A DNA stretch of 64,000 bases from an uncultured Methylomirabilota bacterium (GTDB taxonomy: Bacteria; Methylomirabilota; Methylomirabilia; Methylomirabilales; 2-02-FULL-66-22), in contig OY970067.1 of NCBI GenBank assembly GCA_963705305.1, positions 3,968,001-4,032,000 on the forward strand, in the 5' to 3' direction. The translations under genes were made by a program, and so were the position numbers. The notes under the pieces were generated by a model that saw only the letters and a program-made list of their open reading frames with translations, was not told the origin of the DNA and did no database searches. Within the stretch, counting starts at the first letter, position 1, and each line of letters opens with the position of its first letter. This document shows positions 1 through 64,000 of the stretch, in pieces.

Positions 1-110
1 ATTGGGGGCTGCTCGGAATGGAGGAGCGCGCCCAGGCGATCGGGGGTCGGTATCGGATTGAGTCACAGCCGGGCGGGGGCACGCGGATCATCGTGGAAGT
101 GGCTCGATGA
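1..110 (+). CDS. 3' end of NarX/HisKA_3-type sensor kinase (partial)
   Basis: Frame from nt 3 reads WGLLGMEERAQAIGGRYRIESQPGGGTRIIVEVAR*, a HATPase G2-box end; stop overlaps the next ATG (ATGA). Confidence 0.85.
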   Translation, partial: WGLLGMEERAQAIGGRYRIESQPGGGTRIIVEVAR

Positions 111-760
111 AGATTCGCGTGTTACTAGCCGATGATCACGCGCTCGTGCGGGACGGATTGCGGGCCTTATTGGAGACCCAGCCGGACCTCATGGTGGTCG
201 GTGACGCGGCCACGGGGCGCGAGGCCGTGACCGCTGCCGCGGCTCTTCGCCCCGACGTCGTCCTCCTAGATATTGCCATGCCCGATCTCAACGGGATCGA
301 CGCCGCCCGCCGGATCCGTGAAATATGCCCGTCCGCGCGGGTCGTCATCCTCTCGATGCACTCGACTGCCGAACACGTATTTCAAGCGTTGCAAGCCGGT
401 GTGCACGGCTACCTGCTGAAACAGTCCGCCGGCGCCGAAGTCATCGATGCCATCCGTGCGGTCCAGGCCGGCCGTCGCTACTTGAGCGAGAAGATCTCGG
501 AAGCGGTCATCGAGGACTATATCCGCTACCGCGAGGTCGGCGATACGAAGAGCCCACTGGCACACCTCAGCAGCCGCGAACGCGAAATCCTCCAACTCAT
601 CGTCGAAGGCAAGTCGCGGTCCGAGATCGCCGCCGCTCTATCGCTCTCGGTCAAGACCGTCGATACCTACCGCAGCCGGTTGCTGGATAAGCTGGGGATC
701 ACCGACATCCCAAGCCTCGTGAAGTTGGCGATGCAGCACGGATTGACTCCGTTGCCCTGA
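107..760 (+). CDS. NarL/LuxR-family response regulator
   Basis: REC (LADDH...LLDIAMP) plus LuxR HTH (LSSREREILQLIVEG...SVKTVDTYRSRL). Confidence 0.95.
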   Translation: MKIRVLLADDHALVRDGLRALLETQPDLMVVGDAATGREAVTAAAALRPDVVLLDIAMPDLNGIDAARRIREICPSARVVILSMHSTAEHVFQALQAGVHGYLLKQSAGAEVIDAIRAVQAGRRYLSEKISEAVIEDYIRYREVGDTKSPLAHLSSREREILQLIVEGKSRSEIAAALSLSVKTVDTYRSRLLDKLGITDIPSLVKLAMQHGLTPLP

Positions 761-928
761 TATCCGGCCAGGGACACCGAACCCCTCACTCAATCGGCTG
801 GCCTCTCACCCCTCTTTTTCAAACTCTTCCTACACGCGTGTCCGGCGGCTTCCGATAGACGCAGGATGCGGCCGAGCCTATATTCCACCTGGGGCTGTCT
901 GACCACCACTTCTGCCAAAGGAAGGGTA

Positions 929-1345
929 ATGCGCCCAACGATTCTGATCGTGGAGGATCAGGAACCAGTCAGGCGACTGTTAGGAGAATGGCTGGGGAGC
1001 GTGTTCCCGGGCGTCGAGGTGGTAGGGGCATCCAGCGGCGAGGAGGGGGTCGCGTCCGTCCAGACGCGGGCTCCCGGGGTGGTCCTGATGGACATTGGCC
1101 TCCCTGGGATGAGCGGGATCGAAGCCGTCCGGCGGATCAAGGCGGTGGCGCCGCACACGCGGATCGTGATGCTCACGGCGCTGAATGACGAGGTGCATCG
1201 GCGGGAGGCCTTTGCCGCCGGAGCCAGCGCCTACGTGCCGAAGGGGCGGATCCGGACCGAATTGATCCCGGTGATGGCCGGGCTGTTGACTTCCGACTCG
1301 GCACTTGCACCCGACGATAGAAATGGGGCCGACCCTTGCCGGTGA
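929..1345 (+). CDS. Single-domain response regulator
   Basis: ILIVED, VLMDIGLPGMSG and YVPK motifs; start placed at ATG 929 after GGAAGG. Confidence 0.9.
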   Translation: MRPTILIVEDQEPVRRLLGEWLGSVFPGVEVVGASSGEEGVASVQTRAPGVVLMDIGLPGMSGIEAVRRIKAVAPHTRIVMLTALNDEVHRREAFAAGASAYVPKGRIRTELIPVMAGLLTSDSALAPDDRNGADPCR

Positions 1346-1580
1346 GTATCGGGAGAGTGTGGCGCGCCAGAAACAGCCGGAATAGGACAGGCCGCAGCAC
1401 CGTGGGAGGGTTCTGCATGGCTTGGAGCCTAACTGTGTTCGATTCTCTGTATCCTTGGCGCGATCGAAGTGATCAGTCGTGAATGGTCGGTTGCCCTTGG
1501 CCGTCTGGACCGACCACCATCGTCTCCCCAGGGAATGGGGAATGAATCCGAGCCGAGCCAAGGGGCTCACGGGTCCCAAG

Positions 1581-2990
1581 ATGACTGAGCCAAGACCAAA
1601 GGTTCTCGTTGTGGATGACGAGCCGAACATTCGTTGGCTTCTGGCAGAGGTCCTCGAGCCTCACGGATTCCAAGTAGTGCCAGCAGAGGCTGGCCGAGTC
1701 GCCCTGGAACACGTCGCGAGAGAGCCTCCTGCCGCCGTGATCCTCGATCTCATGATGCCCGGGATAGACGGGATGCAGACCCTTGCGCGACTGAAGGAGA
1801 TCGCCCCCCGGGTTCCGGTCATCATGCTCACCGCCCACGGGAACGTCCCCTCGGCGGTCGAGGCTATGAAGTGCGGGGCATTTCACTTTGCCACCAAGCC
1901 TTTCCGAAATGACGACTTGCTCCTCCACGTCCAGCGGGCGGTCGAGCACCATCACCTGTTGACCGAAATTGAGGCGCTTCGAGGCCACCGCACGGCGGAA
2001 AGCTTCCTCAAGAAAGTGATGGGGCCGAGTCAAATGGTGGACAAGCTGGCTCAAGAAGTTGACAAGGTGGCGTCGTCGAATCTGTCGGTACTGATCCAAG
2101 GAGAGACCGGAACAGGGAAGGAACTGGTGGCCCGGTGCATCCACCAACTGAGTGCCCAGCGCGAGAAGCGCTTCGTCGCGTTGGATTCCGGTGCTATTCC
2201 TGAGACCCTGATCGATTCGGAGCTGTTCGGACACGAGAAAGGCGCGTTCACCGGGGCACACCGGGCGCACGAGGGGGTCATCCGGTTCGCCGACGGGGGG
2301 ACTCTCTTGCTCGATGAGATCTCCAATCTTTCTCCCTTCACCCAGGCGAAGCTACTGCGGGTCCTGCAGGAGAAGCAGGTGCTCCCCGTAGGTGGCACCC
2401 AGGCGGTCCCGATCAATGTCCGATTCCTCGCCGCCTGCAACGTCTCGCTGGAGAAAGAAATGAAGGCTGGCCGGTTCAGGCAGGACCTCTTTTTCCGGGT
2501 GACGGAATTCCTCATCGAGCTGCCAGCGCTCAGGGGGCGCCGTGAGGATGTTCTGTACTTGGCGAATCGCTTCCTAACTGAAATCAGCCTGGAACTCAAG
2601 AAGCCGTCACGAGGGATCTCGGAGGGGGCGGCCCAGCTCCTCCTCCAATACCCGTGGCCGGGAAATGTTCGGGAGTTGAGGAACACTATCCGCCGAGCTG
2701 CCGTCCTCGGCGCCGGCTTCATACTGCCAGAGCATATTCTGCTCTCGGGTGCCAATGGAGATGAGTCCGCGTTAAGCGAACCGCCACAGCATGAACTCCC
2801 TGGTTTCTCACTGAGGAAGGCAAGGGAGTGCGCTAGCGCCGAAGCCGAACGACGGGTGATCCGCCAGGCTCTCTTGGCGGCTCAGGGGAACAAGAGCGAG
2901 GCAGCCCGACTGCTGAAGACTGATTTCAAGACGCTGCATCTCAAAATGCACCGCTACGGGATCTCGGCGCAGGACTTTAATGGAGCTTAG
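1581..2990 (+). CDS. NtrC-family sigma54-dependent response regulator (GvrA-like)
   Basis: REC + AAA ([22 protein letters not shown]) + Fis HTH; start estimated. Confidence 0.93.
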   Translation: MTEPRPKVLVVDDEPNIRWLLAEVLEPHGFQVVPAEAGRVALEHVAREPPAAVILDLMMPGIDGMQTLARLKEIAPRVPVIMLTAHGNVPSAVEAMKCGAFHFATKPFRNDDLLLHVQRAVEHHHLLTEIEALRGHRTAESFLKKVMGPSQMVDKLAQEVDKVASSNLSVLIQGETGTGKELVARCIHQLSAQREKRFVALDSGAIPETLIDSELFGHEKGAFTGAHRAHEGVIRFADGGTLLLDEISNLSPFTQAKLLRVLQEKQVLPVGGTQAVPINVRFLAACNVSLEKEMKAGRFRQDLFFRVTEFLIELPALRGRREDVLYLANRFLTEISLELKKPSRGISEGAAQLLLQYPWPGNVRELRNTIRRAAVLGAGFILPEHILLSGANGDESALSEPPQHELPGFSLRKARECASAEAERRVIRQALLAAQGNKSEAARLLKTDFKTLHLKMHRYGISAQDFNGA

Positions 2991-3225
2991 CGATTGCTCC
3001 AGGCCGCTCGCTCCAGACACCATTCGCCCATCGGCAGGGCCACGGCCCGGAAGGGGGCCGAGCATCTGCACTATGGTGTTTCCTCCAGAGGGCTGGCATC
3101 CCGCCTAGGGGCTGAGCGGCTATTGTGGATCGACCGTCTCCTCTATCGCCCCCATATCTTGGGCGCAGTCGAAGCAGTGCCGCAAATGGTAGCGCCGTCA
3201 GTCGGTCGTCCCACCTGGGGCGCTT

Positions 3226-3240
3226 CGGCATCAGACTTGC
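3226..3240 (+). promoter_or_regulatory. Putative sigma54 (-24/-12) promoter for the kinase-gvp operon
   Basis: CGGCATCAGACTTGC: GG-N10-GC with TTGC; downstream of an activator gene and 50 nt before the in-frame GTG 3290 preceded by GAGGG. Confidence 0.65.
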
Positions 3241-3289
3241 CTCTCCTCTTTCGCACAATCTTCCGGTGCGGGTCAGAGCGAGGGAAACA

Positions 3290-4607
3290 GTGCCCACTGT
3301 CGAGCGACGGACAAGCCTTCGGCTGGGAAAGCGCACGGCCCCTGAGAGCCGGAATATCCCGCTGGAGGTGCTGACCCACCTTCCCGCGTCCATTCTGATC
3401 ATTGCCTCGAACCTGGAGATCACGTTTGCCAACCGGAACTTCCTGGTCAAGTCGCGGAAGGAAGAGCACGAGGTCATCGGACGGCAGGTGCGGGAGATCT
3501 TCCCTCCGGTGATTCTCCGCTGGACGCACCTCGAGCGGCGCATTCGGAAGGTCTGCGAAACCGCTCTCCCGTTTGACGGCGGAGAAATGGAGTATCGCGC
3601 GCCGGGCCTTGCCCGTCGCGTTTACTTCTTCAGCTTGACGCCCCTCAATGCGAACGACGGCCAAGTGACGAGCGTCATGCTCTTCATGGATGACGTGACC
3701 GAGAAGAAAAGCCTGGGGGAGCGCATCCGGGAAGTGGAACGGCATCTCGCCAGTGTGGTGGAGAGCGCCCACGACCTCATCATCTCCCTGTATGCGACCG
3801 GCGCCGTCATGACTTGGAACGCCGCCGCCGAGCGGATCCTGGGATTCTCCCCTCCGGAGGTTGTCGGGAGGCCTTTTGCCGACCTCCTCTCCCCGGCAGA
3901 CTCTTCCGCGCTTGCCACCCTCTTCTCCACGCTGAACGGGGAGGCCAGCGTCCCTGAATTCGAGACGGCCACGAAGGCGAAGAACGGACGGGAGCTTTTC
4001 ATCTCCTGGCGCTTCTCGGCCATGCACGACGAGGATGGCCGGGTAGCCGCGCTGGTGGGGGTGGGGCGGGACCTCACGGAGAAGCGCCAGCTGGAGCTCC
4101 GGATGATCCAGTCGGCCAAGATGGCGGCCCTCGGTGAAATGGCCGGCGGCGTCGCGCACGAGATGCGGAACCCGCTCGCCATCGCCTCGTCCGCGGCGCA
4201 AATCCTCCTCAAGCGGGGAGATGATTGCCGCCTTCGGCAGGAGTGTGCCGAGAAGATCCACATGGCGGCGGGCAGGGCTGCGGTCATCATTGAAAACCTG
4301 TTGCGATTTGCGCGACCGTCGGAAGGGGAAGCGGAGCGCGTGGATGTCAACGCTGCGGTAGAGGAAACCCTCTCGTTGATCGGGTACCAGGTCTCGCTTC
4401 AATCCATCGAGGTGGAGAGACGACTTGCCCCCAGGCTCCCGAGGGTGAAAGGCAACAAGAACCAGCTGCAGTGGGAAGGGAACAGGGCTCGGCCTGTCGA
4501 TTGCCTACAGCATTGTCCAGCAACACGGAGGAGCAACCGTGGTGGAGAGCGAGCCAGGGAAAGGCTCGACCTTTACTGTTACTTTACCCGCCATCAGCGG
4601 AGAGTAA
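3290..4607 (+). pseudogene. PAS-PAS histidine kinase (GvrB-like) with an internally deleted, frameshifted HATPase domain
   Basis: H-box AHEMRNPL is intact. After NKNQLQ (4471) the N/G1/F boxes are missing; [20 protein letters not shown]...* continues in another frame to TAA 4607, while the original frame runs into the next receiver. Confidence 0.8.
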
Positions 4608-4612
4608 GGGAA

Positions 4613-5041
4613 ATGCTCGAGGTCTTGGTGGTCGATGACGAGGAAGACATCTGCTGGGCCTTGGAGAATGGCTTGGCGGATGAGGGAGTGCACATCACCC
4701 GCGTCCTCCGAGCAGAGGATGCCATCGAAGCTGTCCGGGTGGGGAGATTTGACGCGGCCATCATTGACGTCAAGCTTCCCGGCAAGAGCGGGATCGAGGT
4801 CTCCCGCGTTATCCGGCAACTCGCACCACAACTCTCGATCGTGATGATTTCGGGTTTCCACTACGAGGAGGATCAGCCCATCCAGGAAGGGCTGCGGCGC
4901 GGAGATTTCCAAGGCTTCATGAGCAAGCCCTTTGAGCTCGATGACCTCTCGGCGTTCCTGCGGCAGGTCGTCAAGGAAGCCGGGAGTGGCCCCTCCAGCT
5001 GGCGATCGGCCAGGGGGGGCAACCCGAGAGGAGGTGAGTGA
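4613..5041 (+). CDS. Single-domain response regulator (GvrC-like), now in frame with the truncated kinase
   Basis: [10 protein letters not shown]...IIDVKLP...FMSKPF; has its own ATG 5 nt after the ancestral kinase stop. Confidence 0.85.
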
Positions 5042-5043
5042 GC

Positions 5044-5259
5044 ATGGCAGTCGAGAAGACCATCGCATCGTCCAGTTTGGTGGAAGTCGTGGATCGGATC
5101 CTGGACAAGGGTGTGGTCATCGATGCCTGGGTGCGGGTGTCCCTGGTGGGCATCGAGCTCCTGGCCATCGAGGCCCGGGCCGTGGTGGCGTCCGTGGAGA
5201 CGTACCTCAAGTACGCTGAGGCCATCGGCCTGACCGCCACCGCCGCCGCGCCTGCGTAA
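5044..5259 (+). CDS. gvpA: Major gas vesicle structural protein GvpA
   Basis: [62 protein letters not shown], a canonical GvpA; strong GGAGG RBS. Confidence 0.98.
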
Positions 5260-5387
5260 AGCGGGACCGAGGCGCATGGAGGATCGATGCCGGGGCATCC
5301 TAGAGCGCAAGGCGCAAAGAGCATGTCCCGCCATCCCTCTTCCCTCCCACTTGTGAATGTCATGACAGCACACATGGAGGGTAGACA

Positions 5388-5753
5388 ATGGGATGGGCAA
5401 ATGAGATGGGCGGACTGACCCAGGAGATCGTAGCAGGACATACAGCACGATCAAACGAGCGGAAAGGTCGGCAGGCGAGCGTGGCGCGGTTCCTGTCAGA
5501 GACGGAGACCACTCGCAAGGGAGAATTCGAGAAGCTGCGCGGGCAGATCGTGGCCCAGCGGCAGAAGCGGAACCACCAGGTGGCTGGGATGCGCCAGGAC
5601 GCTGCGGTCCAGCTTGGTCGTTTCCAGCAGGAGGAAGCGCTCGCGCAGTCGCACTGGCTCGGCCTCGGCAAAACCCTGGCCAGAAGGCGTCCGGATAGTG
5701 GCCAGCAAGTGAGCGAACCCAAGACTTCTCGAAAGCGTGTGGCCAGCAACTGA
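5388..5753 (+). CDS. GvpC-like helical protein
   Basis: Lies between gvpA and gvpN; Q/R/E-rich amphipathic segments (RQASVARFLSETETTR). Confidence 0.6.
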   Translation: MGWANEMGGLTQEIVAGHTARSNERKGRQASVARFLSETETTRKGEFEKLRGQIVAQRQKRNHQVAGMRQDAAVQLGRFQQEEALAQSHWLGLGKTLARRRPDSGQQVSEPKTSRKRVASN

Positions 5754-5791
5754 ATGAAACCGAAACCTCCGGATAGAGGTCACGGGATGTC

Positions 5792-6487
5792 ATGATGACA
5801 ATACCAGCTCAGATGGACCGCCTCACGCACGAGATCATTGCATCCTACGAGGCCCGGGTCGCTTCGGTCGAACAGATCATCGATGCGGCGCACGACATAT
5901 TGGACATCTTCCGGCGTCAGGGGGAGGCGGTGCGGGCAGAACTCCGAGAGAGCCTGGCCAAGGCCGCCTCGCTCAGACGCCGGGATTTCGATACCCTGAT
6001 GCGAGGGGTCTTGGCGCGGCAGGAAGAGCAAGAGGAGGCGGTGAAACGGACGATCCGTGTCTACCTCCAGGAGCAGCGAGTGCGCGCGGCATCGCTCAGG
6101 GAAATCATGGCGGGGCGCAGCGCCCTGCAAGCGGAGAGCCTGACGGACGTTCTGACCACGACGCATGCGCACTGGGCGGCGCGAGAGCGGGAAGTCCGGA
6201 GCCTGTTAGCCGACTTCCAGCATGAGCAGGAGGAGTTGGCGCGTGCCCTGAAAGAGCTCCTCGCACGTCCCGAGACCGCCGGAGTCAAGGCGCTCAAGGC
6301 CACCCTGAGGAGCCTCCAGATCAGATCGAGTACATTCGTGACACGGCTGCGAGACGCCAGTGCACGCGGTGCGGCACCTGAGGAATCCGGCGAGGAAGAT
6401 CAGGGAGGGCCGGAGAAGCAGCGCGCCCGTTCGGAAACCGCGCCCCTTGCATTCGCTATGGCAGCCCTGGGAGAGCTTCATGATTGA
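5792..6487 (+). CDS. Second GvpC-like helical repeat protein
   Basis: N-terminus MDRLTHEIIASYEAR resembles the upstream ORF (MGGLTQEIVAGHTAR); repeated V...(I/L)..(Y/F)..EQ segments. Confidence 0.5.
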   Translation: MMTIPAQMDRLTHEIIASYEARVASVEQIIDAAHDILDIFRRQGEAVRAELRESLAKAASLRRRDFDTLMRGVLARQEEQEEAVKRTIRVYLQEQRVRAASLREIMAGRSALQAESLTDVLTTTHAHWAAREREVRSLLADFQHEQEELARALKELLARPETAGVKALKATLRSLQIRSSTFVTRLRDASARGAAPEESGEEDQGGPEKQRARSETAPLAFAMAALGELHD

Positions 6488-7400
6488 GGAACTGACCACG
6501 GTCTTTGAGCCGGCCCCCCTGGCGGATTTTGTGGAGACCGAGTATGTCGCCGATCTGACCCGGCGAGCCCTCGGGTACCTGCAGGCCGGCTTCCCCGTCC
6601 ACTTTCGCGGGCCCTCGGGCACCGGGAAGAGCACCCTGGCACTGCATGTGGCCTCGAGACTCGGGCGCCCCGTGGTCTTGCTGCATGGCAACGAAACCTT
6701 CACCACCTCGGATCTCATCGGCGGGGAAAGCGGCTATCACCTGCGCAAAGTGGTCGATCGCTTTGTCACCCGCGTCTTGAAGGTGGAAGAGGACATGTCT
6801 CCGCGCTGGATCGACAACCGGCTCACCATCGCCTGTAAATACGGCTTCACACTGGTCTACGACGAGTTCACGCGATCCCGGCCGGAGGCGAACAACATCC
6901 TGCTCTCGATCCTCCAAGAGCGCATCCTGGACCTACCGAGCGCCCGGGGGGGAGACGAGAATCTCCTCCGCGTGCATCCCGACTTCCGTGCGCTCTTCAC
7001 CTCGAACCCGGAAGAGTACGCCGGCGTGCATCGGAGCCAGGACGCCTTGCGCGATCGGATGATCACCCTCGATCTTGACCACTTCGATGCGGCCACCGAG
7101 ATCGGGATCGTGCAGGGCAAATCGGGCCTCCCGAGGAAGGATGCGGAAAGCGTCGTCCGCGTCGTCCGGGGGCTCCGGGAGTCGGGGGCGTGCGAGTTCC
7201 CGCCGACCATTCGGGGGGCCATCATGATTGCGAAGTCGCTCCGGACCCTCAATGGGCACGCACGACCGCTCTACCGGAACGCGACCTTCTTGCAGATCTG
7301 CCAGGACATCCTGGCTTCGGAGACGAGCCGGGTGGGGAGCAGGACTAACCAGACCAAGGTGCGAGAGCTGGTGAAACGATCAGTCAGGCAGCTCCGCTAG
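6480..7400 (+). CDS. gvpN: Gas vesicle MoxR-type AAA ATPase GvpN
   Basis: GPSGTGKS, WIDNRLT, YDEFTRSRPEANN, FTSNPEEYAGVH. Confidence 0.96.
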   Translation: MIEELTTVFEPAPLADFVETEYVADLTRRALGYLQAGFPVHFRGPSGTGKSTLALHVASRLGRPVVLLHGNETFTTSDLIGGESGYHLRKVVDRFVTRVLKVEEDMSPRWIDNRLTIACKYGFTLVYDEFTRSRPEANNILLSILQERILDLPSARGGDENLLRVHPDFRALFTSNPEEYAGVHRSQDALRDRMITLDLDHFDAATEIGIVQGKSGLPRKDAESVVRVVRGLRESGACEFPPTIRGAIMIAKSLRTLNGHARPLYRNATFLQICQDILASETSRVGSRTNQTKVRELVKRSVRQLR

Positions 7401-7461
7401 CCCTGCCGGGGATAGGCATCGAGCGCTGACGGGCGGAGGCTCGCGGAAGGAGCGGATCGTC

Positions 7462-7785
7462 ATGCGGGGCGTGATCGACATCGGAGGATTTCGAGACATC
7501 CGCAGGATGCAGAGCGCGGGATGTCGTTCCATCCCCAAACTGCAGACCTCCGGATACCTCGAACTGTACATGCTCCACAAGGAACGAGAGCGGCTCCTCA
7601 AGGAAGAGGCCATCCTCGCCCGACGCCACGAGAGGAACCGGAAGCGCCTGGCGGAGATCCAGGCCCAGATGCAGGGCATGGACGGAGTCGTCCAACCGGA
7701 TCCCTCAGCTCCGCCAACCAAGCGGAGAGGAAACGGCTCCAGCCACGGGAAGCGGACGTGGAAGACCGTCCCCTTGAACTACTAA
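7462..7785 (+). CDS. gvpV: GvpV-like protein
   Basis: YLELYMLHKERERL coiled coil directly after gvpN. Confidence 0.6.
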   Translation: MRGVIDIGGFRDIRRMQSAGCRSIPKLQTSGYLELYMLHKERERLLKEEAILARRHERNRKRLAEIQAQMQGMDGVVQPDPSAPPTKRRGNGSSHGKRTWKTVPLNY

Positions 7786-7797
7786 GAAGGAGTGCTC

Positions 7798-8844
7798 ATG
7801 GAGGCCCTGCACCTGTACTGCGTCGCCACCCCTGGCACACGCCTGGACGCTGATCTCATCGGTCTCGCCGAGCACCCCGTCTCCGTCATCCGTGAAAAAG
7901 ATCTGTTCGCATTGGTGAGCCCGGCACCCCAGCGGCCCTACAAGGCGATGCCACGGGGGGAGATCCTTCCCCTCCTGGCGACCCACCAGGCCGTCATCGA
8001 ACAGGCCATGACCTGCCTCACCGTGGTCCCGGTGAAGTTCGGCACCGTGGTTCGTGATGAACAGGAGGTCCGCAGGATCCTGCGGAAGGCCCGCGGCTGC
8101 TTTGCCTCCGCCCTCGAGGCCCTCGCCGGGAATGTGGAACTCGACGTGGTGGCGCAGTGGCGGTCCCTCGATGCGGTGTTGCAGCACATCGCGGAAGAGC
8201 CGCAGATTTCGTCCCAGCGCGCGGCGATCGCGAACCAGCCGTCCTCCGCGACCGTGGATCCGCGGATCCGGATTGGTATGCTGCTGAAGGCTCGGCTGGA
8301 TGCGCTGCGGGAAGCGCGGTCAATCGAGATCCTGAAGGCGCTCTCGCCATTCGTCCAGGATTCCTGCCGTCATGCCCTCGCGGGTGATCGGATGCTCTTC
8401 AACGCCGCGTTCCTGGTGGATCGGACGCAGGAGGCGGCATTCACGCGGGCCCTGGAGGCGCTCGATCGTGGCTACGCGGACGCGGTCGATTTCCGCTGTG
8501 TCGGGCCACTCCCTGCCTATAGCTTCTGCACCCTGGAAATCAAGACGTTCGAGGTAGCGGGGGTCGAACGTGCGCGACAGGTGCTGGGGATCGGGGAGGC
8601 GGCCGGGGCGCCGGAGGTCCGGGCGGCATACCGGCGGCAGGCCCACCAGTGGCACCCCGATCGTGTCACCCAAAACCGTGACCCGGCCTCCGGCGACCCG
8701 AATCCCGTGTTCCAGGCGCTGACGGACGCCTACCGGTACCTGGAAGCGTACCTCGAGGTTGGAAGCTCACTCCACCCGAACGATGTCCGCTCTGCGGTGG
8801 CCGTGACGCGGTACCAATGGGCGCAGGATGCCGCACGTGCCTGA
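7798..8844 (+). CDS. GvpF/GvpL-family protein with a C-terminal DnaJ J-domain
   Basis: HQAVIE, VVPVKFGT, NAAFLVD and VGPLPAYSF motifs, followed by ARQVLGI...EVRAAYRRQAHQWHPD. Confidence 0.88.
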   Translation: MEALHLYCVATPGTRLDADLIGLAEHPVSVIREKDLFALVSPAPQRPYKAMPRGEILPLLATHQAVIEQAMTCLTVVPVKFGTVVRDEQEVRRILRKARGCFASALEALAGNVELDVVAQWRSLDAVLQHIAEEPQISSQRAAIANQPSSATVDPRIRIGMLLKARLDALREARSIEILKALSPFVQDSCRHALAGDRMLFNAAFLVDRTQEAAFTRALEALDRGYADAVDFRCVGPLPAYSFCTLEIKTFEVAGVERARQVLGIGEAAGAPEVRAAYRRQAHQWHPDRVTQNRDPASGDPNPVFQALTDAYRYLEAYLEVGSSLHPNDVRSAVAVTRYQWAQDAARA

Positions 8845-9589
8845 ATACGGAAAGTACCTGTACGGCATCATCGCCGCCGACGAGGCGCGGAACTTCGGTC
8901 CCATCGGGATTGGGGGTCGAGAGGTGGAAACCATCCACCACCAACATCTCAGCGCGGTGATCAGCTCCATCCCGTTGCCCCAGTGTGTCCTCAGCAAAGA
9001 GAGCCTCCTGGCCCACGAGCGGGTCCTGGAGCGGGTGATGGCCGAATACACGGTCCTGCCGGTCAAGTTTTATACGGTCGGGGCCAACGTCGAGGAGATC
9101 CAACGTCTGATCGAGCTGCGGTATCAAGAGCTCCTGTTCGTGCTGCGTGACCTGGAGGGCAAGGTGGAGCTTGGGGTCAAGGCGACATGGCGCGAGATGC
9201 GCAGCGTGCTCCAGGAAATCGCGGGCGAGCACCCGGAAATCAAGCGCCTGAAGGAGAAGGCGGCCGAGAAGCCCCCGCACCCGAGCTATGCGGAAGGCGT
9301 CGCGATCGGGGAGATGGTCGCGGCCGCCCTCGAGGCAAAGAAAACCCAAGAGGCGGAGGTGATCCTGGCCGGGTTGCGGCGACTGGCGGTGAATTACCGG
9401 CTCAACCGTACCATCGGGGAGCGGATGCTCCTGAACGCCGCCTTCCTGGTCGATCGCGCCCGGGAGCACGAGTTCGATGCGGAGGTGGATCGGCTGGACC
9501 ATCGCCATGGCGGACGGACCAAGTTCACCTACGTGGGACCGGTCCCCCCCTACAACTTCGTCAACATCACCCTGCGGCCGGGCGACTGA
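8828..9589 (+). CDS. gvpF: GvpF/GvpL-family protein
   Basis: GKYLYGII, AHERVLE, GKVELGVK, NAAFLVD, GPVPPYNFV. Confidence 0.92.
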   Translation: MPHVPEYGKYLYGIIAADEARNFGPIGIGGREVETIHHQHLSAVISSIPLPQCVLSKESLLAHERVLERVMAEYTVLPVKFYTVGANVEEIQRLIELRYQELLFVLRDLEGKVELGVKATWREMRSVLQEIAGEHPEIKRLKEKAAEKPPHPSYAEGVAIGEMVAAALEAKKTQEAEVILAGLRRLAVNYRLNRTIGERMLLNAAFLVDRAREHEFDAEVDRLDHRHGGRTKFTYVGPVPPYNFVNITLRPGD

Positions 9590-9607
9590 GTCGGCGAGGA
9601 CCCTTGC

Positions 9608-10351
9608 ATGGGAAAGTACATTTACTGCATCACCGAGGCCCCCGAGGGGGAGCATTTCGACGCGGCAGGGATCGATGGACCCGGGGCGGAGGTGGCGGCC
9701 CTCGCTTTCGATGGGATTGCCGCAGTGGTGAGCGAGGCACCCGTCAAGCGCTATCGCGTCTGCCGCGAGAATGCCCTCGCGCACGAGTGCGTGATCGAAG
9801 CGGTTTTCGCCCGTCACCCTGTGCTCCCCGTCCGATTCTGTACGATCGCCCAGGATGAGGCGACGGTGCGGACCATCCTCGAGCGTGAGCTCGCGGAGTT
9901 CCGGAGGATGCTGGAGCATATGCGGGGACGGATGGAGATCGGGGTGAAAGCCATCTTCCCGGAGGCTCGGATTTACCAGACGATCCTGGACCGCCATGAG
10001 GAGATCCGGCGCCGGAAGCAGGCCGTGGCATTGCTGCCGCCGCAGCAGGCGCACTGGCAGCTCCTCGCGATCGGGAAGATGGTGGAAGAGGCCCTGGTGC
10101 GAGAGAAAGCCGCCGTGCGAGAGGAGATCCTCCAGAGCCTGGAAGGGGCGGCCTGCGAGTGCCGCGTGAGCGAGCGCCTGATGGGCGAGCGGATGATCGT
10201 CAATGCCGCCTTCCTGGTGGAGCGGGCGTCCGAGCCGGAGTTCGATCGGCGATTGAATGCCCTGGCCGACCGCTACGCGGACCTGGTCACCTTCAAGTGC
10301 GTGGGGGACGCCCCCCCGTTCAACTTCGTGGACCTGGTCGTCGCGATATAG
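9608..10351 (+). CDS. gvpF: GvpF/GvpL-family protein
   Basis: GKYIYCI, AHECVIE, VLPVRFCT, NAAFLVE, PPFNFV. Confidence 0.92.
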   Translation: MGKYIYCITEAPEGEHFDAAGIDGPGAEVAALAFDGIAAVVSEAPVKRYRVCRENALAHECVIEAVFARHPVLPVRFCTIAQDEATVRTILERELAEFRRMLEHMRGRMEIGVKAIFPEARIYQTILDRHEEIRRRKQAVALLPPQQAHWQLLAIGKMVEEALVREKAAVREEILQSLEGAACECRVSERLMGERMIVNAAFLVERASEPEFDRRLNALADRYADLVTFKCVGDAPPFNFVDLVVAI

Positions 10352-10358
10352 CGCGCCT

Positions 10359-10625
10359 ATGCTCCTCGTGGACGATCTCCTCGCGCTTCCGTACCGGGGC
10401 CTACTAGGTGTGTTCCAGAAGATCGCCGAACTGGCCGACCGGGAGCTGAACGATGCGGAGTTCCTCCAGGAGAAGCTCCTCGAGCTCCAATTGCTCTACG
10501 AGATGGATGAGCTCGGCGAGGAGGAGTACGCGCTGAAAGCCGCGGTGTTGGAGACCAGGCTCAATGCTGTCAGGGAGGCGGAGGAGGTCGAGCCGGAAAC
10601 CGAAGAGGGAGATGCTGAAGCGTGA
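10359..10625 (+). CDS. gvpG: Gas vesicle protein GvpG
   Basis: MLLVDDLLALPYRGL...LLELQLLYEMDELGEEEY, following gvpF. Confidence 0.9.
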   Translation: MLLVDDLLALPYRGLLGVFQKIAELADRELNDAEFLQEKLLELQLLYEMDELGEEEYALKAAVLETRLNAVREAEEVEPETEEGDAEA

Positions 10626-10684
10626 CCGTGGAGAGATGCCCAGTTGGTTGTCCAACAACGGCTGCCGCGGGGGAAGAGGGACGG

Positions 10685-10963
10685 ATGGAATTCAATGAGG
10701 TCAGAAGGATCGCGACCTACTTCCTCAAACGACCCCTTCAAAAGGACGGGGCACCGGTCAGGATCGACAAGACGTATGAGGGGTGGGAGGTCCAGTTCGG
10801 GGCGATCGAGCCCACCGTCTGTATTCGAACGCTGGGGATCCCTGCCTCCGTCCGTGGCCGTTTCCTTGATGTGATCACGCTGGGTGGCGGGCTCCAGACC
10901 CTGTCGGGCGAGCGGCTCGCCTCTGGTACGGAGTCCGCCCGCGCCTCCTCTCGGACCGCATAG
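10685..10963 (+). CDS. Divergent GvpO/GvpR-like protein (possibly decaying)
   Basis: KTYEGWEVQ...IRTLGIP pattern and position inside the gvp operon. Confidence 0.45.
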   Translation: MEFNEVRRIATYFLKRPLQKDGAPVRIDKTYEGWEVQFGAIEPTVCIRTLGIPASVRGRFLDVITLGGGLQTLSGERLASGTESARASSRTA

Positions 10964-10975
10964 GGGCCATTGACC

Positions 10976-11275
10976 ATGCCCTCATCATCGGCGATCTCGC
11001 ACAGCGTGCAGAGCACCAACCTGGCCGACATCCTCGAGCGGGTCCTGGACAAGGGGATCGTCATCGCCGGGGATATTAAGATTAACATCGCCGACATCGA
11101 GCTGCTCAGCATCAAGATCCGGCTCCTCGTGGCTTCGGTGGAGAAGGCCAGGGAGATGGGGATTGATTGGTGGCAGAGCGATCCGGCCCTGTCCTCGAGG
11201 GCCAAGAGCCTTGAGGAAGAGAATCGGCAGCTCCACGAGCGACTGGATCGGCTAGAGGCCCGCCTTGGCGGGTGA
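10976..11275 (+). CDS. gvpJ: Gas vesicle protein GvpJ
   Basis: LADILERVLDKGIVIAGDI...IRLLVASVEKAREMGIDWW. Confidence 0.93.
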   Translation: MPSSSAISHSVQSTNLADILERVLDKGIVIAGDIKINIADIELLSIKIRLLVASVEKAREMGIDWWQSDPALSSRAKSLEEENRQLHERLDRLEARLGG

Positions 11276-11286
11276 GGGAGGCAGCC

Positions 11287-11802
11287 ATGCGCAAACGGGT
11301 GGAACGCGGGGGGCTCGGCCTGGGCGATCTTTTTCACGGGGTCGCAGATCTCATTGATCTCCTCAAGGAGATGGAGGCGGAGGGGAAGACCGAGCGCACC
11401 CGCACCGGCGAGATCACAGGCAGCGGGCAATTGAAGGACCTGAAGGGGGTCTATGGGTTCAGCGTAAAGGTCGGCCTCGGCGGCACCCCGACGGTCGAGA
11501 CTTTCGGGAACATTCGCAAGAGCGAAACGGGGCCGGTGGTCGAAGAGGTGCGTGAGCCCCTGGTGGACCTCTTCGATGAAGGAGACGTCATGCGGGTGAT
11601 CGCGGAACTCCCCGGGGTGGAGTCGACGGACATCGCGACCGAGCTGGAGGGCGACATCCTCACCATCACCAGCCGGGGCAAGGCGCACAAGTACCAGAAG
11701 GAGGTCCTCCTGCCCTCCAAGGGACAGGCGGACTCGCTGAAGACCAGCTATCGGAACGGCATTCTGGAGATCACGCTGCGGAAGACCAGGGACGGCGCAT
11801 GA
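11287..11802 (+). CDS. gvpH: Hsp20/alpha-crystallin protein (GvpH-like)
   Basis: VYGFSVKVG, REPLVDLFDE, IAELPGV, YRNGILEITL. Confidence 0.85.
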   Translation: MRKRVERGGLGLGDLFHGVADLIDLLKEMEAEGKTERTRTGEITGSGQLKDLKGVYGFSVKVGLGGTPTVETFGNIRKSETGPVVEEVREPLVDLFDEGDVMRVIAELPGVESTDIATELEGDILTITSRGKAHKYQKEVLLPSKGQADSLKTSYRNGILEITLRKTRDGA

Positions 11803-12782
11803 AACTCGTCCTGTTCGGCGGCAAGGGAGGCGTCGGGAAGACCACGTGTGCCGCGGCAGCCGCGCTTGAGCTGGCCGGCGCCGGCCATCGGACGCTCCTG
11901 GCCTCGACCGATCCGGCCCACTCTCTCTCTGACGCCCTGGAGCAGGAGATTGGTCCCGAAATCCAGGCGGTGAACGGGGTCCAGAACCTCTTTGCGCTGG
12001 AGATTTCTGCTGAAAGCCTGTTCCGGAAGTTCAAGGCAGACCACGGGGCGGAGTTGCGGCACCTCCTCGTAACCGGCACGTATCTCGACGCGGAGGATCT
12101 GGACGACCTCTCGTCCCTCTCCATCCCCGGCCTCGATGAGGTGATGGCGCTCAAGGAGCTCGTGGACCTGATGGAGTGCAGCGCGTACGAGTATTACCTC
12201 CTGGATACCGCCCCCACGGGCCACGCCCTCCGCCTCCTCGCGCTCCCTGACCTCGTCGAGCAGTGGATCCGCGTCCTGGCGCGGCTCCGGTACAAGTACC
12301 TCGCCATGATCCGCAGCATCGCCCAGCGCGAGATTCATGAGACGGCGGACGACTTCCTGTTCAGCCTGAAGCGAGGCGTGCGGCGCGTCCAGGAACTCCT
12401 CCACGACCCGGAGCGCTGCGAGTTCCTGGTCGTCGGGCTTCCTGAAGCGATGGTGATCGCCGAGACCCGGCGTCTTCTCCAGGAACTGAGCCGCCAGCAG
12501 ATTCCCGTCCGGCACCTCCTCGTGAATCATGTCGCCTCCAGCGAGCGGGGAACGTGCCCCTTCTGTCACGAGCGCTGGCAGGCCCAGCGGAAAGTCCTCC
12601 AGGAATATTCGGCGTCCTTCGCGGCGCTCAAGGTCTACAACCTCTTGGAGCGCCCGCACCCGATCCGGGGCCTTGCGCAACTGCGAGAGCTCGGATTCCC
12701 CATTCGGTGGCTGGAGCGGGAGCGCTCTGCAGGGGCAAGCGCGGGCATCGAGGATCAGGCATGGGTACTCCACACACGGTGA
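11799..12782 (+). CDS. Single-domain ArsA/Get3-family ATPase
   Basis: GGKGGVGKTT, STDPAHSLSD, PGLDEV, DTAPTGH and a CPFC motif. Confidence 0.92.
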   Translation: MKLVLFGGKGGVGKTTCAAAAALELAGAGHRTLLASTDPAHSLSDALEQEIGPEIQAVNGVQNLFALEISAESLFRKFKADHGAELRHLLVTGTYLDAEDLDDLSSLSIPGLDEVMALKELVDLMECSAYEYYLLDTAPTGHALRLLALPDLVEQWIRVLARLRYKYLAMIRSIAQREIHETADDFLFSLKRGVRRVQELLHDPERCEFLVVGLPEAMVIAETRRLLQELSRQQIPVRHLLVNHVASSERGTCPFCHERWQAQRKVLQEYSASFAALKVYNLLERPHPIRGLAQLRELGFPIRWLERERSAGASAGIEDQAWVLHTR

Positions 12783-14896
12783 CATTGCGGGTGGCGGAAG
12801 CGCTGCCCAAAGATGTGGGGCGCGGGATCGCGCGCCTGGATCCCGAGGACATGAAGGCCCTCGAAATCGAGGTGGGCGACATCGTCCAGGTCCAGGGGAA
12901 ACGCCAGACCGTGGCCAAGGCCATGCCCGCCTTCCAGGAGGCCAGAGGGAAGGGGATCGTCCAGGTCGACGGCCTTGTCCGGACCAATGCCCAGGTGGGG
13001 CTGGACGAGCGGGTGGCGATCGCCAGGGACGAGGCCAGACCGGCCGTGAAGCTGACCCTCGCGCCTCTCTCCTCCCAACGCATAAGCCAGCGCGAGCCGG
13101 ACACCCGCTACCTTGCGCGCCTCCTGGAGGGGCTTCCGCTCATCGCCGGCGACCGTATCCGCGCCGTGCTCTTCGGCACCATGGCCCAGGAGTTCACGGT
13201 GGTTGAAACTGCCCCCACCGGCCCGGTGGTCGTCCGGGCGGCCACCGCCCTCCGCCTGCACCATCCCGAAGGCCCCGGCGAGACTTCCCAGATCTCGTAC
13301 GAAGACATCGGGGGGCTTCGGCGAGAGATCCAGCGCGTGCGAGAGATGATCGAGCTCCCCCTGAAGTACCCCGAAGTCTTCGAGCACCTGGGGATCAAGG
13401 CGCCGAAGGGCGTGCTCCTCCACGGGTCACCCGGCACCGGTAAGACACTCATCGCGAGGGCTGTGGCGAACGAGACCGAGGCGCGGTTCTTCGCCGTGAG
13501 TGGTCCCGAGGTCATCCACAAGTTCTACGGTGAGTCGGAGGCCAAGCTCCGGCAACTCTTCGAGGAGGCCGAGCGGCATGCTCCGAGCATCATCTTCCTG
13601 GATGAGATTGACGCCATCGCCCCCAAGCGCGAGTCGGTGGTGGGGGAGGTAGAGAAACGGGTGGTGGCGCAGCTCCTCGCCCTGATGGATGGACTCCGGT
13701 CCCGCGGTCAGGTGATCGTGATCGGGGCGACGAACATCCCGAATGCACTGGACCCCGCCCTGCGCCGGCCGGGCCGTTTCGATCGCGAGATCGCCATTGG
13801 GATCCCCGACAAAGGGGGGAGGCGGGAAATCCTGGAGATCCACACCCGGGGGATGCCGCTGGCGGAGGACGTGGACCTGGACGAGCTCAGTGAGTCCACC
13901 CACGGGTTCGTGGGCGCGGATCTGGAGGCCCTCTGCCGGGAGGCAGCCATGGCCGCGCTCCGAGCTTTGCTCCCGCGGATCACGTTCGAGGTTGGAGCCA
14001 TTCCCTACGAGGCCGTCATGGAACTCCGGGTCCATCGGACCCATTTCTTCGAGGCGATGAAGGAGGTCGAGCCCTCGGCCCTGCGGGAGATCAGTGTGGA
14101 GGTCCCGGACGTCCGGTGGGGGGACGTCGGCGGATTGGAGAATGTGAAGCGCGAGCTCGTGGAGGCCGTCGAGTGGCCGCTCCGCTATGCGGCGCTCTTC
14201 AGCCATGCGGGTGCCCGGCCGCCCCAGGGGATCTTGCTCCATGGAGCGCCCGGCAGCGGAAAGACGCTGCTGGCCAAGGCCCTGGCCACCGAGAGCCGGG
14301 CCAACTTCATTGCCATCAAGGGCCCCCAGCTGATGTCCAAATGGGTGGGAGAGAGCGAACGCGCGATCCGGGAGATCTTCAAAAAGGCCAAGCAAGCCGC
14401 CCCCTGCGTGGTCTTCCTGGACGAGGTGGACGGCCTGGCCCCCCGGCGGGGACTGGATCCATCCGGCGTGGCGGAACGAGTCCTGAGCCAGTTGCTCACC
14501 GAGCTGGATGGCATCGAAGAGCTGCGCGGTGTGGTGGTGCTGGCGGCCACAAACCGGCTGGATCTCGTGGAGCCGGCCCTCGTGCGGCCGGGGCGATTCG
14601 ACTCCGTCATCGAGGTATCCTTGCCCGACACGAAAGCGAGGCTCGAGATCTTCACGATCCACACTCGCAAGCAGCGGCTGGCTCCCGACGTGGACTTGAC
14701 GGTGCTGGCCAGGCAAAGTCAGGGGCTCTCCGGCGCGGAGATTGAGGCTACCTGTCGGAGGGCAACGATGATGGCGATCCGGGAGTACCTGGAGGCTTAC
14801 CCAAACGGGGCGGATTCCGGGTTCCAGGAATATGCGGTGCGAATGGCTCGTTTGGAGGAGGCGCTGACGAGCTTCCGGAAAGGACGTGTGGGATGA
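12761..14896 (+). CDS. CDC48/p97/VAT-family AAA+ ATPase
   Basis: N domain (VAEALPKDVGRGIAR), D1 (YEDIGG, GSPGTGKT, IIFLDE) and D2 (WGDVGG, GAPGSGKT, VVFLDE). Confidence 0.95.
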   Translation: MGTPHTVTLRVAEALPKDVGRGIARLDPEDMKALEIEVGDIVQVQGKRQTVAKAMPAFQEARGKGIVQVDGLVRTNAQVGLDERVAIARDEARPAVKLTLAPLSSQRISQREPDTRYLARLLEGLPLIAGDRIRAVLFGTMAQEFTVVETAPTGPVVVRAATALRLHHPEGPGETSQISYEDIGGLRREIQRVREMIELPLKYPEVFEHLGIKAPKGVLLHGSPGTGKTLIARAVANETEARFFAVSGPEVIHKFYGESEAKLRQLFEEAERHAPSIIFLDEIDAIAPKRESVVGEVEKRVVAQLLALMDGLRSRGQVIVIGATNIPNALDPALRRPGRFDREIAIGIPDKGGRREILEIHTRGMPLAEDVDLDELSESTHGFVGADLEALCREAAMAALRALLPRITFEVGAIPYEAVMELRVHRTHFFEAMKEVEPSALREISVEVPDVRWGDVGGLENVKRELVEAVEWPLRYAALFSHAGARPPQGILLHGAPGSGKTLLAKALATESRANFIAIKGPQLMSKWVGESERAIREIFKKAKQAAPCVVFLDEVDGLAPRRGLDPSGVAERVLSQLLTELDGIEELRGVVVLAATNRLDLVEPALVRPGRFDSVIEVSLPDTKARLEIFTIHTRKQRLAPDVDLTVLARQSQGLSGAEIEATCRRATMMAIREYLEAYPNGADSGFQEYAVRMARLEEALTSFRKGRVG

Positions 14897-15264
14897 GGGG
14901 CAATATTCTCCTGGTGGAGCCGGAGGAGGCCACAGCTCGTTCCCTGGCAGCGATTCTCACCCGGGCGGAGTTCACGGTCCTCACCGCCGAGACGGGCCAC
15001 GAAGCCCTGCGCCTGGTGCACCGGGAGCCGCCGGATCTCATCATCCTGGATCTGGAGCTCCCAGGAATGGACGGCCTTGAGACGCTCCGGCAGCTCCGAG
15101 AGCACGGCGTGACGGCGAAGGTCATGATCCATGCGGCTCATGGGACGCCCCGGCATGCCAGGGAGGCACGGGCGCTGGGGGCCCGGGAGTTCCTCGGCAA
15201 GCCCTTCGACGTGCACCGACTCCTCTGCATTGTGAACGGGGAGGTCGGGGAACGGGTGATGTAG
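14893..15264 (+). CDS. Single-domain response regulator
   Basis: IILDLELPGMDG and FLGKPF; acidic pocket atypical (VEPE). Confidence 0.8.
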   Translation: MRGNILLVEPEEATARSLAAILTRAEFTVLTAETGHEALRLVHREPPDLIILDLELPGMDGLETLRQLREHGVTAKVMIHAAHGTPRHAREARALGAREFLGKPFDVHRLLCIVNGEVGERVM

Positions 15265-15896
15265 TGAGTGTCCCAGAGGCGAGACGGCTCATCTATATCC
15301 CCATCATCCACGATCTGGCGGATATGGGGACCAAGGCTGAGCCGTTGAAACAGGCATTCATCCGCCGCTTCGGCCTTGATCAGTGGGAGCGCCGCCGTGC
15401 GCTCATCGCCGATGTCTGGGGAGGCATCCGGCAGAAACTGCTGGGTCGGGATCTCCCTTGGGACCGCGTGCGGATCTACCAGGACGGGCTTCCGATTTCG
15501 GGAAAAGAGCTGGAGATCGCGAGCGATGTGGCCGTGCAGGGGAGCCAGAATTACCGGCTGGTGCTAGAGTTGGTGGGGAAAGGTGCCACGCTGATGGGGA
15601 CGGAATCACCGGACCTCCTACTCCGGGAGTACCGGCTGATCAGCCGGATGGTCGAGGCGCACCCCGTGGTGCAGCCGGACACCGCCGGTCGGGAGTCCGA
15701 TGCGGAAGCGCAGGAGATCCTCGGTGCCCGGGATGCATTCATTGCCCGCCGGGTCTCCGACACCTTGGGCAACGCCGGTATCGGCGTTCTCTTCCTCGGC
15801 ATGATGCATCAGGTGGATCAACTCCTTCCCAAAGATATTGCGGTCGAATTCCTCATCGATCGACTTCCCCTGTGGGAGGTGGCAGCGGAGGACTGA
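15264..15896 (+). CDS. Hypothetical protein of the gas vesicle operon
   Basis: Translationally coupled on both sides; LIYIPIIH..ADMG and IYQDGLP motifs; function unknown. Confidence 0.7.
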   Translation: MSVPEARRLIYIPIIHDLADMGTKAEPLKQAFIRRFGLDQWERRRALIADVWGGIRQKLLGRDLPWDRVRIYQDGLPISGKELEIASDVAVQGSQNYRLVLELVGKGATLMGTESPDLLLREYRLISRMVEAHPVVQPDTAGRESDAEAQEILGARDAFIARRVSDTLGNAGIGVLFLGMMHQVDQLLPKDIAVEFLIDRLPLWEVAAED

Positions 15897-16699
15897 TGGC
15901 CCCTGCGATCGGCTGGTACCTGTACGCCTTGTTCTCTCCAGCAACGCTGCCGCCGATGAACGGCATTGACGGCGTGTCGCCGGTCTGCCTCTTCGCCTGG
16001 GCGGACGTTGGGGCCCTCTTTAGCTCAGTCCCGCTGGCTGAATTTGGCGAGGAGGCCCTTCAGCGAAATATACAGGATACTCGCTGGCTGGAGGAGAAGG
16101 TGCGGCACCATGAAGCCGTGGTCGAGGCGGCCATGCGCACAGGGCCAGTCCTCCCCATGAAGTTTGGCACGATCTTCGTCGACTTGAAGAAGATCGGCGA
16201 CCTGATCAAAGACAACGCCCCTACGCTCCGCGCTTCTCTTGAAGAGCTCCGCGACAAGGAGGAGTGGGGAGTGCGCGGATTCGCGAACCGGGTGATCCTC
16301 CGGGCCGCGACCCTTCAGCACGACCCCGCCCTCCGAGCCCTATCCGAAGCGGCGAGCGCCCAATCGCCAGGGCAGGCCTTTTTTCTCAGGAAGCGAGTTG
16401 AAGCGCTGGCCTCGACGCGATCTCAAGACCGGAGGCAGGCGCTTGTGCTTGAAGCGCGCGCGACGATCCAGACGACGGTCGTGGCACTGGCAGACCAGCG
16501 TCCCCTGATCACCGATGCGTCAGGGGACGAGGAGATTGTCTTAAACATGGCCTGTCTCGTGCGGCAAGAGGGTGTCGGATCCTTCCTCGCTGCCGCGAAC
16601 CAGTGGAACCAGAACCATGGTGGGGAAGGACCGCGGCTTGTCGCCTCCGGGCCCTGGCCCCCCTATCACTTTGTCCCGAGGCTCGAAGGAAGTGGATAG
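15896..16699 (+). CDS. gvpL: GvpL/GvpF-family protein
   Basis: HHEAVVE, PVLPMKFGTIF, KEEWGVR, SGPWPPYHFV. Confidence 0.9.
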   Translation: MAPAIGWYLYALFSPATLPPMNGIDGVSPVCLFAWADVGALFSSVPLAEFGEEALQRNIQDTRWLEEKVRHHEAVVEAAMRTGPVLPMKFGTIFVDLKKIGDLIKDNAPTLRASLEELRDKEEWGVRGFANRVILRAATLQHDPALRALSEAASAQSPGQAFFLRKRVEALASTRSQDRRQALVLEARATIQTTVVALADQRPLITDASGDEEIVLNMACLVRQEGVGSFLAAANQWNQNHGGEGPRLVASGPWPPYHFVPRLEGSG

Positions 16700-16898
16700 A
16701 AACGAATCGGCACCCAGTCTGGAACGGCAGGTGACGCTCCTGGAGACGCTGGATCGCCTCCTCAACAAGGGGGTAGTCGTGGCCGGAGACGTGACGCTCT
16801 CGGTGGCGGACGTTGACCTGATCTACCTCGGCCTTCGACTCTTGCTCTCCTCGGTAGAGACCGCAAGAGCGCGGAGCGCTACAAGTGTCAGGGAGTGA
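16692..16898 (+). CDS. GvpA-family minor protein (GvpM/GvpS-like)
   Basis: TLLETLDRLLNKGVVVAGDVTLSVADVDLIYLGLRLLL. Confidence 0.88.
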   Translation: MDRNESAPSLERQVTLLETLDRLLNKGVVVAGDVTLSVADVDLIYLGLRLLLSSVETARARSATSVRE

Positions 16899-16901
16899 GC
16901 T

Positions 16902-17630
16902 GTGGATGGGTTCTATTTCTATGGCGTCGTCAGGCGGCCGGAACTCGCACCGTGTCGAGTCTGCGGCCTTGGCGGCAGTCCCACGCTCTTCATCCCGTTT
17001 CGAGACCTCGCAGCAGTCGTTAGCCTATCTCGTCTCTCTCCCTGGCCTGCGGATGAGACACATCTGAACCTCCACGAAGCTGTCGTGGAGGAGCTAATGC
17101 GTTCCCAGCCCATCCTCCCGGCCCGCTTCAACACCTTCCTACCCACCGAGGAGGCGACCATCCGCCTCCTCCAGGAAAGGGGGCAGGAATTCCACGTCAC
17201 CATCGAGCGCGTCAAGGGAAAGGCCGAGCTGGGGCTCCGCATCCTTTGGGACCCGCCGGGCGATCCCGTGATGCCCGAGGGTCAGCCTGTAGCGACAGAG
17301 GAACCTGGGAGCGAGTATCTGAGACGGCGCACCCAGCAGGAGCAGCGTCGCAGGGCACAACGCCGCGAGGGCGAGGCGCTGATCCGGTCGCTCCACGGGG
17401 CACTCCAGCCGCTGGCTTCAGAATTCCGGCTGCGTTCATTCCTCAGCAACCGGTCCCTCTTTGCCGCGGCCTATCTCGTGGAGCAGGAGCGTCTTGGTGC
17501 GTTTCACGAATCTGTGGAAGAAAGACTTGCGGAGTCTCCGCAGCTTGGGTTTCTTCTCACTGGTCCCTGGCCTCCTTATAGCTTCGTCAATGGAGTCGAA
17601 AATGGGATCGCAAATCGTCTCCGTCTCTGA
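16902..17630 (+). CDS. GvpF/GvpL-family protein
   Basis: HEAVVEELM, ILPARF, GKAELGLR, TGPWPPYSFV. Confidence 0.9.
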   Translation: MDGFYFYGVVRRPELAPCRVCGLGGSPTLFIPFRDLAAVVSLSRLSPWPADETHLNLHEAVVEELMRSQPILPARFNTFLPTEEATIRLLQERGQEFHVTIERVKGKAELGLRILWDPPGDPVMPEGQPVATEEPGSEYLRRRTQQEQRRRAQRREGEALIRSLHGALQPLASEFRLRSFLSNRSLFAAAYLVEQERLGAFHESVEERLAESPQLGFLLTGPWPPYSFVNGVENGIANRLRL

Positions 17631-17946
17631 GGGCTCGCTGACGGATTTCGAGGGGGAGTTGGGCCGCCTCACCGATGCGCTCCCGTCGAGGGTCAATGCG
17701 GATCCCGAGCGGGTGGAACAGGGGCTGGCCAAGTTGGTGCTCACCCTCATCGAACTCCTGCGCGGCCTGCTTGAAAAGCAGGCCATCCGGCGCGTCGAGG
17801 GGGGCTCACTCACGCCGGAGGAGATTGAGCGCATGGGCCTCACGTTCCTGCGACTCGAGCGGAGGATGGCCGAGCTTCGAGATCACTTCGGCCTCAGCCA
17901 GGAAGACCTCACCCTGTCGCTCGGGTCACTCGGAGAGCTGAGGTGA
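17602..17946 (+). CDS. gvpK: Gas vesicle protein GvpK
   Basis: GLAKLVLTLIELLRGLLEKQAIRRVEGGSL...FGL...DL..SLG. Confidence 0.95.
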   Translation: MGSQIVSVSEGSLTDFEGELGRLTDALPSRVNADPERVEQGLAKLVLTLIELLRGLLEKQAIRRVEGGSLTPEEIERMGLTFLRLERRMAELRDHFGLSQEDLTLSLGSLGELR

Positions 17947-18493
17947 GTGGACGATGCGAGTGAGTTCCGGGGAGGACGCCTCAACGCCGTACGTGCGGCT
18001 GCCGTGGGAACGGACTCGCCTCTTTCCCGTGGAGTGCCCGTCTCTGTGTGGGCCTGTGGTGGACCGTGTGACACCCACTTCCCGGTCTCTTTCCGGGAAC
18101 CCTTGGCAGGGCGAGCATGCGCCGACGCGCACAGGTCTCACGGCGCAGGCCGCCGCCTGTGGGGTGCTGCGTGCCCAGCGGGGTGCCGTGCGGTTGTCCA
18201 CCAGCCGCCTGTCCCTCGCCGAGCACCGCGGCTCCTCCCATGGAACGTATGCGTATCCCTTCTCGATCGGGAAGGCTGGCGTGTCGGTCAGGCCCAGTGC
18301 CTCCCTGGGGCCGGAACACGGAGCATTGACCCCACGGGTCTCAACCGGGGCGTCCGGGCTCGACACGAGGCTGGAGAATGACGAGTGTCTGCCCCTCGGG
18401 ATGCCGGAGCGCTTCCTGCAGGATAGGTTTCCTCTTGCGGGTACCGGGCAACTCCGGATCAGGGCCGAAGATTGCTCCAGCGGCAATTGCGAC

Positions 18494-18877
18494 CCCGATC
18501 TCATAGCGGACACCCGAGCGGCTATTCAGGAAACAGGGAAGCCTTACGTCATAGAAAATGTGGAGGACGCGAGAGGACTTCTTCTTACCCCGATAAAGCT
18601 GTGCGGATCCGCACTTGGATTACCGATTTGGAGACATCGATACTTCGTGGTTCCCTCTCTGTCGATTCTCACCCCTCCATGCCGTCACGATTTCGAGCCC
18701 GTGCTGATCACGGGAACCAATCGGTATGTAGGAAGGAAACGAAGAGAGCCGAGTGTATCGGAAAGAAAACAGGCGGCTGGAATTGACTGGATGACTGATA
18801 GCGAACTGGGCGGGTCCATTCTCCCCGCCTACACCGAGTTCATCAGTTGGCAACTGCTGAAGGTGGTGCGACCATGA
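18494..18877 (+). pseudogene. 3' half of a phage-type DNA cytosine methyltransferase
   Basis: PDLIADTR, PYVIENV (motif VI), LCGSALGL, RHRYF, GIDWM, PAYTEFI; no N-terminal SAM-binding or PC motifs upstream. Confidence 0.7.
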
Positions 18878-19158
18878 CCGGACCTGACCTCCTCTCCCAC
18901 TCCACCGCGTTCCTCCGCGGTCTCCGCGCCGGCCACCGCCAAGCCGGCAGCAGCCTTACGCGCCGGTTCCTGCTCCACCTCGTCCTGGCCGCCGTCCTCT
19001 ATGGTGGCGCCCTGGGCCTCCTGTGGGCCACGTGGGACACCTACTTGCAAGCGGCGGATCATCTACTGACGTTGCGGGCGGTGGAGGGGAGCCCGATCAC
19101 GGTCATTGGGAAAATTGCGGCGTGGAATTATGTGTACGAGGCACCGAAGGGGAAATAG
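18874..19158 (+). CDS. Hypothetical protein with one hydrophobic segment
   Basis: ATGA overlap with the methylase remnant; FLLHLVLAAVLYGGALGLLW. Confidence 0.45.
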   Translation: MTGPDLLSHSTAFLRGLRAGHRQAGSSLTRRFLLHLVLAAVLYGGALGLLWATWDTYLQAADHLLTLRAVEGSPITVIGKIAAWNYVYEAPKGK

Positions 19159-19327
19159 GCTCTGTTTTAGGTCGGATTGCCATAATTGTTCGAGGAATGA
19201 CTTCATGCCTAATTTTGCCTACATCCCAGGAAGAAAGCAATCACGAAAACCAGGGAGAATCTTCCACTAATACCGACCACAAGATGTAGAGACTGGTTGC
19301 GTCAAGTGAATATGCCCTTGCGATCAA

Positions 19328-19690
19328 ATGAGCACGCAGGAAAAGGGATCGGGGATGAAGAAAAAGACCCTGCAATCTAGCCGCAAGAGAACCTCCGCGC
19401 GGTCTACCCCTTCCTCTCAGTGGGACCTCCGACTGTATGTCGCGGACGGGACTCCACGGGGCCTCGCTGCCATTGGCAATCTCAAGCGCTTGTGCGAGAC
19501 CCACCTGAAGGGCAGGTACCGACTTGAGGTGATTGATCTGTTAGAGCATCCGCAGCTCGCGAGCGGTGACCAGGTCACGGCTATTCCGACCCTCGTCCGG
19601 AGACTCCCGCCCCCCGTGCGGAAGATCATCGGGGACCTGTCGAATGGTGAGGACGTACTCGTGAGGCTGGATTTGCGCCCAAGGAAATGA
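19328..19690 (+). CDS. kaiB: KaiB-family protein
   Basis: LRLYVA, GRYRLEVIDLLEHPQLA, AIPTLVRRLPPPVRKIIGDLSN; start 19328 or 19355. Confidence 0.93.
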   Translation: MSTQEKGSGMKKKTLQSSRKRTSARSTPSSQWDLRLYVADGTPRGLAAIGNLKRLCETHLKGRYRLEVIDLLEHPQLASGDQVTAIPTLVRRLPPPVRKIIGDLSNGEDVLVRLDLRPRK

Positions 19691-19805
19691 GGCGAGGAAG
19701 TCCCCGGAAGGAGTCGCCACGTCACGGGGCAATTGCGGCCGGCGCTATGTGGACGGTCTCCCGGAAGGCAGGAAGGCGTGTGACAATGTTTACGCCTGGA
19801 CGACG

Positions 19806-22442
19806 ATGAAGCCAAGACACTCTAAGCCAGTCGGGGAGATGGCGGCACTCCGGGTGCGGCTGGAGGAGGCTGAAGAGACGCTCCGGGCGATCCGGAGTGG
19901 AGAAGTGGATGCCGTGGTAATCGCAGGAGCCGGGGGCGAGCAGGTTCTCAGGCTGGAGGGGGCGGATCTGTCGTATCGCGTGTTCCTCGACACGATGAAT
20001 GAAGGCGCGATTATCCTCGCCCTGGATGGGACGATCCTCTACTGCAACCGACGCTTTGCCGAGATGGTCAGCCTGCCGCGCGCGAAAGTGATTGGGTCCT
20101 CGATACGCAGCTTTGTTCAGCCGAAAGATTCCCACACCTTTGCAGGATTGCTCGAGCGCAGCCGAACCGGCAGCACTACGCAGGACATCTCCCTCCAAAC
20201 AGCGACGGGAACGCTCCTACCCACCCAGCTCTCGCTTCGCTCTCTAGAGCCGGATGCGCCGCGCGCGGTCTGCGTCGTTGTGACCGACCTGACCGTGCAC
20301 AAGCGGGCGGAGGAGCACCTCCGGCTGCAATGCACCGCCCTCGAAGCCGCTGCAAGTGCCATCCTCATTGCCAATCGGGAGGGGCGCATCATCTGGGCGA
20401 ATCCGGCCTTCACCCGCCTTACGGGCTACGCTCGTGAAGAGGCCGTCGGCCAGGGCATGCACCTTTTCAGGTCAGACCGGCAAGATCCAGCAATCTACCA
20501 GGTGTTGTGGGAGAGCATTCTGGCTGGGTCAGTATGGCGGGGGGAGCTCTGGACCTGCCGAAAGGATGGGAGTGTGTACCTGGAAGGGCAGACCATCACC
20601 CCTGTACGGGACGAGCGAGGAGAGGTCCGCCACTTCATTGCCATCAAACAGGACATCACGGAGCGCAGACGGGCAGAGGAGGACCTGCGGGCGAGCGAGG
20701 GCACTCTTGCCTCCCTGTACCGGACGGTGCCCGTCGGCATCTGTCTAACGGATGAGAAAGGGCGCTACGTTCAGGTAAACGATGCCTACTGTCGCATCTA
20801 CGGGTACACCCAGGATGAGCTGATTGGCCGGCGCTTTACCGTAATCTTGCCCTCAGAGGAGGTCGCGTCGAGGACGGCCGCTTACGCGCACATCCTCGAT
20901 GGGCGGATAGACGGTCCGGCCGAGTGTCGGGGACGGCGCAAGGACGGCACCGTCATCGACATCGAGGCTGCGAATAGCCTGCTCGTCCGGGAGAACGGAC
21001 AGCGGTTGGTCATCACAGTCGCCAGCGACATTACCCACCGGAGGCAGGCTGCAGAGACGCTGCATCGGTATGTGGAGCGGCTGAAGAGCTTGCGAGGGAT
21101 CGATCGGGCCATCTTGACGGTGCAGTCCCCACAAGAGATCGCCGACGCCGCCTTGGATCGACTCCGGACGCTCGTGCCCTGTCGCCGGGCTAGCGTATCG
21201 CTGTTCGACCCCGAGATGGATGAGGCCACGATCCTCGCGGTCTGGGCCGAGGGCGACACCTCGGTGGGGGCCGGCGCTCGCGTGTCGATGGACGCGCTTG
21301 GCATCGCCGAAACGCTTCGCGCCGGCAGGTCGTATACCTACGAGGACATTCACCCTCTCTCCCAGCCGCTAGCCCTGATCCGGACGCTGCAATTTGAGAG
21401 GGTGCGTGCCCTCCTCTCTGTGCCCTTGTTCGCCCAGGGTAAGATTATCGGGTCGCTGGACCTGGGGAAGAGCGTGCCTGGTCCCTTCCTCGCCGAGCAG
21501 GTGGAGATCGTGACGGAGGTGGCTGATCAGTTGGCCGTGGCGATCGAGCAGGCCCGGCTTCGTGAGGAGCTGGCCCGCCACGCCGCCGAGTTGGAGCAGC
21601 GGGTTGCCGAGCGGACGGCGGAGCTGGCGCGGGCTAACCAGGAGCTCGTCGCGGCCTCCCGGCACAAGTCCGAGTTCCTTGCGAACATGTCCCACGAGCT
21701 CCGGACCCCCCTGAACGGGATCCTCGGCTTCGCCCAGATCCTCCAGGAGCAGGCGGGGCCCGTCCTGTCGGACAAGCAGCGCCGCTACCTGGGCCACATC
21801 TACGGGAGCGGCCAGCACCTCCTCACCCTCATCAACGACATCCTCGACCTCGCGAAGGTGGAGGCGGGGAAGATCGCCCTCCAGCCCGAGCCCCTCCCGG
21901 TGGCCCAGACTCTGGAGGACCTCCTCGTCATCGCCCGGGGCCTGGCCAGCGAGAAGGGGCAGGTCCTCACGGCCGCCATTGCCCCCGACCTCCCCCCCCT
22001 CACGGCCGACCCCGTCCGGGTCAAGCAGATCCTGTTCAACCTCCTCTCGAACGCCGTGAAGTTCACCCCCGAGCAGGGCACCATCACCCTCACCGCCCGC
22101 GCGCTCGCAGAGGCGCCAGGGCGCGGAGACGCCGAGACAGCGGGTGATACGCGAGACACCTCACCCCAGCTCCCCGGCACCCCAGCTCCCCGGCAGTTCC
22201 TCGAACTCGCCGTGACCGACACCGGGGTCGGCATCAAGGCGGGGGACCTCCCCAAGCTCTTCCACGAGTTCACCCAGCTCGAGACCACCCGTACGCAGGC
22301 GCACGAGGGCACCGGCCTTGGCCTCGCCCTCACCAAGCGCCTGGTCGAGCTCCACGGCGGCCGGATCTGGGCCGCCTCCCCGGGCGAGGGCCAGGGGAGC
22401 ACCTTCACGGTGGTCCTGCCCCTGGGAGGGTTTCCCGCATGA
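19806..22442 (+). CDS. PAS x3-GAF histidine kinase
   Basis: LEEAEETLRAIRSGEVDA leader, three PAS domains, GAF, SHELRTPLN, NAVKFT, DTGVGI, GTGLGL; start estimated. Confidence 0.92.
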   Translation: MKPRHSKPVGEMAALRVRLEEAEETLRAIRSGEVDAVVIAGAGGEQVLRLEGADLSYRVFLDTMNEGAIILALDGTILYCNRRFAEMVSLPRAKVIGSSIRSFVQPKDSHTFAGLLERSRTGSTTQDISLQTATGTLLPTQLSLRSLEPDAPRAVCVVVTDLTVHKRAEEHLRLQCTALEAAASAILIANREGRIIWANPAFTRLTGYAREEAVGQGMHLFRSDRQDPAIYQVLWESILAGSVWRGELWTCRKDGSVYLEGQTITPVRDERGEVRHFIAIKQDITERRRAEEDLRASEGTLASLYRTVPVGICLTDEKGRYVQVNDAYCRIYGYTQDELIGRRFTVILPSEEVASRTAAYAHILDGRIDGPAECRGRRKDGTVIDIEAANSLLVRENGQRLVITVASDITHRRQAAETLHRYVERLKSLRGIDRAILTVQSPQEIADAALDRLRTLVPCRRASVSLFDPEMDEATILAVWAEGDTSVGAGARVSMDALGIAETLRAGRSYTYEDIHPLSQPLALIRTLQFERVRALLSVPLFAQGKIIGSLDLGKSVPGPFLAEQVEIVTEVADQLAVAIEQARLREELARHAAELEQRVAERTAELARANQELVAASRHKSEFLANMSHELRTPLNGILGFAQILQEQAGPVLSDKQRRYLGHIYGSGQHLLTLINDILDLAKVEAGKIALQPEPLPVAQTLEDLLVIARGLASEKGQVLTAAIAPDLPPLTADPVRVKQILFNLLSNAVKFTPEQGTITLTARALAEAPGRGDAETAGDTRDTSPQLPGTPAPRQFLELAVTDTGVGIKAGDLPKLFHEFTQLETTRTQAHEGTGLGLALTKRLVELHGGRIWAASPGEGQGSTFTVVLPLGGFPA

Positions 22443-25400
22443 GCCGCCAGCGCAACCGGGACGACCGCCTTGCTGCCTTCTTGCAGGCCAGCCAGGCCAT
22501 GGCGTCGTCTCTGGACCTGGATCAAGTCCTGCGGACGGTCGTCGAGGCCGCCGCCGCCATTTCGGGTGCCCCCTTCGTCCGTCTATTTCTCCTGGAGGGC
22601 GCCCCCCCGATGCTGCACTGGCGGGTGGGAGTGGGCCTCTCTCCGGAGGGGGAGCCCAACCGCCCGATCCGGATCGGCGAGAGCTTCTCGGGGCAGGTGG
22701 CGGTCACCGGGCAGCCCCTGGCCGTGGCCGATTGCCGGGAGGACCCCCGCCTCCGGTTCCCCGAGCACATCCAGCGATACAGCCTCATCTCGTACCTGGG
22801 CCTGCCGGTGAAGACGGGCGACCGCCTTCTGGGTGTCCTCTGCTTCAATACGAATGCTCCCCATGTATACACGGAGGAGGAGATCTCCTTCCTAAACGCC
22901 TTCGCGCAGCAGGCGGCCGTGGCCATCCAGAACGCCCAGCTTCACCGGGAAGAGCAGCGTCGCCGGCAGCAGCTCGAGGCCGTACGGGCGGTGGCCGCCG
23001 AGATTACGCGGGAGCTGGATCTCACCCTGCTCCTCCAGCTCATCATCCGCCGGGCGGTGGACCTGACGGGGGCCCAGGCGGGGTCGCTCTCCCTCTGGGA
23101 CGAGGGGGCGCAGATCCTCCGGCACCGGGCGTGGGTCGGATACGACGACTGGCTGGCGAACGTCACACTCCGCCCTGGCGAGGGCGTGAAGGGGGCGGTG
23201 GCGCAGCGCCGCGCCGGAATGATCGTCAACGACTACCCCGCCTCGCCCGTCGCCTACCCCCCCTTCGTGGAGCGCCTGGGCACCACGGCGGTCCTGGCGG
23301 AGCCGCTGCTCTACCAAAATCGCCTCCTGGGGGTGGTCTCGGTGGACATGCGAGAGCCGGGGCGCAGGTTCAGCGGGGAAGACCGGAAAGTCCTGGCCCT
23401 CTTCGCCGACCAAGCGGCCGTCGCGATCGAGAACGCCCAGCTGTACGAGACCTCCAGGGCCCAGGCGAACGAGCTCCAGGCCGTCGCGGAGATTGGCCAG
23501 GCGGTCTCCCGCCACCTCGAGCTCCCCGCCGTGCTGAACGCGATCGTCGCGGGAACCATGCGCCTCCTCGACAACCCCTTCGCCCAGATCCTCCTGTGGG
23601 ACGAGGAGCGCCAGCGCCTCACTTATGGGGCGGTCCAGGGGCCCGAAGCGCAGCGGGTGATGGGGCAGCAGTTTGAGCTGGGGCGGGGCATCAACGGGGA
23701 GGTGGCCCAGACCCGACAGCCCATGATCCTAGAGGACTACCAGGGGTCCCCGTACGCGGTGCCCGAGTGCGCCGATGTCGTGGCGACCATCACGGTCCCC
23801 ATCTGTGCTGGCGACCGGCTGCTCGGCGTCCTCCACTCCCATACGACCCAGGCGGATCGGCGGTTCACGCAGGATGACCTCCGCCTGCTGCAGAGCCTGG
23901 CGGCCCACGCCGCCATCGCCATCGCGAACGCCCGGGCGTACGACGTGTCAGCTCGCAGGACGAAGGAGCTGGAGGCCCTGCTGCGGGCAAGCCGGTCGGT
24001 GATGGCCGGGCTGGATCTCCGGGTGACCCTGGCCCGGATCGTCGCCGAGGCTGCCGCCATGGCCGGCACTCCCCTTGTCAAAGTGCTTCTGCGGGATGAA
24101 TCGACGCAGCACTTCACGGTGGCGGCAGCGAAAAGCACGGTCACGCTGCCCGGCGCCCAATTCCCGGTGGGCGCCGGACTCTCGGGAATCGTGGCCGCCA
24201 CCGGAGAGCCGCTGTTCGTGCCCGACACTCCGGCTGACCCTCGCAACCTCTTCGCGGGGCAAGACCGCGCCCTGGGCGTCGTCACCTACCTCGGCCTCCC
24301 GATCAAGGATAGCCGCGGAGGGGTGCGCGGCGTGCTGACCTTCAACACGACGGAGCCCCGCCAGTACACGGCGGCGGACCTCGCCTATCTGGGCGCGTTC
24401 GCGGCCCACGCGGCCCTCGCCATCGAGAACGCCCGGTTGCACGAGGCGACCCAGCACGAGTTGGCCGAACGGATCCGGGCCGAGGAGGGTCTCCGGCGCA
24501 GCGAGGAGCAGGCGAGACGCCTGGCCCAAGAAAACGCGACCATGGCGGAGCTGGGCCGCCTCATCAGCTCCACCCCGCATCTCGAGGAGGTCTACGAGAA
24601 CTTTGCCGACGAAGCCCGGAAGGTTCTCCGCTTTGACCGCATTGTCATCAACCGCATCGATGTGGAGAAGAATCTCGTCCAGAATCTGTTCGTCGCGGGC
24701 GAGAGGCTTCAGGGTCGGACCTCCTCCGACCCCTACCCCCTGGCAGGATCCAGCAACGCCGAGATGGTCCGCACCCGCGCCAGTCTGCTCATCCAGACGG
24801 ACGACTTCGGCCCATACGCCGAGCGCTTCCCGGGCCTCATCTCGACCTTCCAGGCGGGCTTCCGGTCGATCCTGAACGTCCCCCTGTTCGCCCAAGGCCG
24901 AGTCATCGGGGGGTTGCTCTTGCGCTCGCGGCAGCCCAATGCCTATACCGGCCAGGACGTGCGGCTGGCCGAGCGCATTGCCTCGCAGATCGCCGGGACC
25001 GTGACCAACGCCCAGCTCTACCTGGAGAATGTCCATCTTTACGAGGCCGCCCAGCGGGAGATCGCAGAGCGCCGGCAGGCCGAGGAGATCCTAGCGGTCC
25101 GCACCCGGCACCTGGAAGCCGTCCGGAGCATCAGCGAGGAGATCGTCCGCGAGCTCGACCTCACGACGGTGCTTGACCTCATCATTCAGCGGGCCGTGAC
25201 GCTCGTGGGCGCAACGTCCGGCAGCATCCGGCTCTGGGATGAAGGGCAGCAACTGCTCACTCCAGTGGCCCGGACGGGGAGCGACAGGCACGCGGCGACG
25301 GTTCCCCTGCGGCTCGGCGAGGGCGTGGCGGGGACCGCCGCACAGCAGCGCCGGGGCCTCATCGTCAACGATTTCCGCACCTCGGCGTATGCTATGCCGG

Positions 25401-27343
25401 CCCTTCTCGAGGAAACGGTGCACACCGCCGTGATAGCCACGCCCTTACTGTATGGAGAGCGTCTCGTGGGGGTGTTGGTGATCAGCCGGGAGGCAATTGG
25501 GCCGCCCTTCGTGGACGCGGACCTCGAGGCCCTGAACCTCTTCGCTCCCCATGCCGCCGTCGCCATCGAGAACGCCCGCCTCCATGCGGCTGCGCTCCAG
25601 CGTGGCGAAGAGCTTGGGGCGCTGCTCCGGGCCGGGCGCGTCGTCATGGACGGATTGAATCTCGATGAGACCCTGGATCGCATTATCAGGGAAGCTTCCG
25701 CGATCGCGCGTGCCCCGCATGTCAAGATCCTGCTCGCGGACACGGAAGACGGAACGCTGCGCTTAGCAGCGGTCCTCGGCCGGCCCGCTGAGATGATGGG
25801 CCAATTCGATTATGCCGGGCGGGGCAGCCTCTCGGGGGTGGTCGCGAAGACCGGACACCCGCTCTTCGTGCCCGACTGCCAGCACGATCCGAGGAATATC
25901 GCCGCTGAGCAGGATAGCTTGCTGGGGATTCAGACCTACCTCGGGTTGCCGATCAAGAGCCGGGGTGAAATTCTCGGCGTCCTGACCTTTAACACGACGG
26001 AGCCTCGGCAGTACACCCCTGGAGAAATTGAGTACCTCAGCTCGTTCGCGGATCAAGCCGCCATCGCCATCGAGAACGCCCGCCTCTACGAGGAAGTGCA
26101 GCGGCACGCCGGCGAGCTGGAGACCCGGGTGAAGGAGCGCACCGCCGAGCTGGAGGAGGCCCTCCGGGTGAAGGCCGAGTTCCTGGCGAAGGTGTCCCAC
26201 GAGCTGCGGACTCCCCTGAACTTCGTCCTCGGCTTCTCCGATCTGCTCAGAGAGCAGATCGCCGGGCCGCTCACGGACAAGCAGATGCGGTTCGTGGACC
26301 GCATTTACACCGGCGGCAGGCAGCTCCTAGATCTCGTGAGTGACCTGCTCAATCTGTCACGAGTCGAGATGGAGGAGCGCCCGCTCCGGTTTGAGGAGAT
26401 GTCGCTCGCCCCCCTCATCCAGGGGGTTCTGAGCCTCTACAGCATCCCGGCTGGCCAGAGGCATCTGACGCTGGGGGTGAATGTCCCCCCGACCCTTCGC
26501 CTCGTCGCCGAGCGCCACAAGCTCATCCAGATCGTCACCAACCTCGTCGGGAACGCGGTCAAGTTCACACCCGAGGGGGGCTCGATTCGGGTCACAGCGA
26601 GACAGGTGCTGGGTAAGGAGAGCAGAGGCGCAGTGGCGCAGGGGAGCAGGGGCGAAGAGGCCCCTCTGCCCCCGGGCCCCTCTGCCCCTCTGCAGTCTGT
26701 AGAGATTGCCGTCGAGGATACCGGCATCGGCCTGGCTCCCCAAGACCTGGAGCGCATCTTCCGGGGCTTCGATCAGGTGGACGGCTCCTCCACCCGCCAG
26801 TACGGGGGCACGGGGATCGGCCTAGCCCTGGTTCGCACCCTGGTCGAGTTGCACGGGGGTAGCGTCTGGGCGGAGAGTGGCGGGCTGGGGCAGGGCGCCC
26901 GCTTCATCGTGCGGATTCCCTGCCTGAAGGCATCCCCGCCCAGGCGAATCCTGGTGGTCGAGGACGAGGCGGCCATTCTGAAATTCCTCTGCATCTTCCT
27001 CCGGGATGCGGGCTATGCGGTCACAGGGGCGGGCAGCGGAGCCGAGGCGCTTGCCGCCGTGGCGGCGGACCTCCCCAACCTGGTGGTCCTGGACATCGGC
27101 CTCCCCGATATGAGTGGTTGGGAGGTGCTGCGGCAGCTCCGCGCCGAGACGCGGACTGCGAGTCTCCCCGTCCTCGTCCTGATGGGCGTGGGGGAGTCGC
27201 AGGCCGAGCAGGCTAAGGCTCTGGGGGCCTTGGAATTCTTGACGAAGCCTTTCTCTCCCCCGGTGCTGCTCAAGTTGGTGGGCGACCTTATGACCGGGAG
27301 CGGCCGGCCGGTCCCCCCCGAGCAGCTTGAGCGGCCGGGATAG
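22439..27343 (+). CDS. Hybrid histidine kinase with seven GAF domains and a C-terminal REC
   Basis: Seven units ending in an A(I/V)xNAx(L/A)-type helix, then SHELRTPLN, HATPase and REC. Confidence 0.92.
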   Translation: MSRQRNRDDRLAAFLQASQAMASSLDLDQVLRTVVEAAAAISGAPFVRLFLLEGAPPMLHWRVGVGLSPEGEPNRPIRIGESFSGQVAVTGQPLAVADCREDPRLRFPEHIQRYSLISYLGLPVKTGDRLLGVLCFNTNAPHVYTEEEISFLNAFAQQAAVAIQNAQLHREEQRRRQQLEAVRAVAAEITRELDLTLLLQLIIRRAVDLTGAQAGSLSLWDEGAQILRHRAWVGYDDWLANVTLRPGEGVKGAVAQRRAGMIVNDYPASPVAYPPFVERLGTTAVLAEPLLYQNRLLGVVSVDMREPGRRFSGEDRKVLALFADQAAVAIENAQLYETSRAQANELQAVAEIGQAVSRHLELPAVLNAIVAGTMRLLDNPFAQILLWDEERQRLTYGAVQGPEAQRVMGQQFELGRGINGEVAQTRQPMILEDYQGSPYAVPECADVVATITVPICAGDRLLGVLHSHTTQADRRFTQDDLRLLQSLAAHAAIAIANARAYDVSARRTKELEALLRASRSVMAGLDLRVTLARIVAEAAAMAGTPLVKVLLRDESTQHFTVAAAKSTVTLPGAQFPVGAGLSGIVAATGEPLFVPDTPADPRNLFAGQDRALGVVTYLGLPIKDSRGGVRGVLTFNTTEPRQYTAADLAYLGAFAAHAALAIENARLHEATQHELAERIRAEEGLRRSEEQARRLAQENATMAELGRLISSTPHLEEVYENFADEARKVLRFDRIVINRIDVEKNLVQNLFVAGERLQGRTSSDPYPLAGSSNAEMVRTRASLLIQTDDFGPYAERFPGLISTFQAGFRSILNVPLFAQGRVIGGLLLRSRQPNAYTGQDVRLAERIASQIAGTVTNAQLYLENVHLYEAAQREIAERRQAEEILAVRTRHLEAVRSISEEIVRELDLTTVLDLIIQRAVTLVGATSGSIRLWDEGQQLLTPVARTGSDRHAATVPLRLGEGVAGTAAQQRRGLIVNDFRTSAYAMPALLEETVHTAVIATPLLYGERLVGVLVISREAIGPPFVDADLEALNLFAPHAAVAIENARLHAAALQRGEELGALLRAGRVVMDGLNLDETLDRIIREASAIARAPHVKILLADTEDGTLRLAAVLGRPAEMMGQFDYAGRGSLSGVVAKTGHPLFVPDCQHDPRNIAAEQDSLLGIQTYLGLPIKSRGEILGVLTFNTTEPRQYTPGEIEYLSSFADQAAIAIENARLYEEVQRHAGELETRVKERTAELEEALRVKAEFLAKVSHELRTPLNFVLGFSDLLREQIAGPLTDKQMRFVDRIYTGGRQLLDLVSDLLNLSRVEMEERPLRFEEMSLAPLIQGVLSLYSIPAGQRHLTLGVNVPPTLRLVAERHKLIQIVTNLVGNAVKFTPEGGSIRVTARQVLGKESRGAVAQGSRGEEAPLPPGPSAPLQSVEIAVEDTGIGLAPQDLERIFRGFDQVDGSSTRQYGGTGIGLALVRTLVELHGGSVWAESGGLGQGARFIVRIPCLKASPPRRILVVEDEAAILKFLCIFLRDAGYAVTGAGSGAEALAAVAADLPNLVVLDIGLPDMSGWEVLRQLRAETRTASLPVLVLMGVGESQAEQAKALGALEFLTKPFSPPVLLKLVGDLMTGSGRPVPPEQLERPG

Positions 27344-28514
27344 GGGTATAGAGCGGATGCAGAGGCGAACCGGGGAGCATACAGAATTCAGAGTTGACAT
27401 CGAGCTCCCTGCCGCGAATGGCCCGGCTCGCATCCTCGTGGCTGAGGACGATCCGGCCACCCAGGAGCTGCTCACCGGCCTCCTGGAGGATCAGGGCCAT
27501 ACGATCATCGCCGTCGCCGACGGGGGCATGGCCCTCGCTGCGATCCAGGCAGCCCCTCCCGACCTCGTCCTTTCCGATGTGGGGATGCCTGGGATTGACG
27601 GCTTCGCCCTCTGCCGCCACCTGAAGGCTGATCCGGCGACCCGACTCATCCCAGTGATCCTGCTCACGGCGATCGGGGAGGAGTACAAGCAGGTCGGCAT
27701 CGAGGCGGGGGCAGACGAATTCCTGAGCAAGCCTGTGGTGCCAGGCGAGCTCCACCTCCGGCTGCGCGCCCTGCTCCGGATGAAGCGATTCACGGACGAT
27801 CTGGAGTCGGCCGAGACGGTGCTCTGCACGCTGGCGCAGAGCATCGAGGCCAAGGACCCCTCCACGGAGGGGCATTGCCAGCGGCTAGCGGAATGGGCGG
27901 TCGCCTTGGGCCGGGCCCTTGGGCTGCCCCCGGAGGAGCGGCAGGCCCTGCACCGAGGTGGCTTCTTGCATGACCTGGGGAAAGTGGCGGTCCCCGAGCG
28001 CATCCTCCTGAAGCCGGGCTCGCTCACTCCCGGCGAGCGGGCCGTGCTCCAGCGTCACCCGCTCGTGGGCGAGGCGATCTGCCGGCCGCTCCGGAGTCTC
28101 CGGAGCGTGCTCCCGATCATCCGCTCTCACCACGAGCGGGGGGATGGCTCGGGGTACCCGGACGGACTCCGGGGCGCGGCGATCCCCCACACGGCGCGGA
28201 TCCTCCAGGTGGTGGACGTCTACGACGCGCTGATTACCGACCGGCCCTACCGGAAGGCGCTGCCACCAGCGGCGGCGCTGGAGATCCTGACGACCGAGAC
28301 CCACCAGGGCTGGTGGGACCCGGCGGTCGTGAGGGCACTCCGGGAGACGGTGGTGGAGAAGGCGGGACGAGCGTTTGACGCTTCTGGGACTCGCGGTGTC
28401 GAGGGGACGACCGGACAGCCGAACGATGGAGCGGGTGGCACGATTGAGCGATCTTCGAGGTCGGGCGATCGTGCCGTTCAGCCGGACCCCCGATCCGTCG
28501 AACGGTCTGGGTGA
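27327..28514 (+). CDS. REC-HD-GYP cyclic dinucleotide phosphodiesterase (RpfG-like)
   Basis: REC, EAKDP, LHDLGK, HHERGDGSGYPDGL, DRPYR; start uncertain. Confidence 0.92.
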   Translation: MSGRDRGIERMQRRTGEHTEFRVDIELPAANGPARILVAEDDPATQELLTGLLEDQGHTIIAVADGGMALAAIQAAPPDLVLSDVGMPGIDGFALCRHLKADPATRLIPVILLTAIGEEYKQVGIEAGADEFLSKPVVPGELHLRLRALLRMKRFTDDLESAETVLCTLAQSIEAKDPSTEGHCQRLAEWAVALGRALGLPPEERQALHRGGFLHDLGKVAVPERILLKPGSLTPGERAVLQRHPLVGEAICRPLRSLRSVLPIIRSHHERGDGSGYPDGLRGAAIPHTARILQVVDVYDALITDRPYRKALPPAAALEILTTETHQGWWDPAVVRALRETVVEKAGRAFDASGTRGVEGTTGQPNDGAGGTIERSSRSGDRAVQPDPRSVERSG

Positions 28515-28532
28515 ATGTGAGGAGGGACAAAG

Positions 28533-28940
28533 GTGCCGCCCCGCGTGCTTGTGGTTGAAGATAACCCCGTGAATCTGGAGCTGCTGATCGCCCTCCTGGA
28601 GGAGGAGGGCTGCCAGGCCCTCGGTGCGACCTCGGCCGCGACGGGCCTGCAGCTCGCGGCGGCCGAGCGACCCGTCCTCATTCTGATGGATGTCCAGCTT
28701 CCCGGCATGACGGGCTACGAGGCCACCCGCTGGCTCAAGGCCGACCCGCTCACGGCGGCAATTCCCGTGGTGGCGATCACGGCGCAGGCCATGCGGGGCG
28801 ATGACGCGAAGGCGCGTGAAGCCGGGTGCGATGCCTACCTGACGAAGCCGATGGAAACGCACGCGTTCCGCGAGATCTTGCGCCGATTCATCGGGACCCC
28901 GAGAAGCGAGGGAGACGGGGACCAAGGGACAAAGGGATAG
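28533..28940 (+). CDS. Single-domain (DivK-like) response regulator
   Basis: VLVVEDN, ILMDVQLPG, GCDAYLTKP. Confidence 0.92.
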   Translation: MPPRVLVVEDNPVNLELLIALLEEEGCQALGATSAATGLQLAAAERPVLILMDVQLPGMTGYEATRWLKADPLTAAIPVVAITAQAMRGDDAKAREAGCDAYLTKPMETHAFREILRRFIGTPRSEGDGDQGTKG

Positions 28941-29004
28941 CGGAAGCAAGGAACCGCGCAGCTTCCCTCCCAGGGCTGCTCACTCGCGGAAGGAGAGGCG
29001 ACCC

Positions 29005-29879
29005 ATGGTAGAGCGAGTTCTGGTCGTGGACGACGAAGCGATCAATCGGGAGTTCTTGGAGGCCATTCTTGCACCGCAGGGCTTGGAGGTCGAGCTGGCG
29101 GCCGACGGCCCTGCTGCGCTGGCGCAGGCCACGGCCTCCCCGCCGGACCTCATCCTGCTCGACATCCTGATGCCTGGCATGAACGGCCTGGAGGTGTGCG
29201 AGCGGCTCAAGCAGGCGCCAGCCACGGCGGAGATCCCCATCATCGTGGTCACGTGCGTGGGCCAGGTGGTCACCAAGGAGGCCGCCCTGACGAGCGGTGC
29301 CGATGACTTCCTGACGAAGCCGGTCCGGCCCGACGACCTCCGGGCTCGGGTGGCCGCCATGCTCAGCGCCAGCAGACCCTGGCCCAGCTCATGCGCGACG
29401 TGCAGTTGGAGGCCTCGCCACCCCCAATCCCCATGCGCGTCCTGCTCGTGGATGATGACGCGCTTACTCTCGAGTACTACGGGAGCCTCCTCACCGAGCA
29501 CGGTTTTCAGGTCTTCGCCGCGCATTCCGGCGCCCATGGCCTGGAGCTGGCCCAGCAGTACCCTCTCGATGCGGCGGTCCTGGACATTGTCATGCCGGAC
29601 ATGTCAGGGATTGAGCTCCTCGAGCGCCTCCACCAGCAAGATCCCGACCTCCCGGTCATCATGCTCCCGGGGCACCCGACCTCGCAGAACGCCATTGCCG
29701 CCCTGAAGTTCGGGGCTCTGGATTTCATCGTGAAGGGCCTCGACCACAGCCTGGTGATCCTCGCCGTTCACCGGGCGATCCGGCACCGGCGGGAGATCCT
29801 CGGCAAGAATGAGGAGCTCGAGCGGCTGCGGACACGCATCGGGGAGCTGGAAAAAACAGTCGGGGAAGGAGCGCGCTGA
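29005..29879 (+). pseudogene. REC-REC protein split by an internal frameshifting deletion
   Basis: Aligns with intact 35690-36718 but lacks the segment equivalent to 36051-36126 (76 nt) at 29365/29366. Confidence 0.8.
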
Positions 29880-30061
29880 ACATCTGCATCTCGATGTCTC
29901 GTTTCAGGGGAGACGGAGGTGCACTCGGGCGCAGACTCCACGCGAAAACGGCCACGCCGTTACGACCCGACGACAACCCATGGCGCGACGAGGCCGATCC
30001 GGAGTGGGGGGAGAAGGATGACGCGCACCGACCTCGCTGGCCGGACCAGGGAGGGATGAGG

Positions 30062-31444
30062 ATGCACCCTGAAGGACGGGGCGCATGGCGCATCTTGGCT
30101 GCAGATGACGATGCGCCCAGCCGGGAGTTGATTACCACGATCCTCGAGCCGGCGGGATACTGTGCCTCGAGTGTCGGCGACGGTCAGGAGGCGTGGGAGT
30201 TTCTCAGGGCCAACCCCATCGACCTCCTTCTCTGCGATCTTGTTATGCCCCGGATGGACGGCATTGCGGTCCTGCGGGCCGTGCGGGAGCTCCCCGAGCC
30301 GCCCTCGGTGATCCTGATGACTGCCTTTGCATCGCTGGACTCGGCGGTGGAGGCGACCAAGCTCGGCGCCTACGGGTACCTGACCAAGCCATTCAACGCG
30401 GATCGCCTCTGTCACCTCGTGGCAAAGGCGCTGGAGGAGCGGTGGCTCCAGGCAGAGAATGTGCGGCTGCAGGGGGAGCTGTTGGGTCGGCACGGACTCT
30501 ACCAGATCGTGGGGGAGAGTCCACAGATCCGCGAGGTCTGCCGCCTCGTGAAGGACCTGGCCAAGAGCGACACGAGCGTCCTCCTCTTAGGGAAGAGCGG
30601 GACCGGCAAGGAGGTGGTTGCCCGGGCCCTCCATGGCGTGAGTCCCCGGAGAGAGCGGCCGTTCGTGGCCATCAACTGCGGCGGCTTGAGTGAGACGCTG
30701 TTAGAGAGCGAACTCTTCGGACACGTACGGGGCGCCTTCACGGGGGCCGTCGCGCCGCGACACGGGCTGATTCAGACTGCAGATGGCGGCACGCTCTTCC
30801 TCGACGAAGTCGGCGAGATGCCCCCGTCGCTCCAGGTGAAGTTGCTCAGGGTTCTGGAGGGCGGGGAAGTCCGCCCCCTGGGGACGGAACGCTCGATCCG
30901 CGTGGATCTCCGGGTGATTGCGGCGACCAATCGGGACCTCCGCACGGCGGTTGCGGAGGGGCGCTTCCGTGAGGATCTCTTCTACCGGCTCAATGCGATC
31001 TCTTTCACCCTGCCGGAGTTGGCCGACCGGCGAGAAGACATCCCGGTCTTGGCGCAGCATTTCCTGGAGCGGGAATGCGCCCGGGTGGGCCGGCGGCCCC
31101 TCCGATTTGCGCCAGAGGCCATGGATCTCCTGCGGAGTTACCGCTGGCCCGGGAATGTCCGTGAACTCAAGAATGCGGTCGCGCGCGCGGTTGCCCTGAC
31201 GCGGGGGGCGGAGATCCGCGCGCAGTACCTCCCACCGGAGATCCGCGAGGCCGATCCGCTCATCGCGGCCCCGTGGTGGCAGGGGGAGACGGCCCTGGGG
31301 GATCTGGAACGGCAGGCCATTCTCCATGCTCTGAGACAGACCCGGGGCAACCGCGCGGCCGCGGCCCGACTCCTTCGGATCTCTGAGCGAAGCCTCTACC
31401 GCAAACTCGATCGCCACAACCTCCGGGACGTCCTTCTTACGTAA
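30062..31444 (+). CDS. NtrC/AtoC-family sigma54-dependent response regulator
   Basis: [32 protein letters not shown], Fis HTH. Confidence 0.93.
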
Positions 31445-31602
31445 CCGCAGCCAGACTTCGCGATCCTGCCAGATCCGCAGCCCTCCAAGGTCCCGGCCAC
31501 CGATTCGTCGGGGTATTCCCAGACCGAGGCGGATTCCAGAACTCCTTGCCAATCCTCGCCCCGGTCCAGGCAGGGCAGAGCCTGGTCTTTCTCATGCCCC
31601 CT

Positions 31603-31617
31603 TGGCATCCTTTGTGC
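31603..31617 (+). promoter_or_regulatory. Putative sigma54 promoter
   Basis: TGGCATCCTTTGTGC (GG-N10-GC) about 160 nt after the activator gene. Confidence 0.55.
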
Positions 31618-31850
31618 CTTCTCGATCAGATCGACGGTTTGTGGTTGGCGCGAAACCCGACTTTCAGATTGAGGTGTGTGAGTTAGTGGTTGAAGAAATG
31701 GACCACTCTCAGCGGTCAGGTAAAGTGACAGACGGAATTCGATGGGTGGCGTCGGATTTCTCCCTCCCGCGCCGCCAGGGGAAGCCGCTGGTCCGTCCCG
31801 GCGTTCCCAGTGAGGACGAGAAGCTCGTGGCGGGCCTGACCGAGAAGGCA

Positions 31851-32732
31851 ATGCTCGCCGAGGAGTTGCGCCTCGCGGCCAAGCCTCTGGAGGCGAGAGT
31901 TGAGGACCGAACAGGGGAGTTGCAGGCGGCCAACGCCCAGCTCGAAGCGGCCTCCCGCCACAAATCCGGGTCCCTGGCCAACGTGTTCCATGAGTTGAGG
32001 ACCCCCCTGAACTCCATCCTAGGCTTTGCCCAGATCCGCTTGGAACAGATGCCGACAGTCCTCTTGGAGAAGCAGTTCGGCTACTTGACGAACAGCTACG
32101 GGAGCGGCCAGCACCTCCTGCAGCGCTTCAATGACATACTGGACCTCAGCGAGGTCGAGGCGGGGAAGGTCGTCCTCCAGCCCGAACCGCACCCGGTCGC
32201 AACGACCCTGGAGGACATCCTGGTCATCGCCCGTGGTCTCGCCCACAAAAAGGGCCAGACTATCCAGGCTGATCTCGGCTCGGATCTCCTACCCGTCCTG
32301 ACGGATCCCGGCCACTTCACACAGATCTTGGTCAAGCTTCTGAGCACCATAATGGAATTCACCCCCGACCACGGCACCATCAGGGTACCCGCTCGCCATG
32401 GCAGAGCACGTAGCGCTCAGGGGTCAGGCGACGGCTCAGGCTCTCCCTCCCATAGCCCCCAGCCCCTCACCGCCACCACAGACGGGTGGGTGGAACTCGC
32501 CGTTATCGATATGGGGATCGGGATACGGGCCAAAGACCTCCCGTGCCTGTTCCAAGAGTTTGTCCAGCTCGAGGCCACTGCGACCAAGCGGTACGAGGGG
32601 ACGTGCCGGGGGCTTGCCCGGACGAAGCGCCTCGTGGAACTTCATGGCGGGTGCATCGAGGCCGAGTCCCCGGGAGAGGGGAAGGGGAGCAGGTTCACCG
32701 TCCTTCTGCCGGTGCGAGGTCCCCAGGTATGA
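31851..32732 (+). pseudogene. Degenerate copy of the HisKA-HATPase part of 19806-22442
   Basis: Clearly paralogous but with altered boxes (LLSTIMEFT, DMGIGI, GTCRGLAR) and no sensor domains; start approximate. Confidence 0.75.
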
Positions 32733-35035
32733 GAGATGCGAAGAACGTCCAGGCGCGCCTCGCGGCCCTGCTTCAAGCGACGCAGGCCGTGAATTCTTCA
32801 CTTGATCTGGATCACGTGCTGCGGGAGATCGTCCAGCAGGCCGCCGCGCTCTCGGCCGCACCCGTCGTGCGCCTCTTCCTGCTGGATGACGAGAGCCAAC
32901 TCCTCCGCTGTCGCGTCGGCGTGGGGTTCCCGCTGGAGGCGGAGCCGGACCTGGCCATTCCGGTGGGGGCGAGCCTGTCGGGGCGGGTGGCCGTCACTGG
33001 CGAGCCGCTAGCCGTGGCCGACACCCGGGAGGACCCCCGCACCTACTACCCGGCGCACGTGTCGAAGTACGGGGTGGTCTCCTACCTCGGGCTCCCGGTG
33101 AAGTTCCAGGCCCGGCTGTTCGGCGTCCTGGTCTTCAACACACCCGCCCCCCGGAGCTATACAAAAGCCGAGATCGCCTCCCTCTCCGCCTTCGTTCAGC
33201 AGGCAGCCCTTGCGATCCAGAACGCCCGCCTCTACGCGAATACCCTCTCCGAGCTTATGGATCGTCGGCGAACGGAAGAGACTCTCGCGGCGCGAACCCT
33301 GCAGCTCGATGCCATCCGGGTTCTGACCGCCGAGATCACCCGGGAGCTCGATCTTCCCACCCTGCTGGCCCTGATTCTTCGGCGGGCGATGGAGGTGTTG
33401 GGCGCGGACGGGGGCTCCGTCTACTTGTGGGATGAGGCGAGCCGGACGCTGATCCCCCGCGCCTGGCACAACCTGCCGGAAGCGGTCGCCGCGCTCTCGA
33501 TCGGGCTCGGCGAGGGGCTTTCGGGGGTGGTCGCAGAGCGGCGGACCGGCGTGATCGTCAACGATTACCGGACGTCGTCCTACACTCACCCCCGTTTTCT
33601 GGCGAAGACCACCGTCACTGCCGCCCTGGCCGAGCCCCTCGTGTACCACGACCGGCTCGTCGGGGTCATCGTCCTCAACCAGCAGCGGGCCGAGGGGGCC
33701 TTCACGGAGGCAGACCGGGAGTTGCTCGCCCTGCTTGCTCCCCATGCCGCCATTGTCGTCGAGAACGCCCGGCTCTATAGCGAAATCCGGCAGCACGCGG
33801 CCACCTTGGAGGCCCGGGTAAGGGAACGGACTGCCGAGCTGGAGGACGCGGTACGTGTGAAGTCGGAATTCCTCGCCATGATGTCCCATGAACTGCGCAC
33901 GCCATTGAACGCCGTATTGGGCTTCTCCCAGCTCTTGCTGGAACGCGGATCGGGCGACCTGACATCGAAGCAAGAGCAGTTCCTTCGGCAGGTCCACAGC
34001 AGCGGCAATCACCTCCTCGGCCTCGTCGACGACATCCTGGACCTCTCCGAGATCGAGACGAGCAAGATTCGGCTCAGCCTCGAGCCTGTTCTCCTGGAGC
34101 CGCTGGTCCGCGAGGTCGTGGAGCTGATCAGGGTGCCGGCAGACCAGAAGCGGCTGGCGATCGGGACTGCGCTGGATCCCGAATTGCCGCGGGTGGTTGC
34201 CGACCGCGGCAAGCTCAGGCGGATCCTCAGCAAGCTGCTTCAGAACGCGGTGAAATTCACGCCTGAAGCGGGGCGGATCACCGTGACCACGCGGCAGGCT
34301 TCTGGTCTCGACCGCGAAGGGACGGAGGGGCAAGGGGGCACGGGAACATCTTCTCCTCCCTTCCCCCGCTCCCCCGCCTGCCAGCAGTTCATCGAGATCG
34401 CGGTCGCGGACACCGGCATCGGCATCGCGCCCGAGGACTTGGGGCGCATTTTCTCGCTGTTCCAGCAGGCCGACAGCTCTGGTACCCGCACCCATGGCGG
34501 GGCAGGCGTCGGTCTCGCCCTGGCCCGCACGTTGGTCGAACTGCATGGTGGTCGTGTGTGGGCGGAGAGTGCGGGGCCCGGCACCGGGGCGCGGTTCGTC
34601 GTCCGACTTCCGCCGCTGCAGGCGCCGCCGCCACCCCGCATCCTGCTGGTGGAAGACGACGTGCTCATGCTGAAGGCGCTGAGCCTTTTCCTGCGGGATG
34701 TCGGCTACGCGGTCGAGGGGATGGGGACCGGCCGGGAGGCGCTTCGTGCCATCGATACGCAGCGTCCGGACCTGCTCATTCTCGACATCGGCCTGCCCGA
34801 TATGACGGGGTGGGAGATCCTCAAGCAGGTGCGCTCGAGAGATTCGACGCACGACCTCCCGGTCCTCGTCCTTACGGAGTTGGGCCAAGACCACGCCGAC
34901 CAGGCCAACGGCCTGGGGGCCGATGAGTTCCTGAGCAAGCCGGTTTCCCCGCGCGTCGTGACCAAGGTCGTGCAGGACCTGCTCACGGGGAGAAAGCGCC
35001 ACGGAATGCCGCGAATGGATGAGCCCCAGGACTGA
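32729..35035 (+). CDS. GAF x2 hybrid histidine kinase-REC, paralogue of 22439-27343
   Basis: Two GAF domains, SHELRTPLN, NAVKFT, REC; same ATGA coupling to the upstream kinase. Confidence 0.92.
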   Translation: MRDAKNVQARLAALLQATQAVNSSLDLDHVLREIVQQAAALSAAPVVRLFLLDDESQLLRCRVGVGFPLEAEPDLAIPVGASLSGRVAVTGEPLAVADTREDPRTYYPAHVSKYGVVSYLGLPVKFQARLFGVLVFNTPAPRSYTKAEIASLSAFVQQAALAIQNARLYANTLSELMDRRRTEETLAARTLQLDAIRVLTAEITRELDLPTLLALILRRAMEVLGADGGSVYLWDEASRTLIPRAWHNLPEAVAALSIGLGEGLSGVVAERRTGVIVNDYRTSSYTHPRFLAKTTVTAALAEPLVYHDRLVGVIVLNQQRAEGAFTEADRELLALLAPHAAIVVENARLYSEIRQHAATLEARVRERTAELEDAVRVKSEFLAMMSHELRTPLNAVLGFSQLLLERGSGDLTSKQEQFLRQVHSSGNHLLGLVDDILDLSEIETSKIRLSLEPVLLEPLVREVVELIRVPADQKRLAIGTALDPELPRVVADRGKLRRILSKLLQNAVKFTPEAGRITVTTRQASGLDREGTEGQGGTGTSSPPFPRSPACQQFIEIAVADTGIGIAPEDLGRIFSLFQQADSSGTRTHGGAGVGLALARTLVELHGGRVWAESAGPGTGARFVVRLPPLQAPPPPRILLVEDDVLMLKALSLFLRDVGYAVEGMGTGREALRAIDTQRPDLLILDIGLPDMTGWEILKQVRSRDSTHDLPVLVLTELGQDHADQANGLGADEFLSKPVSPRVVTKVVQDLLTGRKRHGMPRMDEPQD

Positions 35036-35277
35036 TGGCTTCACGTGAGATGCGCGATTGTCGACTTTGGATGGGGGAGACATCGTCGTTCGATCACGAT
35101 TCGCGACTTCCACACTGTTCGCCGTCCATCTGGCGAACAAGGGTTGCGGCCGATAAATCGGTTTGTTGGTACGGGAGGGCTCCGTGGGCCTTCGGAGGAT
35201 CACCGGTCCTGGGCGAACAACCGAATCTTGGAGAGGCCGAACTCCCGAACGCTCGTGGTGATTTCGGAGGGAAGTTG

Positions 35278-35676
35278 ATGACACCACGTGTTCTGGTCGG
35301 AGAAGACAACCCCCTGCGCTCGGAATTGGTAGCGGCGCTCCTCGAGAACGAGGGGTGCCATATCCTTACGGCCCAGACGCTCGAAGCGGGGCTCCGCCTC
35401 GCCACGAGGGGGCAGCCAGATCTCATTCTGACGGACGTGCAGCTCCCGGGGATGACGGGGTACGAGGCCGCGCGCCGCCTCAAGGCGGATCCGGCCACGG
35501 CGGCGATCCCTCGAATGGCGAACACTGCCCAGGCCATGCACCGCGAAGCGGCCAAGGCACACGCGGCCGGGTGTGATGCGTATCTCCCGAAGCCTCTGGA
35601 GACGCGGGTCTTCCGGGAGGTCCTGCGCCGGTTCATCGGGAACGCAGGGGGGGACAGGGAGAGGGATGGTCACTGA
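35278..35676 (+). CDS. Single-domain response regulator, paralogue of 28533-28940 (partly degenerate)
   Basis: VLVGEDN, ILTDVQLPG, GCDAYLPKP. Confidence 0.75.
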   Translation: MTPRVLVGEDNPLRSELVAALLENEGCHILTAQTLEAGLRLATRGQPDLILTDVQLPGMTGYEAARRLKADPATAAIPRMANTAQAMHREAAKAHAAGCDAYLPKPLETRVFREVLRRFIGNAGGDRERDGH

Positions 35677-35689
35677 AAGCGAGGCCCAC

Positions 35690-36718
35690 ATGACAGAGCG
35701 GATCCTGGTCGTGGACGACGAAGCGGTCAATCGGGAGCTCCTGGAGGCGATCCTCGCGCAGGAGGGCTTCGAGGTTGAGTTGGTTACCGACGGCCCTGCC
35801 GCCTTGGTCCAGGCAACTGCCCTGCCGCCGGACCTCGTCCTGCTCGACATCCTGATGCCCGGCATGTCCGGCCTGGAGGTGTGCCAGCGGCTGAAAGGGG
35901 AACCGGCCACCGCGGAGGTGCCCATTATCGTGGTCTCGGCCGCGGGGCAGATGGCCACCAAGGAGGCCGCCCTGATGAGCGGTGCCGATGACTTCCTGAC
36001 GAAGCCAGTCCGGCCCGATGACCTCCGCGCCCGGGTGGCCGCCATGCTCAAGGTCCGCCGCATCCGCCGGGACCTGGACCGGACCCTGGCCTACCTCCAC
36101 GAGCTGGAGGCGGTCCGTCACGTCCAGCGCCACCGAGCCTCATCGCAGCATGTCGGTGACGAGAGGCTGGGCCCCTCGCCGGTCCCGACGCCCATGCCCG
36201 TCCTGCTTGTGGACGACGAGGCCCTCACCCGTGATTTCTACGAGGCTCTGCTCACCGAGCACGGGTTCCGTGTCTTCGCCGCGGGTTCTGGCGCAGAAGG
36301 GCTCGAGCTGGCTCAACAACACCCTATTGATGCAGCGATCCTGGACATTGTGATGCCGGAGATGTCTGGGATTGAGTTCCTTGAGCACCTCCACAAACGG
36401 GATCCCGACCTCCCGGTCATCATGCTCACCGGGCACCCTACCTCGCAGAGCGCCATCGCCGCGCTGAAGCTCGGGGCCTTCGACTTCATCGTCAAAGGCC
36501 TCGATCTCAGTCTGGTCGTCCTCGCCGTCCACCGGGCGATCCGCCACCGGCGGGAGATCCGCGGCAAGAATGCCGAGCTCGAGCGGTTGCGGACACGCAT
36601 CGGGGAATTCGAGAGGAATCAACATGTACCGACCGTGGAAGCTGTCCCTTCAAACGCTCAAGCCTGGAGCTGGGGCAAAGGGAGACCAGGTAGTGCAAGA
36701 GGCACCATCCAGCACTGA
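35690..36718 (+). CDS. REC-REC response regulator
   Basis: Two receiver domains joined by a helical linker; start at ATG 35690. Confidence 0.88.
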   Translation: MTERILVVDDEAVNRELLEAILAQEGFEVELVTDGPAALVQATALPPDLVLLDILMPGMSGLEVCQRLKGEPATAEVPIIVVSAAGQMATKEAALMSGADDFLTKPVRPDDLRARVAAMLKVRRIRRDLDRTLAYLHELEAVRHVQRHRASSQHVGDERLGPSPVPTPMPVLLVDDEALTRDFYEALLTEHGFRVFAAGSGAEGLELAQQHPIDAAILDIVMPEMSGIEFLEHLHKRDPDLPVIMLTGHPTSQSAIAALKLGAFDFIVKGLDLSLVVLAVHRAIRHRREIRGKNAELERLRTRIGEFERNQHVPTVEAVPSNAQAWSWGKGRPGSARGTIQH

Positions 36719-37133
36719 TACCCCCGTTCCTGCGGGTGCGAACAGGGACGGCAGGGGGGCAGGTGAATCGGATGGAATGCCTGCTTCAGGGGCCCAACGC
36801 GTGCCAGTCGTTGATGACAAGGCAGCCGCCTGCGGCCTAGTATCGGCCATGCTGGCGCCCACAGGGTACGAGATCCGGGGCGCGGAGGATGGCAGCCATG
36901 AGCTGATCCGGGCCAGCGAGGGGCCCTCCGGATCTCGCACTCCGCGACGACCGGGTGCCGGGGTTGGGCGGCTACGAGGTGCGCCGCCGCCTAATCCAGA
37001 ACCTTCACACGGACCGCATTCCGGTCGTCAGGGGGATGGCGAGCGACGATCCGGCCCTACGTCATCTGGCACACGCCGCCGGGGTCCAGACGTGTCCATC
37101 ACAGGACCGGGAATAGGGGATAGGGGCAGGAGG

Positions 37134-37859
37134 ATGGCCACACGAGATCCGGAGGCCAGGCGCTCCCTCTGGTTCCAGTACAAGTTCAGCTCACCGCAGG
37201 GCCGAGTCCGGGAATTCCACGTGCACTTGGACCCAGAGACGCTCGGCCTTATCACGAAAGGCTACGCCAGCCACCCGGACTGGACCCAGCTCACCTACCA
37301 CCAGTGTACGAACTGCCCTCTCCGGCCAGAAGATCACCCCCGCTGCCCCGTGGCGGCCAATCTGATGGAGGTGGTCGAGTGTTTCAAAGGGGACGTGTCC
37401 TGCGAACCCACCGATGTCGAGATCGCCACCGCGAACCGAACGTATAGGAACCGCGTGCCGTTGCAGGTGGGGCTGAGCGCCTTGGTCGGCATCTACATGG
37501 TCAGCAGCGGCTGCCCGCACCTCGATAAGCTCCGGCCCATGGTTCACAGCCACCTGCCCTTTGCGACCCGGGAGGAGACGACCTACCGCGCGGTCGCCAT
37601 GTACTGGCTGGCGCAATTCTTCCGGAAGCAGCACGGCGAGGAGCCGGATTGGGAGCTCGAGGGGCTGGCGAGCATCTATGAGGAAATTATTACGGTCAAT
37701 AGTTGCTTTCGCCTGCGGGTCGCGGCCCTTCACGTGGCGGATGCTGGCATGAATGCCCTGTTCCGGCTCGACTGCTATGCCCAGTTCACCAGTCGGCTGC
37801 TCCTGCGGAAGAACCTCGCGGAGATCGAGCGACTTTTCCGTCCCTACCTGGATGGCTGA
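37134..37859 (+). CDS. Cys-rich hypothetical protein (resembles DUF6901)
   Basis: AGGAGG RBS; WTQLTYHQCTNCP...CP, SGCP, HLPFATREET; family name recalled, not searched. Confidence 0.65.
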   Translation: MATRDPEARRSLWFQYKFSSPQGRVREFHVHLDPETLGLITKGYASHPDWTQLTYHQCTNCPLRPEDHPRCPVAANLMEVVECFKGDVSCEPTDVEIATANRTYRNRVPLQVGLSALVGIYMVSSGCPHLDKLRPMVHSHLPFATREETTYRAVAMYWLAQFFRKQHGEEPDWELEGLASIYEEIITVNSCFRLRVAALHVADAGMNALFRLDCYAQFTSRLLLRKNLAEIERLFRPYLDG

Positions 37860-38058
37860 CTGCTGCGCGGCTTGGTGAATCGCTGATACCGACCTCTCGG
37901 GAGACGACGGTCGAAGGCGCCAGCTCCTCATTCGTGCGGGGTCATCTCCCAGGTCACGGGGGGACCGGCCTCCGGCGTGGGTCCGACGGCTCTTCGCGCG
38001 GTCTCGAAAGGGCGATCTGGGAGAGGCGATCCGGACGGAAAATTCCCTTGAGAAAAAC

Positions 38059-38625
38059 ACCATCGAAGCGGATATCCGGCTCCTCACCGCCATCAACCAA
38101 GATCTCGCCCGGGCGGTCCAGGAGGGGAGGTTCCGCGAGGATCTCTTCTACCGCCTGAACGTCTTCAGCATCCACCTGCCCCCGCTGCGTGAGCGGGGGG
38201 AGGACGTCCTGCTTTTGGCGCACCATTTCGTGCGCGAGCTGGGGGCGCGTCTGGGCAAGGGAGAGCCGGGGTTCAGCGCCGACGCCCGGGACGCCCTCCT
38301 CACCTATCGTTGGCCCGGCAACATCCGGGAGCTCGAGAACGCCATCGAGCGCGCGCTCATCATCACCGAGGGGGGCCTCCTCACGGCGAGGCACCTGGGG
38401 CTCGGTGGGGGAGAAGAGGCGCGACCGGCCGTCCCCGATGGGGGGGCGACAGAGGCGAAGGCGGCCCCCGAGCCCCTCGCCACCCTGGAGCAGCGCGCCA
38501 TCCTGGCCGCCCTGGAGTCCACCCGCGGCAACAAGACGCAGGCCGCAGCCCTCCTCGGCATCACCCGGACGCAGCTCCACACCCGGCTGAAGCGGTTCGG
38601 GCTTGCCGCAAAGCCCACCGTGTAA
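38059..38625 (+). pseudogene. 3' fragment of a sigma54-dependent activator
   Basis: [35 protein letters not shown] and Fis HTH; no Walker A or GAFTGA upstream. Confidence 0.85.
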
Positions 38626-38747
38626 TTCTGCACGCTCCGTCCACCATTGCGCAGCCAGCCGCGCATCCATACACACCTAATTCACTCTCCATTTGTACGT
38701 ATTATCATCACATCAATCATTTCATGTAGTTGTGGAGCCATGGCAAT

Positions 38748-38763
38748 TGGCATCGGTGCTGCA
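38748..38763 (+). promoter_or_regulatory. Putative sigma54 promoter with upstream inverted repeat
   Basis: TGGCATCGGTGCTGCA; TGCGC-N8-GCGCA at 38648-38665 and an AT-rich spacer in between. Confidence 0.65.
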
Positions 38764-38848
38764 AACCTCCAGCGTGCGAGTAACCCAGTAATAGGCACGA
38801 GATCGGGCAGGCGTGCTGCTCGGAGCAAACGACAAAGGAGGACGAACC

Positions 38849-39139
38849 ATGAGGAGAGTGTTAGCTGCAGCCGTATTTGCCGCCATCCTGGCCGCCGCGA
38901 CGGCCATGGCCCTGGCGAGCGCACCCACGGTCCAGGGCACGGTTCAAAGCGTGGATCCCGCTGCCCAGACCCTGACGCTGGCGGGCGGAACGACGTTCGC
39001 GGTGCCCGCGACTGTCTCCACCGAATCGCTCCAGCCTGGCGACGAGGTGACCGTCGCCTATCACCAGGGGAAGGACGGGCAGAAGGTGGTGACCACGTTC
39101 TGGATCAACAGCCTGTACCAGTACCAGGTCTCGGACTAG
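38849..39139 (+). CDS. Small exported OB-fold-like protein (DUF1344-like)
   Basis: AAGGAGG RBS, signal peptide, QGTVQSVDP...LTL..GTTF...LQPGDEVTVAY. Confidence 0.75.
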   Translation: MRRVLAAAVFAAILAAATAMALASAPTVQGTVQSVDPAAQTLTLAGGTTFAVPATVSTESLQPGDEVTVAYHQGKDGQKVVTTFWINSLYQYQVSD

Positions 39140-39270
39140 CTCCGATCTGGCTCCCGCCGGAAGCGGCGGGAGGGCTTGGCTCCGCCGGGTGCTGATCGAC
39201 GGCCCAGAGGACGGCCTGCCTCCGAGCCCTTGATCGGTTCCTGACGGAAAGGAAACAAGGAGGATCTCAC

Positions 39271-39378
39271 ATGCGATTCCTCAAAGAGTCGAAATGGGTT
39301 GACTTGCTCACCCTGTCCTTGATGTTCATCGTCGCCGTGGCCGTCAAGCTCGGCTTGGCCTGGGAGGTCCTGCACTAG
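39271..39378 (+). CDS. 35-aa single-TM small protein (absent from the ORF track)
   Basis: AAGGAGG-N7-ATG; MRFLKESKWVDLLTLSLMFIVAVAVKLGLAWEVLH*. Confidence 0.55.
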   Translation: MRFLKESKWVDLLTLSLMFIVAVAVKLGLAWEVLH

Positions 39379-40334
39379 GCACTGCCGGGGCCCAGGGAGC
39401 ACCCGCGCACTGGACGGCATCTCCCGGAGTGCGGGAGCAAACGGAAACGCGCCGGGGGACTCCAGGTCCCCGACGGGCCCGGGCAATACCTTCCAACGCA
39501 AGCGAGGGCAGGGCCGGAGAAGAGGCCCCTGAAAGCTGAGGGACCGGGAGGCGACAGATCGCCAGACGGAACGTGTCAACAAGAATGAGACACTCCCCGT
39601 ATCTTCGCCGATGTTTGGCCGGCTTGGCGTAGACAGCCACGCCTCCCAAGCGCCGAATCATCTCGAACGCGCCCGCGAGACACACCGTAATGCACACCAG
39701 CCTGCCGGCGGGGTCGGCGATGGCGAACGCGCGGCCGTGCTTGCGGATCACGTAGATGTTATTCGGCGGGGGAACTTGCGCGAGGGGGATGGAGGGCGTA
39801 CGCTCGTCCTTGCCCAGGACTCTCCTCCTTACCTGGGTGGGGTTGTGGGCCACGCCCCCGGCGAGTTGGCGCTCGCGCGGGGGCACCTTCTGCCTATGTC
39901 TTCAGTCCATTCTCAATCACCTCCGAGCAGATCCATCGATGCGCGATCCTGAACGTGCTGACGGACCAGCCCGTCTCCTTCGTTTTCTGGTTTCCCATGC
40001 GGATGGCGCAACCGCCAGTCTTGCTCGTCTCAATGGGGCGAGATCCGTCGGATACCTGACCTAGCCCTAGCAAGTGGTCCAGGGGCTCCGTCCCCTTGGC
40101 ATGCGGCGTCCTGTGGGCATCCGTCCCCCCTTGCGCCCGGTGAAACCGGGGCCCTGGGCTTTACGCCTGCCCCGATTGGGCTCTTCCCCCGCCCAGCAGG
40201 TGACGAAAATACCGTGCCTCACGCGCTAGGCAGCCCCAGGAGGTGCGTTCCCGGCCGAGCGGCGGGGGGGGGGGGGTGGTGCCGCGAGGGCAACCGTAGA
40301 AGTCCCCATCCTCCGGAAGGCACCGCCCGGTCCA

Positions 40335-41067
40335 TTAGGCAGCCTGTTTCCGACTCGAATTGGGATGCACAGCGGCCTCCCGCTTCCGGGCGGTGAGCCA
40401 GACGCTCCGCACCGTGGCCGGGTACCATAGGCGTTTGCGCCTTTTCGTCGGAATGCGATCCGCATTGAGGTCGTACGCGATGCGCTCGTAGCTCGTGCCG
40501 CGTCGCCGCGCCTTCGCCATTTGGGCCAGCACCTTCTCCTCGGCCCGCACTGGCACGAGATGCGTTCCGTCCTTCGCGAGGGTGAAGCCGCAGGGGATAG
40601 TCCCAACGCGCTCCCCGTTCTGCCGCTTGTAGGCGAGGGCCTCACGGGTGCGCTCCCCGATGACGCCCCGCTCCCATTCACTGATGGAGGTGACGATGCT
40701 CCGGAAGAGCTGGCCGGTGGCCGTCCTGGTATCCACGGCCTTTTGGATCGAGACGAGGGCCACCTGGTGCTTGTCCGTGACGTCGGCGAGATAGACGAGG
40801 TCCCGCACGGAGCGGGTGAGCCGGTCCAGCTTGGTGACTACGATCCCCTCGAAGCGACAGGTCTTCCTCGGGATTTCCTCCAAGAGCTGCTGGGGGGCCC
40901 GGGCGTTTGAGGTCTTTCGCGCTGTGGCCGTTGTCCCGGACGACGCCGATGCATCGCCAGCCATTCCCTTTGCAGCACGCCCGGATCCTCCGTTCTTGCG
41001 CATTAAGACTGACCCCATTCTCGGCCTGCTCGTTCGTGGACACCCGGACATACCCGACGGCTCGCAC
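40335..41067 (-). pseudogene. Serine recombinase (resolvase family), frameshifted
   Basis: GYVRVST and RPG in one frame; KLDRLTRS and EWERGVIGERTR in another; shift within the G6 run 40892-40897. Confidence 0.88.
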
Positions 41068-41453
41068 GTTTGTCCCCTTCCTTGTCCCGGGCGGCTGGGA
41101 TCCTCATGCCGCCCACTGGCCCTGGAAGGGGACAATCAGTTCCGATTGCACTCGGAAAATACCGTGTGTGCCGCTCCCCCGTTCACAACCCTCACGCTCC
41201 CTCCAATTTTTCCTCCTCCTGATTGACCGGAGCCCCGGCAAGGCTCGAATGGGGCTTTGAATGCCGCCGGGCCCCGGGCCGCTCCTCGCGCCAAATTACG
41301 CATCCAGGTTTGAGGAACATCGGTCCAAGAATCACCGCGGGCAGGGAGGGATCTTCGCCCATCCTCCGGCCCTCTATACGCGGAGGAAATTCGTCATCAC
41401 CCGGAAGCACTGGCACCGAATCCCTCCTCTTGGCGTGGTTATAGATGTTCGTG

Positions 41454-42775
41454 CACTGCTGTCCCAATGTTGAGTTGCCCATCGAACGGAACCTATTGAT
41501 GATGTTGGCGTTTCTGCCCCTGGAAAGATTTATCGATTTGGACGGCCGGCTTGGGATGGGGCATACTCTCGCCCTCTCGCGAGAGGAGACCCATGAACAG
41601 CGGCCGGACACTCTTTGCACAACTGGTGGACTGCGTCTCACCGTACGAGTTCCGCAAGTGCGTGGATCGCTATCAGGGGCACTACAAAGTCCAGAGGTTC
41701 ACCTGCTGGGACCAGTTTCTCTGCATGGCATTTGCCCAACTCACGTACCGAGAGAGCTTGCGGGACATCCAGGCCTGCCTCCGGGTCGCCCCGCCCAAGC
41801 TCTACCATATCGGCTTCCGGGGGACAGTGGCCCGCAACACGCTCGCCCATGCGAACGAGGTGCGCGACTGGCGGATCTATGCCGACTTCGCGCAGAGGGT
41901 GATCACGACGGCCCGTACGCTCTACCCGGCCGAAGACTTCGGCGTCGCGCTGGAGCAGGCCGCGTACGCGCTCGACGCCACGGTCATCGACCTGTGTCTG
42001 GCCCTGTTCCCCTGGGCCAAGTTCCGCAAACACAAAGCCGCGGTGGAGCTGCCTGCGCGGCTGGACCTGCGGGGCAACATCCCCAGCGTGCTGTTCATCA
42101 CCCCGGGCCGCGTGCACGATGTGAACATCCTCGATCAGCTGACCATCGAGGCCGGCGCCTTCTATATCCTCGATCGCGGTTACCTCGACTTCGCGCAGCT
42201 CTACCGGCTGCATCGGGCCGTCGGCTTCTTCGTGACGCGTGCGAAGCGGAATTTCCGCTTCCGGTACCTCGAGTCGCGGGCAGTCGATCGGACCACGGGT
42301 GTCCGTTCGGATCAGATCATCCGACTCTACGGTTTCTACAGCAAGCGGAGCTACCCCGAGCGCTTGCGCCGCGTCCGCTACTACGAGGCCGACAAGCGGA
42401 AATGGCTCGTGTTTCTCACCAACAACTTCCCGCTCCCGGCGGTGCGGATCGCGCAGCTCTACAAGTGCCGGTGGCAAGTCGAACTGTTCTTCAAGTGGAT
42501 CAAGCAGCATCTGCGGAACAAGGCCTTCTACGGCACCTCCGAGAACGCGGTGAAGACCTAGATCTGGATCGCCATCGCCGTGTATGTCCTGGTTGCCATC
42601 GTCAGGAAGCGCCTCAACCTGGAGGCCAGTCTGTACACGATTCTCCAGATCCTCAGCGTCTCGCTATTCGAGAAAATCCCATTGATAGAGGCACTTGCGC
42701 CACCACAGGCTGCTTTGCTGGAGGCTGGTCCCAGTAACCAGCTAAATCTGTTCGACTAACGTTGGGACAGCAGTG
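41454..42775 (+). mobile_element. IS4-family insertion sequence
   Basis: Terminal inverted repeats CACTGCTGTCCCAA(T/C)GTT at both ends; no target duplication seen. Confidence 0.92.
41593..42759 (+). pseudogene. IS4 transposase with a nonsense codon
   Basis: LDATVI, DRGY, YKCRWQVELFFKWIKQ; TAG at 42559-42561 within KT*IWIA; frame continues to QLNLFD*. Confidence 0.9.
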
Positions 42776-42860
42776 AATGGATTTATATGTTCTGGTTTCC
42801 GCTTGCGTGCCCCCGCAACCACTAAACCGAATACCTGCGCCCGGCGCAGGAGGCCTTGTG

Positions 42861-42886
42861 GGCTCGGCTGCACTAGCAGCCGAGCC
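42861..42886. terminator. Perfect 11-bp hairpin
   Basis: GGCTCGGCTGC-ACTA-GCAGCCGAGCC; directly follows a truncated minus-strand ORF end; no clear U tract. Confidence 0.4.
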
Positions 42887-42987
42887 TATTTGCTGAAGCC
42901 CAGGCTCGGGTATTTCCGGTACGTCTCTGCCATCGGCAGCCCGTGCCGCTTCATGTGGTGCGGGGTGATCTTCCCCTGGGCTTCCCC

Positions 42988-44238
42988 TGTCGTCCGCAAA
43001 GACTCCATCCACTGTTAATTTCGTGCTGATAGACTCTCCCGTCGGGCGTCAGAAACTCGAGCTTTGGTTTGATCTCCAGCCTGAAGCGGGGGAGTACGCG
43101 ACTTCATGCGACAAATCGAGTCGTTCCTTCATCTTGGTCGGATGGTTACCGGGATCTGGGTCGATCTAGTGAGGTTCCTGGCCGCCAGCCTCCGGTCCTA
43201 GACGGCGCTCTTGGCCGAAAACCTCTTCCTCCGGAAGCAGTTGACACTGTATCGCGAGCGGCGGGTGAAACCTCGACGACCGTCGGATACGATTCGGCTC
43301 GGGCTGGTGCTACTCGCACGGTGTTGCAACTGGCGCGAGGCCCTCACGATTGTGCAGCCGGCGACGCTCCTCCGGTGGCACTGCGAGGCCTTCCGACTCT
43401 TCTGGCGGTGGCGGTCTCGACCCGGACGGCCCCGGCTCCCGGCGAATCTCCAGCACCTGATCGCGGCGATGGCTCGAGACAATCCGAGCTGGGGTGAGGA
43501 GCGGATCGCCGCGGAGTTGCTCCTGAAGCTCGGCCTCCGCGTCTCCCCACGCACCGTCCGCCGGTACATGGTCCGCAGAATCGGCGGGGGAGGAAGGGGG
43601 GGCGCCAATCAGCGGTGGGCCACCTTCGTCCGCAATCACTCCCGGGCTATCGTTGCGTGCGACTTCTGCGTGGCGGTGACCGCCACGTTCCGCGTCCTGT
43701 ACAGCTTCGCGGCTCTCGAGGTGGGGAGCCGACGATTGCTCCACGTCAACGTCACCAGTCACCCGACGGCGACGTGGACCCTGCAGCAGTTCCGAGAGAT
43801 CCGCGCGGAACCGCACGCCTATCGCTTTGTCCTTCATGATCGCGACAGCATCTATACGCCCTGGCTGGATGCGGCCCTCACCGCGATGGGCGTCCGTGTC
43901 CTCCGAACACCGATCCAATCGCCGATGGCGAACGCGTACTGTGAACGACTGCTCGGAAGTCTACGCCGCGACTGTCTCGATTACCTGATCCCCTTCGGCG
44001 AGGAGCATTTGCGCCGGGTCCTTTGCTTTTGGAAAATGCACTACAATCGGGGCCGCCCTCACACGAGCCTGGATCCGGGGCTCCCCGAGCCCGATGCTGA
44101 CTTGCCGGCAGCCCCAATCAGTGGTCATCGTCTCCCGAGTGGCGTTCGGGTCGTGGCGCCATCAATCCTGGATGGCTTGCATCACGAATACGAATTGGAA
44201 TTGGCGGCCTGAGCCAGCTCTATTTATTGCGCACCACA
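42988..44238 (+). mobile_element. IS481-like (integrase-core DDE) element with an inactivated transposase (43106-44212)
   Basis: TGT...ACA ends with imperfect IRs (TGTCGTCCGCAA / TTGCGCACCACA); ACDF, HDRD, NAYCER motifs; in-frame TAG at 43199-43201. Confidence 0.8.
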
Positions 44239-44324
44239 GGACTCCCGCGCCGTGCAGCTTACGCGGCACCTCCAGTTGCTGCGGTCCCTCCCCTCGTAAG
44301 TGGTGGGAATAGGACTATACCCCT

Positions 44325-44460
44325 AGAAAATATTATACTTGACAATGTATCTGCCTTTCGAGTATACGATCGTCCCATCGAATACTGTATCCGTTTTTAT
44401 GAAAATGTGTATTTTATATGTTTCATGTTTGTATACTCTTATCAAAGTTGTGGTATGCGC
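44325..44460 (+). promoter_or_regulatory. AT-rich sigma70-type promoter with candidate GntR operators
   Basis: TTGACA at 44339-44344; two GTATAC palindromes plus TGTAT half-sites. Confidence 0.5.
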
Positions 44461-44497
44461 CTTCTGATTGTGCACGCAGGCAATGAAGGAGGCGTTT

Positions 44498-45256
44498 ATG
44501 CCAACAAAGGGTAGTAGTCCCTCGGGCCAGCCGCTGACCTCGGTCGAACGGGTCTACGAGTTTGTCAGACAGGCCATTAAAGACTTTACAATTAAGCCCG
44601 GGGAAAGCATCGTTGACAGCGAAATCGCAAAGCAAATCGGGATCAGCCGGACACCCGTCCGAGAAGCGTTGCGGCAACTTGAGCTGGAAGGGCTGGTCGT
44701 TCATACGCCTCGCCGGGGCTGGACCGTCCGAGTGCTTCAGCTTCAAGACGTGGAGAATATTTTCGAGATCAAAGAATGCCTGGAAGGCATGCTTGTCCGG
44801 CAGGCGACCAGAAAGCTGAACCCCCAAGACAGGGTCGACTTGAAGAGGACGTTTCGCGCTATGGAGGAAGCGGCCAACGCGAGGGATCAACACGCCTGGC
44901 TCGCCGCTGATGCCCGCGTGGAAAAGGCGTTCTATGCAGCCGCCCGAAATCCCCGTGCCCAGCAGATCCTGTCGTCGGTGAATGCCCAGTGGCATTGGGT
45001 GTGGCGCGGAATCATTGCGCTCGGAGATCGGATGGAGCAGTCGACCTGCGAGCATGGAGCCATTTTGGACCGCGCGCTTGTGGGAGACGCGGATGGTGCC
45101 GCGGCACTCACTTTAGAGCATTTGGCGAGCATCAAGCGGTTGCTCCTAACCGTGCTGACCAATTTCGTGTTCCCATTAACCGAGACCGTCGGAGGGGCTG
45201 TGGTGGTTCCCGCCGCACGGAAGGGCAAGGCAAAGGCTAGTGCACTTGCCCCTTAA
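44498..45256 (+). CDS. GntR family (FCD) transcriptional regulator
   Basis: ISRTPVREALRQLE wHTH; AAR.NP and EH..I in the FCD domain; AAGGAGG RBS. Confidence 0.93.
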   Translation: MPTKGSSPSGQPLTSVERVYEFVRQAIKDFTIKPGESIVDSEIAKQIGISRTPVREALRQLELEGLVVHTPRRGWTVRVLQLQDVENIFEIKECLEGMLVRQATRKLNPQDRVDLKRTFRAMEEAANARDQHAWLAADARVEKAFYAAARNPRAQQILSSVNAQWHWVWRGIIALGDRMEQSTCEHGAILDRALVGDADGAAALTLEHLASIKRLLLTVLTNFVFPLTETVGGAVVVPAARKGKAKASALAP

Positions 45257-45767
45257 CTGAGGTGGCAACCCGGGCAAGGATAGTAGTTCCGCAATCAAGG
45301 TTTCGCCGCAAGTCGAGATAGTCCGATAGCACCATGGCCCATCGCAGGTTCCGTGCACGAACGATTCGTCGTGAAACGGGGGCACTGATGATGGTGTGTG
45401 GTCTGTTCGAGGGGGGACTTCGGCTCTCACGGAGGGCCGAGATCGGACCGTCCAGTCGCGCGGACGGGTGTCGAGAAATGCAGCAGCCCGGGCGTGCGGC
45501 ACGGAATCTTCTCGCACCGTATGCTCGCTTCTCGGAGCCGAGTTGCCGCGCGGTCGCCTTTGGCCGCTCTCTGCACCAAACCAGTTGTCGGGCTCCTTCG
45601 CATCTCTCTCCATCCAGATCCGGCCGTGTGCACTGGTTCGGCCGTAGCTGCCTGCGACGCCTCCACGGGTGCGCTGTGTGTGTTCTCGTCCCTGCGCCAG
45701 GAAACGAGTCCGGAACGGGCGGCCCCGTGCCCGATCATGCGCGATCCAGGCCAAGCAGGTTGGAGTG

Positions 45768-46736
45768 ATGGGCATTCTGCGGTTCATCGCCCGTCGGCTT
45801 ATCTTCATGATCGTGCTCGTGATCGGGGTAAGCATCCTGATCTTCTTCATGATCAATGCCATCGGCAACCCGATCGAGATTCTGATGGCGGAACGCCCCG
45901 GTATCTCGCCCGCCGCGATTGAATCCGTGAAGCACTACTACCACATGGATCGCCCGCTGACCGAGCAGTACTTGGCCTGGCTGGGCAACGTGGTGCGGCT
46001 GGACTTCGGGACCAGCATCGTGTACAGCCAGCCGGTCGGTGAGATGCTCAGAACGTGGGGCTGGGAGACAATCAAAATCCAGGTCCCCGCCATCCTGCTC
46101 TCGCTAATTCTGGGCATCGCCATCGGAGTGCCGGCGGCCACCCGCCAGTACACAAAGACCGACTTCGGGATCATGACAGCGGCGCTACTCGGGAGATCCA
46201 TCCCCGGCTTCTTTCTGGGGATTATTCTCATTCTGGTGTTTTCGTATTGGCTCGGCATCTTCCCGAGCTATGGAGCCTATTCCACGCGCGGACTGTTCCT
46301 GAACAGCGCACCGCTTGATGCGCTCTGGCATATGGTGCTGCCGGTAGCGATGCTAGCGTATTTCGAGACCGCCACATTGACTCTCCTCATCCGCTCGAAC
46401 ATGGTCAACGTCCTGCGGCAGGATTTCATCATGGCCGCCCGCGCGAGCGGCCTCAAACCCTCCCGCGTCGTCTATCGACATGCGTTGAAGAATGCCTTCA
46501 TTCCCGCCCTCACCTATGTCGCCATCCTTTTCGGCCTAATGCTGGGAGCCGCGCCCGTCACTGAGACCGTGTTCACCTGGCCCGGACTCGGTTATCTGTA
46601 CATCACGGCTATCGTGCAGCTCGACTTTCCCGTAATCATGAGCATGAACCTCGTGATCACGCTGATGCTTGTCACAGCGAACTTGTTGACGGACATTGCC
46701 TATGTCTTCATTGATCCCCGCATTCGTCTGGAATAA
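45768..46736 (+). CDS. Opp/Dpp-type ABC transporter permease (B)
   Basis: LDFGTS, ARASGL EAA loop, HALKNA, ETVFTWPGLG, IDPRIR. Confidence 0.95.
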   Translation: MGILRFIARRLIFMIVLVIGVSILIFFMINAIGNPIEILMAERPGISPAAIESVKHYYHMDRPLTEQYLAWLGNVVRLDFGTSIVYSQPVGEMLRTWGWETIKIQVPAILLSLILGIAIGVPAATRQYTKTDFGIMTAALLGRSIPGFFLGIILILVFSYWLGIFPSYGAYSTRGLFLNSAPLDALWHMVLPVAMLAYFETATLTLLIRSNMVNVLRQDFIMAARASGLKPSRVVYRHALKNAFIPALTYVAILFGLMLGAAPVTETVFTWPGLGYLYITAIVQLDFPVIMSMNLVITLMLVTANLLTDIAYVFIDPRIRLE

Positions 46737-46747
46737 GCGAGGCCGAA

Positions 46748-47686
46748 ATGGCTAGAACGACCTCGAACCACCCAGATGCGTTGGAGCAAGATCTGCACAG
46801 GCGTGGCATGTGGTGGCAGAGCTGGCAGCGGTTCCGCCGCAACAGGGTAGGCGTGCTCGGGCTGAGCATGGTCGCGCTTGTCGTCCTCGTCGCGATCCTT
46901 TGCCCCCTGCTTGCTCCGCACGATCCGTATGATCAGTCAGCCATGCTCCAGTTTCAGGCGAAGGCGCCCCCGAGCTGGAGCCACCCGCTGGGCACGGACC
47001 GGATGGGGTACGATGTCGCCTCGCGGATAATCTACGGTGCACCGACGGCCCTGATTGTCGGCTTGGGCGCGATGCTGGTCGCGACAACGATCGGGATCAC
47101 TCTCGGGGGGATCAGTGGGTACGTCGGTGGGATGGCGGACGAACTGCTGATGCGGGTGACAGAGTTCTTTCTCGTTATCCCGATATTCATCGTGGTGCTC
47201 GTCATGGTCCGTATCTTCGGGATCTTGGTGGTCGGGACGGCAATGGAAAAGATCCCGTACCTGAACCTCTCGACCATCATCCTTGTCCTCGGGATTTTCG
47301 GGTGGCCGCCGCTGGCCCGGATGTCCCGGGCAGAGTTTCTCCGCCTCAGAGAAGCGGAATTTGTCGAGGCGGCGCGCTGCATCGGGGTCGAGCGGAGGAG
47401 CATCATCTTCCGGCACATCCTGCCGAATGCGTTCCCGTCGCTCATCGTGCTCATCGCGTTGGGCGTCGGCGGGGCGATCCTGATGGAGGCGATGGTCAGC
47501 TTCCTCGGCTTCGGCGACCCGAAGGCCATCAGCTGGGGGCAAGAGCTGTATTTCAACTACGAATTCCTAAAGATTTCCCCCTGGGCCTCGATTGCGGCGG
47601 GGACGGCTATCTTCGTGACCGTCTTGGGGTTCAACCTGCTCGCCGATGGCCTCACCGACGCCCTCAATCCACGGCTCAAGGAATAG
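46748..47686 (+). CDS. Opp/Dpp-type ABC transporter permease (C)
   Basis: HPLGTD, FVEAARCIG, RHILPN, SFLGFG, DALNPR. Confidence 0.95.
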   Translation: MARTTSNHPDALEQDLHRRGMWWQSWQRFRRNRVGVLGLSMVALVVLVAILCPLLAPHDPYDQSAMLQFQAKAPPSWSHPLGTDRMGYDVASRIIYGAPTALIVGLGAMLVATTIGITLGGISGYVGGMADELLMRVTEFFLVIPIFIVVLVMVRIFGILVVGTAMEKIPYLNLSTIILVLGIFGWPPLARMSRAEFLRLREAEFVEAARCIGVERRSIIFRHILPNAFPSLIVLIALGVGGAILMEAMVSFLGFGDPKAISWGQELYFNYEFLKISPWASIAAGTAIFVTVLGFNLLADGLTDALNPRLKE

Positions 47687-47690
47687 TCCG

Positions 47691-48707
47691 ATGAGCTCGG
47701 CGACGCCGAACGGGCAACTGCTGGAGGTGAGAGATCTCCGGGTGCATTTCTTCACCGGGTCCGGTGTCGTCAAGGCGGTGGATGGCGTGAGCTACGGTCT
47801 GCTACCGGGCCAGACGCTCGGCCTGGTCGGAGAGTCGGGGAGCGGCAAGACGATCTCCAGTCTCGCCCTCCTGCGCCTAATTCCGCGACCCGGGAGGATC
47901 ATCTCCGGCGAAATATATTTCCGACATGAAGATCTGATGGCCAAGGGCGATAAGGAGATGAACGCGATCCGGGGGAAGCGGATCGCCATGATCTTCCAGA
48001 ACCCGGCGTACTCCTTGAATCCCATTTACAGCATCGGCGCGCAGCTCGGCGAGATTCTCGTGTGGCACGAGAAAGTGGACCAGCGAGCCGCCGAGGAGCG
48101 TGTGGTCGAGCTGCTCCGACTGGTCGGCATCGCCGATCCGGGCAGTCGGCTGCAGCAATTTCCGCACGAACTGAGCGGCGGCATGAAGCAGCGCGTCTGC
48201 ATCGCCCGCGCGTTGCTCTGCAATCCTGCGCTCGTCCTGGCGGACGAACCCACAACCAATCTGGATGTCACGATCCAGGCCCAAATCCTGGATCTCTTGA
48301 TCGAGCTGAAGAACCGGTTTCACATGGCCATGATCCTGGTCACGCACGACATGGGGGTAGTCGCCCGGATGGCGGACCGGATCGCGGTCATGTACGCAGG
48401 GCGCCTCTGTGAAGAGGCGGACGCATCGGTCATCTTTCGGGATCCCCGGCACCCGTACACGCAGGCCCTGATTGCGACCATGCCGCGAGTGGACCGCCGC
48501 TACTCGCGCGAAGGCGGGAGCCGGCTCGTCGTGATCCCGGGACGCATTCCCAGTCTCGTCCACCCGCCATCGGGCTGCCGGTTTCATCCCCGGTGTCCGG
48601 CGGCCATGCCGGAGTGCAGCGTCAGAATGCCCGAGCCCGCTGAGGTGTCGAGCGGCCACCGCGTGAGCTGCCTTGCCCACGGCCCCGGCGATCACCCGGG
48701 GGGATGA
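47691..48707 (+). CDS. Opp/Dpp-type ABC ATPase (D)
   Basis: GESGSGKT, LSGGMKQR, ADEPTT, HPYT, GCRFHPRC. Confidence 0.95.
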   Translation: MSSATPNGQLLEVRDLRVHFFTGSGVVKAVDGVSYGLLPGQTLGLVGESGSGKTISSLALLRLIPRPGRIISGEIYFRHEDLMAKGDKEMNAIRGKRIAMIFQNPAYSLNPIYSIGAQLGEILVWHEKVDQRAAEERVVELLRLVGIADPGSRLQQFPHELSGGMKQRVCIARALLCNPALVLADEPTTNLDVTIQAQILDLLIELKNRFHMAMILVTHDMGVVARMADRIAVMYAGRLCEEADASVIFRDPRHPYTQALIATMPRVDRRYSREGGSRLVVIPGRIPSLVHPPSGCRFHPRCPAAMPECSVRMPEPAEVSSGHRVSCLAHGPGDHPGG

Positions 48708-48955
48708 GGCTGCCGATGCACAGCCATAGAGGCAGGGGCGTCGGGCCGAGAGGCGCAATGGGTGATGTGCGGAACAGGGGTGCGTGGCTCACGGGAGGCG
48801 CGTGCGGAAACCGCCGGGGCATCGCTCCGTCGTTAACCGCGCGAGGCGGGTGGGAATGGCGGAGGGCGCTCGGTGCACCGGCATTCTGCCGGCCGGACGC
48901 GGCAGGGGGCCCGCACGGCGCAGCAGTGTCTTGGCGCACTGGGCGGGCTCGATAG

Positions 48956-49960
48956 ATGGATGCCAGCGGGACCATGGTACAACCACTCGTTCGGGTTGAG
49001 CAGCTGGTCAAGCTGTACCCGGTGCTGCGGCGGGGAGTCTTTCGGACGAAGGAAGTCGGGGCGATCCGGGCCATCGACACCGTTTCGTTCGACGTCCACC
49101 GAGGCGAAACCCTTGCGCTGGTGGGCGAGAGCGGATGCGGGAAGACGACGACCGCCCGGAGCATGCTGTACCTCACACCCCCGACCTCGGGGCGGGCTCT
49201 CTTCAACGGAACGGATATTCTCGAAATCTTCCGGCGTGGGGCCCGGGCTGAGGTTCTGAAGATCCGCCGGCAACTCCAGTACGTCTTCCAGGATCCCTAT
49301 CTGTCGCTGAACCCGCGGTGGAGCATTGCGGAAACCGTCATGGAGCCCATGCGGGTCCACCAACACCTGCCGAAGACGGCCTGGGAAGCCCGACTGATGG
49401 AGCTCCTCGAACTGGTCGGGCTCGAACGGTACCATGCCTGGCGCTACCCGCACGAATTCAGCGGCGGCCAGCGCCAGCGGGTCGGGATCGCGCGTGCGCT
49501 GGCGGTGGAGCCGCAATTCTTGATATGCGACGAGCCGGTTTCGTCCTTGGATGTGTCGGTGCGTGCGCAGATTTTGAATCTCCTGTTGGACCTCCAGGAG
49601 CGCCTCGGCCTGACGTACCTGTACATTTCCCACGATCTCAGCTCGGTCCGGTTTATCAGCAATCGGGTAGCCGTGATGTACTTGGGCAAGATCGTCGAGA
49701 TCGCGGAGGTGAACGAGTTGTTCATCCATCCGGCGCACCACTATACGCATGCGTTGCTGGCCGCTATTCCGGTCCCCGATCCTACTGCGGCGGTCCAGGC
49801 AGCGGTGTTGAAAGGCGAAGTTCCTAGCGCGATCAATCCGCCGACTGGTTGTCGCTTCCACCCCCGCTGTATTGGGGCGCTGCCGCGATGCAGTCAGGCG
49901 GAGCCGTCATTGGAGCAGACTGGGGACGGGCATCTTGTGGCGTGCCACAACCCGCGCTAG
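48956..49960 (+). CDS. Opp/Dpp-type ABC ATPase (F)
   Basis: GESGCGKT, FSGGQRQR, CDEPVS, GCRFHPRC. Confidence 0.95.
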   Translation: MDASGTMVQPLVRVEQLVKLYPVLRRGVFRTKEVGAIRAIDTVSFDVHRGETLALVGESGCGKTTTARSMLYLTPPTSGRALFNGTDILEIFRRGARAEVLKIRRQLQYVFQDPYLSLNPRWSIAETVMEPMRVHQHLPKTAWEARLMELLELVGLERYHAWRYPHEFSGGQRQRVGIARALAVEPQFLICDEPVSSLDVSVRAQILNLLLDLQERLGLTYLYISHDLSSVRFISNRVAVMYLGKIVEIAEVNELFIHPAHHYTHALLAAIPVPDPTAAVQAAVLKGEVPSAINPPTGCRFHPRCIGALPRCSQAEPSLEQTGDGHLVACHNPR

Positions 49961-50009
49961 CGATGCCAGCGCTGTGATCGCGGTTGCAGGCAAGGGGGAA
50001 CACGAGCGC

Positions 50010-50321
50010 ATGGACAATCGACGTGTAGAGAAGGGAGTCGTCCGGGGTCGGCAGTTCGAGATCGAGGTGGACGGGCGGAAAATCCTCGCGCACGAGGGCG
50101 AGACCATCGGGGCGGTGCTGACCGCCGTCGGCGTGCGCGCATTCCGGAAGACGGCCAAGCGCCACCACCCGCGCGGCATGTACTGCGGGATCGGCCTCTG
50201 TTACGAGTGCACCATGGTAATCAACGGCGTACCCAACACGCGTGCCTGCCAAACGCTGGCCACTCCTGGTTGCCGGGTCGAAACACAGGAAGGTCTCGGG
50301 GAATGGGGAGGCTCGCGATGA
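50010..50321 (+). CDS. 2Fe-2S subunit (HcnA/opine dehydrogenase gamma-like)
   Basis: GETIGAVL, CGIGLCYEC, RACQT. Confidence 0.9.
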   Translation: MDNRRVEKGVVRGRQFEIEVDGRKILAHEGETIGAVLTAVGVRAFRKTAKRHHPRGMYCGIGLCYECTMVINGVPNTRACQTLATPGCRVETQEGLGEWGGSR

Positions 50322-51727
50322 AAGAGATCGAGGTGCTCATCGTCGGGGCCGGTCCGGCAGGCATGGCGGCAGCGATCGAGGCGACCAAAGCGGGTGCGCA
50401 GGTACTCATGTTAGACGACAGCGCCGAGCCCGGCGGGCAGATCTATCGGCAATTTCATGCCGGTTTCCGGGTCACGGATGGCAGCATGCTGGGCCATGAT
50501 TACGAGCGCGGACAAGAGTTCCTCCGAGAGTTCAGCTCTGTCGCCGACCGCGTGCGGTTTCTGGACGAGGCGCTGGTGTGGGGCATCGCGCCAGAGAACG
50601 AGGTCAATTTCATCCGGCAGGGCCAGTCATGCGGCATCCGCTACCGCCAACTCCTGATTGCGGCCGGCGCCTATGATCGGCCCGTACCGTTTCCGGGATG
50701 GACCCTCCCGGGCGTTTTCACGGCGGGTGGCGCGCAGCGGTTGATCAAGAATCAGCGGGTCCTGCCCGGCGAGCGGATCCTGCTGGCAGGCACGGGGCCG
50801 TTGCAGCTAGCCATTGCCAACCAGATCTTGGACGCCGGAGGCAGGGTGGTCGCAATTGCCGAGGCTGGCAATATCGACCGGTGGATGAGCCTGGCTCGCA
50901 GCGCCTGGGGGCAGTGGGCGCTGATCGCCGATGCCTGGCGCTACTGGTCCGGGATTCGCAAGGCAGGCATCCCCCTCTGGCGTGAACACACCATTGTGGA
51001 GGCGCGCGGGGACGGCCACGTTGAAGAGGCCGCACTGGCGCGGGTAGACGCGGAGTGGCGGCCGATTGCCGGCACGGAGCGCCGGGTCGCGGTGGATACG
51101 ATCTGTTTGGGGTACGGCTTTGTTCCGTCGGTGGAGTTGACCCGTCTGGCAGGGTGCGAACACCGCTACGACCCGCTCCTGGGCGGATGGCTCCCGGTCC
51201 GCGGGGATGACATGGAGACGACCACACCCCACGTGTACGCGGCCGGTGATTGTGGCGGTGTGGCCGGTAGCTTCGTGGCGATTGAAGAAGGGCGGATCGC
51301 CGGGATCGCTTTGGCTCGGGATGTGGGCCGACTGTCGACCGAGGAGGCCCGGAGCCGCATGGCGCCGAGCCGCGAGCGATTGGCTGGACTGCTACGGCTC
51401 CGCCAGACGCTGGACGAGATTTCCCGGCCACGCGCCGGCCTATACGAACTGGCCAAAGACGACACGATCATTTGCCGCTGTGAAGAGATTACCTTAGGCG
51501 AGGTCAAGGCGGCATTGGCAGAGGAGATCCGCGACCTCAACGAACTCAAGCGCACAACGCGCGCGGGGATGGGCAACTGCCAGGGTCGAATGTGCGGGCC
51601 GGCCCTGCAGCAGGTCGTGGCGCATGCCAAGGGCATCGCGCCGGCCGAGATTGGCCCGCTTCACCCCCGCCCCCCCATCCGGCCTGTGCCACTGACGGCG
51701 CTCGCCGGCCACACCGAGATGGTGTAG
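50318..51727 (+). CDS. FAD/NAD(P) oxidoreductase with BFD-like Fe-S tail (HcnB/OoxA-like)
   Basis: GAGPAG, FPGWTLPGV, ICRCEEI, GMGNCQGRMC. Confidence 0.92.
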   Translation: MKEIEVLIVGAGPAGMAAAIEATKAGAQVLMLDDSAEPGGQIYRQFHAGFRVTDGSMLGHDYERGQEFLREFSSVADRVRFLDEALVWGIAPENEVNFIRQGQSCGIRYRQLLIAAGAYDRPVPFPGWTLPGVFTAGGAQRLIKNQRVLPGERILLAGTGPLQLAIANQILDAGGRVVAIAEAGNIDRWMSLARSAWGQWALIADAWRYWSGIRKAGIPLWREHTIVEARGDGHVEEAALARVDAEWRPIAGTERRVAVDTICLGYGFVPSVELTRLAGCEHRYDPLLGGWLPVRGDDMETTTPHVYAAGDCGGVAGSFVAIEEGRIAGIALARDVGRLSTEEARSRMAPSRERLAGLLRLRQTLDEISRPRAGLYELAKDDTIICRCEEITLGEVKAALAEEIRDLNELKRTTRAGMGNCQGRMCGPALQQVVAHAKGIAPAEIGPLHPRPPIRPVPLTALAGHTEMV

Positions 51728-51848
51728 GTGGAGCGACGGGGGCGCCGATCTGGGCGCGACACTGTTGATTGCTGCTAGCGGGAGTCGGACATGTCGAAGC
51801 GCGGGGGAGCGCCTGACGAGTGGCTCGAAAACGAGGGAGAATGCATCC

Positions 51849-52949
51849 ATGCCTGACGTGAAGAGTGCCGATGCTGTGGTCATCGGGGGGGGCGCCCGGG
51901 GGGGCTCGATCGCCCTGGCCCTTGCCCGTGCCGGCGTCCGGGTCGTGCTGGTAGAGCGCCGCACCATCGGGGACTTGTCCTCCACCGGCAATGGCGCGCA
52001 GGTGAATGTCACGGCGAAGGAGCCGGATCACTACACGGCCATGAGCCTTCGCAGCGCGCGCATGTATCCGGAGTTCATTGCCAGCCTCGACGCCGACGTC
52101 TTCCTGCAGCAGGAAGGCCTGCTCTTTGCCACCGCGAGTCCAGCGGAGATGGATTCCTTTCGCAAGCGCGTCGAGATCCGCAACCGGGTTCCGGGGCTGA
52201 AGGCCGAACTGCTGGACGCGAAAGCGGCGCGCGCCATTCTGCCGGCCCTGGGCCCGGAGGTCATCGGGGGATACATCGCCCGGGCCGATGGCCGGGTGGA
52301 TGTCCTCCAGTTATTGCCCGCAATCGGGCGGGCTGCCCGGAAAGCCGGCGCCGTGATCCTGCGCGGGACGGAAGTCCTAGGGATCGAAGTCGGTGGCGGG
52401 CGCGTGCAAAAGGTCCGCACGAATCGGGGGACGATCGCCACCCCCGTCGTGGTCAATGCGGCCGGCGTGCACGTGCCTCACATCGGCCGCATGGTCGGCC
52501 TCTCCATCCCGGTGGATCCGGAGCATGGGCACATGGCGATCACGCAGGCGGCTCCGCCCTTGTTGCCCATCCCGACTCAACACGTGGCGCAATGGCCCAA
52601 CGGCAGCTTTTCGATCGGCACGAGCAACAAGAATGCGGGCCTGGACAATGCCACACGGCCGGAATGGCTGCCACCCTTTCTTCAAGAGGCGCTGCGCCTG
52701 ATTCCGGCCCTCCAGATGGTGAATGTCCTCCGGGTGTTCGCGCATCTCCGGCCCATGCCGCCGGATCGCCTGCCGATCTACGATCGGGTGCCGGGTCTGG
52801 AAGGGTTCTACATCGCGGTGGGGCATAGCGGCATCACGCTGGCGCCGCTCACGGGGAAGATCTTCACGGATTGGATCGCGACCGGAAAACCAGATATGGA
52901 CTTGACACCGTACGCGCTGAGTCGGTTCGCGGCCAACCGCCAGAACTGA
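51849..52949 (+). CDS. FAD-dependent D-amino acid oxidase-family subunit (HcnC/OoxB-like)
   Basis: VIGGGARG, VVNAAG, LRPMPPD, GHSGITLAP. Confidence 0.9.
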   Translation: MPDVKSADAVVIGGGARGGSIALALARAGVRVVLVERRTIGDLSSTGNGAQVNVTAKEPDHYTAMSLRSARMYPEFIASLDADVFLQQEGLLFATASPAEMDSFRKRVEIRNRVPGLKAELLDAKAARAILPALGPEVIGGYIARADGRVDVLQLLPAIGRAARKAGAVILRGTEVLGIEVGGGRVQKVRTNRGTIATPVVVNAAGVHVPHIGRMVGLSIPVDPEHGHMAITQAAPPLLPIPTQHVAQWPNGSFSIGTSNKNAGLDNATRPEWLPPFLQEALRLIPALQMVNVLRVFAHLRPMPPDRLPIYDRVPGLEGFYIAVGHSGITLAPLTGKIFTDWIATGKPDMDLTPYALSRFAANRQN

Positions 52950-52980
52950 TTCGAAGCGCGACGGACCCGAGGAGGCACAC

Positions 52981-53595
52981 ATGTCCGAGCAGCCCTCGAT
53001 CCCCCAAGCCAACACGGCAGTCCTCTTTAACGACATGATTAATGGCAACCTGCGCACCAAGAGCAACGCCGAACACAATAAGCTGATTGAAGCGAGCGGG
53101 CTCATCAGGAACTCGGTCCGCTTGGTCGCGCGCGCGCGCGAGCGCCAGATTCCGATCGTCTGGATCCGAGTCGAGCGCCGGGCTGATTACGCAGATGTCG
53201 TGTTCCCCCTGACGGATGCGTTCCTGGCCAGCGGCCGGAAACGGCCGGCGGCAACCGTGCACGGCTCGTACGAAGCGGCCAATGTGGACGAACTGCCGGT
53301 CCGCCCGGAGGATCAGGTGATCCTGAAGCCCCGCTTCAATCCATTCATCGGGACCGATCTTGACCTGCAACTCCGGGCGCGCAAAATCACGACCATTTTG
53401 TTTGGCGGGTATTCGACGAACGTCGGGGTGGAGAGTGGTGTGCGAACGGCCCGGGACCTCGGGTATGACGTGGTCGTGGTCAGCGACTGCTGCTACAACG
53501 TCCAGCAGGACATGCATGAATGGTCGCTCAAGAAGGTCATGCCGATCTTCGCGCGCGTGCTGACGACGGACGAGGTCTTCAAGCTCCTGGCCTGA
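52981..53595 (+). CDS. Isochorismatase-like cysteine hydrolase fold protein
   Basis: FNDMIN, ILKPRFNPF, STNVGVES, ARDLGY. Confidence 0.88.
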   Translation: MSEQPSIPQANTAVLFNDMINGNLRTKSNAEHNKLIEASGLIRNSVRLVARARERQIPIVWIRVERRADYADVVFPLTDAFLASGRKRPAATVHGSYEAANVDELPVRPEDQVILKPRFNPFIGTDLDLQLRARKITTILFGGYSTNVGVESGVRTARDLGYDVVVVSDCCYNVQQDMHEWSLKKVMPIFARVLTTDEVFKLLA

Positions 53596-53675
53596 GCGGG
53601 CAGGGTACTGCCCGTGCAGCTGCCCCGATCCGTTGGTCCGTCTGGGCGAGACGAGCCAAAGGCGGAAGGCGCTCC

Positions 53676-54011
53676 ATGAAGCCGTTAGCGACGAGGGCAC
53701 TGTGGTGTATCGGAAGTGCTGAAGGGCTCGGCTGTCTGAGTGCCGTCGTGATGCGCCTGCTGGGCCGTGCGTGGGAACGGTCAATCGGGGACACGCTCTT
53801 CGTAGAGGGCGCGCTTTTCCTCGTCGCTGCCGGCATGCTCGATCTCGCGCGATCCATCACGGCCCAACGGATTCGCGCCCTCTTACAGACGGGAGCGGCA
53901 CCGCCCGTTGTGGCCAAGTCGGGACATCTCGTGATTCTGGTGATCGTGGGTCTTCTCCTCTGTGGGCAGGGCATCCTCTTGGTGCACGTTCTCTCGCCAG
54001 GGGGCCGGTAG
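53676..54011 (+). CDS. Small membrane protein
   Basis: Three hydrophobic segments; in operon orientation. Confidence 0.55.
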   Translation: MKPLATRALWCIGSAEGLGCLSAVVMRLLGRAWERSIGDTLFVEGALFLVAAGMLDLARSITAQRIRALLQTGAAPPVVAKSGHLVILVIVGLLLCGQGILLVHVLSPGGR

Positions 54012-54044
54012 CGGTGCCGTGCCGATGACTCGAAAGGGGGTTTC

Positions 54045-55046
54045 ATGAAACCGATGACGGCCTGGGAACGGATCGCAGCCGCACTGCACGGGGCCGATGT
54101 AGATCGGATCCCCGTGGCCATGTGGAAACACTGGTTCCTGCAGGATCGGGCACCGGAGCGACTGGCCGAGCTGAACGTGGCACTCCAGCGGCAGTTCGAT
54201 ACTGACCTTATTAAGCTGACGCCCGGGAACCTGACCTACATCGAGGACTGGGGTGCCACTATCAAGTTCGGCACCCACGACGACCAAATCTCCGTGGCCG
54301 CCCGCCCTGCAGTCGCTTCGGCGAAGGAATGGCAAGATCTCCCACACTTGGAGGTGACAAGAGGGGCGCTGGGCCGGGAGCTGGAGACCATTCGGCTCAC
54401 AGCGAGCGCAGTCGGTGGTGCAGTGCCGGTGCTCATGACGATTTTCAGTCCCCTCACGATCGCGTACAAACTCTGCGGCGACAGTGTGTCCGGCGCACGC
54501 ATCGTGGAAGATCTCCGCAATGCCCCGCGCCAGGTTCACGCAGCGCTGGCACGCATCACAGACGTGCTCCGGGAGTATGTGGCGGCGTGTTTCACGGCGG
54601 GGGCGGATGGGTTCTTCTTCGCGACGCAACTCGCGACGGATGACCTGCTGAGTAGGGACGAGTACCGGGAGTTTGGAGTCCCTTACGATCTCCGCCTGCT
54701 GGAATCCATGCAGGGAAGATCGCGTCTGACGATGCTGCATCTCTGCAAAGGCCGCCGGCTGATGTTCGACCTGCTGGAGTCCTACCCGGTGGACACGATC
54801 AGCTGGGCGCATAAGACAAGCGAGCCCGGCCTGGCCGAAGCCCGGCGCTTGACAAAGAAGGCGCTGGCGACCGGGATTTCGCTCGAGACGCTCCACGGCG
54901 GTACGGAATCGGATGTGGTGGCAGAGGTGCGGGCTGCGGTGGCGGAGGCGGGGCGAAGTGGGTTCATCCTGGCGCCTGCCTGCGTGATCAAGGCCAGCGC
55001 CGCGGATCAGAATCTGCACGCCATGCGGCACGCGGTTGATCCCTGA
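54045..55046 (+). CDS. URO-D/CIMS-like barrel protein
   Basis: MTAWERI, DRIPVAMWKH, TIFSPLT, GADGFFFA, MLHLC, FILAPAC. Confidence 0.85.
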   Translation: MKPMTAWERIAAALHGADVDRIPVAMWKHWFLQDRAPERLAELNVALQRQFDTDLIKLTPGNLTYIEDWGATIKFGTHDDQISVAARPAVASAKEWQDLPHLEVTRGALGRELETIRLTASAVGGAVPVLMTIFSPLTIAYKLCGDSVSGARIVEDLRNAPRQVHAALARITDVLREYVAACFTAGADGFFFATQLATDDLLSRDEYREFGVPYDLRLLESMQGRSRLTMLHLCKGRRLMFDLLESYPVDTISWAHKTSEPGLAEARRLTKKALATGISLETLHGGTESDVVAEVRAAVAEAGRSGFILAPACVIKASAADQNLHAMRHAVDP

Positions 55047-55080
55047 GCCCTGGCGCCTTGCGCGGAGCGGGGCGGGAAAG

Positions 55081-56232
55081 ATGGAGGTCGGAATGCCTGG
55101 AGCGCAAGCGGATGTGGTAGTTATCGGTGGAGGTGTGCGGGGATGTTCCGTTGCGTACCACCTCGCCAAAAGGGGGGTGCAGGTCACGTTGGTCGAGAAA
55201 GACGGGATCGCCTCTGGCTGTTCGGGCGCGACCTTCGCCCTGATTAACATCTCGCATAAGGATCCAGCCCCATATGCGGCGCTCAGCCTGGAGAGCGCCC
55301 GACTCTTCGCCGGCCTGGAGGAAGAACTCGGAGAGGATCTCGATTTCCGGCCGGACGGCAACGTGTCCAGCTTGGTAGAGAACGAGAGCGAGCTTTCCGG
55401 ACTAGCGCAGTTCATCGAGCGGCAAAATCAAGTGCCCGGTCTGAAACTCGAACTCCTCTCGCCGGATGAGGCGCGAAGATTAGAGCCGGCGCTGACGCCG
55501 AATATCCTGGGCGCCTGCTTCTGTGCGCAGGACGGCCACATCAATCCGTACAAGCTCACCCTTGGATATGCGAGAGCGGCCCGTCGATGCGGCGCCAATA
55601 TACTCACCGGGACGAAGGTGACTGGGATCGAGCTGGACCATAACCGGGTTCGCGCCGTAGTGACCGACCGGGGCCGGATCCTCACCGACACGTTGGTCGT
55701 AGCGGCCGGCATCCACATGCCCGACATCGGCCGCATGATCGGGTTGACGATTCCCGTCGTGCCCTCGCGCGGGCAGGTGATCACGACCGAGCGCACACGG
55801 CGGGTGTTGAACCGGCCTGTCGGCTCACTGCGTCAGACCGATGACGGGACGGTGATCATTGGGGTGACGTATCAGTTCGTCGGGCCGGACCTTCGGATCG
55901 TATATGACGACATGACCCGGAACGCCCACCGGGCGTTGCGGCTCTTCCCTGGCCTAAGCCACCTGAACGTGATTCGGCTCTGGGCTGGCCTGCGCCCCTT
56001 CACGGTGGATGGGCTTCCGATTCTCGGCCCTGTGGGACATCTCCAGCGCGTTTACCTGGCAACCGGCCATAGCGGCATGACCCTCGCCCAGGTAACCGGC
56101 AAGGTCATCAGCGATCTGGTGGCTACGGGCAGCACGCCGGTGCCCATCCAAGAGTTCACGGTGGAGCGCTACAGTAGCGTCCGGTACAAGTTTGTCATGT
56201 CAGCGTATCAGCGGTGGCAGTCGGCTGCCTAG
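55081..56232 (+). CDS. FAD-dependent D-amino acid oxidase-family subunit
   Basis: VIGGGVRG, DGHINP, WAGLRPFTVDG, GHSGMTLA; start 55081 or 55093. Confidence 0.9.
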   Translation: MEVGMPGAQADVVVIGGGVRGCSVAYHLAKRGVQVTLVEKDGIASGCSGATFALINISHKDPAPYAALSLESARLFAGLEEELGEDLDFRPDGNVSSLVENESELSGLAQFIERQNQVPGLKLELLSPDEARRLEPALTPNILGACFCAQDGHINPYKLTLGYARAARRCGANILTGTKVTGIELDHNRVRAVVTDRGRILTDTLVVAAGIHMPDIGRMIGLTIPVVPSRGQVITTERTRRVLNRPVGSLRQTDDGTVIIGVTYQFVGPDLRIVYDDMTRNAHRALRLFPGLSHLNVIRLWAGLRPFTVDGLPILGPVGHLQRVYLATGHSGMTLAQVTGKVISDLVATGSTPVPIQEFTVERYSSVRYKFVMSAYQRWQSAA

Positions 56233-56248
56233 CGCAGAGGAGGCGGAA

Positions 56249-56542
56249 GTGAAAGGCACACCGCGGCGGTTGACGAAAAACATCGAGCGGGGCGGCACCG
56301 TGACAGTTACGGTGGACGGGCAGCCCATCGCGGCGCACCAGGGCGAGACCATTGCTGCCGTGCTGCTGGCGGCGGGGCGGCGGACGTTTCGGCATACGGT
56401 TCCCGGAGGGCACCCGCGCGGGATCTTCTGTGGGATCGGGCTGTGCTTCGACTGCCTTGTGGCGGTGGACGGTGTCCAGGTCCGTGCCTGTGTCACGCCG
56501 GTGCGCGAGGGCATGCAGGTCTCAACGGCATGCGCGCCATAA
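56249..56542 (+). CDS. 2Fe-2S subunit (HcnA-like), second copy
   Basis: GETIAAVL, CGIGLCFDC, RACVT. Confidence 0.9.
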   Translation: MKGTPRRLTKNIERGGTVTVTVDGQPIAAHQGETIAAVLLAAGRRTFRHTVPGGHPRGIFCGIGLCFDCLVAVDGVQVRACVTPVREGMQVSTACAP

Positions 56543-56611
56543 TCGATTTTTAACGACAATGAGTGGCCGGGACAGGCTCATGGATCGTCTTTGATTCAAG
56601 GAGGCACGGAC

Positions 56612-58015
56612 GTGCGCGAAGCCGAAATCGTGATTGTTGGGGGTGGGCCGGCCGGGCTGACGGCCGCGTTAGAAGCAGCGACGGCGGGTGGCGAGGTCGT
56701 GCTCATCGATGAATACCCGACGCTCGGCGGTCAGTATTACAAACAGCTCCCGGACGACTTCCGGCTCCACAGCGCCAAAGCCGAGGGCGCCGAGCTCAGC
56801 GAAGGGGCTGCGACGATCGACCGCCTCCGGGCCAGCAAGGTCGAGACGCTCGCGGGGGTGCTGGTCTGGGGAATCTTTGAGGATCGGACGTTGGCACTGT
56901 ATCGAAGCGACGCTACGGAACGGGTCCGGGCGCGCCAACTCATTCTCGCCCCCGGCGCGCAGGAGGTCCCGGTGGCGTTTCCTGGCTGGACTCTTCCCGG
57001 GGTGATGATGGGCGGGGCTGCACAAGGTCTGCTGGTGAGCCAGCGTATCCTACCCGGCGAGCGCGTAGTGATGGCCGGTGCTGGACCGCTCCAGCTCAAG
57101 GTGGCCAGCCAGTTCGTCGAGGCCGGAGCAGAGGTGGCGGCCGTACTCGAGGCATCAAGCAAGCCGCCTATGTCGATGGAAAACGCTCTGCGCGCTTTCG
57201 GCCACTGGGGCAAGATGCGGGAGGGATTGGACTACTGGCTAAAGCTGAAGAAGGCGGGTGTGCCATACCATGCGCATCAGGTGCCGGTCCGAGCCCTGGG
57301 AACCACGCAGGTGGAAGCTGTCGTCGTAGCCGAGGTCGACGCCGAGTGGCGAGTTGTTCCTGGGACGGAGCGGACGATCGAAGCAGACACACTCTGCCTC
57401 TCCTACGGGTTTCTCCCCGCGGTCCAGCTTCCCCGGCTGGCCGGGTGCCGGATCCAGTATGAGGCCGACTCGGGGGGTTGGATGACCTGGCACGATCAGA
57501 ACCAGGAGACGAGTGTGCCTGGTGTGTATGTCGCCGGGGAAGTCGGCGGGATTGGCGGCGCGGATGTGGCCGAAGAAGAAGGGCGACTTGCCGCAATTGC
57601 CGCCCTTCGGGCCCTGAACAAAGTGCCGCTGAACGGTCTCCGCAAGGAGGAGGAAAAGAGCCGGGTACGCTTGGCGGAGGCGCGAAAGTTTGCGCAACTG
57701 ACGCGGGACATGATGCGGCTCAAGCCGGCCCTGTTTGATCTCCCGACGGGCGAGACGATCGTCTGCCGGTGCGAGGAGATCTCCGTCGATGCCGTGCGCG
57801 CAGCGATTGCCGAGGGTGAGCCTACACTCCGGGGTGTGAAGATCCGAACGCGAGCCGGGATGGGGTACTGCCAAGGGCGGATGTGCGGCTATCTGATCTC
57901 ACAGCTGATTGCACGGCAAACCGGCATCACTCTGGACCGGATTGAGCTGGACACCCCGCGCCCGCCCGTGAAACCGATTCCGCTGAGTGCCCTGGCGGCA
58001 GGCGTGGATCGATAA
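56612..58015 (+). CDS. FAD/NAD(P) oxidoreductase (HcnB/OoxA-like), second copy
   Basis: GGGPAG, FPGWTLPGV, VCRCEEI, GMGYCQGRMC. Confidence 0.92.
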   Translation: MREAEIVIVGGGPAGLTAALEAATAGGEVVLIDEYPTLGGQYYKQLPDDFRLHSAKAEGAELSEGAATIDRLRASKVETLAGVLVWGIFEDRTLALYRSDATERVRARQLILAPGAQEVPVAFPGWTLPGVMMGGAAQGLLVSQRILPGERVVMAGAGPLQLKVASQFVEAGAEVAAVLEASSKPPMSMENALRAFGHWGKMREGLDYWLKLKKAGVPYHAHQVPVRALGTTQVEAVVVAEVDAEWRVVPGTERTIEADTLCLSYGFLPAVQLPRLAGCRIQYEADSGGWMTWHDQNQETSVPGVYVAGEVGGIGGADVAEEEGRLAAIAALRALNKVPLNGLRKEEEKSRVRLAEARKFAQLTRDMMRLKPALFDLPTGETIVCRCEEISVDAVRAAIAEGEPTLRGVKIRTRAGMGYCQGRMCGYLISQLIARQTGITLDRIELDTPRPPVKPIPLSALAAGVDR

Positions 58016-58097
58016 CTGGCCTCAGTGGCTTGGACCTCGCAATGTACGCAACGTCGGTTGTTCACCGGGAGTCTTTTACTCGAGGGAAAGAGGAGGG

Positions 58098-59891
58098 ATG
58101 GCCATGCGCAAGGACTCGCACGTAGGGCAGGGGCAAGGGGCACCGAAAGGCAAGTCGCGACGCATCTTCTTGAAAGGAGTCGGGGCCGCCGGGCTGCTGG
58201 CGGCCGCTCAGCCGCTGCGGAGCCGACCGGCCAAGGCGGCAGGAAAGGCGCCCTTCTTCAAGCTGTACATGATGATTCCCAATAATCAGCCCCCCCGCAT
58301 GGTCTGGGGGACGCTCGCCGCGCAGCAGATCCAAAAGCTCAACATCGAGGTGGTTACGAGCTTCGTGCCCTTCAGCGTGATCATCCCGCGGCGTACCGAG
58401 GGGAAGGGCAAGACCCACGTCGAAGGCGGCTGGGACTCCTACCTCGAGCGCTTTTACTACTATACCCTGCTTCCGGTTCCCAATACCCTGTTCCACAGCT
58501 CGGTCATCCCTCCGAACGGGATGAACTACTACTACATCGAGGACCCCGTGATCGACAAGGCCCTGGACGATTACGCAGGGGCGATGACGGAAGCGAAGCA
58601 CATAGATGCCATCCGGCGGTTCGAGAAGCGGTGGTACGACTACCAGCACATGCTCATCCTCTTCTACCCGCAGGATGTGATCGCAATCAATCCCAAGCTC
58701 AAGGGGTTTGACGGGACCACCTTCACGCCCGTCTACTTTCCACGGCCGGAGAACTGGACGATCGAGGGCGCCGGCGATAACGCCAGCGCCGCGTTTGCCA
58801 GCTGGCAGCCGCCCGAGCAGCTCCTCCCCATGAACGGCACCGGCTACAACCAGTCCAACGTCTATGGACCGGTGTACGACACGCTGCTGCAATACGATAG
58901 CTGGGAAAAGAAGAATCTGGTCCCGGCGCTCTGTGAGAGTTACACCATGTCAGGGAACGGGAAGCACTGGGTGCTCACGCTGCGCCAGGGGGTAAAGTGG
59001 CATAGCGGCGAGGAGTTCACGGCCCGAGACGTCAAGTGGTACTGGGATACGATCTTTGACAAGCGGTATGCAAGCGTGAACCAGGCCAACTGGCAGAACG
59101 TCTTCGGCTCCCCGGAAGCGTACAAGGTGACCGGCAAGTACGAGATCACCGTCGATCTTCCGAAATACAATATTCTCTTCCGTGATTTCATCATGGCATC
59201 GATTGCCATCATGCCCGAACACGTCTTCAAGGATGTCAAACCCGAGGCCCTCAACAGCCATCCCGCCAACACCTGGCTGGGGAGCTACACGGTCAAGACC
59301 TCGGACGGAAAGGAGTATACGGCCCACGGTGCCATCGGGACCGGCCCCTGGATCGCCACGGGCTTCGATCCGGCCAAGAAGGCCTACAAGATGGAGAAGA
59401 ACCCCAACTACTGGAAGAAGACCTCGGGCAATGTGAAGACGTTCTACGTCGTCAATATCCAAGGGACGGATGCGGTGCTGAGCGCCCTGAAGGCCGGCGA
59501 GATCGACGCCCATGATCCCATGTACGGCATCGAGAGCCTGGTGTCGACCATCGATCCCAAATGGGGGAAAGTGCTGAAGTTCGATTCCTACAAGTGGCAG
59601 CACATCTGCTTCAACCTTCGCCATCCGGTATTTGGCACCGGCAAGGAGACGCCCCTGGGCAAGAAGAATCCCGCGCGGGCGGCGGAGGCGGCCGCATACG
59701 TGCGGCAGGCGATGAGCCATGTGATGCCGCGCGAACAGATGGTGAGGGAGATCGTGGCCGGTGCCGGCGTGCCGGGTACGGTGCCCATTCCGTTCTCCTC
59801 GCGGGAATACGACAAGGACATCCTAAAGCCGATTGCCTATGATCTCGAGTTGGCCATGAAGTACATGGAAAAGGCTGGGTATAGGTACTGA
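58098..59891 (+). CDS. Tat-exported family-5 ABC substrate-binding protein with permuted motif order
   Basis: SRRIFLK twin-arginine signal; PALCES...LTLRQGVKWHSG signature and GTGPW. Confidence 0.9.
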   Translation: MAMRKDSHVGQGQGAPKGKSRRIFLKGVGAAGLLAAAQPLRSRPAKAAGKAPFFKLYMMIPNNQPPRMVWGTLAAQQIQKLNIEVVTSFVPFSVIIPRRTEGKGKTHVEGGWDSYLERFYYYTLLPVPNTLFHSSVIPPNGMNYYYIEDPVIDKALDDYAGAMTEAKHIDAIRRFEKRWYDYQHMLILFYPQDVIAINPKLKGFDGTTFTPVYFPRPENWTIEGAGDNASAAFASWQPPEQLLPMNGTGYNQSNVYGPVYDTLLQYDSWEKKNLVPALCESYTMSGNGKHWVLTLRQGVKWHSGEEFTARDVKWYWDTIFDKRYASVNQANWQNVFGSPEAYKVTGKYEITVDLPKYNILFRDFIMASIAIMPEHVFKDVKPEALNSHPANTWLGSYTVKTSDGKEYTAHGAIGTGPWIATGFDPAKKAYKMEKNPNYWKKTSGNVKTFYVVNIQGTDAVLSALKAGEIDAHDPMYGIESLVSTIDPKWGKVLKFDSYKWQHICFNLRHPVFGTGKETPLGKKNPARAAEAAAYVRQAMSHVMPREQMVREIVAGAGVPGTVPIPFSSREYDKDILKPIAYDLELAMKYMEKAGYRY

Positions 59892-59907
59892 GCAGTCGGC
59901 GCGAGCT

Positions 59908-61071
59908 GTGACCATTTCCGGGTGTCCCATACACACAGCGGACGTCGTCGTGATTGGCGGCGGCGTAATCGGGATGGCATGTGCCTATTCGCTGGCGCGT
60001 GCCGGCAGCAGCGTCATCCTAACCGAAAGACGAGCCATCGCGTCAGAGGCATCCGGGGGCAGCGCCGGAGGAATCCGGCAACAGAACCGTGATCCTGCGG
60101 AGCTGCCCCTGGCTATGGCCGCCAATCGGATGTGGAAGACGCTGGAGCAGGACCTGGAGGCGGACCTTGAATACCGTCGCTGCGGTCACCTCCACCTTGC
60201 GGAGAGCAGCACACAGGTCGCCGACCTCGAAGCGGCTGTGGCTCGGCAGCGGTCGCGAGGCCTGGATGTGCGAATGATGTACGGCGGCGACCTCCGCAAG
60301 CTGGTCCCCGCGGTGAGTCCTCGCGTCCTGGCGGGCAGCTATACTGCCGAGGACGGCTTTGCAAATCCCATCCTGGTCACGTCTGCGTTCGCGACTGCCG
60401 CCCGCCGGTGGGGCGCCAAGGTGCTCACCCAAACCGCCGTGACGCGGATCAGGCGGGCGGGGGCCCGGGTCGAAGGTGTGGATACCTCGAGCGGTACGAT
60501 CGCCAGCCGATGGGTCGTCAATGCAGCTGGCGCCTGGTCTGGCGGCCTTTCGCAAACCGCCGGCGTCGCTTTCCTCTTGCGCCCCGAAGCCCATCAAATG
60601 ATGGTGACGGAGAAGGTCCGTCCTATCTTAACGCCGGTGCTCACGTGCCTGGGCCGAGCATTAAGCGTCAAGCAAATGCCGCAGGGCTCTTTTGTGATCG
60701 GCGGTGGCTGGCCCGGCATCCCCGACATGGCAGAGGGCCGGGGGCGGCCCAAGATCGGTAGTCCCAGCGGGAGTGCCGCGGAGGTTACGGCAATCCTTCC
60801 GCTGACCGGACACTTGCTCACGATGCGGGTCTGGAACAGCTTGGAGGCCCACGCAATTGATGAGGTCCCGGTGATCGGGCCCGTCGACGGCTACGACGGT
60901 TATCTCCTTGCCACAGGCTTTTCGGGCCACGGCTTCGCGTTGGCACCAGCGGTCGGCAAGGCAATTGCGGAATTCGTGACGGCTGGTCGCACGTCACTTG
61001 GAATCGAACACCTGAACGTGCGCCGTTTTGGCCAGTGCGAACAGGAGAAATTACAGGCCTTCAAGCGCTGA
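59908..61071 (+). CDS. FAD-dependent oxidoreductase (SoxB/DAO family), third copy
   Basis: VIGGGVIG, GGIRQQ, DGFANP, GFSGHGF. Confidence 0.92.
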   Translation: MTISGCPIHTADVVVIGGGVIGMACAYSLARAGSSVILTERRAIASEASGGSAGGIRQQNRDPAELPLAMAANRMWKTLEQDLEADLEYRRCGHLHLAESSTQVADLEAAVARQRSRGLDVRMMYGGDLRKLVPAVSPRVLAGSYTAEDGFANPILVTSAFATAARRWGAKVLTQTAVTRIRRAGARVEGVDTSSGTIASRWVVNAAGAWSGGLSQTAGVAFLLRPEAHQMMVTEKVRPILTPVLTCLGRALSVKQMPQGSFVIGGGWPGIPDMAEGRGRPKIGSPSGSAAEVTAILPLTGHLLTMRVWNSLEAHAIDEVPVIGPVDGYDGYLLATGFSGHGFALAPAVGKAIAEFVTAGRTSLGIEHLNVRRFGQCEQEKLQAFKR

Positions 61072-61189
61072 TTCCGGGGGATGTCTCGGATAGCCGTAAG
61101 TTCAGCGCTTGATGTTGGCGCATCCGAAGTCGAAAATGCGTCTGATTGGGCTCCTTGCGCACTGCCCGTGGGGAGTCACGGAGGCATCG

Positions 61190-61474
61190 ATGCCCGCGAA
61201 GCAATCTTACATCGTCTTGAATGACCAGGACAACGTGGCCACTGTGATCCGGAGTCTGATGGAGGGCGAAACGGTAGAGACTAACAGTGGGACCATACTC
61301 CTGCGGCAGGCGATTCCGTATGGGCACAAGTTTGCACTCCGCGAGATCCGGCAGGGGGAGTATGTGGTCAAGTACGGGGCCCAGATCGGGCGGGCAACCA
61401 TTCCCATTGCGCCCGGAGACCACGTTCATGTTCACAACGTTGAGGACATCGTGGACGAAGTGCGGAAACGGTAG
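61190..61474 (+). CDS. SAF-domain small subunit of a UxaA/SuyA-type enzyme
   Basis: DNVAT, IPYGHKFAL, VKYG, GDHVHVHN. Confidence 0.9.
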   Translation: MPAKQSYIVLNDQDNVATVIRSLMEGETVETNSGTILLRQAIPYGHKFALREIRQGEYVVKYGAQIGRATIPIAPGDHVHVHNVEDIVDEVRKR

Positions 61475-61484
61475 GGGGCGTCAC

Positions 61485-62630
61485 ATGGAGTTTTGCGGGT
61501 ACCGACGGGCAGACGGCCGAGTGGGTGTGCGCAATCACGTGGCGGTCGTTTCCACTGTGCTCTGTAGTTCTGAAGTCACGCGCGAGATCGCCCGCGCAAC
61601 CGGCGCCATGGGCATCACCCACGAGGCCGGCTGCGGAGAGCTTGGTTCCGAAAAAGCACACACCGAACGGATATTGCGAGGTGTGATCACGCATCCGAAC
61701 ATCGGCGCGGTGCTGATCGTCGGCTTGGGATGTGAGCAGATCGAACCGGAACGGCTGGGGAAGTCTGTGACCGACCGACCCGTTCAGAGTCTCAGCATCC
61801 AACGATTTGGTGGACCGACGGCCGCGGTGCGGCGCGGGATCACAATGGTTCGCGAGATGACTGCCGCGATCGCTGGTTCCATCCGGCAGCGTGCGGGCGT
61901 GGCAGACCTGATTCTCGCGACGCAATGTGGCGGATCGGACACCGGGTCCGGGCTTGCCTCCAATCCCGCATTGGGCGTTGTGGCGGACCTTATGGTGGCG
62001 GGCGGCGGTACGGTGGTCATGGGCGAGACCAGCGGTATGTACGGTGCGGCCGGGTTCCTCACGCGCCGTGCCTCGAGCCCGGCAGTTGCGAAGCGAATCC
62101 TGGAAATTACTGACGCTATCGAGCGGCATTCGCAGCGGCTCGGGAAGAGCATCAAGGAAGCAAATCCAACCCCCGGTAATATTGCCGGAGGGCTTACAAC
62201 CCTCGTAGAAAAAGCCCTGGGCGGCGTCCGTAAGAGTGGGACCACACCCATTCAGGGGGTGGTCTCACCCGCAGAACAGGTTGCAGGCAAGGGCGTGTGG
62301 GTCATGGACACGAGCGTGGGAATCGGGGCGTGTGCGATGTCCGATATGTTGGTTGGTGGTGCCCAGATGCTCGCATACACTACCGGCCGGGGGAATCCGC
62401 TCGGCTCTCCGATTGGGCCGGTAATCAAGATCACGGCTACTGCGGATACGGCCAAGAGCCTGCAGGAAATCATCGATTTCGACGCATCCCCAGTCTTGCG
62501 GGGCGAGGAGACAATCTCTGAGTGTGGTCAGCGTCTGCTGGATGAGGTACTTGCCGTCGCAAGTGGGAAACTTACGAAGGCCGAAAGGCTTGGCCACTAC
62601 GCGTTCGCGATCGGCCGAATCGCAACCTAA
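61485..62630 (+). CDS. UxaA/GarD/SuyB-family large subunit
   Basis: GYRRADGRVGVRN, GLGCE, QCGGSD, NPTPGNIAGGLTT, TTGRG. Confidence 0.92.
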   Translation: MEFCGYRRADGRVGVRNHVAVVSTVLCSSEVTREIARATGAMGITHEAGCGELGSEKAHTERILRGVITHPNIGAVLIVGLGCEQIEPERLGKSVTDRPVQSLSIQRFGGPTAAVRRGITMVREMTAAIAGSIRQRAGVADLILATQCGGSDTGSGLASNPALGVVADLMVAGGGTVVMGETSGMYGAAGFLTRRASSPAVAKRILEITDAIERHSQRLGKSIKEANPTPGNIAGGLTTLVEKALGGVRKSGTTPIQGVVSPAEQVAGKGVWVMDTSVGIGACAMSDMLVGGAQMLAYTTGRGNPLGSPIGPVIKITATADTAKSLQEIIDFDASPVLRGEETISECGQRLLDEVLAVASGKLTKAERLGHYAFAIGRIAT

Positions 62631-63061
62631 CGCCGATTGCATCGAGCATCGAAGATACCCATCGTGAGAAACAGAAATTTGCGCTAGCTTTTATGCTCGT
62701 TTTTCTGCGGGACGAATACCTACCCCCGGCCCTCCGAATCGGATGGGCCGGAGTGACCCAAACTGACCCAACCCCTAACAACTGGTCCAGATTGAGGTTG
62801 AGCTTTCGGCTTCGAGAGACGGTACCTCTTTGTCGACGAGGATTGCGTCTGACCCACGTCTACTAAAACGAGCTCCCGGCGATGGGGCTGCTGCACGTCC
62901 TCGCGGTGGGCGGCAGGTGGTCAATGTCTAGTAAGCATCCAGTAAGCAGGAGCCGCAGAAAGGGGCTAAAATGGGTAGGGTCATCCAGAAAGAGAATTCG
63001 CGTAAGTGCATGATAAACAACGTTATTCTCAAGTAGACCAGAATGGCCTGGAAACCCCGTT

Positions 63062-63111
63062 CCTGCCTTACAAGCAGGGGGTCGGTGGTTCGAAACCACC
63101 TTCGCCCACCA
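63062..63111 (+). tRNA. 3' fragment of tRNA-Val(TAC), probable att core; not an intact tRNA
   Basis: Anticodon arm CCTGC-CTTACAA-GCAGG, T arm GGTGG-TTCGAAA-CCACC, end TCGCCCACCA; 5' acceptor strand and D arm absent. Confidence 0.85.
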
Positions 63112-63116
63112 ATGAA

Positions 63117-63152
63117 ATCAGGGGGTTCCGAAAGAGCCCCCTGATCTTTTTT
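63117..63152 (+). terminator. Intrinsic terminator-like hairpin
   Basis: ATCAGGGGGTTC / GAGCCCCCTGAT stem followed by T6. Confidence 0.7.
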
Positions 63153-63330
63153 CCAAAACGTGCCCGAAAACGTGCCCGTGAGGTCTTCTGGGCATCCCCG
63201 ACAATGAAAGGCTATAAACCGGTTGAGGGCACGGGTATACATTTCAGCTCCAGCTTGGTCGTAGTCCCGCGGGGCCGTATGACGGCTTAATTCCCCAGCG
63301 TTGCTTGGAACAAGATGTGTCCCCACCCTG

Positions 63331-63717
63331 GCGCTCCGGGCACTCGGGATTACGAGGGTCCGGCAGCATGATTTCAGACGCAGCTTCATCGCCCTCCATG
63401 TCGAAGCGGGCACCCACCCGAAGCTCATCCAGGAACGCGTGGGCCACAGCAACATCGGCCTCACGATGGACGTTTACGGGAAAATCACCGGGCGGATGGC
63501 CCTGTCTCCGGAGCAGGAGGCACGATTGGACGCGCTGGCGGCCAGGGCACTCCCGGCGCCGGTCCCGGTCAAGCCGGGGACGAATTCCGATGCGAACACC
63601 GCCGCCGACTCCGGCTGCAAACCCGCCAAGAATTCCGATCCCGAAGGAATCGCCTACCAGGATCGAGTGATGCTTGGGGAGCCAAGCACGGATCAAACGG
63701 GTCCCCAACAACAATAA
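63331..63717 (+). pseudogene. C-terminal fragment of a tyrosine integrase
   Basis: HDFRR (HxxR), VGHS, TMDVY catalytic motifs; N-terminal part absent; start approximate. Confidence 0.85.
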
Positions 63718-63737
63718 TCGCTCACCCTCTGTTCAGT

Positions 63738-64000
63738 CTATAGCGTGTGAATGGCGCTCTCAATCCGGTCAAGTGTCTCATCAATATCCGTTGGCTTGTG
63801 AGCAGCGGAAAATCCGTGATGCCCTAGGGCCAGTCGTCCATAATTGTGGAAATAGATCCCTTGCTCAAAGCAGGACCGGATGAATCGGTAGCCCAAGTCC
63901 CCGTTAATTCGGGCGGCGTCCTGGTAGTTAGTCACTTCCGAGGTCACTCCGAAATAAATACCGAAACGGGCACCCAGCCCCTGCACCCGGGCCGGTACGC
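63738..64000 (-). CDS. 3' end of a class-III PLP aminotransferase (GSA-aminomutase-like), partial
   Basis: QGLGARFGIYF, VTNYQDA, QGIYF, FSAAH..TDIDETL. Confidence 0.8.
   Translation of the reverse strand, partial: VPARVQGLGARFGIYFGVTSEVTNYQDAARINGDLGYRFIRSCFEQGIYFHNYGRLALGHHGFSAAHKPTDIDETLDRIESAIHTL

Follow-up and report, generated by a model that had tools for sequence, protein, structure and literature searches.

The gas vesicle (gvp) operon considered here carries an Hsp20, a Get3/ArsA-type ATPase, a Cdc48/p97-type ATPase and a GvpF with a fused J-domain (GvpF-J) among its structural genes, which raises the question of what such proteins would do for a gas vesicle. The operon lies in a 64,000-nucleotide stretch (the window) of contig OY970067.1 from an uncultured Methylomirabilota bacterium. 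The operon bears on the upkeep of GvpA solubility and on a possible dismantling of vesicles. In E. coli, aggregation of GvpA is reported to limit the use of gas vesicles as reporters for ultrasound (PMC12848028). The answer that we favor, at a probability of roughly 0.55, is that five accessory parts of the operon provide dedicated quality control of GvpA, GvpJ and GvpM, shell subunits prone to aggregation, during vesicle assembly.

Composition and upstream region of the operon

The sequence-only reading had described a full gvp set with Hsp20, Get3/ArsA, CDC48 and GvpF-J, and all of these genes are present and intact on the + strand (Table 1). Pfam and TIGR/NF profiles gave a complete gas-vesicle set of five GvpF/L, three A/J/M proteins, gvpG, gvpK and gvpN. 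By gene content, the locus is a gas vesicle cluster. The GvpA protein is identical in the window and in the relatives L084 and L114. No counterpart of the diverged GvpO-like gene was found in L084, L085 or L114.

Table 1. Features of the gvp operon (5044-17946) and of the region upstream, in window positions.
Feature	Position	Strand	Evidence
Upstream regulators: NtrC-type sigma-54 activator, then PAS histidine kinase	1581..5041	+	Pfam
gvpA, major shell protein, 71 aa	5044..5259	+	NF006874 132.8 bits, cut-off 100
GvpC-position helical protein 1 (putatively GvpC-like, by position)	5388..5753	+	no Pfam match; after gvpA; homologues in related loci
GvpC-position helical protein 2 (putatively GvpC-like, by position)	5792..6487	+	no Pfam match; relatives' homologues between gvpA and gvpN
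gvpN AAA+ ATPase	6480..7400	+	TIGR02640 329.6 bits, over cut-off
Conserved 107-aa gene (putative GvpV, by position)	7462..7785	+	homologues after gvpN in many loci
GvpF with C-terminal J-domain	7798..8844	+	PF06386 and PF00226; HPD 286-288
GvpF/L	8828..9589	+	PF06386
GvpF/L	9608..10351	+	PF06386
gvpG	10359..10625	+	PF05120
Diverged GvpO-like gene	10685..10963	+	no Pfam match; aligns to conserved homologues, many motif changes
gvpJ-type A/J/M protein	10976..11275	+	PF00741
Hsp20 / GvpH-slot sHsp, archaeal type, 171 aa	11287..11802	+	NF041800, PF00011
Single-domain Get3/TRC40-like ATPase (arsA)	11799..12782	+	TIGR00345
Cdc48/VAT-type N-D1-D2 unfoldase, 711 aa	12761..14896	+	TIGR01243
Single-domain response regulator	14893..15264	+	PF00072
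U, conserved protein of 210 aa; putative hydrolase of predicted TIKI/TraB (ChaN/EreA-like) fold	15264..15896	+	structure model
GvpF/L	15896..16699	+	PF06386
gvpM/S-type A/J/M protein	16692..16898	+	PF00741
GvpF/L	16902..17630	+	PF06386
gvpK	17602..17946	+	PF05121

The same reading had stressed that the accessory genes overlap each other's start and stop codons. The overlaps exist (-4 for hsp20/arsA, -22 for arsA/cdc48 and -4 for cdc48/response regulator) but carry little weight, because 9 of the 19 junctions of the operon overlap, and in relatives the hsp20/arsA pair overlaps in 5/41 cases and the arsA/cdc48 pair in 13/43. On these counts we rejected translational coupling as a sign of a module. 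The response regulator and the unannotated gene U, both absent from the earlier reading, separate cdc48 from gvpL.

In the upstream kinase, most of the ATPase domain is deleted and the frame is shifted into the next response regulator. The deleted stretch measures 1 nt in the window versus 192 nt in an intact relative, which may be an assembly error; none of the listed contig pieces (run X1, 24 pieces of at least 99% identity) bridges it. With its kinase broken, this gvp copy may be silent. The accessory genes apparently share a transcript with gvpA. Searches for a sigma-54 consensus (up to one mismatch) and for a CIRCE element found none, and in sigma-70 and terminator scans, which stayed at chance level, the accessory genes had no promoter or terminator of their own.

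The gvp/gvr cluster of Serratia sp. ATCC 39006 (PMC4982088, PMC10344784) likewise has an NtrC-type activator (GvrA), two further regulators, several GvpF, GvpV and GvpH; there, GvpZ directly follows gvpH. It differs in that GvpN alone is named as an ATPase in the available text of these papers (0 occurrences of 'ATPase'), and in that gvpH and gvpZ are described as dispensable in the native host.

The accessory proteins

The Hsp20 scores 147 against the archaeal Hsp20 profile NF041800 (cut-off 140) and exceeds the cut-off of PF00011; its sequence is that of a small heat-shock protein with an alpha-crystallin domain. The GvpH profile PF05455 gives 16.9 bits, below the cut-off of 22, and a Methylosinus homologue is annotated gvpH. 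Haloarchaeal GvpH is reported to keep GvpM from aggregating (PMC6107691), and haloarchaeal GvpH and GvpF have holdase roles like those proposed here (PMC9501494, PMC6107691). However, the window Hsp20 falls below the GvpH Pfam cut-off, and the haloarchaeal-layout clusters sampled (L196-L209) contain no Cdc48, ArsA or J-fusion. In Serratia, a gvpH deletion reportedly left vesicle shape and stability unaffected (PMC4982088). Deletions of gvpH and gvpZ are described as preserving vesicles in Serratia (PMC4982088) and lowering the signal in E. coli (PMC10344784).

The cdc48 product scores 941.6 against TIGR01243 (cut-off 802.65) and matches PF02359, PF02933 and two copies of PF00004. Both Walker A/B motifs, the pore loops and the Arg fingers are intact. 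With an N domain, two AAA domains and aromatic pore loops, it is recognizable as a Cdc48/p97/VAT protein. The mark of a proteasome-docking Cdc48 is a C-terminal HbYX motif, which we scored as a penultimate Tyr. This residue is present in 0/128 gvp-linked Cdc48s versus 25/31 housekeeping ones, and the window protein ends in ...KGRVG. The genome carries proteasome genes, though its gvp-linked Cdc48 has no docking Tyr. In the tree, a branch with 100% support separates the housekeeping Cdc48s from the gvp-linked proteins, which are about 40 aa shorter (median 708 versus 751). Separate Hsp20, DnaK and Cdc48 paralogues are encoded elsewhere in the genome. Among the non-gvp archaeal loci fetched, a housekeeping cdc48 adjoins hsp20 in three (L184, L301 and L304), and the archaeal regulators Phr/HSR1 are reported to co-induce HSP20 and CDC48 (PMC5852551). 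The window shares with that archaeal pair the N-D1-D2 architecture, an archaeal-type Hsp20 and adjacent genes, whereas its Cdc48 differs by its separate branch, its shorter length, the missing C-terminal Tyr and its place in a gvp operon.

The arsA product matches TIGR00345, with intact P-loop and switch motifs and a CxxC at 253-256; CxxC occurs in 53 of the 60 ArsA-type sequences of the fetched loci. Its helix 7-9 region exceeds that of arsenical ArsA by 16-20 aa, and 66 residues lie between switch II and the next strand, where the arsenical ArsA of Halobacterium has about 50 and 46. In the PDB it is matched best by algal ArsA1 and by putative Get3-type ArsA proteins of archaea. The deviant Walker A, switch I/II, TRC40 insert and CxxC class it as a Get3/TRC40-type protein. 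Bacterial Get3 homologues with the TRC40 insert have been suggested as general chaperones (PMC6593721). The window protein resembles Get3/TRC40 in the single domain, a region of TRC40-insert length, the CxxC and the absence of arsenic-site cysteines; it differs in having only 3 Met from residue 71 through helix 9. An arsenical pump ArsA, and with it arsenic resistance, was rejected: the protein has a single domain without the Cys motifs seen in Halobacterium ArsA, scores 130.9 against TIGR04291 (cut-off 650) and stands apart in the tree.

GvpF-J matches PF00226 (DnaJ) with 31.4 bits against a cut-off of 27.8, in addition to PF06386. HPD is invariant in 38/38 aligned GvpF-J proteins and kept in 80/80 loci. 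The structure model places the J-domain helices at 253-263, 271-285 and 303-321; as a whole it matches the GvpF crystal structures 6L5D and 4QSG, while J-domain structures are weak matches. The modeled helical fold and the HPD loop identify a J-domain, with putative Hsp70 co-chaperone activity. A dnaK gene lies inside the gvp locus in 19 fetched loci, and a DnaJ-type zinc-finger protein is present in 27 of the 44 long GvpF-J loci. Both dnaK genes of this genome are outside the operon. GvpF is reported to bind monomeric GvpA and has been proposed as a GvpA chaperone (PMC9501494; PMC11445434).

U was overlooked in the sequence-only reading and is a fifth gene of the module. Its structure model (pLDDT 90.7) compares with ChaN (Z 9.9, rmsd 3.5, 155 residues), HopBA1 (Z 8.3) and EreC (Z 6.5). 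At E<=0.001 Foldseek matched nothing, and the Atlas matches were unnamed clusters only. PF01963 is matched weakly by 48 of 89 U homologues (best E 7e-5). H16, D74, N96, R156, D157 and H182 are invariant. For a possible 2His/2Glu catalytic site, the alignment offers two invariant His, an invariant Asp and Arg, and a near-invariant Glu. We predict a TIKI/TraB-fold protein with a putative hydrolase role. The predicted parallel beta-sheet core and the invariant His, Asp, Arg-Asp and His are as described for TIKI/TraB/ChaN/EreA proteins (PMC6254334), but U is only 10-11% identical to the top structures and its Pfam matches are weak. From gene order alone, U is possibly Serratia GvpZ.

Linkage to gvp genes and earlier descriptions

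The linkage to gvp genes is conserved in both directions. Hsp20, ArsA and Cdc48 are all present in 29/44 long GvpF-J loci from many phyla. Of the 45 well-flanked Cdc48 relatives, 39 have core gvp genes as neighbors and 6 have none in view. The contiguous order hsp20-arsA-cdc48-gvpF(J) was found in 25/80 loci; gene order varies among lineages, while the set stays together. All four genes occur in only 13/95 gvp-anchored clusters, and Cdc48 is absent from 41 of 71 bacterial clusters. ArsA is unrelated to the presence of Cdc48 (19/30 bacterial clusters with it versus 26/41 without), so we rejected a fixed four-gene unit. The tighter unit in the surveyed sequences is Hsp20-Cdc48 with U, and GvpF-J is frequent; 20 of 21 U-positive clusters have Cdc48. 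Cdc48 was found in 26/29 GvpN-positive versus 4/42 GvpN-negative bacterial clusters. The single-domain ArsA type occurs only with Cdc48 (8/8); a two-domain ArsA after gvpG is found in 11 clusters with Cdc48 and 26 without. Octadecabacter carries Hsp20 and GvpF-J but neither Cdc48 nor ArsA; Methylosinus carries gvpH-U-cdc48 but neither J nor ArsA.

In a 58-cluster tree, the presence of Cdc48 changes only three times. A co-evolution test gave two independent pairs on supported branches and three on all branches. With two to three contrasts, the co-occurrence is too thin for a claim of co-evolution. The dN/dS values of 0.14-0.54 for hsp20, arsA, cdc48, gvpF-J and U against three relatives indicate purifying selection.

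The locus had been put forward as an undescribed system, and part of it is in print. Castillo and Saier (2010, PMC2963123) reported arsA and hsp20 from gvp clusters, arsA among others from Anabaena variabilis and Nostoc PCC 7120, and proposed a chaperone function for Hsp20 and an energizing one for ArsA. As here, both genes lie inside gvp clusters of several phyla; the ArsA there is two-domain (about 600 aa), whereas that of the window is single-domain with CxxC. In the text available from that paper, neither Cdc48 nor a J-domain is mentioned for gvp clusters (0 occurrences of DnaJ). The part that would be new is the gvp-linked Cdc48 and GvpF-J, for which a literature search of sources outside subscription journals found no paper.

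Proposed assembly quality control and its rivals

In assembly quality control, GvpF would bind new GvpA and the fused J-domain would recruit the cell's DnaK. Hsp20 and a Get3-like dimer would act as holdases on exposed hydrophobic segments. A Cdc48 hexamer would pull out misassembled subunits and let them go in unfolded form rather than feed them to a 20S proteasome, and U may cut subunits beyond rescue. This line would probably be an aid to efficiency or viability and no essential assembly step. We favor it because the motifs are intact, the genes are under purifying selection, the gvp linkage runs both ways and the Cdc48 branch is separate. GvpA2 without chaperones is reported to aggregate and kill E. 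coli (PMC12848028). B. megaterium and Halobacterium build vesicles, and their gene lists, as given in the available text of PMC9501494, have no Cdc48, ArsA or J-domain. Such vesicles, together with the dispensable gvpH and gvpZ, argue against assembly quality control, as do the clusters without Cdc48, the independence of ArsA, the few contrasts and the broken kinase. The sequence-only reading had proposed a dedicated pathway for either chaperoning GvpA or dismantling vesicles. Linkage, motifs, selection and the Cdc48 lineage speak for such a pathway, which was nevertheless overstated, and sequence alone does not separate the two roles. Should the genes be dispensable, what is left is a set of accessory genes in one lineage of clusters. 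The operon offers concrete, cloneable candidates in GvpF-J, the tail-less Cdc48, U and the single-domain Get3. The cultured methanotroph Methylosinus sp. C49 has gvpH-U-cdc48 on a plasmid, which makes the idea directly testable.

Cdc48/p97 proteins are segregases, in keeping with a less likely role, dismantling and recycling. Here Cdc48 would pull GvpA off vesicles that have collapsed or are in surplus, or GvpC off the vesicle surface, Hsp20 and J/DnaK would catch the released subunits, U would cut them and buoyancy would be lost on demand. The association of Cdc48 with GvpN, in elongation-competent clusters, is consistent with this, as is the response regulator beside cdc48. U tracks Cdc48 and has a predicted fold common to peptidases and esterases with invariant His/Asp/Arg/His, but its activity is only predicted and some TIKI-fold proteins are inactive. 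The apparent transcript shared with gvpA, with promoter and terminator signals at chance, the Cdc48 without a proteasome-docking tail and the fusion of the J-domain to GvpF, a binder of monomeric GvpA in model systems, all argue against dismantling. A narrower and more doubtful proposal is that, in a widespread lineage of gvp operons, the tail-less Cdc48 and a TIKI-fold protease form an organelle-specific pair of segregase and peptidase, fed by GvpF-J/DnaK, that disassembles the extremely stable GvpA shell. If true, this pair would be the first known gas-vesicle disassembly machinery and a means of regulated buoyancy loss.

It is similarly improbable that an archaeal-type hsp20-cdc48 pair entered one ancestral gvp lineage as a general stress cassette that serves the whole proteome and has no Gvp client. 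The archaeal score of the Hsp20, the archaeal co-induction and the three archaeal hsp20-cdc48 loci would fit, as would the rare changes in Cdc48 presence and the six relatives without core gvp genes. Against it, the J-domain is covalently attached to GvpF with HPD always kept, the set is maintained through rearrangements, CIRCE was not found and the genome has its own Hsp20, DnaK and Cdc48 paralogues.

Least likely are unrelated jobs, with the Get3-like protein powering or positioning a separate nucleation step, Hsp20 as an ordinary GvpH and Cdc48 assisting GvpN as the growing seam is remodeled: the two-domain ArsA with or without Cdc48, the part sets of Octadecabacter and Methylosinus and the biogenesis step distinct from GvpN that ArsA is proposed to energize (PMC2963123) would agree with them, but the single-domain ArsA occurs exclusively with Cdc48 and hsp20-arsA-cdc48-gvpF(J) is contiguous in 25/80 loci.

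The gas vesicle operon and its unannotated gene

The gvp genes form a single co-directional operon, and a whole-genome search of the 5.6-Mb genome found no other gvpA-family locus. The first half runs gvpA, two genes at the GvpC position, gvpN, a gene at the GvpV position, GvpF-J (a GvpF with a C-terminal J-domain), two further GvpF/L genes and gvpG. The second half consists of a diverged gvpO, gvpJ, hsp20, arsA, cdc48, a response regulator, U, gvpL, gvpM/S, gvpL and gvpK. Among the closest named homologues of GvpF-J are those of Ca. Methylomirabilis limnetica and NC10 bacteria, which makes Methylomirabilota the probable phylum of the host. A GvpA-family match is present in 80 of the 251 genomes of this phylum. 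The three overlaps noticed at hsp20, arsA and cdc48 all exist but are not special, as 9 of the 19 operon junctions overlap. In relatives, the same junctions overlap in just 5 of 41 (hsp20/arsA) and 13 of 43 (arsA/cdc48) pairs. The gvpO-like gene was not found in several close relatives, and in some of these a small zinc-ribbon gene occupies its place.

The sequence-only reading had listed hsp20, a Get3-like arsA, cdc48 and GvpF-J. These are present, but U, a conserved unannotated gene of the operon, was overlooked. One search returned 710 homologues; among the 120 listed, every name was 'hypothetical' at most. Twelve residues are invariant across 89 sequences. The predicted model of U is confident, with ChaN (Z 9.9) and HopBA1 (Z 8.3) as its best structural matches, and 48 of 89 homologues match TraB/PrgY/GumN weakly. 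The fold predicted for U is thus of the TIKI/TraB kind. That superfamily holds peptidases, esterases and inactive members, according to the accessible text of PMC6254334. U also adjoins methanogen gvp clusters (6/24 archaeal), and a lone U lies among IS elements on an Octadecabacter plasmid.

Coordinates of the operon, its neighbourhood and features at other loci
Feature	Sequence	Coordinates	Strand	Remark
PAS histidine kinase	window	3125-5041		upstream of gvpA; break near 4471
gvp operon	window	5044-17946	+	
GvpF-J	window	7798-8844	+	
gvpO-like gene	window	10685-10963	+	many substitutions at conserved positions
hsp20	window	11287-11802	+	
arsA	window	11799-12782	+	
cdc48	window	12761-14896	+	
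U	window	15264-15896	+	210 aa
Signalling island	window	19328-36715		downstream of gvp operon
Mobile genes	window	40338-44209		resolvase, IS4-like transposase, integrase-core
Second Cdc48 (L234)	window genome	near 1049000-1051000		long-branched, gvp-unlinked
Tandem ArsA-family genes (L235)	window genome	near 2509400-2511200		two, single-domain, no CxxC, gvp-unlinked
Double-AAA ATPase	L352, Nostoc sphaeroides plasmid	11743-13584		600 aa
Zinc-finger protein	L065, gvp cluster	3202-3606		DnaJ-type CxxCxGxG

Linkage to gas vesicle genes

The proposed linkage to gvp genes was borne out from two anchors. The GvpF-J alignment matched 141 GTDB loci, of which the best 80 were sampled. All 80 carry the HPD motif, cdc48 lies immediately upstream of GvpF-J in 56, and hsp20-arsA-cdc48-gvpF(J) is contiguous in 25. 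Within these 80, the 44 loci of at least 12 kb encode Cdc48 in 39 cases, Hsp20 in 38, ArsA in 31 and all three in 29. Record titles place the GvpF-J loci in Planctomycetota, Nitrospirota, Omnitrophota, Ignavibacteria, Chloroflexota, Elusimicrobiota, Latescibacterota, Methanoperedens and others. Window Cdc48 matched 559 metagenome loci; the best 80, some of them near-duplicates, hold core gvp genes in 52 and Hsp20 in 73. In 45 of these the flank is 5 kb or longer; among them, core gvp genes are found in 39 (not in view in 6), Hsp20 in 42, U in 38, ArsA in 14 and GvpF-J in 14.

We also anchored on gvp genes, searching the GvpA or GvpK families over nine phylum samples and fetching 118 regions. 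The host's own phylum contributed 25 regions from 79 positive genomes, chosen for long contigs. From other phyla every gvpK match was taken, minus seven centre genomes, two sub-cut-off matches and one sampled genome (G1136). The 95 regions with A/J, F, G and K were kept, and 23 partial regions were left out. A fixed four-gene unit does not hold: hsp20, arsA, cdc48 and GvpF-J occur together in only 13 of 95 clusters (13/71 bacterial, 0/24 archaeal). Cdc48 is present in 30 of the 71 bacterial clusters. With and without it, respectively, we find Hsp20 in 27/30 and 2/41, U in 20/30 and 1/41, GvpF-J in 19/30 and 4/41, GvpN in 26/30 and 3/41, and ArsA in 19/30 and 26/41; some regions end early, so absence counts are upper bounds. 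In this sample, ArsA of the single-domain type turned up only alongside Cdc48 (8/8). A tree of 58 clusters has three changes of Cdc48 state. Because this gives just 2-3 independent contrasts, the counts describe one inherited cluster type and not repeated co-evolution.

Cyanobacteria and Pseudomonadota were sampled through plasmids only. These carry gvpH-U-cdc48 in Methylosinus, hsp20-U plus a split AAA gene in Methylocella, Hsp20 and GvpF-J as the only module parts in Octadecabacter, a two-domain arsA followed by a double-AAA ATPase in Nostoc sphaeroides, and none of the module parts in Spartinivicinus. In Methylosinus the gene right after gvpH is U, and in Serratia it is gvpZ, a likeness of gene order alone. 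The two Nostoc genes stand at the end of their gvp cluster, and no Cdc48 N-domain match was found in the ATPase.

A second widespread cluster type (L088-L103, L243-L246, L261-L263, L288-L292) usually has both a two-domain ArsA and an internal regulator; GvpN, Hsp20 and Cdc48 are not in view. A Volactin-family actin-like gene lies within gvp clusters L015, L022, L029, L031, L059, L060, L062 and L065. Stand-alone CxxCxGxG zinc-finger proteins occur in the gvp clusters of L065 and 43 other loci, a pattern that would fit a DnaJ divided into GvpF-J and a separate zinc-finger gene; none was found in the window.

Protein features and the Cdc48 tail

In the GvpF-J model a GvpF fold (6L5D, E 4e-15) precedes J-type helices, and HPD is kept in 38 of 38 aligned fusions. 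Hsp20 clears the archaeal Hsp20 profile. The ArsA-family protein consists of a single domain. Its nucleotide motifs are intact, it carries CxxC and an insert as long as that of TRC40, and the cysteine motifs known from arsenical ArsA are missing (feature definitions from the accessible text of PMC6593721). Among solved structures, the protein is closest to algal ArsA1 and to archaeal proteins of the Get3 type. Against three relatives dN/dS is 0.14-0.21 for cdc48, 0.23-0.35 for hsp20, 0.24-0.34 for U and 0.39-0.54 for GvpF-J, and against two it is 0.25-0.26 for arsA; dS is near saturation and these figures are rough.

Window Cdc48 combines an N domain with two AAA modules, each of them complete. 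Of 129 gvp-linked relatives, 126 show the two Walker A motifs and 119 the two Arg-finger motifs. A branch with 100% SH-aLRT support has all housekeeping archaeal-type Cdc48s on one side and, on the other, all gvp-linked copies plus a long-branched unlinked paralogue of the window genome. As the trees are unrooted, we claim no donor. The C-terminal HbYX motif marks docking on the 20S core. The penultimate Tyr is found in 0 of 128 gvp-linked Cdc48s versus 25 of 31 housekeeping copies. By this rule no docking is expected of the window Cdc48, which would unfold and release its substrates instead. Proteasome subunits are encoded in the window genome. Near methanogen clusters, three copies with the Tyr lie on the opposite strand and share this tail; of these, L212 was placed in the tree and falls in the housekeeping clade. 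The second Cdc48 of the window genome likewise lacks the Tyr, and copies scoring like it are found in most genomes of the genus.

Proposed function and an interrupted upstream kinase

The module is real, conserved and partly undescribed. The claim of an undescribed system stands for gvp-linked Cdc48 and GvpF-J, for which no description was found in the open-access literature. It does not stand for arsA with hsp20 in gvp clusters, or for arsA in the Anabaena and Nostoc clusters, all already in the accessible text of PMC2963123.

In model systems, as the accessible parts of the sources state, GvpF binds monomeric GvpA (PMC9501494, PMC11445434), GvpH prevents aggregation of GvpM (PMC6107691) and unchaperoned GvpA is toxic (PMC12848028). 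For these reasons the most plausible reading of the GvpF-fused J-domain is that it recruits Hsp70 to shell subunits. A dnaK gene lies inside 19 fetched gvp loci; the window genome has two, both away from the operon. At a probability of roughly 55%, the module would hold, refold and extract GvpA, GvpJ and GvpM. Deletions of gvpH and gvpZ leave vesicles in native Serratia (PMC4982088) and lower the signal in E. coli (PMC10344784), according to the accessible text of both. That the set serves to dismantle vesicles we consider unlikely. That it is a heat-shock cassette travelling as a passenger seems quite unlikely, and unrelated jobs for the separate parts are improbable.

The PAS histidine kinase lacks 191 nt relative to a comparison locus (L009), most of its HATPase domain is gone, and the frameshift joins it in frame to the next response regulator downstream. 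Serratia vesicles need the regulator gvrB, to which we infer that the broken kinase corresponds. The operon may be silent in this genome; alternatively, the deletion may have arisen from an error of assembly. The downstream signalling island holds a KaiB-like gene and then a dense run of PAS/GAF kinases, with an HD-domain response regulator and sigma-54 regulators; the mobile genes part it from an oligopeptide ABC and D-amino-acid oxidase cluster.
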